From: Clostridia bacterium
Lineage (GTDB): Bacteria > Bacillota > Clostridia > Oscillospirales > CAG-272
Length of the DNA stretch: 35,429 nt
Direction of reading: 5' to 3'
Assembly (NCBI GenBank): GCA_017461825.1
Contig: JAFTXB010000207.1
Location: 1 to 35,429 of the forward strand
Shown here: one piece after another, positions 1 to 35,429 of the stretch
Position numbering within the stretch: the first letter of the stretch is position 1
Layout: every line of letters begins with the position of its first letter
Position numbers and translations under genes: made by a program
Notes under the pieces: model-generated
What the model was told of the DNA's origin: nothing
The model's database searches: none
Seen by the model: only the letters and a program-made list of their open reading frames with translations

Positions 1-143
1 GGCTGTTTGCAAACTCTGTCAAGGGTGCGCAGGCGAGCGCGGTCATCTATTCTCTTGCCGCCACAGCTATGGCAAACGGATTGAATGTGGAACAGTATTT
101 TACCGACGTCCTTTCCTCAAATGAGCACCGTCTTCCGTGGTAA
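1..143 (+). CDS. IS66-family transposase, C-terminal fragment (5' part lies outside the window)
   Basis: The frame starting at nt 3 reads LFANSVKGAQASAVIYSLAATAMANGLNVEQYFTDVLSSNEHRLPW, then TAA at 141-143. The block G-A-x-A-S-A-x-I-Y-S-L-x-x-T-A-x-A-N-G-L-N is the conserved C-terminal signature of IS66 (TnpC) transposases. Confidence 0.65.
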   Translation, partial: LFANSVKGAQASAVIYSLAATAMANGLNVEQYFTDVLSSNEHRLPW

Positions 144-160
144 GACGAATGTGTTTCGAG

Positions 161-278
161 ACGATATACGGTGAGACATATATAGCAGATAAACTATATA
201 CAGCAATAACCCATATATAGCTGCTAAATCATATATGGCAAATAAACCATATGTGGCAAAAAACTATATAGCAGTTTT
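161..278. repeat. Six to seven degenerate tandem 17-18 bp repeats, core A-C-x-ATATA-x-G-C-A
   Basis: Units read directly: acatatatagcagataa (176-192), actatatacagcaataa (193-209), cccatatatagctgctaa (210-227), atcatatatggcaaataa (228-245), accatatgtggcaaaaa (246-262), actatatagcagtttt (263-278). A weaker copy, acgatatacggtgag, lies at 161-175. Confidence 0.8.
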
Positions 279-291
279 GCTTATAAATTTG

Positions 292-321
292 AGACCGCTC
301 CGATTTCGGGGCGGTCTTTTT
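292..321 (+). terminator. Rho-independent terminator downstream of the transposase
   Basis: Stem gaccgc / gcggtc with loop tccgatttcggg, followed by ttttt. Confidence 0.6.
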
Positions 322-445
322 GGGGCTGTATACGCAGGATTATTTGGGGGTTACATTATAATCAAAAGTCATACATATTTGAAATTAATTGGATACAAAT
401 CACAATAACAACCAGGTTGTTGGCTTTTATGGGACAACTCGGCTG

Positions 446-1240
446 TTATGAATTAGCGAAGCATTTTTTATTTCTGTATTCAGATGGAGTCATATCGAAT
501 CGTTGTTTAAATCGACGGACAAAATTTGTGTAATCCCCAAAGCCGGCCCGTAAGAATATTTCGTTGATAGGAAGTGTGGAAAAGGTCAGCAAATTTTGTG
601 CGTGCGAAAACCGAATATTATCCAAATAAGTTTTGAAATGAATTCCTGTCTGCTGGTAAAATAACTCTGAAAAATAAGCACTGGAATATCCAAAGTGTTC
701 TGCCAAACTTTCCAAAGTGAGCTTTTCGCGAAAATGCTCCATCATATATATCATGGCGTTTTGCACAAGTGGTAAGGATGGGGGATTTTTGAAGGCTGTT
801 AACAAGTTCAATTTGTGTAAAATGCATTGCAATAAGAGTATGGCATATCGAGGCTCATCAATGTAAAATGCAAGCAATTCCTCAAGTAAAGGGCACAGTA
901 GCTTTGCTTGTTCCTCGTTCAGATAAAACGCAGGAGAGCAAGCGGGATCTTGGTTTGGAAATGTAAAAAAGTCACCGTCACACTCACATTGAAACATGAC
1001 AGTAATCACTTCGGCGCAATCGGTTTCAATTGAATGAACGCTTGCAGGTGACAAGAGAAACAGTGAGTTCGCAACAATTGGATATTCTTTTTTGTCTATG
1101 ATGTGGATTCCTTTGCCATGAACAAAAAACTCAATTTCAAAAAAGTCATGTCCATGTGCCGCAATACGATGCAGCAATTTTTTGTTTGCTACGGAAATGA
1201 AATGATTGGGGATATAATCGGGTTTTTTGTAAATATTCAT
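446..1240 (-). CDS. AraC-family transcriptional regulator (cupin-type sensor domain plus C-terminal HTH)
   Basis: The ORF-track protein from MNIYKKPDYIPNHF (ATG at 1240, preceded by AAAGGA) has an N-terminal HGHDFFEIEFFVHGKG cupin-like segment. Its C-terminal AraC helix-turn-helix reads LTLESLAEHFGYSSAYFSELF...GFGDYTNFVRRFKQRFDMTPSEYR. It is divergent from the GH38 gene. Confidence 0.85.
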   Translation of the reverse strand: MNIYKKPDYIPNHFISVANKKLLHRIAAHGHDFFEIEFFVHGKGIHIIDKKEYPIVANSLFLLSPASVHSIETDCAEVITVMFQCECDGDFFTFPNQDPACSPAFYLNEEQAKLLCPLLEELLAFYIDEPRYAILLLQCILHKLNLLTAFKNPPSLPLVQNAMIYMMEHFREKLTLESLAEHFGYSSAYFSELFYQQTGIHFKTYLDNIRFSHAQNLLTFSTLPINEIFLRAGFGDYTNFVRRFKQRFDMTPSEYRNKKCFANS

Positions 1241-1310
1241 GAAAGGAATCCTTTCTCGACAAGATTTGTTTAAAACCGAAAAAAAACAATATTTTTCCGT
1301 AAAAATACTA

Positions 1311-1339
1311 TTTTCATATGAGATCGAACGTGATATAAT
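1311..1339 (+). promoter_or_regulatory. Candidate sigma-70-type promoter for the GH38 gene
   Basis: ttttca (1311-1316), 17 nt spacer, then extended -10 tgaTATAAT (1331-1339), about 40 nt upstream of the ATG at 1380. Confidence 0.4.
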
Positions 1340-1379
1340 GGACACTGCATATTTTTATGAAATAAAGGAGATTCAAAAA

Positions 1380-4300
1380 ATGCAAGCACAAAGTATGTAT
1401 CGTAAAGTAACGTCATATCTTACTGCGTTGAAAAAAAAAGCGCGCAGACCGTTGGGGATGATTGAAAGTATTGGCATTTTACCCTGTGACTATAAAACTT
1501 CAAACGATTTGCCTGATGCATCTCTTTTTATGCCTTATCAAAAGGAACAGTTGTGGGGGTGTGGTGTTGATACACATTCATGGTTTCTGTTGCACACGCC
1601 GGCGCACAAAGAACTTGGCGATAAACAACTGCTTTTGCAGGTTTATACCGATCACAACGGTTGGGATCCCAATAACCCGCAATTTCTTGTATATGTAGAT
1701 GGTGAAATGCTACAAGGATTGGATACCAACCACCGTGAGATTTTGCTCGATCCAAAACATACACACGAAATATATTTGTATGCATATACAGGTGCTCAGG
1801 TCAAGCAATCACACTTTTATGCTGAATTGTTTGCATTTGACAACTTGGTGGAAAAGCTGTATTACGATATTAAAGTTCCGTATGACAGTTTAAGTCATTT
1901 AGAGATATATAGCAACGAATATCAAAATATTTTGGCACACTTGGATAGTGCATTGAACAAATTGGAAATGCTGGAATACGAATCCGAAACGCCAAATTTT
2001 ATGACATCAATTCAGGAAGCATCTAAGTACATGGATGAGGTGTTTTACGGAGAGTTTTGCGGACAACTTCCTCATGCGCCAAAAACGATTTGTATTGGAC
2101 ACACGCATATTGATTGTGCATGGCTTTGGACACTCAAGCAAACTCGTGAAAAAGTCCAGCGTTCTTTTTCCAGCGTTGTGGAACTGATGTCACGCTATCC
2201 CGAATATCGTTTTATGTCTTCGCAGGCATTGCTTTATCAGTATCTAAAGGAAGAAGCTCCCAAACTTTACGAAAGAGTTAAGCAATTGATTCGGGATGGT
2301 CGTTGGGAATGCGAGGGAGGTATGTGGGTAGAAGCTGATTGCAATCTTCCCTCTGGTGAGAGTCTTGTTCGTCAAGTGCTTTACGGCAAACGTTTTTTCA
2401 AGGAGGAGTTCGATGTAGAAAACCGCGTACTTTGGCTTCCCGATGTTTTTGGATATTCTGCCGCATTACCGCAGATCCTTCGCAAGAGCGGTATTGAGTG
2501 GTTTGTAACATCCAAGATCAGTTGGAACGATTGTAACAAGATGCCCTACGATACTTTTGATTGGCAGGGGATTGATGGCTCGCGCATTCACAGTTATTTT
2601 ATGACTGCACAGGATAAGGTACTCCACAAAGAGCCGAAAAATGTTACCTACTATGTCGCACACACTACGCCTGCAATGGTGGCAGGAACGATTGAGCGCT
2701 ATCAGCAAAAGAATTTGAACAATGAAGCACTCTTGACTTTTGGATTTGGAGATGGCGGCGGTGGCCCTACGGTCGAGCATTTGGAAATGCAACGAAGATT
2801 GTCTTATGGAATTCCCGGTACGCCCAAAACAGAGATTGATTTTGCCGGGAACTTTCTTTCGCGTCTGTCTAAAAAGATCGAAAATAATCCTCGACTTCCT
2901 ATTTGGCGTGGAGAATTGTATTTGGAGTTCCATCGAGGAACCTATACTTCTGTATTCAAAAATAAAAAGAACAATCGCATGAGCGAATTCTTATATCAAA
3001 ACAGTGAGTGGGCATCGACAATCGCAAAATTGCTTTGCAACCAACCTTTCCCCAAGACAGAGTTGCATCGTGGTTGGAAAATGATCTTAACCAACCAATT
3101 CCATGATATTATTCCCGGTTCTTCTATAGGCCCCGTATACGATCAATGCGATATTGACTATTGCATTATCAAGGAGATAGGCGAGAAGTGTTTAACCAAC
3201 GCGAAAAAGGCAATTTCCGACGGTATTTCCAAAGATTGTGGCTATGTGATATTTAATCCGAATGGAACAGTTGGGAATGGTTTGATTGATCTAGACGGGA
3301 CTTGTGCGTATGTCGAAAATATTCCCACAAAAGGATATGCCTGCGTAAAGTCTCCGAAAACCGAAAATTCCATTCTCATTGGAAAAAATACATTAGAGAA
3401 CACCTATTTCCGTCTTCACTTTGACGAAGATATGCTACTAACATCAATCTATGACAAGCGATCTGACCGTGAGGTCTTGGCAAACGGAGCACGTGGAAAT
3501 GAACTGCGGATTTATGCAGATTATCCGGACCGATTTGATGCGTGGGAATGGCAAGAGTTTTCATCCGAAGGTCCTTACCGTGTATTGACAGATGTACAAA
3601 GTTGTACACCGGTGCAAAACGGTGTTCGTGCAGGATTTTGCGTTTTTCGCAGACACATGGAATCTACCGTTAAGCAAACGATTTGGCTATATGACGATAT
3701 TGATCGCATCGATTTCGAAACCGATGTGGATTGGCATCAAAACCATCAAATGCTTAAGGCTGCATTTCCTGTGGACATCAATTCTGACCGAGCTACCTTT
3801 GAGATTCAGTATGGAAGTATCGAGCGTCCCACACATAAAAATACTTCTTGGGATGCTATGAAGTTCGAGACCTGTGCACACAAATTTGTTGATTTTTCGG
3901 AAGGCGGTTATGGTGTGAGCCTGCTCAATGATTGCAAATATGGTCACGATATACATGGAAATGAAATGGTGATCTCACTCATAAAATCTCCCACCTACCC
4001 CGATCCAAATGCGGATCAAGGACATATGAGCTGCACCTATTCGCTTGTCCCTCATGCAGGTGCGGTCGATCTTGCAAGAATTTCCTCAATGGCGTATGCC
4101 TTGAATAATCCAATGCAAGTCATGCCCGCAAACGGGAAAAGATCGGTTTTGCCGGAGCGTTTTTCTGTGATCGAATCAAACAAACCGAACATCATTTGCG
4201 AAGTTGTAAAAGAGAGCGAGGACGGTGAGGATACTATCTTGCGTTTATATGAAAACAGCAACACCAAAACAAAAGCTACACTTTCTTTTGGCTTTCATGT

Positions 4301-4424
4301 TGCAAGCGTTTCGCTTTGTGATCTGATAGAAAAGGAGATACAAGAGATATTACTTGAAGGTAGTCAAATCACATTGGAATTTGGTCCGTTTGAGATACAC
4401 ACCTTAAAAATAAAAACGAAATAA
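1380..4424 (+). CDS. GH38 alpha-mannosidase (cytoplasmic; no signal peptide)
   Basis: The start is set at MQAQSMYRK (ATG 1380 after AAGGAG). Family blocks present: IGHTHIDCAWLW, WECEGGMWVEADCN, LWLPDVFGYSAALPQI, FGFGDGGGGPT, EFHRGTYTS, NQFHDIIPGSSI. Confidence 0.9.
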   Translation: MQAQSMYRKVTSYLTALKKKARRPLGMIESIGILPCDYKTSNDLPDASLFMPYQKEQLWGCGVDTHSWFLLHTPAHKELGDKQLLLQVYTDHNGWDPNNPQFLVYVDGEMLQGLDTNHREILLDPKHTHEIYLYAYTGAQVKQSHFYAELFAFDNLVEKLYYDIKVPYDSLSHLEIYSNEYQNILAHLDSALNKLEMLEYESETPNFMTSIQEASKYMDEVFYGEFCGQLPHAPKTICIGHTHIDCAWLWTLKQTREKVQRSFSSVVELMSRYPEYRFMSSQALLYQYLKEEAPKLYERVKQLIRDGRWECEGGMWVEADCNLPSGESLVRQVLYGKRFFKEEFDVENRVLWLPDVFGYSAALPQILRKSGIEWFVTSKISWNDCNKMPYDTFDWQGIDGSRIHSYFMTAQDKVLHKEPKNVTYYVAHTTPAMVAGTIERYQQKNLNNEALLTFGFGDGGGGPTVEHLEMQRRLSYGIPGTPKTEIDFAGNFLSRLSKKIENNPRLPIWRGELYLEFHRGTYTSVFKNKKNNRMSEFLYQNSEWASTIAKLLCNQPFPKTELHRGWKMILTNQFHDIIPGSSIGPVYDQCDIDYCIIKEIGEKCLTNAKKAISDGISKDCGYVIFNPNGTVGNGLIDLDGTCAYVENIPTKGYACVKSPKTENSILIGKNTLENTYFRLHFDEDMLLTSIYDKRSDREVLANGARGNELRIYADYPDRFDAWEWQEFSSEGPYRVLTDVQSCTPVQNGVRAGFCVFRRHMESTVKQTIWLYDDIDRIDFETDVDWHQNHQMLKAAFPVDINSDRATFEIQYGSIERPTHKNTSWDAMKFETCAHKFVDFSEGGYGVSLLNDCKYGHDIHGNEMVISLIKSPTYPDPNADQGHMSCTYSLVPHAGAVDLARISSMAYALNNPMQVMPANGKRSVLPERFSVIESNKPNIICEVVKESEDGEDTILRLYENSNTKTKATLSFGFHVASVSLCDLIEKEIQEILLEGSQITLEFGPFEIHTLKIKTK

Positions 4425-4432
4425 TACTTATT

Positions 4433-4460
4433 GAGAGGAACCGCTTCGGTGGTTCCTCTC
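4433..4460. terminator. Hairpin between the convergent GH38 and AraC genes (likely bidirectional terminator)
   Basis: gagaggaacc (4433-4442) pairs with ggttcctctc (4451-4460). The flanks are T-rich on the right and A/T-rich on the left. Confidence 0.5.
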
Positions 4461-4466
4461 TTCATT

Positions 4467-5387
4467 TCAAGTGCTATTTTTGGTTTCTGTATTTTGTTTT
4501 TGGTCTCTGGAATAGGTTCTGTATTTATCGGGTGTCATGCCGATTTTTTTACGAAAACAGTTGTTGAAGTGATTGTAGTTTTGAAAACCGCAATCCGAGG
4601 AAACTTTATGCAAGGTTTTGTCTGAATATTGCAATTGAATTTTCGCTTGTTCAATTCTGGTTTCCATCAGTTTTTGAACAAAAGGCATACCGAACTCGCG
4701 AACGAAGAGTCTTGATGTTTGTCTGGAAGATATATTCATAGCATCCGCAAAATCTTGTAGTTTTAGCGGTTCCATGTAATGATAGCGTAACAATCGGTCA
4801 ATTTGTTCACGCCAAAACAAATTGTGTTTCAAATCGTCTGCCGAGAATAATGAAGGGCTTTTTTGGTCGGAAAGTCGTAAAAACTGAATAAATAGCATAG
4901 TACATAAGGCCTTCAAAAATACAAAGTTTCCGTATTGTTGGGTAAGAATTTCATTTTTTATTTGTTCCCATGTAACTAGGCTTTTCAATTCCGTATCTTT
5001 TACGATACGAATTGTTTTTAAAATTTCTAAAATATTTGTATAAGCATTTTTTTGCACTACGGTTGCTTGGTTGTTTGGTTTTTTCAAAGAAAAGCGAATG
5101 CTGTAAATGCAAAGCGCATTTGTAACGGATTGCTCTAATTGGTAGTGCATTTCATGAGGATGAATTAATATCCAATCTCCGGTTTCAAGATCTATTTTTT
5201 TATCATTAATAATTTGATTTCCACTTCCGGAAGCGACAAAGCGAAGTTCATAAGACTTTCCATGATTATGTGGAACGCTAATGCATTCTTCACCACAACT
5301 GTAAAGTTTCTCATTCAAATAGAAGTAAGTGTTGATGTTCCCGATCTGAACAGGTGTTTCAATAGAGATTATTCGAGGTAAAGACAT
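4467..5387 (-). CDS. AraC-family transcriptional regulator
   Basis: 306 aa. N-terminal cupin-like segment (HNHGKSYELRFVASGSG...IHPHEMHYQ). C-terminal AraC HTH (LKLQDFADAMNISSRQTSRLF...CGFQNYNHFNNCFRKKIGMTPDKYR). A GGGGGGA RBS lies upstream of the ATG at 5387. Confidence 0.85.
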   Translation of the reverse strand: MSLPRIISIETPVQIGNINTYFYLNEKLYSCGEECISVPHNHGKSYELRFVASGSGNQIINDKKIDLETGDWILIHPHEMHYQLEQSVTNALCIYSIRFSLKKPNNQATVVQKNAYTNILEILKTIRIVKDTELKSLVTWEQIKNEILTQQYGNFVFLKALCTMLFIQFLRLSDQKSPSLFSADDLKHNLFWREQIDRLLRYHYMEPLKLQDFADAMNISSRQTSRLFVREFGMPFVQKLMETRIEQAKIQLQYSDKTLHKVSSDCGFQNYNHFNNCFRKKIGMTPDKYRTYSRDQKQNTETKNST

Positions 5388-5516
5388 AATACATTCCCCC
5401 CCTTATATAGTAATTATGCAATTATATGATACCATTTTTTTTGTAAAAAAACAAGTCTATTTTGCTAAAAAAAAGTTAATAAGACAGGTCGCACAAAAAG
5501 AGGGCGTTAAATTTAA

Positions 5517-5545
5517 TTGACACAGATGTTTTTTTCTTGTATAAT
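5517..5545 (+). promoter_or_regulatory. Near-consensus sigma-70-type promoter for the BNR/GLUG locus
   Basis: TTGACA (5517-5522), exactly 17 nt spacer, TATAAT (5540-5545). It lies about 130 nt upstream of the lipoprotein ATG at 5676. Confidence 0.6.
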
Positions 5546-5675
5546 AAAACTCAACTCACAGAATCAACCAAAACGATCCCCCAAAAATTGGATGTTTCAA
5601 CCAAAAATGATTGGTGAAACAAAAAAATCACTTAACAAATTATTGTTTCAAAAAAGTCAAAGAAGGGCTGAGAAA

Positions 5676-7445
5676 ATGAAAAAAAAGATGCGAGTTTTAT
5701 TTCGCGCTATTTGTATCTTGTTGACATTTATACTACTTTTTACCTCTTGTAACAAAGGTCGTGGTGACTTGGAAGGAACGACAGATGAAACACCGGATGC
5801 TGACGGCGGTTTGCCGGAGGTGTTTCCCTATACGCTTTCGGATTTTCAAATTGTTCGCCCTGATATGCCGACTGTTACCGTAAAGGAATCTGCATTACGC
5901 TTGAATCGCACAATTAAGGAAAAGCTTGGAAGGCCACTTTCAATTCGAACCGATTTTGACAAATCAGATGAAAAAGTGTGCGAAATTCTTGTTGGTGTTA
6001 CTACACGGTCTGCCAGCCAAGAGATATTAGCAACCATATCCAACGGAGAGTATATAATCCAAACGGTACGGTCAGAGGATGGTGTTAAGATCGTACTGTT
6101 AGGTGCTACCGATATGCTAATCGATAAGGCTGTTTCCGAATTTGAAGCGATGATTAAAAATGATACCGTTGAGGTTGATGGGCAAATCAAACGCTTTTCG
6201 GTAAAGGTCAATCTTCCGACACTTTTTAAAAACTATACGTTAAAAATCAGTGATCCTATTTTAGTGGCAAAAGGTGCTCCGCTTTCACAAATTGGCTACG
6301 GACCATATCAATTTCCAAGATTATATTGGGCACAGGATGGTTCCATTTATGCAAAATGGGGTATGAGCAATGATAAAATTGTTGATACCGAGTATTTACA
6401 AGGGCAAAGTACAGCTGTTTCATCGGACGGTGGTCTAATTTGGCGTTCGGGAACCGACGGCGATGAGATTGCCTACACGCGTAGTCTTATGCAAAACGGA
6501 AAATATTTTGTAGGATTTAAGGGAAACGGAACACAAAACGTTACTTATTTAAGTCAGTATCTCCCCCTTTATACAGCTAATGATCCATCTTATTCTTCGG
6601 TTGAGTATTATTCGGTTGCAACTTTAAAAGAATATGATGATACCATTTTGTGTGAAGAATATGATCCCAAAACAGGAACCAAAACCACCTTTGAAACCAA
6701 GGTCAATTGGCCACACGCTGTTGTTGCCGTTTATAATAAGACGGGTCTATCGCCTCTTTCCAGTACCCTTTCAGTTCAAAACGGAGTTGGAGATTTGGCA
6801 ACAGAGGATGCATTGTATTTTTGCACTTATGCGCGTGGACTGGATCCTAAAACAGGTGAAGTTACACGACACAGTAAATATTTTAGCGTGTATGTCTTTA
6901 AGTCTATCGATAATGCCCGCACGTGGGATTGTATTTCCTATATTCCGATTGATTCGGATGTCATGGGAGATATTTCGGGAATCGAAGGTTTGTTTGACGG
7001 ATTTTGTGAGCCACATATGGAGCAAATGCCTGATGGTTCTTTTCTGATGCTTATACGATCGGGACATAATCATCCTTCTTATCTTGTCCGTTCTACCGAC
7101 GGCGGTATGACTTGGAGCAAACCTGAAAAATATGATGATCTTGGTGTGTTTCCACAAATTTTGACTACACCAACAGGCGTGACATTGGCTTCTTACGGTC
7201 GTCCCGGTTTGTTTTTACGTTCTACCAATGATCCATCAGGGCTTATATGGAACGATCCTGTTGAGCTCGAGTTGAGCCAATTCGGTGGAGAGGTCAAAAC
7301 CTGTGGTTACACTAATTTTCTGCTATTGAATGCGACAACTGTACTGATGATCTATTCGGATTATAATTACAGCGTCAGCGGAAAAAGAACCGATGTGGCA
7401 AAATGCATCATGGTACGCATTATCACAATTGAACCGACAACTTAA
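5676..7445 (+). CDS. Lipoprotein with an N-terminal alpha/beta extension and a C-terminal BNR/Asp-box beta-propeller (sialidase-fold) domain; paralog 1 of 3
   Basis: The start is set at MKKKMRVLFRAICILLTFILLFTSC (signal peptide plus lipobox Cys). Asp-box-like motifs: SSDGGLIW, SIDNARTWD, STDGGMTWSKP. Shares long blocks with the 7491 and 12105 proteins (YFCTYARGLD, YFSVYVFKSID, FCEPHMEQMPDGSFLMLIRSG, PSYLVRSTDGG, GVFPQ, ASYGRPGLFL). Confidence 0.75.
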   Translation: MKKKMRVLFRAICILLTFILLFTSCNKGRGDLEGTTDETPDADGGLPEVFPYTLSDFQIVRPDMPTVTVKESALRLNRTIKEKLGRPLSIRTDFDKSDEKVCEILVGVTTRSASQEILATISNGEYIIQTVRSEDGVKIVLLGATDMLIDKAVSEFEAMIKNDTVEVDGQIKRFSVKVNLPTLFKNYTLKISDPILVAKGAPLSQIGYGPYQFPRLYWAQDGSIYAKWGMSNDKIVDTEYLQGQSTAVSSDGGLIWRSGTDGDEIAYTRSLMQNGKYFVGFKGNGTQNVTYLSQYLPLYTANDPSYSSVEYYSVATLKEYDDTILCEEYDPKTGTKTTFETKVNWPHAVVAVYNKTGLSPLSSTLSVQNGVGDLATEDALYFCTYARGLDPKTGEVTRHSKYFSVYVFKSIDNARTWDCISYIPIDSDVMGDISGIEGLFDGFCEPHMEQMPDGSFLMLIRSGHNHPSYLVRSTDGGMTWSKPEKYDDLGVFPQILTTPTGVTLASYGRPGLFLRSTNDPSGLIWNDPVELELSQFGGEVKTCGYTNFLLLNATTVLMIYSDYNYSVSGKRTDVAKCIMVRIITIEPTT

Positions 7446-7490
7446 TATCAATAAGTTTTTTAGGCAGATTTAGAGAAGGGAGTTTTCAAA

Positions 7491-8711
7491 ATGATAAAGA
7501 GAAAATTTCACTTGGATCTGGGGGAGCCTACAATTGTGGTGCGCGGGCAGCAATGTAATCACGGCCCGTGGCAATTTCCCAAGTTGGCTCGTACAAAGAA
7601 TGGCTCGATTTATATCAAGTGGAGCATGGGAACTGACCGCGTAGAGGGAGGAGGCGATCTTCTCGGACAATCGCAGGCGATTTCAGATGACAGGGGCAAG
7701 ACATGGAAACTCATGCCACCCGACGATTCGGTGGCATATGACACTATGATGCCAAATGGCAAAGCGTTTGCTTATTTTTTGGGAAAAGCAGCACATGAGG
7801 TCAACTATGATCTCAAACAATATACGGTTGCCTGTGATGGGCGTGAAAATACAAGCGTATATTTTGCCGATGATATCAAGGAGCTTGACCGTACAACAAT
7901 AGCGGTTGAGTACGATACGAAAACGGGTGAGCTAAATCAATTTCCCGTTAAAATCAATTGGCCCAATATGGCATTGACTGTTTATCACCGTGACTATGGA
8001 GATATTGTTTACCCTCCGTGCCAAATGATGGCAATCAGCAACGGAGAAGGACAACTTGTCTTGGATGATGGTTTGTACTTTTGCACCTATTCAAGGGGAT
8101 TTGATTTTAAGACAGGAAAGATCACTAAACACAGCGGTCGTTATTCGGTTTATGTGTTTCGTTCTATCGACAGCGCTCGGACATGGGATATTGTTTCACA
8201 AGTCTTGGTAGACGATGACACCTATCGAACTCGCGAAAATGATCCTATTGACAGTGAAGGGTTATGTGAACCAAAAATGCGGAAAATGTTGGACGGCTCG
8301 GTAGTGATGATCATGCGGTCGGGCTTAAACTATCCCACTTGGCTGGTGCGTTCTACCGATAATTGCAAAACATGGAGCAAACCTGTCGAGTTTGATGATA
8401 TCGGCGTGTTTCCGCAAATGGTTTGTTTGGATTGCGGTGTTACGGTTGCAACCTATGGACGCCCCGAAATGCGTATTCGCGCTACTGCAGATCCGCAAGG
8501 ACTGAAATGGGAGCCACCGATCAAAATGGAGTTGAACCCGGCTGGAAAGAACAGACCTTGGTGGTGGCAATCCTGCTTTAATACTTCATTATTGGCATTG
8601 GATGGAAATTCCGTGTTGATGGCGTATAGCGATTTTAATGTTCCCAATGAAGAAGGCGAGCCAACAAAATCGATCATGGTTCGCAACATTACGGTCGTTT
8701 TTGACGAGTGA
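7491..8711 (+). CDS. BNR/Asp-box beta-propeller (sialidase-fold) protein, no signal peptide; paralog 2 of 3
   Basis: 406 aa with an AAGGGAG RBS. Motifs: ISDDRGKTWK, SIDSARTWD, STDNCKTWSKP. Paralog blocks: YFCTYSRGFD, YSVYVFRSID, LCEPKMRKMLDGSVVMIMRSG, GVFPQ, ATYGRPEM. Confidence 0.75.
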   Translation: MIKRKFHLDLGEPTIVVRGQQCNHGPWQFPKLARTKNGSIYIKWSMGTDRVEGGGDLLGQSQAISDDRGKTWKLMPPDDSVAYDTMMPNGKAFAYFLGKAAHEVNYDLKQYTVACDGRENTSVYFADDIKELDRTTIAVEYDTKTGELNQFPVKINWPNMALTVYHRDYGDIVYPPCQMMAISNGEGQLVLDDGLYFCTYSRGFDFKTGKITKHSGRYSVYVFRSIDSARTWDIVSQVLVDDDTYRTRENDPIDSEGLCEPKMRKMLDGSVVMIMRSGLNYPTWLVRSTDNCKTWSKPVEFDDIGVFPQMVCLDCGVTVATYGRPEMRIRATADPQGLKWEPPIKMELNPAGKNRPWWWQSCFNTSLLALDGNSVLMAYSDFNVPNEEGEPTKSIMVRNITVVFDE

Positions 8712-8770
8712 CCGTTCTCACACTTTTGGAATCAATTGATTCAAGATAAATTTTTGAATGGAGGAAAAAG

Positions 8771-10201
8771 ATGAAAAAAAGAACCTTTTTGGTTTTGTTG
8801 TGCTTTGTGTTGATGCTTACCACCTTATTAAGCGCGTGCAACAATGACAAGTATGACAAACAAGAGCAAACAACTGCAACAGTTGAAGAAACTGATGCGC
8901 CTACAGATCTTTTAGAGAAGGCATTGCCGAACAACATTGATTTTGGTGGACGCGAATTCGTAGCTTTGACCGAGTCTGACGGCGGATTACAGTTTAATAC
9001 CGAGGAGTTTGATGGAGATCCAGTTAACGAGGCAATGGTTACTCGAAACCTTTACATTTCCGAACGTTTCAACTGCGTTTTGACAACAGTTGAGGGAAAA
9101 GGTGATAAGCTGGAAGTTGCGCATCTAACCCAAGGTTCCGATTTTGATTTGGTTTGGCCTAATCCATTGTTTGTCGGTAGCTTTATGATCAAGGGAATGG
9201 TTACCGATTTGAAAACATTAGATTCCATCGATCTTACCGGTGAGTGGTGGAATCAAACTCACGTTGAAACGTGGACCTGTAATAACCACTTGTATGCTTT
9301 GGCAAGCGATGCCACCATTTTAGGGCAGGCGTTCGGTGCAATTGTGTATAATGTTGATGCTTATAAAGATCGTTTTTCGACAGACGATTTGTACGATGTG
9401 GTTTATGCGGGAGATTGGACGGTTGAAAAAATGGAAATCCTCGCCAAACAAGCATCCGCAAAGGTTGAAGGTGATGAAACCGGTAATTTTTACGGACTTG
9501 GCTTTTGGGAAAATCTTGCCTATGGAATGATGTACGGTATGGATGTGCGCTTGTTAAATCCGACATCAGACGGCAAATTTGAATTGGGCTATACCAATAC
9601 ATGCTTGACGGCAATTGCAGAAGGAATTGCTTCTTTGATTTATAATCCCGAAATCAATATTTTGAGCAAATACGGTGGAAGTGCAGATGCAACTGCATCA
9701 AACTTCTTTAACGCGTTCTGCGGAGGCAATTGTTTGTTTATGACCTGGGATGTTGGCTCTATGTACCAACATTTACGAGATTTGGATTTTGAAATCGGTT
9801 ATTTGCCAAATCCGAAATTGAATGAAGAACAAAATGATTACCGTGTTATGTGTTCTTCCGGTCAAATGCTCATTCCCTACTATGTAAAAGATGCAGAGCA
9901 GGCAGGCACGATCTTCAATGCACTGGGCGTTTGCTCTTATTTAGAAATCAGACCTACATATATCAACAAGGTTCTGCTTGGTAGGCTTTCTAAGCAGGCG
10001 GAACACTTTGAAATGCTGCAATTTATGCATAATAGCAAGTTTTGGGACATCGGTCTTTCGTTTGATACCACAAACGAAGCAAGAGATATTATCTACAACA
10101 CAGTGATTAAAAGTGGTACTCCTTCTGCAGTAATCGTTTATATGAAAGGACACGCATCTGCTTTTGAAACAATCGTAGAATACGCAAACAAAATCAATTA
10201 A
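8771..10201 (+). CDS. Lipoprotein, probable extracellular solute/glycan-binding protein (ABC SBP-like)
   Basis: GGAGG RBS. MKKRTFLVLLCFVLMLTTLLSAC is a signal peptide plus lipobox. The 476-aa size and composition are typical of Firmicutes sugar-binding lipoproteins. I cannot name a diagnostic motif by eye, so the family call is soft. Confidence 0.45.
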   Translation: MKKRTFLVLLCFVLMLTTLLSACNNDKYDKQEQTTATVEETDAPTDLLEKALPNNIDFGGREFVALTESDGGLQFNTEEFDGDPVNEAMVTRNLYISERFNCVLTTVEGKGDKLEVAHLTQGSDFDLVWPNPLFVGSFMIKGMVTDLKTLDSIDLTGEWWNQTHVETWTCNNHLYALASDATILGQAFGAIVYNVDAYKDRFSTDDLYDVVYAGDWTVEKMEILAKQASAKVEGDETGNFYGLGFWENLAYGMMYGMDVRLLNPTSDGKFELGYTNTCLTAIAEGIASLIYNPEINILSKYGGSADATASNFFNAFCGGNCLFMTWDVGSMYQHLRDLDFEIGYLPNPKLNEEQNDYRVMCSSGQMLIPYYVKDAEQAGTIFNALGVCSYLEIRPTYINKVLLGRLSKQAEHFEMLQFMHNSKFWDIGLSFDTTNEARDIIYNTVIKSGTPSAVIVYMKGHASAFETIVEYANKIN

Positions 10202-10371
10202 TTTCTGATCTTTCAATAAAAGGGAGATAAATCGGCTTGCAAACAAGCCGCAGGATGGTTGGTAAGTTGGGCAAGCTTTCCAACTCATCTTAACCAAAGC
10301 ACCCCAAAGGAGTGGAACGGCGTGCTTGTCGTTTCGAATTCCAAACAAAAAATAAACAAGGAGAAAAGACA

Positions 10372-12108
10372 ATGAAAAAATTACTTTCGGCTACTCTTGC
10401 CGTAATCATGATGCTTTCCATGTTGGCACTTCCTGTAGTGGCAACAGAAAGCACAGAGCCCGTTATTGGGTATTCCGCAGACTTGGTAGATCCGGTCGTT
10501 TTGACCGATATTACCAATATCGAAGGCGTTACTACGCTTAGTGAAAGCGCATATAAAATCGATTCGGTTGAAGGTATGAATAATTTTGCCGAATTGACGA
10601 AAAAGAACAACTTTGAAGGCATCACTGTTTATTTGGACGATGACATTATATACGGTGATTCCGATGAATGTAAACCTATTGCAACTGTTTCCAGCTGCTT
10701 CTTCCAAGGAACCTTTGACGGACAAGGTCACACTATCAGCAATTTTAAATATACTGCTGCATCGGGAAGACTTGGTTTGCTCTTCTTTGCAGCGGGTGCA
10801 ACCATTCAAAACCTTAAATTGGACAGTACATGTTGCTTTACCATGACGGGCGCAAGTGCTGACGGCGTAAGTTCTGTGGTAGGTATGGTTTCTACAGTGG
10901 GCGGTGTCGTAAGACCTACTACAGTTAAAAATATTTCTTCTGCGGCAACTGTTATTGCGGCTACTTCGCAAAAAGTTGCAGGTATAGTTGGCTATAAGGC
11001 AGGTGCGCAGGGATTGAACGTTGAAAATTGCGAATATATTTCAACCGCAACTGTAAACGTTAAGCAATCTTCGGGTGGTATTCTCGGATTTTCCGAGCAT
11101 GAGGGTGCAATAAGCATCCAAAATTGCAAAAACACTACATCGTTTGCTGCTACAAATACCGATGTTGCAGGAATGATTGGTCTTTCCAACGCTCCTATAA
11201 GTGTAATTGAAAATTGTGTCAATACGGGTACCATGACTTCCACTCATCAGTCTGCCGGTATCATCGGAAAATATGCATATAACGCGGCGTTCACAATTTC
11301 CAATTGTATCAATGAAGGAACTATCGGTACTGCCGCAACATCGGAGTTCTGCGGCGGTATCTTGGGACAAAATTCATCTACTGCAGCGATTACTATTATT
11401 AATTGTACAAACAATGGTGTTGTGCAAGGTAAAAACTATCTCGGCGGTATTGCCGGTTGGTTTGCAAAAAGCGGTTCTTCTATAAACGGATGTAGTAACT
11501 ACGGTGCAATTACCGCTTCGAATGCTTTTGTAGGCGGTATTTTAGGTGGTTCAGGTGCTGTTGCTACAGTTAACAATTGTGCTAACTACAAGAAAGTTAC
11601 TTTGAATCACGCTACGAATACATCTATCGGAGATATTACAGGCAGAGAAGACGCAAGCTATGTAACCGTAACAAACTCTCCTGCAAGAGCATGGACCCGC
11701 GCTATACAAAAGGGCGAAGCTTATAACAAGCAGGGGGATACTGAACACGTTTACCAAGATATCCGCGTGATTGGTATTATCGATTCTTTGAACTATGAAA
11801 AAGTAGGCTTTGAAATCGTTGCAAAGGATAAAAACGGAGAAACTGTACAAACCATCAATTTGGATTGCAATTATGTTTACGAAAGCCTTGTTGCAGTCAC
11901 CGACGGAGTGGAAGATACCATTACCGCAAATGATGATCGCAAAGGCGGTTACTACTTTGCTGTTGTAATTCAGGGCGTCCCCGCTGCCTACGAGCAATTG
12001 ACCTTTGAAATCAAGACCTACACGATTGCTAACGAGGCATCGGAAAAGCTTTACGGTGCAAGTGGAACCGTTACCGTTGAACTGGATCAAGAAGTAAAAA
12101 AAAATTGA
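10372..12108 (+). CDS. Secreted GLUG-motif repeat protein (beta-helix-like); paralog 1 of 2
   Basis: The start is set at MKKLLSATLAVIMMLSMLALPVVA (signal peptide; AAGGAG RBS). The head segment FQGTFDGQGHTISNF is followed by at least 8 repeats of about 25 aa of the form NC-x-N-x-G-x-(7-12)-GG-I-(L/I/A)-G (SSGGILG, VAGMIG, SAGIIG, CGGILG, LGGIAG, VGGILGG). Confidence 0.7.
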   Translation: MKKLLSATLAVIMMLSMLALPVVATESTEPVIGYSADLVDPVVLTDITNIEGVTTLSESAYKIDSVEGMNNFAELTKKNNFEGITVYLDDDIIYGDSDECKPIATVSSCFFQGTFDGQGHTISNFKYTAASGRLGLLFFAAGATIQNLKLDSTCCFTMTGASADGVSSVVGMVSTVGGVVRPTTVKNISSAATVIAATSQKVAGIVGYKAGAQGLNVENCEYISTATVNVKQSSGGILGFSEHEGAISIQNCKNTTSFAATNTDVAGMIGLSNAPISVIENCVNTGTMTSTHQSAGIIGKYAYNAAFTISNCINEGTIGTAATSEFCGGILGQNSSTAAITIINCTNNGVVQGKNYLGGIAGWFAKSGSSINGCSNYGAITASNAFVGGILGGSGAVATVNNCANYKKVTLNHATNTSIGDITGREDASYVTVTNSPARAWTRAIQKGEAYNKQGDTEHVYQDIRVIGIIDSLNYEKVGFEIVAKDKNGETVQTINLDCNYVYESLVAVTDGVEDTITANDDRKGGYYFAVVIQGVPAAYEQLTFEIKTYTIANEASEKLYGASGTVTVELDQEVKKN

Positions 12109-13340
12109 TTGAAAATTATCGGATAGAGCTGAGCGACGAGACTGTAATTGTTACAGGTGCCGGTACACAGCAAGAATTGGGAGATGGCCCTTACAATTTT
12201 ACAAAGGCTTGCTACACAACAAACGGTCACATTTTTGTAGAGTGGGGAATGGGAAAAGATGATCCTGATGACCCTACTCAATTGGCAGGAGAAAAATATG
12301 CCGTTTCCGAAGATGGGGGTAAAACATGGCGCAAAATGACAGATGCGGATATTCCCGTAACAGATGTCACTTTGCCTGATGGTGATCTGTTTGCTTTTTT
12401 CAATAGCGAACCGAACATCAGCAATCCATCTTGGCTTTCGTCCTATCAAAAACAAGTGGTTGATGTTGCAAATGCATCGTTCAATGTTTACTTTGCAGAA
12501 GACATTGCCGAATTCGGCGGTGATACCGTTGCTTTTAACAAGATCGATCCTGATACCGATGAAAAACAAACTGTAAATGCCACCTTTCATTGGCCTTATA
12601 TGCCTATGGTAGTAGGTGACGAGGACAATCTTGTAAGAAGTCTTTCCACTTGGATCACGTTAGGCAATTGGCACGGTATGATTGAAAAGAACGGTGTACT
12701 GTACTTTTGTTTGTATAGTCCCGGTTTTGATTCCTCTGCACAAACAAAGGAAGAGGCTGTGATGAAATACAGCGAGTTTTACAGCACCTATATTTTTAAA
12801 TCCACCGATGGCGGTGCCAATTGGTACTATCTATCGCAAATTTCGGTGGATGATGACATCTACTTCGCGCGTAACAAATCAAACACTTCGTTTGACGGAT
12901 TTTGCGAACCGATGATGGAAGTTATGCCGGACGGCTCTGTTGTCATGTTGATGCGTACCGGAAAAGACCAACCTTCCTATCTCGTCCGCTCTACCGATAA
13001 CTGCAAAACATGGAGTAAGCCCCAAAAGTTTGATGACGTTGGAGTGCTTCCTCAAATCTTGACCTTAAATTGCGGTGTTACGCTTGCAAGTTACGGTCGA
13101 CCGGGGTTGTTCCTCAATTCCACTGGAGATTCACAAGGTCTCATTTGGAATATTCCCATGGAGATACCCATGACAAACCCCAATGTTACAACCCCATCTT
13201 GTTATTACACTTATTTGTTGCCGCTGAGCGACACAACCGCACTAATGGTATATACCGATAACTATTATCCTAATGCAAGCGGTAATCCCAGAAAGACGGT
13301 TCTTGCCCGTGTAATCAGCGTGATTATTACAGATGAGTGA
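12105..13340 (+). CDS. BNR/Asp-box beta-propeller (sialidase-fold) protein, no signal peptide; paralog 3 of 3
   Basis: A TTG start at 12105 overlaps the upstream TGA (tTGA, 12105-12108). The N-terminus MIENYRIELSDETVIVTGAG aligns with MIKRKFHLDLGEPTIVVRGQ of paralog 2. Motifs: VSEDGGKTWR, STDGGANW, STDNCKTWSKP, FCEPMMEVMPDGSVVMLMRTG, GVLPQ, ASYGRPGLFL. Confidence 0.7.
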   Translation: MIENYRIELSDETVIVTGAGTQQELGDGPYNFTKACYTTNGHIFVEWGMGKDDPDDPTQLAGEKYAVSEDGGKTWRKMTDADIPVTDVTLPDGDLFAFFNSEPNISNPSWLSSYQKQVVDVANASFNVYFAEDIAEFGGDTVAFNKIDPDTDEKQTVNATFHWPYMPMVVGDEDNLVRSLSTWITLGNWHGMIEKNGVLYFCLYSPGFDSSAQTKEEAVMKYSEFYSTYIFKSTDGGANWYYLSQISVDDDIYFARNKSNTSFDGFCEPMMEVMPDGSVVMLMRTGKDQPSYLVRSTDNCKTWSKPQKFDDVGVLPQILTLNCGVTLASYGRPGLFLNSTGDSQGLIWNIPMEIPMTNPNVTTPSCYYTYLLPLSDTTALMVYTDNYYPNASGNPRKTVLARVISVIITDE

Positions 13341-13383
13341 CCAAGTTTTTCTTTATCATTATTTTATGAAAGGATATTCAATC

Positions 13384-13515
13384 ATGAAAAAAGAATATAT
13401 CTTGCCCGAAATGGATATTTGTTCCATTGACGAAGCAGACATTTTGACAGTTTCTCTTTTTAACAACCAAAATGATGCAAATCCCAAAGGGGATGTTCAC
13501 ATTTGGATTGCATAA
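13384..13515 (+). CDS. Small ORF, 43 aa (MKKEYILPEMDICSIDEADILTVSLFNNQNDANPKGDVHIWIA); function unknown
   Basis: ATG at 13384, 9 nt after AAAGGA. It fills most of an otherwise empty 240-bp gap between two co-oriented genes. No signal peptide. Acidic N-half. Confidence 0.35.
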   Translation: MKKEYILPEMDICSIDEADILTVSLFNNQNDANPKGDVHIWIA

Positions 13516-13580
13516 GATTACCCAATATAGGCTATGAGGCTTTATGCCTTGGTAAAGAAACAGCTCAAAGGAGAAAAAAC

Positions 13581-14978
13581 ATGAAAAAATTCTTATCCGT
13601 ATTTCTTACACTCACTCTCGTTCTTGTACTTGCCGTTCCTGTGTTTGCAGCCGGGAGTACATCCGATAATGTTGTCGGTTATTCTGCTGATCGAATAGAA
13701 AAAGTTTCCGATTGGTCCGCTATCCCCGATATTATGAGGTACGATGATTTCGCAAAGAATCCCGAAGCATACAAAATTTTGAATGCCGATGGCTTGAGAA
13801 AGCTGATTGAAGTGGTAAATCTTGGAGATACAATGCAAGGTGTTACCATCTATCTTGCTTATGACATTGATATGACCAGCGATAAGCCGTACACCCCCAT
13901 CGGTTACAACCGTAGTTTCGAATTCAAAGGTACGCTTGACGGTCAAGGTCATGTCATCGATAATATGAAGATTATTCCCCATGGTCATGATAACACCTCC
14001 GGTTCAATTGGCGGTGGTTTGATCGGCTACGGCTTGGGTTGTACCGTTAAGAATCTGATTCTCGGCAGCAACGTTACCGTTACCTGCACCAACAAAAAGG
14101 TGGAGGGCAGACTGGGTGGGATCATCGGCAATATGCAGGGGGGCCTTGTTGATAACTGCTATGTACTTGCTACCATCAACGGTACGCGCTATACAGGCGG
14201 TATCGTCGGCTTTACCGATTCCAAAGAGATGGAAACCGTTCAAAACTGCACCTTTGGCGGTACGGTTACCGACATAGAGCGCGGTCCTGGCGGAATTTTG
14301 GGTCTTGCTTCTCAAGATGCAACCAGAGTTACCAATTGTCGCAACACAGGAACTGTTATTTCTCAATCTGCAACGGCATCCCAGTGGAATACCATAGCCG
14401 GCGGGATTGTAGGTCGCTGCTGGGCAGCGGATTTGGTGATCACCGGATGCATCAATAACGGAACCGTTACAGGTATGACTTATGCCGGAGGTATCTTAGG
14501 CGCACAGCAGATCAAAGATGCCGAGATCGTTGATTGTATCAACTATGGAACTGTCACCACTACACATACGTTTAGCGATGCTGATACCGAGAACGGTATT
14601 TTGGGACAAGGGGCGATTGATATTAATGTTACTTTGACCAATTGTGTGGATAAAGTCGGACAAACCGATCCAACTCTTTCCACTGTTCCCACAGTAACTC
14701 CTTATTATCCCACCCAAGCGGAAATTGATGCCGCTCACGGTAAGAAGGAAGAGGATACAACTGTTACCGAGGAAAATACTACCGATCCCGAAGATAATGA
14801 AACCACAGCTTCAAATAAGGATAACGATACGACGGAATCCACCGATAAGACAGAGGCCGTGACCACGGGTTCCTCTGCAGATGATAACAAGGGAGGCTGC
14901 GCATCGGTATTTAATGGTATGGCTGTAATTCTGTTAACAGCAGGCGCAGGGCTCGTTTTTGTCAAGAAAAAGCACTAA
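13581..14978 (+). CDS. Secreted GLUG-motif repeat protein with a T/E/D-rich stalk and a C-terminal Cys-TM-KKKH anchor; paralog 2 of 2
   Basis: The start is set at MKKFLSVFLTLTLVLVLAVPVFA (signal peptide; GGAGAAAA RBS). The head FKGTLDGQGHVIDNM matches the 10372 protein. GLUG-type repeats: LGGIIG, YTGGIVG, PGGILG, AGGIVG, YAGGILG. The tail is ...SSADDNKGGCASVFNGMAVILLTAGAGLVFVKKKH. Confidence 0.7.
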   Translation: MKKFLSVFLTLTLVLVLAVPVFAAGSTSDNVVGYSADRIEKVSDWSAIPDIMRYDDFAKNPEAYKILNADGLRKLIEVVNLGDTMQGVTIYLAYDIDMTSDKPYTPIGYNRSFEFKGTLDGQGHVIDNMKIIPHGHDNTSGSIGGGLIGYGLGCTVKNLILGSNVTVTCTNKKVEGRLGGIIGNMQGGLVDNCYVLATINGTRYTGGIVGFTDSKEMETVQNCTFGGTVTDIERGPGGILGLASQDATRVTNCRNTGTVISQSATASQWNTIAGGIVGRCWAADLVITGCINNGTVTGMTYAGGILGAQQIKDAEIVDCINYGTVTTTHTFSDADTENGILGQGAIDINVTLTNCVDKVGQTDPTLSTVPTVTPYYPTQAEIDAAHGKKEEDTTVTEENTTDPEDNETTASNKDNDTTESTDKTEAVTTGSSADDNKGGCASVFNGMAVILLTAGAGLVFVKKKH

Positions 14979-14990
14979 ACACTTTTTACC

Positions 14991-15018
14991 GCAAGGGACT
15001 TCCGGGGAAGTCCCTTGC
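14991..15018. other. Perfect GC-rich hairpin between the GLUG gene and the aldolase gene
   Basis: gcaagggacttc / gaagtcccttgc, with a T-run on the 5' side and an A-run on the 3' side. There is therefore no U-tail for plus-strand termination. It may act as an RNA-stability or processing element. Confidence 0.4.
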
Positions 15019-15059
15019 AAAAAAAGACATCACCAATATACAAAGGAAAAAACCACATT

Positions 15060-15935
15060 ATGAAATTTGAAGGTGTTATGCCGGCGCTGATCACGCCGAT
15101 GACAAAAGAAGGAAAACTGAACAAACCGGTTTTGAAGAAATTGATTGAGGATCTGATCGCGCAGGGGGCCGACGGTTTTTATATCGGCGGTGCTACCGGA
15201 GAGGGCATTGTCATCAGCACAGATCTGCATAAGGAATTGACTCGCGAATCAATTGCTATTGTAAACGGTCGTATTCCCTGTATCGTACATGTTGCAAGAA
15301 TGAACTATCAAGAAACGCTTGACTTGGCACAGTATGCCGAGAGCGTTGGAGCCGTGGCTGTTTCTGCCATTCCTCCACTCTTTTATAAATACGGTGATGA
15401 CGGTATTTATGACTACTATAAGGGGCTTTGTGCCGCCGTTAAGATTCCGGTTGTCATTTACAACAACCCCAACACGGGTGTGACCTTTACTACCCCCTTG
15501 CTTGTCCGTCTGTTTTCAATTGAAAATTTGACGGCGATAAAGTGGACAAACTATGATTTTTCGTCGGTTCTGCAATTAAAGGATGTTGTCAAGGATGCAA
15601 ATATTATCAACGGTCCTGATGAGATGCTCATGGTTGGTCTTGCCGCGGGATGCGATGCTTGTATCGGTACGACCTACAATTTCCAACTTCCGCTAATCAA
15701 AAAAATCTACAATGCTTACCATGCAGGAGATATCGATCTTGCTCGTGAATTGCAAACAAAGGTTAGCAAAATTGTACAGGTAATGATTCCATGGAATGTT
15801 ATTATGTCCACAAAGCTGATCCTTTCTAAACAAGGATACGATGTCAATTATCCTATATATCCTATGCAGGCTTATACAAAAGAGCAAGAAGAACAACTCA
15901 TGAAAGAGTTGTTTGCCGCGGGATTAGAGCTGTAA
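15060..15935 (+). CDS. DapA/NanA-family class I aldolase, N-acetylneuraminate-lyase-like
   Basis: The start is set at MKFEGVMPALITPMT. Family blocks: DGFYIGGATGEG, VSAIPPLFYK, PVVIYNNPNTGV, the Schiff-base lysine context AIKWTN, and GPDEMLMVGLAAGCDACIGTTYNF, which resembles the NanA GFDEM...G-x-DGAIGSTYN block. Confidence 0.75.
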   Translation: MKFEGVMPALITPMTKEGKLNKPVLKKLIEDLIAQGADGFYIGGATGEGIVISTDLHKELTRESIAIVNGRIPCIVHVARMNYQETLDLAQYAESVGAVAVSAIPPLFYKYGDDGIYDYYKGLCAAVKIPVVIYNNPNTGVTFTTPLLVRLFSIENLTAIKWTNYDFSSVLQLKDVVKDANIINGPDEMLMVGLAAGCDACIGTTYNFQLPLIKKIYNAYHAGDIDLARELQTKVSKIVQVMIPWNVIMSTKLILSKQGYDVNYPIYPMQAYTKEQEEQLMKELFAAGLEL

Positions 15936-15942
15936 GAGATAA

Positions 15943-16479
15943 ATGGAACCAAAGATGATTGTCGGCCAGGTGATCGGTGCTTTGGTGACGGTGTTGTGCT
16001 TATTTACACCACATTTCAAGCGCAAATGGCAAATGGCGGCATCCGCCATTGTTGCGAATCTGCTATCGGCACTGAATTTTCTTTTATTGGGACAGGTTAG
16101 CGCATGTGCCATAGGGGTAGTTTCTGTGGTACAGGCAATTTTCTCCATTCGTCACGCCCGAAATGACACTTTGCCCACCAAAGCGGAAATCTGGTCGTTC
16201 GGTATCCTTTATATTTACGGAGGGTTGTTACCGTATTTGGTATCGGGAACACTTTCTGAGTTCCGTTTCTTAGATATGTTACCAATGCTTGCTGCGCTAC
16301 TATTTTTAGCCTATCTCTCACAAAAAGATGAACAGCGTATGCGCCTCTTTCTTTTGGGAAATGCAAGCATTTATTTAATTTACAATGCAATCATATTCAG
16401 CACACAATTTTTTGCGCAACTATTTACTGTTATTTCTGTGGTGGTTGCTATAATTCGTTACCGTAAAAAAACAAATTGA
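15943..16479 (+). CDS. YgjV-family small inner-membrane protein (about 5 TM)
   Basis: 178 aa and hydrophobic. The N-terminal pattern VGQVIGALVTVLCLFTPHFKRKWQMAASAIVANLLSALNFLLLG parallels E. coli YgjV (AQGVGVIAFLIGITTFFNRDERRFKKQLSVYSAVIGVHFFLLG, from memory). It begins 7 nt after the aldolase stop. The start could instead be the ATG at 15955. Confidence 0.55.
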   Translation: MEPKMIVGQVIGALVTVLCLFTPHFKRKWQMAASAIVANLLSALNFLLLGQVSACAIGVVSVVQAIFSIRHARNDTLPTKAEIWSFGILYIYGGLLPYLVSGTLSEFRFLDMLPMLAALLFLAYLSQKDEQRMRLFLLGNASIYLIYNAIIFSTQFFAQLFTVISVVVAIIRYRKKTN

Positions 16480-16485
16480 CTGGAG

Positions 16486-16524
16486 GGCTGTCTCAATAGT
16501 GGTTTCATCCCTGTTGAGACAGCC
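16486..16524 (+). terminator. Hairpin downstream of the YgjV-like gene
   Basis: ggctgtctcaa (16486-16496) pairs with ttgagacagcc (16514-16524). The U-tail is weak. Confidence 0.4.
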
Positions 16525-16622
16525 TTGAAAAATTTAGAGTATTTTATAAATGAAATTGCAAAAACTACCGAGTTGAATCGCGAGGTTGAAATTGTTTTTT
16601 CAGAAAATTAATAGGAGCGATT

Positions 16623-18245
16623 ATGAAAATAAGATTACCCGATATTGCATATGTTTTCAATGAGGAAAAAGAGTGCCGTACAATTAAATCGGAAATAAAT
16701 GATAGCATACTCGTATATTCGATACAAAATTCTTCATTAAAAGTTTCCATCATTGATAATGGCGAGGCATTGACTTATATTGTGCTTAAGTGGTTTTTAA
16801 AGGAGGATGAAAAGCGCCATGAACCGATACGGATCCTTGGAGATGCTTGGGAGAGAGGATACGGTGATCTCGAATGGCGAGGCATCGTACAGGATAGAAG
16901 CATGCCATGGTACTGCTTGGTTTCCAATGGTAGCGATACCGAACTTGATTACACCAATCGCCATACCGAAGGCTTTGGTGTAAAGGTTCGCCCTTCCGCT
17001 TTTTGCAGTTGGCAATATCTCGGAGATGAGGTGGTACTATTCTTAGATATACGATGTGGAGCAAAGGGTGTGCTATTAAACGGGAAGACTTTGGATGTAG
17101 CCGAAGTCCTGTTTAAAGACTTTTACAATCAGTCGGCGTATCAAAGCGGATGTGATTTTTGCAAATTAATGTGTACCGATCCGATTTTTCCAAAAGAAAC
17201 GGTTTATGGGTTTAACAATTGGTATTATGCCTACGGTGTCAGTTCTGATGCCGAGATAATGGAGGACACCGAACGTTTGGTTACTTCTTGCCAGGGAACA
17301 AATGTCAAACCCTATATGGTACTTGACGACGGCTGGCAAATCAATCGCGCCGATGCACCTTGGGACAGGGGCAATTCTCGCTTTCCGGACATGAGAGCCC
17401 TTGCAGAAAAGATTAAACAAAAAGGCGCTCGCCCCGGAATTTGGATTCGCCCCCTATCCGTTAGTGGGGAATCTTGTGACATTCCTGTTCAATGGAGACT
17501 GGAGCGAGAGCCGAGATATCTCGACCCTTCCCGTCCCGAAGTTTTGAAATATGTAGCAAAATGTGTTTCGACCTTAACCGATTGGGGATATGAATTGATC
17601 AAATATGATTTTGTAACCTTTGATATTATCGGGAAATGGGGATTTTCGGGTCCCGGTGTTTTGGCAGACGGAAACTGGAGCTTTTATAATCGAAGCAAAA
17701 CAACGGCAGAGATCATCGTTGATCTGTATCGTTGTATTCGTAACGCTTCCTCAGGTGCAGTACTGATTGGATGTAATGCAATCGGTCATCTATGCGCGGG
17801 TATGGTGGAAATCAATCGAACAGGTGATGATACCAGCGGAAAAGATTGGAAACGCACGCGCAGAATGGGGATAAATACGCTTGCGTTTCGCTCCATTCAG
17901 AATCGCGCATTTTACATGGCAGATGCAGATTGTGTGCCCATTACCCCAGCGGTATCATTTCAAGTAAATCGCCATTGGTTAAAGCTACTTTCGGCAAGCG
18001 ATTCGCCACTGTTTATCAGTTGGAACCCTCTTTGTAATGATGAGAAGATTAAAAAATCCGTAAGAGATGCCTTGATTCGAAATGCAGAAGGAACCGACAA
18101 GCTGATCCCTTTGGATTGGATGGAAAACAATTGCCCTTGTAAATGGTTGTTGAACGGTGAAAAAATAACAATTTCTTGGTTTAATAAAGAGATTTCACCA
18201 ATGACATCTCGTTTTATAGAGGTTATGCCTTGGGGGACTAGATAA
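16623..18245 (+). CDS. Clan GH-D alpha-galactosidase-like glycoside hydrolase (GH36/GH27-like), cytoplasmic
   Basis: TAGGAG RBS. MVLDDGWQ...RFPDMRALAEKIKQKGARPGIWIRP matches the (beta/alpha)8 DDGW block. YELIKYDF is a K-x-D nucleophile context. RTGDDTS is a candidate acid/base region. At 540 aa it is shorter than typical GH36 enzymes. Confidence 0.6.
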   Translation: MKIRLPDIAYVFNEEKECRTIKSEINDSILVYSIQNSSLKVSIIDNGEALTYIVLKWFLKEDEKRHEPIRILGDAWERGYGDLEWRGIVQDRSMPWYCLVSNGSDTELDYTNRHTEGFGVKVRPSAFCSWQYLGDEVVLFLDIRCGAKGVLLNGKTLDVAEVLFKDFYNQSAYQSGCDFCKLMCTDPIFPKETVYGFNNWYYAYGVSSDAEIMEDTERLVTSCQGTNVKPYMVLDDGWQINRADAPWDRGNSRFPDMRALAEKIKQKGARPGIWIRPLSVSGESCDIPVQWRLEREPRYLDPSRPEVLKYVAKCVSTLTDWGYELIKYDFVTFDIIGKWGFSGPGVLADGNWSFYNRSKTTAEIIVDLYRCIRNASSGAVLIGCNAIGHLCAGMVEINRTGDDTSGKDWKRTRRMGINTLAFRSIQNRAFYMADADCVPITPAVSFQVNRHWLKLLSASDSPLFISWNPLCNDEKIKKSVRDALIRNAEGTDKLIPLDWMENNCPCKWLLNGEKITISWFNKEISPMTSRFIEVMPWGTR

Positions 18246-18311
18246 TTTTATTTTTAGTAAAACTTTTTAGAAGAGGATAAATATTAATGTCTGTCATCAA
18301 CAAGGTCGGAG

Positions 18312-18355
18312 CTGTCTCAAATGCGATAAAAAGCATTTGAGGCAGTTTCTTTTTG
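18312..18355 (+). terminator. Rho-independent terminator ending the lower-GC locus
   Basis: ctgtctcaaatgc / gcatttgaggcag (one mismatch), followed by tttcttttt. Confidence 0.65.
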
Positions 18356-18401
18356 GCTATCTTAATGTGACAGCCCCCTTTTTTTGTAAAAAATACCCCG
18401 T

Positions 18402-18474
18402 ATCACCCAAAAATCACCCATCTCATCCGAAAAATCACCCGTAAATCACCCAAAAATCACCCGTGATGGGTGAT
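18402..18474. promoter_or_regulatory. Helically phased ATCACCC direct repeats with A-tracts, ending in a 7-bp-arm palindrome
   Basis: ATCACCC occurs at 18402, 18413, 18434, 18445 and 18456 (spacing 11, 21, 11, 11 bp), each preceded by A3-A5. The last copy forms ATCACCC-gtgat-GGGTGAT (18456-18474), which abuts the putative -35. Confidence 0.55.
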
Positions 18475-18502
18475 ATACAAACACAGTTTCGTATGTTATA
18501 CT
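18474..18502 (+). promoter_or_regulatory. Candidate promoter for the 18555 / giant-protein transcription unit
   Basis: tataca (18474-18479), 17 nt spacer, extended -10 tgtTATACT (18494-18502). Confidence 0.35.
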
Positions 18503-18554
18503 AATATCAGCGACAAACGAAAGAACAACGGCGTTTGCAAAAAAGAAAACGGAG

Positions 18555-19007
18555 GTGATGCAAGTGGTACAAGGCAAAGTCCTTTTTGACAGGTTCGAGT
18601 TTCCCGTGATCAGAGGACTTGACTATCTGATGGACGAAGAGAACCCAAGCACGGATTATCTGTTTATCAACGAGCCGCGCGAAAGATTTTCGATGTACTT
18701 TGAGCGAGGGCAAAAGCCCTTTGAGGTCATGGAAAACGGCGCGACGGATAAAGAGTACTGTCTGTTCCAAATGAGGCGACCGAACAGAACGATACACTTT
18801 TACTGTCCCGAGCGGCTGCCTGACAGAGAATCGGTGATGTGGTATTTTTACGTTGAGATCTTCGACGGAAACGGGCGATCTCACGTTCTGCCCGGTCAGA
18901 TGCGAGTGGTGCTTGCAGACGGCTGCCTTCGTATGAGCGGCGGAAAAGAGAAATTTATTGAAATATTGGAGAACGTACAGTTAGCAGAAGCGGGAATTAC
19001 CGCTTGA
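18555..19007 (+). CDS. Hypothetical cytoplasmic protein (about 147-150 aa)
   Basis: ORF in the GC-rich codon style. GGAGG at 18551-18555 favours a GTG start at 18564 rather than 18555 or 18558. I recognise no family motif. It ends 25 nt before the giant gene. Confidence 0.5.
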   Translation: MMQVVQGKVLFDRFEFPVIRGLDYLMDEENPSTDYLFINEPRERFSMYFERGQKPFEVMENGATDKEYCLFQMRRPNRTIHFYCPERLPDRESVMWYFYVEIFDGNGRSHVLPGQMRVVLADGCLRMSGGKEKFIEILENVQLAEAGITA

Positions 19008-19032
19008 AGGACAAATGATAGGAGGATCTATA

Positions 19033-22000
19033 ATGAAAACATCAATGAAAAAATTAACGAGCTTGTTTGTGGCACTGATGACAGTGCTTGGCATGGTAGC
19101 CTTGGTGCTGCCAACTATACAAATTTCATCAAGTGCCGGTAACGCCACTTCGGTTACGCTGACACCAACCGAGGGAGAGCCGATTCAACTGGTGGAAGAC
19201 GTAGAAACGGCAACCTATTCATGGGTTGCGGAAACGGCAACCTTAACGCTCAACGGCTGGAGCGGGCAGAGGATCACCTCAAACGGTGATGTCTTCCTGC
19301 ACCTCAAGGGCACCAACACCATCACTATGGATCCCAATGCGACCGGCACGTCGCAGATCGGTTTGGATCTCGATTCCTGCGGAGGTACCGCAATCATAAG
19401 TGCTGACGATGGCGGCGTTTTGAACATTGAAGGAAACTTAAAAACCCAGTTTTCTGCTATTGCGGGATCGTTGTACGTTGCCAACGGAACCGTGAACATT
19501 GATGTTAGCACTACCGCCGGCGGGCAGCTGTACGGTATTGAAAGAAGCCTGAGCTTTAACGCCTCTGCCACCAAGGCGGCAGAGGTCAACGTTACCATCA
19601 AACGCACGGGTGACAGCAACAGTACGATTTACGGTGTGTATAATTCAACACGTGTAGATAGCCGTGGAAATGTCGCCATAAACGTATCCTTGACAGGTAA
19701 TGAAAATGATACGCTGATTGGTCTTGACACCCTAACCGTTTATAAGGCTGCGCCCCAGATCAAGGTCAAGCTTGAAAACGGAGCGGGCGACGCGAACTCT
19801 CGCCGTGCGGTAGAGAGTTGCGAAGGTATTTCTCTGACCGAGGGCGGTAGAGTTGAGCTCAATGGAAGAATATACAGCTATTCTCTTCCTATCTACACAA
19901 ACCCCAACACAGTGACCACAACACCCGCAGACAACGAATACGTCTGGATCGAGACGGATGGAAGCGCAATGAATTCCAGTAAATTCATTCTTTGCAATCT
20001 TGACGGAACGACCTGCTACAAGACGGTTTTTGAGTATGCGACAGAGCCGGCGGCACTGAAATGGGTTGGAGAAGGGCATTTTGAAATCCCTGCCACCGTT
20101 GTGGAGGACAATGTCTCTCTCAATTTGATGGCGGGTATCCGAGGCGCAACTTACTATACCTCTCATAATAATTATTGGAATTTTGAGGTGATCGAGGGCA
20201 CGTTGCCCGAAGGGTTGGTGCTTTCTGCTAACAGCGGCGTGCTGAACGGTCAGGTCAAGACCCCTTGCGAAGCAGGCAACGTAAAGATTCGCGTCACCGA
20301 TCGCGCGGGGACTTATTATAATACTGCCGATGACAGAAGCGTGGTATTTACCATCCCTTACGGTGCGTGTGCGGATAAGGACCGTTTCCTGACCGTGGGC
20401 GATGCCGATCCGCTGGAAATGAAGCAGGACGGCTCGGGTTCGGGATGGAGCTACGATGCTGAGACCTTGACGCTGACCTTGAACAACTATAACGGCGGTC
20501 CTATCAAGGCGGAGCGACCCTTCAATATCCATTTGACGGAAACCAATACCGTAACCCTTGACGATGCTATTCAGGATACACAATACAGAAGCTACGGTAT
20601 CTGGCTGGATACCAAGGCATCGGAGGCACTGAATATCACCGCGGACGACGGCGGTGTGCTCAATATTAAGGGCACCTCGATGACAACCGATTTTTCGCTG
20701 ATGAATGTTAACCGGGTCAATATTGTCAACGGAACGCTCAATCTGACGGCAAAATCCGATTTTTCAAACGGAACCTATAGGGTGGGTGTCGGCTTTCTCG
20801 CATCCGTTACCTTCCAAGAGAATGTTGATAAAGCCGCTGCCGTTACCGTCGATCTGGAAAATACCCACGCGACAATATCTGCAAAGCTCACCGGAAACGG
20901 AACCGACTATAACGCCGGAAATATCAATATTTATGACCGCGACAATGTGACTGTAAACGTATCCGTCAAGGGAAACGCCAATACCGAAGGGTGGGCACTC
21001 TCGATGCTGAATGCCATCAACACCAACGCCGTGGTTACCGCAGTTGCGAATAATGGCGGCAGCAACAGCAAGGACTGCCTCGCATTACGAGGTTTTAGCG
21101 GTATCGTTTTAAAAGCGGGCGGTAAGGTGGATTTGACGGGCAAGGTACAATCTTATTCCCTTTATACCGTGGCAAGCCCCAATACCGTTACCACCACTCC
21201 TGCCAACAACGGCTACTATTGGTGTGATACCGATTCTCACTACTACTACACCATGTACGAGCTACGGGATTTGTATGACCAGCCCCTTACGCACACGGTA
21301 TTTGAATACTCTGCCGAAAAAGCGCCCTTTAAGTGGACGGGTGATGGATTGATCTCCATTCCGGGCGGATCCATGGGGGATTCTGTTCAGATCGACCTGC
21401 AGGCAGCTCTCGTTGGCGCTCACGGATATTATTCAAGTGCCGGCTACTGTCAGCTTGAGATTATTGAAGGTAGCCTTCCTAAGGGCTTGAGTGTGGGTCT
21501 CTATAACCATATGATCGTTGGTACGGTAAGCGCGCCTTGCGATGCGGGCGTTGTTAAGATCCGCGCGACCGATTGCGGAGGAACCTTCTCCGATGATAGT
21601 GATGACAGAGTAATCGAGTTTGAGTTAAGTTACGGTGCCTTTACAACCAATAAGCCCGTTACCGGAATTGCTCTTGATAAGGATACCCTGACATTGGAAA
21701 ATACCGGAACCGGCACGGTAAATGTTACCGTAACCCCCTCCGACGCAGCGTATCCTTACGTGACGGGTACGCAGGTAGGCAGTACCGGAGAGGTTTCTGT
21801 CTACAATATTTCCGAGCCTTTAGAGGGTGTGAGCGTTATCACCCTGAAGGCATGGGGAACTGCCGGAGCATACGTATATGACATCAAAACCGTTGAACTT
21901 GGTCTGTCCAAGATCTTGACTGTCTACGTCAAAGAAGCAATGCCCGAGCTTTCCATTGATTACCAAGGCGAAAGACTGAGCGGGCTTCAAATTGGCAAGA

Positions 22001-25000
22001 ACTACCGCATCACTCCCGAGGGGCTTGATCCCGTTGAGTTTACTGCGGACTCTTACTACTATGCGATCCCCGAGGCATGGATGGGCAAGACGGTCAGTAT
22101 TGTTTGTCTCAATGCCGAAGAAAACTGCAACAGCCCTGCGCAGGAGCTGGTAATTCCCGAAAGACCTGCGGCTCCCACGCCCGGCAAGACCGATGCATCC
22201 GGCGCGGAGGCCAACGACGGCAGCATTACGGGCGTTGCCGACACGATGCAATACAAGCAAGAGAGCCAGGATTCCTGGTACTCGGTCTACAGTGACGCGG
22301 TGAACCATCTGGGCATTGGCACCTATCACGTCAGATATCGCTCCACCGATACTGCGTTTGCAAGTAAAACCGCAACCGTTGTCATCGGCTACGGTGAGCT
22401 TGCTTTTACCGACAACGCAACATTTGATATTCCGGGCGACGAGATCAGTACCGATGTTTCGATCAACGTCAGCATGGGTGTCAGCGGCGGCAAAAAGCCC
22501 TACACCTTTAGCATCAACGGCCCCACGTGGCTTTCGATCAACGCCACCACGGGTGTCATCAGCGGCACCCGCCCCGACAGCGAGCAGGATGCAACCACGG
22601 CAACCGTTACGGTGACCGACGGCGACAGCAACAGCAAGTCGATCACGATCAATGTGGGTGCTGTCGTTCTGCCTCACGTACACGTGTACGATCAGCAAAA
22701 GATTGAGGAAACCTATAAGAAATCCGATGCCGACTGTGAAAACCCCGCGTACTACTATTACAGCTGCGTGTGCCTCATCAGGGGCTCTGAAGCCTTTGCG
22801 CACGGCGAAAAGCTCGGTCACGATTACACCGAGCAGATTGAGGACGAGGCGCATCTGAAAACCAAGGGTGCCGACTGTCAGCACAAAAACGTTTATTGGT
22901 ACGATTGCTCGCGCTGTGCGGCAAACGCAAAGGACGATCCCGCGGCAACCGATAAGTTCTACAACGGAACGTCGGTTGGAGATCACTCCTTTGACACCGA
23001 AAACTGGGGATACCGTGGAGCCGAGGGGCATGCGCACCTTTGTACGGTAGAAAACTGCGGTGCGCACGATACTCCCGTGGCGCACACCCCCGGCGACGAG
23101 GCAACCGAGCTGGCTCCCCAGCTTTGCACGGCCTGCTCCTATGAGATCGCGCCCAAAAAGCCTCACGTGCACACCATTCAAAAGAAGAACGCTGCAACTC
23201 CCGACTGTACCAACACGGGTAACATCGCGTACTACTACTGCACGGGGCTTTGCGGCAAGTATTTCTCGGACGAGGCGGGAACACAGGAGATCGCGGATAA
23301 GACCAGCGTCATTCTTTCGGCGCTTGGACACGACTACAGCGAGAAGCTTCAAAATGAGGCGCACGTCAAGGGCGGCGGCTCCAACTGTCAGGAGCTCTAC
23401 GTCTACTGGTACAACTGCTCGCGCTGTACGGCATGCGCCAAGGACGACGCGGGTGCCGCAGATAAGTTCTATACGGGAACGCTGTACGGCAACCACGAGT
23501 ATGATCAGACCAAATTTGCCTATCGGGATGCCGAGGGGCACGCGCGTGTTTGTAAGATCGAGGGCTGCGGCGCGCACGATATGCTGCGCAATCACAACAA
23601 GGATACGTCATCCTATCGCACCGACGGAACCAACCACTGGTACGTCTGCTCCGATTGCGGCTACGAAATGGATGTTACGGCACACGTCTACACCAACGCT
23701 TGCGACACCGAATGCAACGTCTGTAGCTATACCCGATCCATTACGCACCAATATAAAGAAACGCTGACCAAGAACGCCAACAAGCATTGGTATGAGTGCT
23801 CGGTTTGCAGTGCCAAGAAGGAGGAGGCTGATCACGACTATGACCATGCCTGCGACACCACCTGCGACACCTGCGGACACACCCGTTCGATCACGCACAG
23901 CTACTCCAATGAGTGGACAAAGGATGAAAACAAGCATTGGCACGTTTGCACGGTCTGCGGCTCGAAGAAGGACGAGGCAACTCACACCCCCGGCGCGGCG
24001 GCAACCGAGACCACGCCTCAAACCTGTAATATCTGCGGATACGTGATCGCCCCCGCGACGGGACATATCACGCACACCCCTGTCGATGCATGGTCGCACA
24101 ACGAAACCCACCACTGGCACGCGTGTGTTGGATGTCTGGAGCAACAGTTTGAAAAGACAGAGCACGTCTATGACAACGCCTGCGACACCGACTGCAACGT
24201 CTGCGGATACACCCGTACCGTTACGCATCAGTACGGAGACGAATGGTCAAAGAATGAGACCAAGCATTGGCACGAATGCTCGGTCTGCGGAGCCAAAAAG
24301 GAAGAGGCGGATCACGTCTTTGACAATGCTTGCGATACTGCCTGCAACACCTGCGGCGCTACGCGCGAAACCACCCACAGCTATTCGCAAACGCTGTTTA
24401 AGAACGATGGCAAGCACTGGTACGAGTGTACCTCTTGCGGAGCAAAGAAGGATGAAGCAGATCACTCCTTTGATCATGCCTGCGATCCCTCCTGCGATCT
24501 CTGCGGCTATACACGCTCGGTATCTCACAGCTACGCGCAGGAATGGTTCAGCAATGAAACCCGACATTGGCACGCCTGCACGGTCTGCGGAGCCAAAAAG
24601 GATGAGGCGACCCACACGGCAGGAGCTGCCGCTACGGAGACAACGCCTCAGGTCTGCACGGTCTGCGGTTATATCATAGCCCCTGCCACGGGTCACACAA
24701 CTCACACCCCCGCCGATACATGGTCGAGTGATGCAACGCACCACTGGCACGAATGTACGGGCTGTCATGGTCAACAGCTTGACAAAGCAGAGCACGTCTA
24801 TGACAATTCCTGCGACACCGACTGCAACGTCTGCGGTAAAATCAGAACGGTAACCCACGATTACCGTGCGGAGTGGCAGAAAAATGAGAGCGGACATTGG
24901 CACGAATGCGCGGTCTGCTCGGCAAAGAAGGATGAGGGCGCCCACACGCCCGGTGCGGCTGCAACGGAGACAACGCCTCAGGTCTGCACGGTCTGCGGAT

Positions 25001-26049
25001 ACGTGATCGCGCCCGCAACGGGACACCTGACCTGCTCGGGCGGAATCAAGCAAAACGGGCAGTCGGCAACCTGTACCGCCGACGGCTGGAAGGATTACTA
25101 CAAATGCGAGGGCTGTGAAAAGCTCTATGAGGACGCAAATTGCAGCGTTCCGATCTCCGATCTTGCGGCATGGAAGGCGGGCAACGGAAAGCTGGCTGCC
25201 GCGCATAACCACGGCACAGCTTGGAAGTCCGATGCCAACAACCACTGGAACGAGTGCGCGTGCGGAGACAAGGCAAACGTAGCTCCCCACGCGGATGCCG
25301 ATAAAAACGGCAAGTGCGATGTTTGTGATCGCACCGTACCGATTACCGAGCCCGGCAAAGAACCCGGCACAGAACCCGGCACCGAGCCCGGCACCACGCC
25401 CGGCAACAACGGGATCAAGATCGAGAACCCCGAAAGCGGCGCGTCGGTTCAGATCCCCGAGGGCAGCAGCGCAAACGTCCCCGACGGAGCTGTATTTGAG
25501 GTGGCGGAGCTTCCCAAGACCGAGATTGCCGAGAAAACGGTCGCTCGTATCACGGAAACGGTAGAGGGCAGCGCGGAGGTGCTGGCAGTTTACGATCTCT
25601 CCCTGCTTCTGGACGGAGCCACCGTACAACCCAACGGCAAGCTTCTCGTTACGCTCCCCGCCATTGAGGGCGATTTCGACCGCATAAAGGTTCTGTATAT
25701 CGCCGATGACGGCAGCGTGGAGGAATGTGTGACCGCACTCAACGAGGACGGCACGGTTTCCTTTGTGACCGACCACTTCTCCAAATATGTGGTTGTCGGT
25801 GTAACGGACGGCAAAGAAGGCGGCGGACTTTCCACAGGCATTATTGTGCTGATTGTTATCATTGTGATCCTGATACTGAGCATCGGCGGTTTTGCGATCT
25901 GGTGGTTTGTGATCGAGAAAAAGAGCTTTTCTGATCTGGTTGAGACGGTCAAAAAGTACCTGCGTGCAGTGGGGAAAAAAGCGTCTGTAGCCGACGCTGC
26001 CGAGTTGGACGACGAGAGCCATGCGGATAGCGAATCGAACGACCAATAA
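19033..26049 (+). CDS. Giant (2338 aa) type-I membrane-anchored surface protein. Order: signal peptide, two 408-aa modules each ending in a putative Ig (He_PIG-like) domain, Big_2-like domain, further Ig-like domains, a Cys/His-rich repeat region of about 890 aa, EPGT linker, C-terminal domain, TM helix, acidic cytoplasmic tail
   Basis: ATG at 19033, 6 nt after GGAGGA. Signal peptide MKTSMKKLTSLFVALMTVLGMVALVLP. LPEGLVLSANSGVLNGQV...VKIRVTD and LPKGLSVG...VKIRATD are He_PIG-like. VTGIALDKDTLTLENTGTGTVNVTVTP is Big_2-like. TM helix GIIVLIVIIVILILSIGGFAIWWFVI, then a 45-aa tail. Confidence 0.85.
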   Translation: MKTSMKKLTSLFVALMTVLGMVALVLPTIQISSSAGNATSVTLTPTEGEPIQLVEDVETATYSWVAETATLTLNGWSGQRITSNGDVFLHLKGTNTITMDPNATGTSQIGLDLDSCGGTAIISADDGGVLNIEGNLKTQFSAIAGSLYVANGTVNIDVSTTAGGQLYGIERSLSFNASATKAAEVNVTIKRTGDSNSTIYGVYNSTRVDSRGNVAINVSLTGNENDTLIGLDTLTVYKAAPQIKVKLENGAGDANSRRAVESCEGISLTEGGRVELNGRIYSYSLPIYTNPNTVTTTPADNEYVWIETDGSAMNSSKFILCNLDGTTCYKTVFEYATEPAALKWVGEGHFEIPATVVEDNVSLNLMAGIRGATYYTSHNNYWNFEVIEGTLPEGLVLSANSGVLNGQVKTPCEAGNVKIRVTDRAGTYYNTADDRSVVFTIPYGACADKDRFLTVGDADPLEMKQDGSGSGWSYDAETLTLTLNNYNGGPIKAERPFNIHLTETNTVTLDDAIQDTQYRSYGIWLDTKASEALNITADDGGVLNIKGTSMTTDFSLMNVNRVNIVNGTLNLTAKSDFSNGTYRVGVGFLASVTFQENVDKAAAVTVDLENTHATISAKLTGNGTDYNAGNINIYDRDNVTVNVSVKGNANTEGWALSMLNAINTNAVVTAVANNGGSNSKDCLALRGFSGIVLKAGGKVDLTGKVQSYSLYTVASPNTVTTTPANNGYYWCDTDSHYYYTMYELRDLYDQPLTHTVFEYSAEKAPFKWTGDGLISIPGGSMGDSVQIDLQAALVGAHGYYSSAGYCQLEIIEGSLPKGLSVGLYNHMIVGTVSAPCDAGVVKIRATDCGGTFSDDSDDRVIEFELSYGAFTTNKPVTGIALDKDTLTLENTGTGTVNVTVTPSDAAYPYVTGTQVGSTGEVSVYNISEPLEGVSVITLKAWGTAGAYVYDIKTVELGLSKILTVYVKEAMPELSIDYQGERLSGLQIGKNYRITPEGLDPVEFTADSYYYAIPEAWMGKTVSIVCLNAEENCNSPAQELVIPERPAAPTPGKTDASGAEANDGSITGVADTMQYKQESQDSWYSVYSDAVNHLGIGTYHVRYRSTDTAFASKTATVVIGYGELAFTDNATFDIPGDEISTDVSINVSMGVSGGKKPYTFSINGPTWLSINATTGVISGTRPDSEQDATTATVTVTDGDSNSKSITINVGAVVLPHVHVYDQQKIEETYKKSDADCENPAYYYYSCVCLIRGSEAFAHGEKLGHDYTEQIEDEAHLKTKGADCQHKNVYWYDCSRCAANAKDDPAATDKFYNGTSVGDHSFDTENWGYRGAEGHAHLCTVENCGAHDTPVAHTPGDEATELAPQLCTACSYEIAPKKPHVHTIQKKNAATPDCTNTGNIAYYYCTGLCGKYFSDEAGTQEIADKTSVILSALGHDYSEKLQNEAHVKGGGSNCQELYVYWYNCSRCTACAKDDAGAADKFYTGTLYGNHEYDQTKFAYRDAEGHARVCKIEGCGAHDMLRNHNKDTSSYRTDGTNHWYVCSDCGYEMDVTAHVYTNACDTECNVCSYTRSITHQYKETLTKNANKHWYECSVCSAKKEEADHDYDHACDTTCDTCGHTRSITHSYSNEWTKDENKHWHVCTVCGSKKDEATHTPGAAATETTPQTCNICGYVIAPATGHITHTPVDAWSHNETHHWHACVGCLEQQFEKTEHVYDNACDTDCNVCGYTRTVTHQYGDEWSKNETKHWHECSVCGAKKEEADHVFDNACDTACNTCGATRETTHSYSQTLFKNDGKHWYECTSCGAKKDEADHSFDHACDPSCDLCGYTRSVSHSYAQEWFSNETRHWHACTVCGAKKDEATHTAGAAATETTPQVCTVCGYIIAPATGHTTHTPADTWSSDATHHWHECTGCHGQQLDKAEHVYDNSCDTDCNVCGKIRTVTHDYRAEWQKNESGHWHECAVCSAKKDEGAHTPGAAATETTPQVCTVCGYVIAPATGHLTCSGGIKQNGQSATCTADGWKDYYKCEGCEKLYEDANCSVPISDLAAWKAGNGKLAAAHNHGTAWKSDANNHWNECACGDKANVAPHADADKNGKCDVCDRTVPITEPGKEPGTEPGTEPGTTPGNNGIKIENPESGASVQIPEGSSANVPDGAVFEVAELPKTEIAEKTVARITETVEGSAEVLAVYDLSLLLDGATVQPNGKLLVTLPAIEGDFDRIKVLYIADDGSVEECVTALNEDGTVSFVTDHFSKYVVVGVTDGKEGGGLSTGIIVLIVIIVILILSIGGFAIWWFVIEKKSFSDLVETVKKYLRAVGKKASVADAAELDDESHADSESNDQ
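19215..21640 (+). repeat. Tandem duplication of a module of about 1225 nt (408 aa) inside the giant gene
   Basis: Collinear blocks in copy 1 / copy 2: TLTLNGWSG / TLTLNNYNG; ADDGGVLNIEG / ADDGGVLNIKG; NGTVNIDV / NGTLNLTA; KAAEVNVT / KAAAVTVD; NPNTVTTTPADN / SPNTVTTTPANN; VFEYATEPAALKW / VFEYSAEKAPFKW; EVIEGTLPEGL / EIIEGSLPKGL; NVKIRVTD / VVKIRATD. Confidence 0.8.
22672..23682 (+). repeat. Two tandem 489-nt (163-aa) Cys/His-rich units
   Basis: Both copies start PHVH (22672 and 23161). They share LGHDY(T/S)E.(I/L).(D/N)EAH.K..G..CQ...VYWY.CSRC.A.AKDD.(A/G)A.DKFY.GT..G.H..D...(W/F).YR.AEGHA..C..E.CGAHD. Confidence 0.8.
23683..25030 (+). repeat. Six 150-nt (50-aa) Cys/His repeats interspersed with three linker repeats
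   Basis: Units start at 23683, 23833, 24163, 24313, 24463 and 24793. Consensus: H-x-(Y/F)-D-x-(A/S)-C-D-x-x-C-(N/D)-x-C-(G/S)-x-x-R-x-x-(T/S)-H-x-Y-x(5)-K-(N/D)-x(2)-K-H-W-(H/Y)-x-C-x-x-C-(G/S)-x-K-K-(E/D)-E-(A/G). Two full 180-nt linkers at 23983 and 24613 share HT(P/A)GAAATETTPQ.C..CGY.IAPATGH followed by a THHWH.C.GC segment. A third, truncated copy at 24943 shares only the first part. Confidence 0.85.
25351..25407 (+). repeat. About 4.75 copies of the 12-nt repeat cccggcaNNgaN, encoding (E/K)PGT
   Basis: cccggcaaagaa cccggcacagaa cccggcaccgag cccggcaccacg cccggcaac. Confidence 0.85.
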
Positions 26050-26146
26050 AGATCAATAATGGATAGGCGGCGAGCGCGCTTGTTGCCTATCCCCGCTCCC
26101 TTGAAAACACAATTGTGTTTATAGATGTAAAGCACCTTCTGCGTTA

Positions 26147-26188
26147 GAAAAAACCGCAATTCCGATACAAAGGGATTGCGGTTTTTTC
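26147..26188. terminator. Bidirectional rho-independent terminator between the giant gene and the convergent AraC gene
   Basis: agaaaaaa - ccgcaattcc / gggattgcgg - ttttttc. The A-run and T-run flank a 10-bp stem. Confidence 0.7.
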
Positions 26189-26234
26189 TTGTGGTGCGCT
26201 TGGCATGCGGTGCGGTTTTGCGGCACAAGCCTGC

Positions 26235-27479
26235 TTATATTGTTTGCGGACGTTTGATGGATTCGCGGTATTCCTTTGGGGTCTTACCTGTCAGCCTTTT
26301 AAATGTTTTGGAAAAATACTGAACGTCCATAATGCCGCAGTGGAGTGCAACTGTTTGGATCTGCAAATTGGTGGTGGCAAGCAGATGTGAGGCGTGCTTG
26401 ATCCGTTTCTCGCGAATGTATTCCGAAACGGTTTTTCCGGTTTCCTTTTTGAAGATCGTGGAAAGATATCCCGAGCTGATGCTCTGTTGGCGGGCGAGCG
26501 CGTTTAAGGATAGGCTTGCGGACAGGTCGGAATCGATGAGCAGGATCGTTTTTTGCACGACCTGTGAAAATTGTTTGAGGGAGTGATTCCGCACCAAGCG
26601 GCAATAGGCGCGGAAAATGGAGCACATCAGGTCGGTGTTTTCCGAAAGAGAGGGGAGCTGTTCGATCTGCATGGCGATCTTGGAGGAAACGCGGTCGAGA
26701 TAAACCGGATGGACACCGCCTTGCTCTGCCGCCTTTCGCAGGAGGGTATTCATAATGATGCCGTAATTTTTGGCGTTGCGCAGTGGATCGGCAACTCGTT
26801 TTTCAAATGCGTTTTGCGAAAATGCGGCGCGCAACTGTTTTTCTTTATGAATTTGTCCCAGCTCTACTGCTTTTATCAGCTCATTTTCAAACACATAGCG
26901 CTCTTCCATTGCTTTGACATTCATGAGAGTTTCATGGAAGGAGTCGTTTTGCGAGATGTCGTTGATGGGCGATGCGGGGATCTGATTTTCCTGATTTTGA
27001 TCGATGATAAAAAAGGACGGGGTTCTCCAAAGACGTTCGCAAAATGCGTCCAACATCATAAACAAGTGATCACGGTCGGTGAGAACCGAAATTCCAAAGT
27101 AGTACTCTTCCAGATATTTCTGTTGTCTCCGCGGAACGCGGGTTGCCTCGCCGATCTCAAGGATCCGCTCGGGCGAAGGTGTTGACGTCAGATAGGGACC
27201 GATGCACAGAGCCTTTGCGGACTGCTCATCGGGTAACAGAAGCGCGATATAGGAAAAACCGAACGCATCGGTTATCTTGTACATGGTGCGCGAAGCGAAT
27301 GTGTGCGGAAAACGGCGAGGCAAAGCCGACCGAGCCTCGTCGGTCATTCCCAAAGCACCTTCAATGCCAAGGCTTGCGATTCGGTTTTCCAATTCGTTGG
27401 GCTCTTCGATCCATGTATGCACACGGCTTTTGCGAAACGTTTCGCAGAGAAGTTGCAGCTCACTGTTATAAAAGCTCAT
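26235..27479 (-). CDS. AraC-family transcriptional regulator with a long (about 300 aa) non-cupin N-terminal domain
   Basis: The start is set at MSFYNSELQ (ATG at 27479 after GAGAGGTGAG). C-terminal AraC HTH: LSLNALARQQSISSGYLSTIFKKETGKTVSEYIREKRIKHASHLLATTNLQIQTVALHCGIMDVQYFSKTFKRLTGKTPKEYR. Divergent from the GPH transporter gene. Confidence 0.8.
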   Translation of the reverse strand: MSFYNSELQLLCETFRKSRVHTWIEEPNELENRIASLGIEGALGMTDEARSALPRRFPHTFASRTMYKITDAFGFSYIALLLPDEQSAKALCIGPYLTSTPSPERILEIGEATRVPRRQQKYLEEYYFGISVLTDRDHLFMMLDAFCERLWRTPSFFIIDQNQENQIPASPINDISQNDSFHETLMNVKAMEERYVFENELIKAVELGQIHKEKQLRAAFSQNAFEKRVADPLRNAKNYGIIMNTLLRKAAEQGGVHPVYLDRVSSKIAMQIEQLPSLSENTDLMCSIFRAYCRLVRNHSLKQFSQVVQKTILLIDSDLSASLSLNALARQQSISSGYLSTIFKKETGKTVSEYIREKRIKHASHLLATTNLQIQTVALHCGIMDVQYFSKTFKRLTGKTPKEYRESIKRPQTI

Positions 27480-27756
27480 GATCTCACCTCTCGGGCCTCT
27501 TCCAAAAGACAAAGTATTGTCGGAATGACGGCACAAAAATTCCAATGCTTATCTAATATTGTATCACGGTTTTTGTTAAAATGCAACATGCTTTTTTATA
27601 AATATATGAAAAAAATACAAAAACAGATGAAAATAATACTCACGTATATTCTAAAAATGATTTATACTAAAGGTAGCTATGCTATTGCCGAATTTTTTTG
27701 GTTTTAGTTTGCAGTCCCATTGCGAAAAAATAAAACAAAGAAAAGAGGAAAACAGT

Positions 27757-29193
27757 ATGAAGAAAGAAACACAGCTTGCCGCAAACGGTAAGCGCAAATT
27801 TGGCATGAGAGACTGCCTTGCCTATGCGGCGGGCGATCTTGGATGTAACATGAGCTTTGCGCTCAAGAGCACGATGTCGATATTCTGGACACAGTTTATG
27901 GGCATGGATCTTTGGTATGCGCTGCTTCTCATCGTGGTTCAGGTTTGGGACGCGATCAACGACCCCCTGATCGGATCGATAATTGACTCGGATCGACGTA
28001 AGTATAAGAGAAACAAATTTTTAACTTACATATGGGTTGGCTCTTTGGGGCTTATTGTTGGCGGTGCGTGTTGTTTCCTCCCGTTCCCGAATGCAGCCGT
28101 TTGGGCAAAGGCGATCATCTTTATCGCCGGCTATGTGGTATGGGATGCCTTCTATACGGTTGCCAATGTTCCTTACGGCTCGCTGCTCGGACTGATCTCC
28201 AATGACGTAAAGGACAGAGCGTCTCTGTCTGCATGGCGTTCGGTCGGCTCGATCTTTGGCAACATGCTTCCTATGGTCATTCTCCCCTGTATCATTTACG
28301 ATAAGGACAACAACCTGATCGGTGAGCGTGTTTTCATTGCGGCACTGATCATGGGTGTTCTCGGCTTTATTTGCTTCCAGTTTATGATCCGCAATACCGA
28401 GATCCGCGTAGAGCAGGAGATTACTCTGCAAGAAGAAAAGCCCAAATTCAATGTATTCAGAGCGTTTGTCAACTTTATGAAAAACCGTCCCGCCGTGGGA
28501 GCCACGGTTGCGGCAATGGGTATGTTTATCGGTATGCAGGGCGCGGCAACCGCGGTGACCGTTATTTTCCAGTCATATTTTAAAAACGTACAGATCTCGG
28601 GAATCGTCCAGCTGTTTGCCATGATACCCATCGTATGCTTTACACCTCTGGCAAGAAAAATGGTGGCGAGATTTGGCAAAAAGGAGCTTGCAACCTTTGG
28701 TTCGATCTGCTCGATCGTTGCGGCTGCGGCACTCTTTATTGTAACCCCCGATAATACCGGTCTTGATCTGATTCTTTACATTGTCAGCCAGCTGATATTC
28801 TCTTTGGGTCTTGGTATTTACTCCACGGTCTCCTGGGCAATGATGGGAGATGCCATTGATTACAATGAATGGAAGACCGGCAACCGCGAGGAGGGAACTG
28901 TTTATTCTTTGCATTCCTTCTTCAGAAAGCTGGCGCAGGGAATCGGCCCCGCATTGGTTCTTGTAATCATGGTTGCGCTGGGTTACGAAGGCGCAAACGA
29001 GGGCAATCAGGTTTGGGAGGTTGCCGTTCGGATGAGATATCTGGTAGCGGGTACGTATCTGTTTTCCGCGATCCTTCAGTTTGTAGGTCTTGGATTGGTC
29101 TATAACCTTGATAAGAAGACGCTTGAACACATGAATGTTGAGCTTGGACGTGAAGTTGCAACATCCTCTGAGGACACTTCCGATCCCGTATAA
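27757..29193 (+). CDS. GPH-family (glycoside-pentoside-hexuronide:cation) sugar symporter, MFS_2-type
   Basis: The start is set at MKKETQLAANGKRKFGMRDCLAYAAGDLGCNM. Typical GPH N-terminus: G-x-R-D-x-x-x-Y-x-x-G-D-x-G, then VWDAINDPLIGSIIDS. About 12 hydrophobic segments. Confidence 0.8.
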   Translation: MKKETQLAANGKRKFGMRDCLAYAAGDLGCNMSFALKSTMSIFWTQFMGMDLWYALLLIVVQVWDAINDPLIGSIIDSDRRKYKRNKFLTYIWVGSLGLIVGGACCFLPFPNAAVWAKAIIFIAGYVVWDAFYTVANVPYGSLLGLISNDVKDRASLSAWRSVGSIFGNMLPMVILPCIIYDKDNNLIGERVFIAALIMGVLGFICFQFMIRNTEIRVEQEITLQEEKPKFNVFRAFVNFMKNRPAVGATVAAMGMFIGMQGAATAVTVIFQSYFKNVQISGIVQLFAMIPIVCFTPLARKMVARFGKKELATFGSICSIVAAAALFIVTPDNTGLDLILYIVSQLIFSLGLGIYSTVSWAMMGDAIDYNEWKTGNREEGTVYSLHSFFRKLAQGIGPALVLVIMVALGYEGANEGNQVWEVAVRMRYLVAGTYLFSAILQFVGLGLVYNLDKKTLEHMNVELGREVATSSEDTSDPV

Positions 29194-29209
29194 TGCGCTT
29201 TGTTTTTTC

Positions 29210-29244
29210 GGTGTCCGACGGTTCATCTGTCGGGCACCGTTTTC
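29210..29244 (+). terminator. Rho-independent terminator after the GPH transporter
   Basis: ggtgtccgac / gtcgggcacc stem, followed by gttttc. Confidence 0.55.
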
Positions 29245-29328
29245 AAAAATCGGGATGTTTTTTATCATTGAGTTCATAATTTTGATATATAATTTTCTTA
29301 AAAATTCAGAAATTGGAGAACGAATAAA

Positions 29329-31605
29329 ATGAGACAGGTTATTAATTTAAACAAGGATTGGCTCTTTGTAAAGGATACGACCGATATTGCGGCACGTGTC
29401 GGCGAGCAAGTTGATCTTCCACATACATGGAATGCCGCAGACGGACATGACGGCGGCAACGATTATTTCAGAGGCCCCTGCCTCTACGTCAAAACGGTAA
29501 AGCGCGCGGAGCTTCCCGCGGCGGACCGTTACTATCTCGAGATCCGTGGCGCAAACTCGTCGGCAGACGTTTACGTTGGCGGAACGAAGCTTGCCCATCA
29601 CGACGGCGGTTATTCCACCTGGCGCGTCGATCTCACCGAGAGCCTCTCCGACGAGACCGAGCTTGCCATTGTGGTGGATAACTCTCCCAACGATACCGTC
29701 TATCCCCAGATGGCGGATTTCACCTTCTACGGAGGACTCTACCGCGATGTTAACATCATTGCGGTGAACAACACCCACTTTGATCTCGATTATTACGGCG
29801 GAAACGGTCTGAAGATCACCCCCGTAGTCGAGGGCAAGGACGCAAAGGTTGAGGTTGAGGTATATATCAAGGATCTCACTGAGGGGCAGTCGATTCGCTA
29901 TACGATCACCGATGCGGCAGGCGAGGCGGTTGCGGGCGGCACCGGAACCTATACCAAGCAGACCTTTGATATCAACGGCGTTCACCTTTGGAACGGCCGC
30001 AAGGATCCCTATCTTTACACTTGCACGGCAGAGATCGTAGAGAATGGCACAGTGCTCGACAATATATCCGCGCGCTTCGGCTGTCGCAGCTACAAGATCG
30101 ATCCCAACAACGGCTTTATCCTCAACGGCGAGGAGTACCCTTTGCGCGGCGTATCGCGCCATCAGGACAGACTGGGCGTGGGCAACGCGCTCCTGCCCGA
30201 GCACCACAGAGAGGATATTGACCTCATTATGGAGGTTGGTGCCACCACCATTCGTCTGGCGCACTACCAGCACGATCAGTATTTCTACGATCTGTGTGAC
30301 GAAAAGGGACTTGTTATCTGGGCGGAGATCCCCTATATCTCCAAGCATATGCCGGGTGGACGCGAGAATACGGTCTCGCAGATGAAGGAGCTCATCACGC
30401 AGAATTATAATCACCCCTGTATTGTGGTCTGGGGTCTTTCCAACGAGATCTCGATCGGCGGCTCGGACGACGACCTGCTTGAGAATCACCGCATCCTCAA
30501 CGATCTGGTGCACGAGATGGACAAGACGCGTCTGACCACCATTGCGGCGGTTTCGATGTGCAAGATGGACGATCCCTATCTCCTGATCCCCGACGTTGTT
30601 TCCTACAACCACTATTTCGGTTGGTACGGCGGCGACACGAGCATGAACGGCCCTTGGTTTGATAAATTCCACGAGACGCACCCCAACATTCCGATCGGCT
30701 GCTCCGAGTACGGCTGTGAGGCGCTCAACTGGCACACCAGCGATCCCAAGCAGGGCGACTATACCGAGGAATATCAGGCATACTACCACGAGGAGCTGAT
30801 CAAGCAGCTCTTCACCCGCAAATATATGTGGGCAACCCACGTTTGGAACATGTTTGATTTTGGCGCCGACGCGAGAGCCGAGGGCGGTGAGAACGGACAG
30901 AACCACAAGGGGCTTGTCACCATGGACAGAAAGTACAAGAAGGATTCCTTCTATGCTTACAAGGCATGGCTGGTCTCCCCCGAGGACGATCCCTTCGTAC
31001 ACCTGTGCGGCAAGCGTTATATCGACCGCGTTGAGGAGGTTACCAAGGTCACGGTGTATTCCAACCTGCCCGAGGTCGAGCTGTTTGTCAACGGCAAGAG
31101 CGTTGGTAAAAAGACGGCACCCGATCATTTCTTCTATTTCGACGTTAAAAACGAGGGCGAGAGCACGATCGTTGCAAAAGCGGGAGCGCTTTCCGACGAG
31201 GGCAAGATCCGCAAGGTTGCCGAGCGCAATATGGACTACGTTCTGCGCGAGGTGGGCGCTGTGCTTAACTGGTTTGACGTGACCGAGATCGAGGGCAGAT
31301 ATTCGCTCAATGACAAGATCTCCGATATCATGAAGTCCAAGCGCGGCAAGCTTTGGTTCCTGTCTATGGGGCTGAAGATCAAAAAGAAGATGGATGCCAA
31401 CAAGAAGGGCAAGGACAAGGGAGAGAAGAAGTCGGGCGGCTTTGAGGTCGATCTCAAGGCGGACGGAGGACTGATGCAGATGATGGGCGGCTTTACCGTT
31501 CTGCGTCTGACGAGCATGATGGGCATGATGAACGTCTCCTTTACCAAGGAAGAGCTTCTCAAGATGAACAAAAAGCTCAACCGCATCCGCAAGCCGAAAA
31601 ATTAA
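29329..31605 (+). CDS. GH2-family glycosidase (beta-galactosidase/beta-glucuronidase-like) with a Lys/Met-rich C-terminal extension
   Basis: NLNKDWLFVKD, LPHTWNAADG, GGYSTWRVDLT, LRGVSRHQD, TIRLAHYQHD, VVWGLSNE (acid/base N-E) and CSEYGCEA (nucleophile E) are GH2 blocks. No signal peptide. Confidence 0.85.
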   Translation: MRQVINLNKDWLFVKDTTDIAARVGEQVDLPHTWNAADGHDGGNDYFRGPCLYVKTVKRAELPAADRYYLEIRGANSSADVYVGGTKLAHHDGGYSTWRVDLTESLSDETELAIVVDNSPNDTVYPQMADFTFYGGLYRDVNIIAVNNTHFDLDYYGGNGLKITPVVEGKDAKVEVEVYIKDLTEGQSIRYTITDAAGEAVAGGTGTYTKQTFDINGVHLWNGRKDPYLYTCTAEIVENGTVLDNISARFGCRSYKIDPNNGFILNGEEYPLRGVSRHQDRLGVGNALLPEHHREDIDLIMEVGATTIRLAHYQHDQYFYDLCDEKGLVIWAEIPYISKHMPGGRENTVSQMKELITQNYNHPCIVVWGLSNEISIGGSDDDLLENHRILNDLVHEMDKTRLTTIAAVSMCKMDDPYLLIPDVVSYNHYFGWYGGDTSMNGPWFDKFHETHPNIPIGCSEYGCEALNWHTSDPKQGDYTEEYQAYYHEELIKQLFTRKYMWATHVWNMFDFGADARAEGGENGQNHKGLVTMDRKYKKDSFYAYKAWLVSPEDDPFVHLCGKRYIDRVEEVTKVTVYSNLPEVELFVNGKSVGKKTAPDHFFYFDVKNEGESTIVAKAGALSDEGKIRKVAERNMDYVLREVGAVLNWFDVTEIEGRYSLNDKISDIMKSKRGKLWFLSMGLKIKKKMDANKKGKDKGEKKSGGFEVDLKADGGLMQMMGGFTVLRLTSMMGMMNVSFTKEELLKMNKKLNRIRKPKN

Positions 31606-31657
31606 GATAATGCCGCATCATTTTTTGCGGTGAAGCATGACGGGGGGTTCCTCTGTC

Positions 31658-31698
31658 AAAAAGGTCCACAACGGGGAATTTTCCGTTGTGGACCTTTT
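31658..31698. terminator. Bidirectional terminator between GH2 and the convergent histidine kinase gene
   Basis: aaaaa - ggtccacaacgg / ccgttgtggacc - tttt. Confidence 0.7.
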
Positions 31699-31763
31699 GA
31701 ACATATTGGAAATATAAAGCAGTTTTTGGGGAAGTTCTTGGTTTTCAAGGGCTTTTTTCTTTT

Positions 31764-33035
31764 TTACAGATTCAGATACAGCGTAAATTTATCCGCCGTG
31801 GCTTGGAACTGATAATAGGCTCCGTATTTATTACAGAATGCCGCGATCGAGCGTGTGCCGAATCCGTGATCGTGCTCGCGGTTGACGGGAATGCCGTTGT
31901 CGTCAAATTCCACTTGCCCGTTGTAGGTGTTGCTGATCTGCACCATGAATTGCGGTGTTGACAGCACCTTGATATCGATGACACGCGGCTGTCCGTTCTC
32001 CAGTTTTTCGCAAGCGTGAATGGCGTTTTCGATCGCGTTGGCAAACACGGTTGCCAGCTCGGTCTCGTTGATGGGAATGGGTTCGGGGAAGGCAACGCCC
32101 ACGTTGACCGTAATGCCCTTGCTCTCGGCGCTTTTGATAAAGGTTGAAAGAACGGCATCGATCACGGCATTTTTGCAGTATCGCTTGACCTGCGTTTCGC
32201 GCAGGTTGTCGTTGTACTGTACCATCAGCTTGCGAAGCTCGTCATACTGTCCCGTTTCCACGAGGTTTGTGATGATCTTCATTTTGTGACGGAGGTTGTG
32301 GCGTTCCTCACGGAACTTTTCGTCTGCCGCCGCCAGCTCCTCGATCCGCGCCGAGGTGTTGTGCACCTGAAGTTTTAGGATGTTCTCCTGCTCTGCCACG
32401 TCATGGAATTTTTGCTGTGCGATCAGGGTTACGAAAATATGGATGTAGATAACGGGGATGAGGATAAAGAGCAGGATCGCCGCGGGCAGATACTCGGGGC
32501 GGGAGGTGATGATGGTTGGGCGGTTTATGACCAGCGTCATGAGCACGTAAAACAGCGCGCCGATGACGGCAAAGACATACCAACCGCGTTTTACCTGATT
32601 CTGCACCCCCAAAAAGATCGGACGGATCTTTTTGTAAATGAGCCATTCCAGAATCGGATAGATGACGAGACGAGTGGCAAACATGAGGATATTGGTATCG
32701 GGAGTTACATAAAAATCGATGATGGCCGTTATGTAAATGATCTCCAGTACCACGGTATCCACGAGACAGAAGGTGAAAAAGAAGCGTCCGTCACGGTTCT
32801 TTGCCAGAAACCAAAACACGATCAGGCTGGGGAGCGAGAGCGTCAACAGCATCAGAACGCCCATGGTGTCAGCGTCGACGAGAAACGTAAGCACGGTGTT
32901 GACTGCAATAAGAGGGATCATGGTGGAAAAGGTAATGGCTCTCATTTTCTTTTTCGGATACCGCGATTCAAACAGCATCAGAAACAGAACAAGAGTGTGG
33001 ACCATAGACCACAAAAGTGAAAATGCTCTGAGCAT
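31764..33035 (-). CDS. Membrane sensor histidine kinase of the AgrC/LytTR-partner (GHKL, SpoOB-type) class
   Basis: 423 aa. About 6 N-terminal TM segments. Phospho-acceptor region EERHNLRHKMKII. C-terminal ATPase blocks FANAIENAIHAC and HGFGTRSIAAF. It starts 2 nt after the response-regulator stop. Confidence 0.75.
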   Translation of the reverse strand: MLRAFSLLWSMVHTLVLFLMLFESRYPKKKMRAITFSTMIPLIAVNTVLTFLVDADTMGVLMLLTLSLPSLIVFWFLAKNRDGRFFFTFCLVDTVVLEIIYITAIIDFYVTPDTNILMFATRLVIYPILEWLIYKKIRPIFLGVQNQVKRGWYVFAVIGALFYVLMTLVINRPTIITSRPEYLPAAILLFILIPVIYIHIFVTLIAQQKFHDVAEQENILKLQVHNTSARIEELAAADEKFREERHNLRHKMKIITNLVETGQYDELRKLMVQYNDNLRETQVKRYCKNAVIDAVLSTFIKSAESKGITVNVGVAFPEPIPINETELATVFANAIENAIHACEKLENGQPRVIDIKVLSTPQFMVQISNTYNGQVEFDDNGIPVNREHDHGFGTRSIAAFCNKYGAYYQFQATADKFTLYLNL

Positions 33036-33037
33036 GG

Positions 33038-33781
33038 TTATCTGCTACCCTCCCCGTTAAACCAAAAATCGTTCCACGCGGCGCGGATCTCCTGACAGGC
33101 TTTTTTGCCGAGATAGGCGCGGTGTTTATCCCGAAAGACCAATGCGTCGCTTTCGACCATGGTGATGTGGTGCATATTTGCCACCATGCCTGCACCGCAA
33201 AGGACGAAGCGGCTGTCCTCGAGAAGTGGGGACACAGCCTCGGTAAAGGTGGTGCGCAGGGTGGTACATTCCACCGTCTTGCCGCCGACCAGATGATAGA
33301 CGATCGCGCGTTTGGTAAGCACGGCATACAGGATGCTGTCAAATTGCAGCTTGACGCTGTTTTGCTTGGTTTTGACAATGATGCTTCGGTTTTTCTGAAC
33401 CGATATGGCATCGTACGCCTCGTCGAGCACCGAAAAAAGCACCGTCTGCTCGATCGGCTTCATGATGTAATGAAACGCCTTGACCTTAAACGAATCGATG
33501 GCGTATTCCTCGCTCGACGTGAGATAGATGATCTTTCCGTCATATCCCGCTTCGCGCAACTTTTGACCAAGCTGAATGCCGTTGAGGTCTCTTTGCATCA
33601 CGATATCAAGGATATAAACGTCAAAGCCGCCGATCTTTCCTGCCGCCGCCAGCAGATCTTCCGTCCACTCAAACGCGGTAAAGGAAACGTTTCTTTCGGG
33701 GTGCGCTTCGGCATAGGCGCGTGCGACGGATATGACCTGATCGCGGCAAACAGCCTCGTCGTCGCAGATTGCGATCCTCAT
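33038..33781 (-). CDS. LytTR-family response regulator
   Basis: The receiver domain reads MRIAICDDE...FDVYILDIVM...IIYLTSSEEYAIDSFKVKAFHYIMKP. The C-terminal LytTR-type DNA-binding domain reads IIVKTKQNSVKLQFDSILYAV...FVLCGAGMVANMHHI. Confidence 0.85.
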   Translation of the reverse strand: MRIAICDDEAVCRDQVISVARAYAEAHPERNVSFTAFEWTEDLLAAAGKIGGFDVYILDIVMQRDLNGIQLGQKLREAGYDGKIIYLTSSEEYAIDSFKVKAFHYIMKPIEQTVLFSVLDEAYDAISVQKNRSIIVKTKQNSVKLQFDSILYAVLTKRAIVYHLVGGKTVECTTLRTTFTEAVSPLLEDSRFVLCGAGMVANMHHITMVESDALVFRDKHRAYLGKKACQEIRAAWNDFWFNGEGSR

Positions 33782-33889
33782 GGTGGATACCTCTTTTCCT
33801 GATGTGATTTATGATTCTACGGTCATTATAGCACAAAAACGCTGATTTGTAAATTACAAATAGAAAAATAAGCAAAAAAATCGGAAAGA

Positions 33890-33922
33890 TTAAGGCGCGT
33901 GTTCTTAAGGACAGTTTTAAGG
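33890..33922. promoter_or_regulatory. Three imperfect TTAAGG-containing direct repeats; candidate LytTR operator
   Basis: gaTTAAGG (33890-33895), gttcTTAAGG (33905-33910), ACAGTTTTAAGG (33917-33922), with 15 and 12 bp spacing. The last resembles the AgrA-type ACAGTTAAG box. The repeats lie 110-140 bp upstream of the response-regulator start. Confidence 0.3.
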
Positions 33923-34053
33923 ATGCGCTACCTACCGACGGGAAATAACAGAGGATGGATTTGTATTCTCTGTCATTTTTCTTTACAAGCACTGCTTTTG
34001 TAGACACAAAAGCAAAATTCAACTCACAGTTGCGAAACGCAACATTGCCTCTA

Positions 34054-34082
34054 TTGTATCAAACCGTAATTTGTGATATAAT
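34054..34082 (+). promoter_or_regulatory. Candidate promoter for the XRE-family gene
   Basis: TTGTAT (34054-34059), 17 nt spacer, extended -10 tgaTATAAT (34074-34082). Confidence 0.5.
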
Positions 34083-34120
34083 AAGACCACACCGGTGATA
34101 ATGAAGCTGTGGAGGTTATT

Positions 34121-34987
34121 ATGGAACTCAAAATCGGAGAAAAGATTGCAAAATATAGAAAACTTAAAGGCTATACGCAGGAACAGCTTGGGGAATTAGT
34201 AGGCGTTTTGGGACAAGCTGTATCGAAATGGGAAAATGGCGGTGTTCCGGACACGTATTTATTACCGACTATTTCTAAGGTTTTAGGGGTGTCAATCGAT
34301 GCCTTATTTGGAGTAGAAAAGAAAATATCTGATTACACTCAAGATGAAATCCTTGATGATTTGTTTAAATTTTGCCTTCAAAAGACACACTGCAAAGATG
34401 AAGGAATAGATTTGTTCAAGTTTTTGTTTGATACTATATGGACTGTACAAAGCGCATATTTCGGGAATGAAAGCCGACCGCTATTAAAAGATGTTGTTGA
34501 CAATAATCGTGGCAATCAGCAAATAACATCACAAATTATCAACAACGAAGGAACAACATATTTGTCACTTGTAGAAAACTTTCCATTCTTTTGTGCTGTC
34601 AGCGATACTCCCGAAATATCAAAAAAGCTATTGTCTGAAAAGAACTTTGGTGAGTTCTTCTCATTGCTTGCTTCGAATGATGGAATGAAGGCAATTGTTT
34701 TCACACAAAGCACAACAGAAACAAGTCAATATACGGCGGATATGATGGCCAAGAAAATTGGAATTACACTTGAAGGATTCCTTGAAATTGAACCGTTACT
34801 TGTTAAATATGGTCTTTTAAATGAAGATAGCTTAACATTGGATGATAGCATAATCAAGGTATATCATAAGTGGAGCAATCCCGAAATCCGTCCGCTATTG
34901 ATGATGGCATACCAATTTATCAATGCAAGACAATGTTATTACGATTTTACCTGCAACAGAACCAAGCCCTATTTCGAAAACGAATAA
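34121..34987 (+). CDS. XRE-family (HTH_3) transcriptional regulator with a C-terminal domain of about 220 aa and unknown function
   Basis: ATG at 34121, 5 nt after GGAGG. The N-terminus IGEKIAKYRKLKGYTQEQLGELVGVLGQAVSKWENGGVPDTYLLPTISKVLGVSIDALFG is a classic Cro/C1 HTH. Confidence 0.8.
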   Translation: MELKIGEKIAKYRKLKGYTQEQLGELVGVLGQAVSKWENGGVPDTYLLPTISKVLGVSIDALFGVEKKISDYTQDEILDDLFKFCLQKTHCKDEGIDLFKFLFDTIWTVQSAYFGNESRPLLKDVVDNNRGNQQITSQIINNEGTTYLSLVENFPFFCAVSDTPEISKKLLSEKNFGEFFSLLASNDGMKAIVFTQSTTETSQYTADMMAKKIGITLEGFLEIEPLLVKYGLLNEDSLTLDDSIIKVYHKWSNPEIRPLLMMAYQFINARQCYYDFTCNRTKPYFENE

Positions 34988-34993
34988 ATTGTG

Positions 34994-35027
34994 CCGCCGA
35001 GAGCAACCAAACGGTTACTCTCGGCGG
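34994..35027 (+). terminator. Hairpin downstream of the XRE gene
   Basis: ccgccgagag (34994-35003) pairs with ctctcggcgg (35018-35027) around a 14-nt loop. The following U-tail (taaaatattct) is weak. Confidence 0.4.
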
Positions 35028-35067
35028 TAAAATATTCTATCACGCAAACACCTTCGGTGGTGAGTAA

Positions 35068-35429
35068 GTGCGCACTTGCAGATAAACAAAAAGCCTCCCT
35101 TGTGTAAAGGGAGGTCGCGAAGCGACTGAGGGATTGTACTCGTGGCAAAACATAATAAAACAATCCCTCCGTCACGGCAAGCCGTGCCACCTCGAGTTGC
35201 CAAAGGCAATCTCGTGACGCTTGCGTCTTCCTTTCTACACAAGGGAGGCTTAAAAATAGTTGCCATATCTGTGGCGGTGGGGCAACTACCGCAAGTGGCG
35301 GATTATTCGACGAGCCTATAGGCTCAGCGTGTGGAATGCCCCAAGGGGGCTTGTGCAAGCCACCGGCACGGCTGGTGGTCATGACTCGTCTGCCATAACA
35401 TAAGGAGCAACTGCAACGGGATGAATCAC
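35068..35429 (+). ncRNA. Large structured RNA, most likely the 5' end (domain I) of a group II intron; truncated by the window edge
   Basis: It begins GTGCG (35068-35072), the group II 5' consensus GUGYG. A 15-bp perfect long-range pairing joins aagcctcccttgtgt (35091-35105) to acacaagggaggctt (35237-35251). That pairing encloses nested helices: gtcgc-gaa-gcgac (35114-35126), gagggattgt/acaatccctc (35128-35137 / 35160-35169), cacgg-caag-ccgtg (35173-35186) and gtcacg/cgtgac (35171-35176 / 35213-35218). Further hairpins are gagcctataggctc, gcccc-aag-ggggc and ccacc...ggtgg. GC here is higher than in the flank. The only ORF here is an antisense one with non-protein-like composition. Confidence 0.45.

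Follow-up and report, generated by a model that had tools for sequence, protein, structure and literature searches.

Which sugar is served by a bacterial operon that encodes a NanA-like aldolase together with three β-propellers lacking the first catalytic arginine of sialidases? The window analysed here, a 35,429-nucleotide stretch from an uncultured ruminant-gut Clostridia bacterium, contains such an operon, probably AraC-controlled, at about 5676-18245. An earlier note, made from the letters alone, had proposed release and cleavage of an acidic sugar, possibly one other than sialic acid, and this interpretation is partly supported. The operon probably serves sugar harvesting, and its candidate targets are most likely sugars of the sialic acid type (Neu5Ac, Neu5Gc or KDN) taken from glycans. 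We assign a probability of about 0.5 to a role in sialoglycan utilisation in which YgjV is the candidate importer.

The eight main genes, from the propeller gene BNR_A to YgjV (5676-16479), all lie on the + strand, and the set of three propellers, two GLUG proteins, a lipoprotein, an aldolase and YgjV was confirmed by domain matches and paralogy. The intergenic gaps are short or overlapping. The promoter, previously called near-consensus, is in fact a perfect sigma-70-type site (TTGACA-17 nt-TATAAT, 5517-5545, + strand) and the only 12/12 match to the consensus within 5300-19100. The AraC-family regulator (4467-5387, − strand; HTH_18 and AraC_binding/Cupin matches), transcribed divergently from the operon, is likely the local regulator, and an AraC gene is likewise divergent in the related loci L001, L036 and L042. 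The transcription unit most likely extends past YgjV through a GH36-like gene to an intrinsic terminator with a 17-bp stem and a T-run (18308-18349); no other strong terminator lies on the + strand from 5300 to 19100. This last gene (16623-18245, + strand) encodes a GH36/clan-D-like putative α-galactosidase with a weak Melibiase match (20 bits); it matches the α-galactosidase of PDB 6LCJ (E=1e-7) with aligned DDGWQ and K-x-D-F motifs, and it is not conserved in L001. It had been described as a flanking gene alongside GH38 and AraC regulators; the latter two were recovered in the flanks by domain matches, while the GH36-like gene most likely sits inside the transcription unit. Domain searches found no nanE/K, nagA/B, ABC permease or ATPase anywhere in the window, as had been noted, and nanE/K and nagA/B are also absent from the flanks of L001. 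Because this closest relative is bounded by pyrimidine-synthesis genes, the remaining nan pathway does not lie just outside, and the mismatch with the textbook nan cluster holds.

BNR_A (5676-7445, + strand) consists of a lipoprotein signal (...LFTSC), an N-terminal domain of ~200 aa with a faint GH67N-like match and a six-bladed propeller. BNR_B (7491-8711, + strand) and BNR_C (12105-13340, + strand) are propellers without a signal peptide, and BNR_B is therefore presumed to be cytoplasmic. The three ORFs are all full-length and undisrupted, with pairwise identities of 38-39% and three Asp boxes per propeller. In the suggested Pfam BNR_2 search, BNR_C scored above the threshold (45.9 bits, threshold 31.4), with BNR_A (25.4 bits) and BNR_B (29.7 bits) falling below. 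The full family residue set, defined as Gln31, Asp52, Glu268, Arg284, Arg332, Arg338, Cys366, Tyr368 and Arg402, is present among the window paralogues only in BNR_A. BNR_B has Asn (SCFNT) in the place of the putative nucleophile Tyr368, and the divergent BNR_C carries Asn31, Thr33, Asn338 and Asp27 in place of Gln31, Pro33, Arg338 and Trp27. The L001 orthologues retain all of these residues, including Tyr368 in the BNR_B orthologue (63% identical).

The window propellers belong to a separate, uncharacterised clade of the sialidase superfamily, comprising 334 50%-identity clusters (E<1e-30), the majority of them found in ruminant-gut Clostridia MAGs, in which the typical member is a cytoplasmic protein of about 400 aa. 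The AF2 model of BNR_C (pLDDT 94) has six blades, and its top Foldseek matches are all 5HX0 and sialidases. The best match is 5HX0 (E=4.5e-12, TM 0.57-0.63), which is also the best sequence-profile match (E=2e-10). This protein, Dfer_1899 of Dyadobacter fermentans, is an uncharacterised structural-genomics entry for which we found no literature; here, too, the RIP arginine is missing (AAFP) and the Glu...Arg segment preserved, but an identity of 16-17% marks a separate clade. GH33 sialidases such as C. perfringens NanI and the M. viridifaciens enzyme share the six-bladed propeller and the Asp boxes, and the secreted copy BNR_A has an extra N-terminal domain in common with that family. However, GH33 identity to the model is 12-16% with a TM of ~0.45-0.5, and no full-length alignment of clade members to any characterised sialidase was found, which supports the earlier view that the propellers fall outside canonical GH33.

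Profile alignment to NanI places the family segment hyQFp on YRIP and FCE268P...MR284 on tEcq...fMRn. The window motifs QFPRL, QFPKL and NFTKA, reported along with the Asp boxes in the earlier note, fall on YRIP. At the RIP-arginine position, Gln or Asn occurs in 63/63 aligned members and in 115/118 further representatives, and Arg in none, so the first catalytic arginine is indeed missing. None of the 63 aligned members departs from Asp52, Glu268, Arg284 or Arg332, and among further representatives (n=133, counted where aligned) these residues recur in 119/119, 131/131, 132/132 and 127/131, respectively. Tyr368 is kept in 61/63 aligned members and 106/130 further representatives (Asn in 21/130), and is less well conserved than Cys366, an invariant residue two positions ahead that sets the family apart from GH33. 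Glu268 and the second arginine align directly to NanI, whereas Arg332, Tyr368 and Asp52 were assigned by invariance, secondary-structure position and spacing. The family spacing, Glu-16-Arg-48-Arg-36-Tyr, resembles that of GH33 enzymes. These five residues appear to occupy sialidase-like positions. In EnvSia156, a proven sialidase of family GH156, the sialic acid carboxylate is held by Arg129, Arg202 and Asn346; Neu5Ac and Neu5Gc are its known substrates and KDN is bound (PMC6811678). Since this triad consists of two arginines and one amide, as inferred for the window propellers, the Arg-to-Gln change need not imply another substrate. GH156 otherwise has an unrelated fold, a (β/α)8 barrel, and an inverting His/Asp mechanism, and is absent from the window.

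The class I aldolase of the DHDPS family (15060-15935, + strand; PF00701, 201 bits) has N-acetylneuraminate lyases as its closest characterised relatives. NanA-type lyases account for 34 of its 35 best PDB matches (E. coli 1HL2, E=3e-39), and the N-acetylneuraminate lyase model PRK04147 is its top NCBIfam match (213.8 bits; cut-off 281); the protein falls under both NanA equivalog cut-offs. Like NanA of E. coli and S. aureus, it retains the Schiff-base Lys165, Tyr137, Asp191 and Glu192, as well as Thr48, Gly189 and Ser/Thr208. The catalytic Lys165 and Tyr137 and the sugar-binding Asp191, Glu192 and Ser/Thr208 are kept in 6/6 YgjV-paired homologues. The last three bind the glycerol tail of the nine-carbon sugar in NanA, and their retention makes an exotic substrate no more likely than Neu5Ac, Neu5Gc or KDN. 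Together with the EnvSia156 triad, this weakens the earlier argument that loss of the RIP arginine signals a different substrate. Relative to NanA, the window enzyme shows a Ser47-to-Ala and an apparent Tyr110-to-Phe change, and window-type lyases carry Ala or Gly at 47, Phe at 110 and Pro in place of Tyr190.

The YgjV gene (15943-16479, + strand; PF10688, 57 bits) starts 7 nt past the aldolase stop and encodes a 178-aa polytopic membrane protein in which about 6-7 segments are hydrophobic. This adjacency of lyase and membrane protein recalls nanA and nanT, which are neighbours in E. coli. YgjV has no detectable relative in the PDB and no demonstrated substrate in the literature on its family; if it is the importer, it may represent a new kind of sialic acid importer.

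Three further gene products are predicted to be exported. The 476-aa lipoprotein (8771-10201, + strand; signal ...LLSAC) belongs to an unannotated family of about 475 aa, with homologues of 22-44% identity in L001, L002, L036, L038, L042, L044 and L046. Its description as a binding lipoprotein was not borne out: nothing significant was found among SBP models (TIGR03850, E=0.0033), a faint SBP_bac_1 signal (E=0.16) appeared in 1/9 homologues, and no ABC permease lies near the gene in any locus examined. GLUG2 (13581-14978, + strand) is a secreted GLUG-repeat protein (PF07581, 39 bits) that matches the GLUG domain of the putative IgA1 protease 3N6Z (E=2e-6) and ends in an acidic Thr/Glu/Asp linker and a C-terminal anchor (...GGCAS, a hydrophobic helix and KKKH). 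GLUG1 (10372-12108, + strand), a secreted GLUG-like β-helix protein, has no Pfam GLUG match, so that the reported GLUG pair stands by domain match for GLUG2 and solely by paralogy (29% identity, E=2e-31) for GLUG1. The C-terminal β-sandwich domain of GLUG1 is common to non-GLUG surface proteins in related loci and matches the C-terminus of a 396-aa protein in L042 (35% identity, E=8e-12).

Gene neighbourhoods support the release and cleavage of an acidic sugar. L042 repeats the module of lipoprotein (30% identity to the window), NanA-like lyase (43%) and YgjV (49%), together with an AraC gene and surface proteins that share the C-terminal domain and anchor of the window proteins, and the module adjoins two GH156 sialidase homologues (6RZD, E=3e-28) that retain Arg129, His134 and Arg202. 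These homologues take the place of the propellers and are likewise paired, one copy being a lipoprotein and the other cytoplasmic. In L011, an MFS gene, a GH156 homologue and a propeller-family gene are consecutive, and the MFS family of L011 and L025 is shared with the GH156 locus of L042. YgjV lies between two 5HX0-like BNR_2 proteins in L046, with a lipoprotein homologue (31%) and a surface-protein pair close by, and L001 encodes a closer 5HX0 relative (E=3e-17).

In the sialoglycan reading, sialylated glycans would be captured at the surface by BNR_A, the 476-aa lipoprotein and the two GLUG proteins, one of them membrane-anchored, and the terminal acid sugar would then be cleaved off. The putative sialidase-type centre would hold the carboxylate through Arg284, Arg332 and the amide of Gln31, with Tyr368/Glu268 as the nucleophile pair and Asp52 as the acid/base. 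The free sugar acid could enter through YgjV and be split by the lyase into pyruvate and a hexose or N-acyl-hexosamine whose further metabolism would depend on genes elsewhere in the genome. Cytoplasmic BNR_B and BNR_C may be decaying copies, or their substrates may be sialyl-oligosaccharides or modified sialic acids taken up by the cell. Several observations speak against this reading. Two cytoplasmic 'sialidases' fit poorly if only free monosaccharide is imported, neither the window clade nor the 5HX0 clade has a known activity, and the candidate nucleophile is both lost in BNR_B and outdone in conservation by Cys366. The sub-threshold scores and altered Ser47 and Tyr110 of the lyase, the absent nanE/K and nagA/B genes, YgjV homologues of about 40% identity next to unrelated glycosidases and a candidate importer family without a demonstrated substrate also count against it.

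A further objection comes from distribution. The full BNR, GLUG, aldolase and YgjV set occurs only in the window and L001, with a fragment in L048, so the proposed co-occurrence is not a family trait. Of >40 propeller-family loci, none but the window, L001 and probably L048 links an aldolase to the propellers; ~30 others have no aldolase, and most have neither lyase nor YgjV. The surroundings of seven propeller loci look unrelated (PHP, YhhN, PanE, metallophosphoesterase and SGNH surface proteins), and others lie among housekeeping genes or as tandem triplets alone. The aldolase-YgjV pair itself is found in 6 distinct loci and moves as a unit into loci with other enzymes. The propellers might therefore cleave a non-acidic substrate as glycosidases or lyases, in the manner of the GH93 arabinanases of the same fold, with aldolase-YgjV as an independent cassette for a free keto-deoxy sugar acid, appended in one lineage; the functionally blank 5HX0 as nearest structure is compatible with this. 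We regard this alternative as doubtful, because two invariant arginines and a Tyr/Glu pair at sialidase positions are a hallmark of action next to a carboxylate, and GH93 is not known to carry them. The L011, L025 and L046 arrangements, moreover, link the propeller family and its 5HX0-like relatives to sialic acid genes or YgjV independently of the aldolase.

The same logic could apply to another 2-keto-3-deoxy acid sugar, as first suggested: Kdo or Dha from plant rhamnogalacturonan-II (RG-II) or bacterial glycans, or pseudaminic or legionaminic acid. Such a sugar would be released by the propellers, imported by YgjV and cleaved to pyruvate and a pentose or other fragment, and nanE/K and nagA/B, which serve ManNAc/GlcNAc catabolism, would not be needed. 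The family-wide Arg-to-Gln change, the Ser47 and Tyr110 changes and low scores of the lyase and the lack of ManNAc and GlcNAc catabolic genes in the window and around L001 would fit, as would YgjV homologues that adjoin GH127 in L042 and GH106 in L044. Both families include RG-II-active enzymes, and ygjV of E. coli adjoins hexuronate genes. We nevertheless consider this substrate unlikely. The lyase keeps its glycerol-tail-binding residues, and GH109 (adjoining the propeller in L005, L007 and L008), GH2 and GH38 neighbours suggest host or N-glycans and not pectin. GH156, the sole experimentally characterised enzyme family in the co-occurrence network, acts on Neu5Ac and Neu5Gc with a two-arginine-plus-amide triad (PMC6811678). 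A non-catalytic role of the propellers, or at any rate of BNR_B and BNR_C, as glycan binders, scaffolds or decaying duplicates, with the working enzymes elsewhere, would explain residue losses not shared by the L001 orthologues, but is highly improbable given the complete residue set of BNR_A, three intact ORFs and the invariance of Asp52, Glu268, Arg284 and Arg332 over hundreds of clusters.

As a putative sialoglycan system, the operon resembles Gram-positive polysaccharide utilisation loci in its divergent AraC gene, surface lipoprotein, extracellular and intracellular glycosidase-like paralogues and GH38, GH36-like and GH2 neighbours. It differs in that none of ~9 related loci has an ABC permease or ATPase, the lipoprotein has no recognisable SBP identity, and a conserved surface-protein pair is present whose N-terminal domains (GLUG, LamG or other) can be swapped. 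L038 encodes GLUG-propeller fusions and, judging by length and similarity, L002 and L003 probably do as well. Window-type loci also share a small ORF that the earlier description did not mention. In the window it has 43 codons (MKKEYILPEMDICSIDEADILTVS...; 13384-13515, + strand), lies directly upstream of the anchored surface protein and has no match in Pfam or NCBIfam; homologues of 39-58 codons occupy the same position in L001, L002, L036, L038, L041, L042, L044 and L046.

The operon is delimited by a perfect promoter (TTGACA-17-TATAAT, 5517–5545) and by a terminator with a 17-bp stem and a T-run (18308–18349). Reading forward, it encodes the Asp-box propeller proteins BNR_A (5676–7445) and BNR_B (7491–8711), a 476-aa lipoprotein (8771–10201), the GLUG-type secreted protein GLUG1 (10372–12108), the third propeller BNR_C (12105–13340), a small ORF conserved across related loci (13384–13515), GLUG2 (13581–14978), a DHDPS-family aldolase (15060–15935), a YgjV protein (15943–16479) and a GH36-like protein with a weak Melibiase match (16623–18245). 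The GH36-like gene is most likely part of the operon because the terminator behind it is the only strong one. On the upstream side lie a divergent AraC gene (4467–5387), a GH38 α-mannosidase gene and a second AraC gene; on the downstream side lie genes for a 2344-aa He_PIG surface protein, a third AraC regulator, an MFS_2 transporter, a GH2 enzyme, a GHKL/LytTR two-component pair and an HTH_3 protein. These ORF, Pfam/NCBIfam and promoter/terminator scans bear out, with corrections, the gene description and surroundings in the earlier note. Its statement that nanE, nanK, nagA, nagB and an ABC permease or ATPase are missing also agrees with the domains of the window ORFs, and domain searches of ORFs of at least 100 aa likewise returned no AGE-type epimerase or ST1–ST8 transporter. 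The window thus holds no canonical nan cluster, and the corresponding locus in its closest relative, L001, runs into pyrimidine-synthesis genes. Scans for Rfam families and tRNAs found none in the window. The GH38, GH36-like and GH2 genes were considered as partners of the propeller family and set aside, as they are not conserved at related loci apart from a GH2 gene downstream in L036.

BNR_A, BNR_B and BNR_C are 38–39% identical to one another, and each has three Asp boxes. BNR_C has 232 homologues in a collection of 5.8 billion proteins, all of them either unnamed or automatically labelled 'exo-alpha-sialidase [Clostridia bacterium]', and they take two forms: a cytoplasmic protein of ~400 aa and a longer one (~580–610 aa) that has an additional N-terminal domain and either a signal peptide or a lipobox. 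When 1.84 billion representatives clustered at 50% identity were searched with a profile, 334 clusters scored below E = 1e-30 and 1544 below E = 1e-10. Scanning one genome per species located 35 propeller loci. Most belong to MAGs of uncultured Clostridia, Oscillospiraceae or Acutalibacteraceae, for the most part sampled from the ruminant gut, and a few to Planctomycetes-lineage or Verrucomicrobia MAGs. The AF2 model (alignment of 63 sequences; pLDDT 94, pTM 0.92) is a six-bladed β-propeller, which together with the Asp boxes and the Foldseek matches corresponds to the GH33 architecture. The top Foldseek match in the PDB was 5HX0 (Dfer_1899 of Dyadobacter fermentans, a structural entry of undefined function; TM 0.57–0.63, identity 16–17%), followed by GH33 sialidases, NEU1 and a GH181 sialidase (TM ~0.45–0.5, identity 12–16%). 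Profile matches to characterised sialidases in the PDB were local, covering ~80 aa at E-values of at least 3e-8, rather than full-length. Similarly, the BNR_2 matches of BNR_A, BNR_B and BNR_C (25.4, 29.7 and 45.9 bits, respectively) cover ~85 aa, and BNR_C alone exceeds the cut-off of 31.4. The predicted fold places the propellers in the sialidase superfamily, remote from its characterised members. Literature searches on Dfer_1899/5HX0 and for a sialidase-fold family lacking the first arginine found no paper.

Two local alignments of the family profile with NanI, the GH33 sialidase of C. perfringens, set 'hyQFpkl' on 'nYRIPAL' and 'fcE268pmm...lMR284tG' on 'ltEcqv...fMRn', indicating that the RIP arginine is replaced, with Glu268 and Arg284 falling on the Glu and the second arginine of NanI. 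The family thus reads YQFP where NanI carries the (F/Y)RIP arginine, the first of the carboxylate-binding triad of GH33. Residues (BNR_C numbering) were counted in 63 aligned members and then, where aligned, in 133 further representatives. Position 31, which corresponds to the RIP arginine, is Gln in 57, Asn in 4 and Cys in 2 of the 63 members, and Gln in 111, Asn in 4 and another residue in 3 of the further representatives; it is never Arg, so that the remark in the earlier note that the first catalytic arginine is not evident extends to the whole family. Asp52, Glu268, Arg284 and Arg332 are invariant in the 63 members and occur in 119/119, 131/131, 132/132 and 127/131 of the further representatives, respectively. 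Position 338 is Arg in 58 and Lys in 3 members (further representatives: Arg 115, Lys 7), and Tyr368 is present in 61/63 members, with Tyr in 106, Asn in 21 and His in 3 of the 130 further representatives scored. Two residues ahead of this tyrosine, Cys366 of the motif S-C-x-Y-T is more strictly conserved than the tyrosine itself (63/63 and 129/130).

According to the AF2 secondary structure, Gln31, Glu268 and Tyr368 each lie where the innermost strand of a blade begins (blades 1, 4 and 6, respectively), and Asp52, Arg284 and Arg332 lie just past second strands, with Arg332 at the equivalent end of strand B one blade on from Arg284. We infer that these six residues sit at the D–A and B–C loops, which form the active face of the propeller. 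The spacings Glu-16-Arg-48-Arg-36-Tyr and Gln-21-Asp, the latter counted from the RIP position, resemble those of GH33 enzymes; the M. viridifaciens sialidase has Glu260, Arg276, Arg342 and Tyr370 together with Arg68 and Asp92. By position, Arg284 and Arg332 would be the second and third arginines of the triad, Tyr368 the nucleophile, Glu268 its partner and Asp52 the acid/base. The invariant C-terminal Arg402 (ILVRxI) was considered as a stand-in for the RIP arginine through a shifted strand and was dropped because the modelled secondary structure places it in the middle of the third strand of the last blade, off the D–A and B–C loops. Among the window paralogues, BNR_A alone retains the full conserved set. 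Tyr368 is present in BNR_A and BNR_C and is Asn in BNR_B, and BNR_C departs from the consensus at Gln31 (Asn), Pro33 (Thr), Arg338 (Asn) and Trp27 (Asp), positions that elsewhere in the family hardly vary. The L001 orthologues of BNR_B and BNR_C (4564–5757 and 9816–11027) retain most consensus residues, with Ser33 in the BNR_C orthologue, suggesting that the losses in BNR_B and BNR_C reflect relaxed selection or a changed function in this strain.

The aldolase resembles NanA more closely than other DHDPS-fold enzymes. In the PDB, 34 of its 35 best matches are NanA-type (annotated N-acetylneuraminate or acylneuraminate lyase), and it matches E. coli 1HL2 at E = 3e-39, compared with 1e-27 or weaker for most DHDPS entries and YagE and 7e-31 for one DHDPS. 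A class I DHDPS fold is indicated by the PF00701 match (201 bits) and by the presence of the Schiff-base Lys165 and of Tyr137. The best NCBIfam model, NanA PRK04147, scores 213.8 bits against a cut-off of 281, and TIGR00683 scores 170 bits against 382. Comparison of six homologues, each followed by a YgjV gene, revealed that Lys165, Tyr137, Thr48, Gly189, Asp191, Glu192 and Ser/Thr208 are kept, so that the sugar-binding set of NanA (Gly189, Asp191, Glu192 and Ser208) is present, with Thr at 208 in the window and Ser in the group of L042, a related locus in another genome. Ser47 is changed to Ala or Gly, Tyr110 to Phe and Tyr190 to Pro. The GSTGE motif of NanA reads GATGE in the window aldolase, residue 47 being Gly in the L042 group, and Tyr110 of the Tyr137–Ser47–Tyr110' relay aligns to Phe in 6/6, at a position where a one-residue register shift is possible. 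These sequence comparisons assign the aldolase to a NanA-like subfamily rather than to certified NanA, from whose equivalogs it differs in score, Ser47 and Tyr110.

YgjV matches PF10688 (Imp-YgjV) with 57.2 bits against a threshold of 23.5, residues 7–176 covering profile positions 2–158 of 159. The family includes an E. coli protein, and a literature search on it found nothing functional. A possible relation to SWEET/PnuC-type transporters, which would follow from the Pfam clan assignment, gained no support: a 31-sequence profile had no PDB match at E ≤ 10, and relaxed Pfam thresholds returned no related family. The lyase-to-YgjV gene pair occurs at six distinct loci, at which YgjV identity to the window protein ranges from 66% down to 32%. 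YgjV homologues of ~40% identity adjoin other glycosidases, indicating that the family as a whole is carbohydrate-associated rather than specific to sialic acid. Known sialic-acid transporters comprise eight families, ST1–ST8, within the MFS, SSS, TRAP and ABC superfamilies (PMC8461474), and YgjV falls outside all eight.

The earlier note had proposed to look for the combination of BNR, GLUG, aldolase and YgjV genes across genomes, and as a general set it did not hold up: the full arrangement recurs only in L001, from the roe-deer caecum MAG RGIG3903 (aldolase 85%, YgjV 66% and BNR_C 64% identical), which also has an extra 5HX0-like BNR_2 gene, and a fragment in L048 runs from GLUG to aldolase (78%) to YgjV (64%). 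In several loci (L002, L003, L036 and L038) propeller genes in tandem are accompanied by the lipoprotein and surface-protein genes but not by an aldolase gene, and the idea of the aldolase as a family-wide partner of the propellers was rejected since none occurs at ~30 propeller loci; its link to them is thus lineage-specific. Elsewhere, the propeller adjoins a 5HX0-like BNR_2 gene and a GH109 gene (L005, L007 and L008) or a BNR_2 gene (L031), and some propeller genes are solitary among housekeeping genes. A second context was seen in seven loci (L009, L010, L012, L013, L019, L020 and L028), where PHP, a YhhN membrane protein and a PanE/ApbA-like reductase precede the propeller (~10001–11200 in most), followed by a calcineurin-like phosphoesterase and then by arrays of genes for secreted proteins, some of which contain SGNH/GDSL esterase domains.

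Other loci carry GH156 or BNR_2 genes beside the same accessory genes. L042 encodes, in order, an AraC regulator, a lipoprotein (30% identical to that of the window), a secreted protein whose C-terminal domain is related to that of GLUG1 (35%, E = 8e-12), the small ORF, a LamG surface protein ending in a Cys, helix and basic tail as in GLUG2, two GH156 homologues, a NanA-like lyase (43%), YgjV (49%), an MFS_1 transporter and a GH127 enzyme. The GH156 homologues, one cytoplasmic and one a lipoprotein, match the EnvSia156 structure 6RZD (E = 2.9e-28) and retain Arg129, His134 and Arg202. L011 has three consecutive genes, for a transporter of that MFS family, a GH156 homologue and a propeller-family protein, and in L025 such a transporter gene abuts the propeller gene. 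In L046, YgjV (52%) lies between two BNR_2 proteins, with a lipoprotein homologue (31%) and a surface-protein pair adjacent. GH156 sialidases are known from gut Clostridia, in a study whose neighbourhood analysis addressed CAZyme families only (bioRxiv 10.1101/2022.06.28.497753).

The lipoprotein was considered as a solute-binding protein, an assignment that was not established: the profile signals were faint (TIGR03850, E = 0.0033, 16 bits against 299; SBP_bac_1, E = 0.16 in 1/9 homologues), a 9-sequence profile found no such protein in the PDB, and BPD_transp and ABC_tran genes are absent from the window, L036, L038, L042 and L046. A homologue search gave 2 matches among 8000 candidates, and the AF2 model, from a 3-sequence alignment, has a pLDDT of 32. 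GLUG2 matches PF07581 (39.1 bits against 20.5) and PDB 3N6Z (E = 2e-6), and GLUG1, which Pfam Glug does not match, is its paralogue (29% identity over 429 columns, E = 2e-31). A 933-aa protein of L038 (10083–12884) fuses Pfam Glug and BNR_2 domains, and proteins of L002 (880–3702, 940 aa) and L003 (14656–18603, 1315 aa) that are matched by GLUG as well as by propeller queries probably have a comparable fused architecture; such fusions lend Rosetta-stone-type support to a functional link between the GLUG and BNR proteins of the window. The small ORF family (39–58 codons; consensus MKKxYxxPEhxhxxhxxEDhhTxS; no signal peptide; no family in Pfam or NCBIfam) usually lies immediately 5' of the membrane-anchored surface protein, with homologues in L001 (11601–11747), L002 (8074–8193), L036 (18520–18675), L038 (12901–13026), L041 (184–315), L042 (3936–4079), L044 (16617–16745, minus strand) and L046 (13675–13851, minus strand), and it may encode a subunit or a modified peptide, or serve as a regulatory leader. 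Otherwise unrelated surface proteins share a C-terminal tail composed of an acidic Thr/Glu/Asp/Pro-rich linker, G-C-[GAK]-S, a hydrophobic helix and K/R-K-K-[DEH] (GLUG2, 14880–14978; L042, 4105–5718; L046, 12028–13629; L019, 16853–18685). This tail, with its conserved Cys, has no NCBIfam match and looks like a signal for anchoring or sorting. The lipoprotein, the small ORF and the pair of surface proteins, whose N-terminal domains are interchangeable, may constitute a previously undescribed Gram-positive surface module.

The simplest model that covers all of these features is a modular Gram-positive sialoglycan-utilisation locus, to which we assign a probability of about one half. The surface part, for capture and cleavage, would comprise BNR_A, the lipoprotein, both GLUG proteins and the small ORF; YgjV would form the import part and the NanA-like lyase a cleavage part. 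Either GH156 or the new propeller clade would occupy the enzyme slot. The locus would work like nan/sialidase systems, although it departs from them in the GH33, NanA-equivalog and nan-cluster comparisons. Counting against the model, the propeller clade is uncharacterised, the cytoplasmic paralogues BNR_B and BNR_C are not accounted for, the downstream ManNAc genes are absent, the lipoprotein lacks an assignable fold and YgjV lacks a defined substrate or structural relative. A more specific version, which we put forward tentatively, holds both that the Gln-for-Arg propellers are a new glycoside hydrolase family or modified-sialic-acid enzymes and that YgjV is a ninth family of sialic-acid importers. 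The propellers might then be a new sialidase family in which a triad of two Arg and an amide arose independently of GH156, or the cytoplasmic copies might, for example, hydrate anhydro- or dehydro-sialic acids; YgjV might be a 178-aa importer from a superfamily outside MFS, SSS, TRAP and ABC.

We regard as doubtful the reading in which the propellers act on a non-acidic substrate and the aldolase and YgjV form an independent cassette: the lineage-specific aldolase link would accommodate it, and the GH156–propeller row of L011 favours the sialoglycan model. Also unlikely is a different ulosonic acid as substrate. The earlier note had suggested a different substrate or chemistry, and the propeller clade does depart from GH33, with which it shares the fold and Asp boxes and from which it differs in the RIP arginine and in full-length similarity. 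However, EnvSia156, a GH156 sialidase of known structure that hydrolyses both Neu5Ac and Neu5Gc and also binds KDN, has Arg129, Arg202 and Asn346 as its carboxylate triad (PMC6811678). Two arginines and an amide are therefore a proven hold on sialic acid, and loss of the RIP arginine need not mean another substrate. Non-catalytic propellers, which the Asn at position 368 of BNR_B would suit, are highly improbable beside the invariant Asp, Glu and Arg residues of the clade.

Sialic-acid foraging shapes which bacteria inhabit gut mucus and, to our knowledge, is understood almost wholly through work on GH33 sialidases, on NanA and on transporters of eight families. The locus is real and more structured than sequence reading alone could reveal, and its value is in generating hypotheses. 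If the sialoglycan model is true, it adds an uncharacterised sialidase-fold clade, whose hundreds of clusters come from ruminant-gut Clostridia and from some Planctomycetes; the arginine triad regarded as 'obligatory' can consist of two Arg and Gln in a propeller fold, as it is two Arg and Asn in GH156; and the widespread orphan YgjV family gains a first function, for which the window offers a concrete, testable candidate. Sialic-acid use may be under-counted in gut metagenomes searched for canonical nan genes alone. If the propellers act on another substrate, they would still be a sizeable unexplored enzyme group with a high-confidence model.

Several features of the flanks were also observed. 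The GHKL histidine kinase (HATPase_c_5) and LytTR response regulator (31764–33781, minus strand) form an Agr/Fsr-like two-component pair, with no obvious AgrB or AgrD gene in the window. Right behind the operon terminator begins the Thr/Ala/Gly-rich 2344-aa protein (19015–26049), which carries a signal peptide and He_PIG Ig-like domains, with one transmembrane helix at the C-terminus and, on the cytoplasmic side, a short acidic tail. The GC content rises from ~0.40–0.44 in the operon to 0.50–0.57 over 19015–33000, which comprises this protein and the AraC/MFS_2/GH2/two-component block, and falls to 0.37 at 34–35 kb; the rise may reflect horizontal acquisition of a segment, a join in the assembly or, in part, the composition of the giant protein. 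At the other end, the AraC ORF (446–1345, minus strand) and the GH38 ORF (1239–4424, plus strand) overlap by ~100 nt as listed. The true GH38 start is probably a downstream Met, such as that of MDTAYFYE..., which would make the two genes divergent neighbours.

What the first reader, a model, noticed from the sequence alone, without database searches (positions are those of the whole stretch)
22672..25340. Extracellular array of Cys/His-rich 50-aa repeats (H-x-Y-D-x-A-C-D-x2-C-x2-C-G ... K-H-W-H-x-C-x2-C-G-x-K-K) - candidate novel metal-binding repeat family
About 890 aa of the ectodomain consist of nested repeats: two 163-aa units, six 50-aa units, and three copies of the HTPGAAATETTPQ.C..CGY.IAPATGH linker, two of them extended by a THHWH.C.GC segment. 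Each 50-aa unit has 5 Cys (C-x3-C-x2-C plus C-x2-C) and 4-5 invariant His, including an H-W-H dyad immediately before the C-x2-C. An odd Cys count with invariant His argues for tandem Cys/His metal (zinc-knuckle-like) sites rather than a purely disulfide scaffold. Beads-on-a-string Zn sites on the outside of a Gram-positive cell would be unusual. The invariant aromatic/His positions (H-x-Y, H-W-H) could also form a ligand-binding face. I cannot assign these repeats to any domain family from memory.
Basis: partly seen in the sequence, partly recalled or inferred. Interest (0 to 1): 0.75.

Follow-up and report, generated by a model that had tools for sequence, protein, structure and literature searches.

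The report
Zinc-stapled stalk of a surface protein
About 890 residues of a 2344-residue surface protein from a gut-type anaerobe are a chain of about 28 tiny Cys/His modules, most likely stapled end to end by zinc into a stiff stalk; the module family is very large and uncurated, and has so far been noticed only as a predicted zinc domain in one IgA protease.

Summary
Residues 1220-2109 of the 2344-aa ORF (19015-26049, +) hold 70 Cys and 65 His, arranged as six 50-aa units, two ~163-aa units and HTPG linkers.

No Pfam or NCBIfam model covers the repeats, and Foldseek finds no solved fold. The family is nevertheless very large: 7915 clusters at 50% identity, in exported proteins of gut Clostridia.

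The region is homologous (E=9.5e-14) to ZBD1/ZBD2 (also called CTD2/CTD4) of the Thomasclavelia ramosa IgA protease. Two 2025 papers predicted inter-sheet Zn(Cys/His) sites there, and SAXS on one of the domains (CTD2) showed an extended rod.

Across homologues exactly eight Cys/His positions per unit are conserved (seven invariant, H35 in 92%). That is enough for two tetrahedral sites.

Conditional conservation supports junction-spanning sites. The "distal" ligand (C7, or the equivalent Cys of another module type) is kept when another module follows and is lost in terminal modules.

Proteins with the same head carry 0 to 28 knuckles, or InlB-type repeats, between head and membrane anchor. The array therefore behaves as an interchangeable spacer.

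Verdict: a new variant of a recently noticed kind. Metal binding is inferred, not shown.

The parts
19015..26049 (+). Gene for a 2344-aa exported, membrane-anchored surface protein (head, Cys/His stalk, linker, TM anchor)
   Evidence: Single ORF. Homologues of the head and of the stalk exist.
19015..19140 (+). N-terminal signal peptide region (aa 1-42; the true start may be M7)
   Evidence: Basic residues followed by a hydrophobic run (KKLTSLFVALMTVLGMVALVLP). Read from the sequence by a heuristic; no predictor was run.
19120..21639 (+). Head: two paralogous ~420-aa beta-rich modules (aa 36-470 and 459-875), each ending in a cadherin/He_PIG-like Ig domain
   Evidence: Internal BLAST gives 37% identity. 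AF2 of module 1 has pLDDT 91.6. Foldseek matches only cadherin/Ig-like folds, at E>=2e-3.
22435..22653 (+). He_PIG putative Ig domain (aa 1141-1213), immediately before the array
   Evidence: Pfam PF05345, E=1.7e-12.
22672..25341 (+). Cys/His module array (aa 1220-2109): 28 C-x(1-4)-C knuckles, so up to ~28 predicted Zn sites
   Evidence: Homology to IgA protease ZBD1/2 at E=9.5e-14.
22672..23163 (+). First ~163-aa super-unit (module types I, I', S-like, III)
   Evidence: 46% identical to the second super-unit, E=2e-37.
23164..23655 (+). Second ~163-aa super-unit. Its first module aligns with subdomain I of IgA protease ZBD1.
   Evidence: domain 1: query residues 162-221 against 9qa6_A residues 849-907.
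23683..23832 (+). 50-aa unit 1 (aa 1557-1606). Inferred site I: H1541, H1557, C1567, C1570. Inferred site II: C1563, H1578, C1595, C1598.
23833..23982 (+). 50-aa unit 2 (aa 1607-1656). Inferred site I: H1591, H1607, C1617, C1620. Inferred site II: C1613, H1628, C1645, C1648.
23983..24162 (+). HTPG linker module plus THHWH sheet module (aa 1657-1716). It has no C7-type Cys; an H-x2-H pair (H1684, H1687) precedes the next knuckle.
24163..24312 (+). 50-aa unit 3 (aa 1717-1766). Inferred site I: H1700, H1717, C1727, C1730. Inferred site II: C1723, H1738, C1755, C1758.
   Evidence: Modelled by AF2.
24313..24462 (+). 50-aa unit 4 (aa 1767-1816). Inferred site I: H1751, H1767, C1777, C1780. Inferred site II: C1773, H1788, C1805, C1808.
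   Evidence: Modelled by AF2.
24463..24612 (+). 50-aa unit 5 (aa 1817-1866). Inferred site I: H1801, H1817, C1827, C1830. Inferred site II: C1823, H1838, C1855, C1858.
24613..24792 (+). Second HTAG linker module plus THHWH sheet module (aa 1867-1926)
   Evidence: 70% aa identity to aa 1657-1716.
24793..24942 (+). 50-aa unit 6 (aa 1927-1976). Inferred site I: H1910, H1927, C1937, C1940. Inferred site II: C1933, H1948, C1965, C1968.
24943..25341 (+). Third HTPG linker and terminal, diverged modules (aa 1977-2109; knuckles at C1991/94, C2031/34, C2081/83, C2101/04)
   Evidence: Residues ~2052-2093 align with IgA protease ZBD2 (domain 3).
25345..25405 (+). (E/K)PGT-rich flexible linker encoded by a 12-nt x 5 tandem repeat
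   Evidence: translation.
25405..25809 (+). Membrane-proximal Cys-poor domain (aa 2131-2265), unassigned
   Evidence: No Pfam or NCBIfam hit; sequence.
25819..25914 (+). C-terminal transmembrane helix (aa 2269-2300)
   Evidence: A 32-residue hydrophobic run followed by EKK...KK.
25915..26049 (+). Cytoplasmic tail, basic then acidic (aa 2301-2344), and stop codon

Best explanation
The region is a stalk made of about 28 very small modules. It sits between an adhesin-like head and a C-terminal membrane anchor, on the outer side of the membrane of an anaerobic Clostridia-type bacterium.

Each 50-aa unit is two modules.
- K module (unit positions 1-22): a zinc-knuckle hairpin.
- S module (positions 22-50): a three-stranded antiparallel sheet with a C-x2-C knuckle between strands 2 and 3.

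The modules have almost no hydrophobic core. I infer that they are held end to end by one tetrahedral Zn site at every junction. Each site uses three sources of ligands:
- the knuckle of the downstream module;
- the His in the connecting segment;
- one 'distal' ligand at the far end of the upstream module. This is H35 in S modules, C7 in K modules, and the first Cys in the longer T/I modules.

Per unit this gives site I = {H35 of the previous sheet, H1, C11, C14} and site II = {C7, H22, C39, C42}.

The result would be a stiff, extended, length-tunable rod, probably tens of nm long. It would hold the head away from the membrane and through the wall, as proposed for CTD2/CTD4 of the T. ramosa IgA protease.

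Shown here: the repeats, their conservation, the homology, the secondary structure, the conditional conservation, and stalk interchangeability.

Inferred: zinc as the metal, the exact ligand sets, and rigidity.
For: 1. Composition and repeats are real.
2. Across 158 distinct units the conserved Cys/His are H1, C7, C11, C14, H22, C39 and C42 (99-100%) plus H35 (92%). That is eight ligands, enough for two four-ligand sites. H37 is in only 72%.
3. AF2 of aa 1698-1831 (pLDDT 88.8) gives strands at unit positions 24-30, 34-39 and 45-50. The C39-x2-C42 knuckle lies between strands 2 and 3. A bridge 10<->17 flanks the C11-x2-C14 knuckle. H35 and C39 lie four residues apart on one strand, so they cannot share a metal. 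H35 and H1' lie at the opposite end of the sheet from H22, C39 and C42.
4. Conditional conservation in T modules: the first Cys is present in 241/264 modules followed by another module and in 0/50 terminal ones (50 distinct proteins; Fisher p=1.5e-40).
5. Conditional conservation in K modules: C7 is present in 1370/1446 internal modules and 9/41 terminal ones (p=6.6e-31). Of the 76 internal modules without C7, 30 carry a substitute Cys: 16 just before H22 and 14 at positions 4-6. Only 1/1370 modules with C7 has an extra Cys before H22.
6. Cys and His occupy the same 'distal' role in different module types. A disulfide cannot explain that.
7. Homology to IgA protease ZBD1/2: E=9.5e-14 for the sequence and 2.7e-6 for the profile. 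The literature on those domains predicts 2His+2Cys or 3Cys+1His sites at subdomain interfaces and reports no disulfides (PMC12237041). SAXS of CTD2 fits a fully extended rod of end-to-end sheets (PMC12415215).
8. Spacer behaviour: proteins with the same head (46-66% identity) carry 28, 25, 16, 13, 11, 2 or 0 knuckles. The 0- and 2-knuckle versions have Flg_new/InlB B-repeats instead. All sit before the same kind of TM anchor.
9. Context is extracellular. Partner domains are LRR_5, cohesin, dockerin, choline-binding, LysM, SH3_3 and LytR. Of 252 homologues, 207 have a signal-like N-terminus and 153 a TM-like C-terminus.
10. The hosts are gut anaerobes: Oscillospiraceae, Lachnospiraceae and Christensenellaceae.
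Against: - No metal has been measured, here or for the IgA protease domains.
- No coordinates were available from the AF2 job. The ligand sets rest on strand topology and covariation, not on measured distances.
- The counts come from related sequences and from regular-expression definitions of modules, so the p-values overstate independence.
- 46 internal K modules lack C7 and have no obvious substitute.
- 9 terminal K modules keep C7.
- PMC12237041 assigns three Cys plus one His to one site (site 8) of ZBD2. That may not follow my rule.
- At the DNA level the units are only 56-75% identical. The array therefore lacks the near-identical repeats of canonical Periscope Proteins.
- Conserved exposed aromatics (Y3, Y24, W28, W36) could mean an added binding role.
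Confidence: 0.7

Rival explanations
1. The array's main job is metal handling rather than spacing. About 28 Cys/His sites per molecule on the cell surface would capture, buffer or sense Zn (or Ni, Co, Cu or Fe). An alternative form: the stalk stiffens or collapses according to Zn availability or redox state in the gut.
For: High site density: 28 knuckles in 890 aa. The authors of PMC12415215 raise possible regulation by environmental zinc. Some proteins have hundreds of such Cys/His.
Against: The ligand sets appear fully saturated (4 of 4 protein ligands), which is typical of structural sites with very slow exchange. The array is interchangeable with metal-free InlB-type repeats behind the same head. 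The array always sits between a functional head and an anchor.
Confidence: 0.12
2. The modules are ligand-binding repeats. The conserved aromatic/His face (Y3, Y24, W28, W36, H37) of each single-layer sheet would bind a polymer such as peptidoglycan, a wall polysaccharide or a host glycan, in the manner of choline-binding or CBM repeats.
For: W28 is in 82%, W36 in 91%, and Y/F at positions 3 and 24 in >90% of units. Single-layer sheets expose both faces. The neighbouring genes are glycan-utilisation genes.
Against: Aromatics are also what small coreless sheets need for stability and for packing against the metal sites. K-only arrays (21-aa period) and S-only arrays both exist, so no one face is universal. 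The array is replaceable by unrelated repeats. In the IgA protease the domains are dispensable for substrate cleavage (PMC12237041).
Confidence: 0.1
3. The array is a disulfide-bonded, EGF-like cysteine scaffold with no metal.
For: Extracellular Cys-rich repeats in many organisms are disulfide-bonded.
Against: There are five Cys per unit, an odd number. Three His are as conserved as the Cys. His substitutes for Cys at the distal position in S modules. The hosts are strict gut anaerobes. No disulfides were seen or predicted in the homologous IgA protease despite its 24 Cys (PMC12237041).
Confidence: 0.04
4. The array is an extracellular redox wire: rubredoxin-like Fe sites, or c-type haem attached at CxxCH motifs.
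For: CxxCG knuckles give weak sub-threshold Pfam hits to rubredoxin-like models. There is one CxxCH motif at C1914-H1918.
Against: The sites are Cys2His2 or Cys3His, not Cys4. His follows the knuckle (position 43) in only 16% of units. One site per ~25-30 aa module implies metal-to-metal distances too long for efficient hopping (geometric inference).
Confidence: 0.02

Closest known systems
ZBD1/ZBD2 (= CTD2/CTD4) of the Thomasclavelia ramosa M64 IgA protease (UniProt Q9AES2; chain sequence in PDB 9qa6)
   Same: Detectable sequence homology (E=9.5e-14). Shared S-type module (H-x-Y-x3-W-x2-D-x3-H-W-H-x-C-x(1-2)-C-G) and type I module (C-x9-Y-Y-x-C-x2-C ... L-G-H). Small sheets joined by predicted Cys/His Zn sites at their interfaces. 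Position between the functional domains and the cell anchor. No PDB fold match.
   Different: The IgA protease has two short domains (129 and 70 aa; 3 and 2 predicted sites) separated by a beta-barrel. Here ~28 modules form one continuous 890-aa array. The K module (H-x-Y-D-N-x-C-D-x2-C-N-x-C-G-x2-R-x3-H) that makes up half of each 50-aa unit is not detectably present in the protease. The head is an adhesin-like protein, not a protease. The anchor is a TM helix, not SPxTG.
Periscope Proteins and fibrillar-adhesin stalks (SasG/Aap G5-E, Rib, InlB B-repeat/Flg_new)
   Same: A repetitive, elongated spacer between the anchor and the functional head. The number of repeats varies between relatives. 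Single-layer sheets with little hydrophobic core, as in G5. The array is directly interchangeable with Flg_new repeats behind the same head.
   Different: The repeats are not near-identical in DNA (56-75%). Stabilisation is by intramolecular Cys/His metal sites. In Aap, by contrast, Zn bridges two protomers through His, Asp and Glu.
Zinc ribbons and zinc knuckles (TFIIS/RPB9 C-terminal ribbon, IF2-beta)
   Same: A three-stranded antiparallel sheet with a CxxC(G) knuckle in a hairpin. Sub-threshold Pfam hit to Zn_ribbon_RPB9 (18.4 bits against a 25.2-bit cutoff) and weak Foldseek hits (RPA12, RPB9, 1k81; E>0.8).
   Different: A classical ribbon closes one site with two knuckles of the same domain. 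Here each knuckle is completed by ligands from the linker and from the preceding module. The ligand sets are mixed His/Cys. The location is extracellular.
Tandem C2H2 zinc fingers of eukaryotes
   Same: A beads-on-a-string arrangement of ~25-30-aa Cys2His2 modules. Weak profile hits to Gfi-1, ZBTB24 and others (E=0.1-5).
   Different: No beta-beta-alpha fold: the AF2 model has no helix. The ligand spacing differs. The sites lie between modules rather than within them. The hits are not significant.

Membership tests
IgA-protease-type Zn-stapled sheet domains (ZBD1/2 = CTD2/4) | Sequence homology to ZBD1/ZBD2 | tested here: met
   phmmer of aa 1220-2108 against 9qa6_A gives E=9.5e-14 in three segments. 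The profile of alignment A1 gives E=2.7e-6.
IgA-protease-type Zn-stapled sheet domains (ZBD1/2 = CTD2/4) | Built of small antiparallel beta-sheets without a sandwich core | tested here: met
   The AF2 model (pLDDT 88.8) has three-stranded sheets of 6-7 residues per strand plus a knuckle hairpin, and no helices.
IgA-protease-type Zn-stapled sheet domains (ZBD1/2 = CTD2/4) | Tetrahedral Cys/His sites at the interfaces between successive sheets | tested here: inconclusive
   Supported indirectly by strand topology and by loss of the distal ligand in terminal modules. No coordinates were available to measure distances.
IgA-protease-type Zn-stapled sheet domains (ZBD1/2 = CTD2/4) | Zinc actually bound; extended rod in solution | not testable with these tools
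   Needs ICP-MS, EXAFS and SAXS. For the protease only the rod shape of CTD2 is experimental (PMC12415215).
Canonical Periscope Protein | Tandem repeats nearly identical in DNA, giving length variation by recombination | tested here: not met
   TRF finds no array in 22672-25341. The units are 56-75% identical in nt. Length does vary between homologues.
Classical zinc ribbon (e.g. Pfam Zn_ribbon_RPB9) | Match above the curated threshold; two knuckles of one domain form one site | tested here: not met
   Best Pfam score is 18.4 bits against a cutoff of 25.2. Foldseek E>0.8. The PF27618 Zn_ribbon_GTF2H2 hit on homologues is only 'faint'.
C2H2 zinc finger (PF00096) | beta-beta-alpha fold with C-x2-4-C-x12-H-x3-5-H | tested here: not met
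   Pfam E=1.9. No helix in the model. PDB zinc-finger hits have E>=0.12.
Multihaem cytochrome c | Conserved CxxCH haem-attachment motifs | tested here: not met
   There is one CxxCH in the array. His follows the knuckle in only 16% of units.
Disulfide-rich EGF-like repeat | Even number of conserved Cys, no conserved His | tested here: not met
   Five conserved Cys and three conserved His per unit.

The most novel reading that the evidence does not exclude
The array belongs to a very large, unnamed superfamily of extracellular 'zinc-stapled' modules. These are combined by a simple grammar: knuckle, linker His, and a distal ligand donated by the previous module. Gut Clostridia would use them as their main stalk-building material. 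Because every junction depends on one metal ion bound by thiolates, stalk stiffness, and so the display height of adhesins, cohesins and enzymes, would respond to host zinc withholding (calprotectin) or to oxidants. That would make it a switchable surface architecture rather than a passive spacer.
Probability: 0.15. Interest if true: 0.8.

Novelty: new variant of a known kind. Interest (0 to 1): 0.55.

Why it matters
If the model holds, three things follow.

1. Scale. A family with thousands of members (7915 clusters at 50% identity) has no Pfam or NCBIfam model and no experimental structure. It is fused to BspA-type LRRs, cohesins, dockerins and proteases in gut Clostridia. A curated model would annotate a large block of "hypothetical" surface proteins.

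2. A design principle. Rods would be built from coreless mini-sheets joined by one inter-module Zn(Cys/His) site per junction. This differs from both disulfide-based extracellular repeats and intracellular zinc fingers. It is plausible only in reducing habitats.

3. A testable link. Host zinc limitation or oxidative stress could alter the surface architecture of commensal anaerobes.

The conditional-conservation rule found here gives concrete mutants to test: C7, H35 and the first Cys of T modules.

Tried and rejected
- Pfam and NCBIfam scans of the whole protein, of sub-regions, of two units alone and of 46 representatives gave nothing above threshold for the repeats.
- The precomputed PF27618 hit on six homologues turned out to be a 'faint' hit to Zn_ribbon_GTF2H2.
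- Foldseek of the two-unit model against the PDB found nothing at E<0.4.
- An exact-sequence look-up of the protein found it is not on record.
The scan was repeated with a single sequence. The best identity was about 50%, so the source organism was not identified beyond Clostridia-like gut anaerobes.
- An HMM-column test of H35 against H1' co-occurrence was confounded by truncated local alignments. I replaced it with pattern-based tests.
- The terminal-versus-internal test for S modules was uninformative, because S modules are almost never terminal.
- Rejected readings: multihaem cytochrome (CxxCH not conserved), Rieske or rubredoxin wire, classical C2H2 finger, and an H22/H35/C39/C42 intra-sheet site (H35 and C39 are four residues apart on one strand).
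- The head's function is unresolved. AF2 is confident, but only cadherin-like Ig matches appear.
- No numerical Dmax for CTD2 appears in the main text of PMC12415215. My length estimate of tens of nm is only a geometric guess.
Full report
**What is there**

The finding lies inside one long ORF, 19015..26049 on the + strand, 2344 aa. The protein begins with a signal-peptide-like segment. It ends with a 32-residue hydrophobic helix (aa 2269-2300) followed by a basic then acidic tail. Everything in between should therefore be outside the membrane.

Residues 1220-2109 (nt 22672-25341) contain 70 Cys and 65 His, 7.9% and 7.3%. The preceding 1219 residues have 1.1% and 0.9%.

- The six 50-aa units start at aa 1557, 1607, 1717, 1767, 1817 and 1927. 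An HMM built from them scores each at E~1e-30.
- The same HMM hits the two 'linker + THHWH' segments at E~8e-8, so these are diverged relatives of the unit.
- The two ~163-aa units are 46% identical over 127 aa (E=2e-37).
- The units are old duplications: 46-72% aa and 56-75% nt identity, and Tandem Repeats Finder reports nothing in the array.

**No curated family, but a very large one**

Pfam finds only He_PIG, just upstream of the array (aa 1141-1213), and nothing for the repeats. NCBIfam finds nothing relevant either. Sub-regions give only sub-threshold zinc-ribbon or rubredoxin noise. A newer Pfam accession attached to a few homologues (PF27618) is a 'faint' Zn_ribbon_GTF2H2 hit.

A word-indexed search with aa 1543-1982 found 1266 proteins at E<1e-5. 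An exhaustive profile search of 1.84 billion 50%-identity representatives found 7915 at E<=1e-3, 3482 at E<=1e-10 and 910 at E<=1e-30. Arrays reach 58 matched stretches, in proteins of 4.4-6.7 thousand residues.

Partner domains are those of surface proteins: BspA-type LRR_5, LRR_8, cohesin, dockerin, Flg_new, choline-binding repeats, LysM, SH3_3, LytR and papain-like protease.

By a crude heuristic, 207 of 252 homologues have a signal-like N-terminus and 153 a TM-like C-terminus.

Genomes carrying relatives are gut anaerobes. They include MAGs of Oscillospiraceae, Ruminococcaceae, Faecousia, Lachnospiraceae and Christensenellaceae. Cultured carriers include Gemmiger formicilis, Roseburia intestinalis, Ruminococcus intestinalis, Blautia and Fusicatenibacter. 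The best identity is about 50%, so the source species itself is not among the GTDB representatives searched.

**Link to published work**

A profile of the units hits one PDB chain sequence, 9qa6_A, the Thomasclavelia ramosa IgA protease (E=2.7e-6). The whole array hits it at E=9.5e-14 in three segments.

These segments are the domains called ZBD1/ZBD2 in PMC12237041 and CTD2/CTD4 in PMC12415215. They were not resolved experimentally; the models stop at residue 876.

- PMC12415215 shows by SAXS that isolated CTD2 is a fully extended rod of sheets placed end to end. It proposes 'metal-associated periscope domains' that project the protease from the cell.

My Foldseek search of the two-unit model likewise finds no solved fold (best E=0.49).

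**Anatomy of the 50-aa unit**

Across 158 distinct units from 120 homologues the invariant or near-invariant positions are H1, C7 (99%), D8, C11, C14, R18 (99%), H22, C39 and C42. H35 is in 92% and W36 in 91%. H37 is in only 72%. That gives eight conserved potential ligands per unit, enough for two four-coordinate sites.

AF2 with a 54-row alignment (pLDDT 88.8) gives the following for each unit:
- a three-stranded antiparallel sheet, at unit positions 24-30, 34-39 and 45-50, with the C39-x2-C42 knuckle between strands 2 and 3;
- a small hairpin, with a bridge between positions 10 and 17 around the C11-x2-C14 knuckle.

I call these the S module and the K module.

No coordinates are returned by the tool, so I reasoned from topology. 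H35 and C39 are four residues apart on one strand and cannot share a metal. H22, C39 and C42 cluster at one end of the sheet. H35 and the His after strand 3 (H1 of the next unit) cluster at the other end.

The simplest complete assignment is site I = {H35 of the previous sheet, H1, C11, C14} and site II = {C7, H22, C39, C42}. The residues for all six units are listed.

**A test from natural variation**

If each junction site takes one 'distal' ligand from the upstream module, that ligand should be dispensable when nothing follows.

| Module type | Distal ligand | Present when another module follows | Present when terminal | Fisher p |
|---|---|---|---|---|
| T (…C-x3-G-x5-C-x2-C…) | first Cys | 241/264 | 0/50 (50 distinct proteins) | 1.5e-40 |
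| K | C7 | 1370/1446 | 9/41 | 6.6e-31 |

- Most of the 23 internal T-pattern matches without the first Cys appear to be S modules caught by the pattern, with a His near the H35 position (examples).
- Terminal K modules keep H1, D8, C11, C14 and R18 (they were selected for these) but commonly also lack H22 (examples).
- Of the 76 internal K modules without C7, 16 have a new Cys just before H22 and 14 have a Cys shifted to positions 4-6.
- Only 1 of 1370 modules with C7 has an extra Cys before H22.

S-only arrays (P0157) and K-only 21-aa arrays (P0024, P0068, P0005) follow the same bookkeeping of one knuckle plus two further ligands per junction.

Cys and His fill the same role in different module types. 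This argues for metal ligation and against disulfides.

Caveats: the sequences are related, the module definitions are regular expressions, and 46 internal K modules lack any obvious substitute.

**What the array does**

The head (aa 36-1219) has only 17 homologues in 5.8 billion sequences.

| Protein | Knuckles between head and anchor |
|---|---|
| This window | 28 |
| P0135 | 25 (sequence ends without a TM anchor) |
| P0261 | 16 |
| P0253, P0258, P0259 | 13 |
| P0260 | 11 |
| P0255 | 2, plus Flg_new repeats |
| P0254 | 0, with Flg_new/InlB B-repeats instead |

Apart from P0135, each of these ends in the same kind of TM anchor. The Cys/His array therefore behaves as an interchangeable, length-variable spacer. 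This matches the periscope proposal for the IgA protease.

With 28 knuckles the array would carry up to about 28 metal ions. By rough geometry it would span tens of nanometres; this is inference only.

The head consists of two paralogous ~420-aa beta-rich modules. AF2 is confident (pLDDT 91.6), but only their cadherin/He_PIG-like Ig part finds PDB neighbours, at E>=2e-3. Its function is unknown; it looks adhesin-like.

**Rivals**

- A primary metal-buffering or metal-sensing role, or a Zn/redox-switchable stalk, cannot be excluded. It is the most interesting open reading.
- A polymer-binding role for the conserved aromatic faces is also possible.
- A disulfide scaffold, a haem or iron-sulfur wire, and classical zinc fingers are disfavoured by the tests above.

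**Verdict**

Its core inference of tandem Cys/His metal sites outside the cell is supported indirectly.

The claim of a wholly novel family is only partly right. The family is uncurated and structurally unsolved, but two 2025 papers described short versions of it as predicted zinc domains and stalk elements.

New here are:
- the size of the family;
- the K module and the 50-aa S+K unit;
- the module grammar with junction-spanning sites, backed by conditional conservation;
- the evidence that the array is an exchangeable spacer.

Metal content, ligand geometry and rigidity still need experiments.

Noticed in passing
window 25345-25405: A 12-nt unit repeated 5.1 times (83% matches) encodes the (E/K)PGT linker between the Cys/His array and the membrane-proximal domain. 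It is the only true DNA tandem repeat in the stalk region.
   Followed up: partly
window 19120-21639 (aa 36-875): The head is two paralogous ~420-aa modules (37% identical). The AF2 model is confident (pLDDT 91.6). Outside the cadherin-like Ig part it has no PDB neighbour, and it has only 17 homologues in 5.8 billion proteins. It may be a new adhesin or enzyme fold.
   Followed up: partly
window 22001-26000: G+C rises to 0.56-0.57, against 0.37-0.46 in the first 20 kb. AT skew is +0.17 to +0.18. This probably reflects the amino-acid and codon make-up of the array (52 of 65 His are CAC and 52 of 70 Cys are TGC; the region also looks rich in Thr, Ala, Asp and Glu) rather than foreign origin. I did not test this.
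   Followed up: no
window 5517-18245: A run of same-strand ORFs of 400-640 aa has almost no Pfam match. The exceptions are a sub-threshold BNR_2 hit (7491-8711) and a GLUG motif (13503-14978). They may be further surface proteins encoded upstream of the big gene.
   Followed up: no
window 1239-4424; 26235-27545 (-); 27679-29193; 29329-31605: Glycan-utilisation context: GH38 alpha-mannosidase, an AraC-type regulator, an MFS_2 sugar transporter and a GH2 glycosidase flank the surface-protein gene.
   Followed up: partly
window 22216-22386 (aa 1068-1124): A short match (E=2.4e-9, far below the family cutoff) to the C-terminal end of NCBIfam NF045980, 'MAG6410 family transglutaminase-related lipoprotein'. 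It suggests a small shared domain of unknown role.
   Followed up: no
related proteins P0024, P0068, P0005 and P0157: Other 'grammars' of the same modules exist. P0024, P0068 and P0005 have pure 21-aa K-module arrays (H-x5-C-x3-C-x2-C-x7). P0157 (5219 aa, 346 Cys, 480 His) has pure S-module arrays in which one His serves as both H1' and H22.
   Followed up: partly
related proteins P0121-P0123 and P0169: Giant proteins of 4464-6716 aa carry 366-484 Cys and have 29-43 matched stretches to the two-unit profile.
   Followed up: no
window aa 1474, 1280, 1450, 1351, 1521 (within 22672-23655): The junction bookkeeping leaves a few Cys/His unassigned: the third Cys of CSRCTAC (C1474), the His of the EAH motifs (H1280, H1450) and the His of the CGAHD motifs (H1351, H1521).
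   Followed up: no
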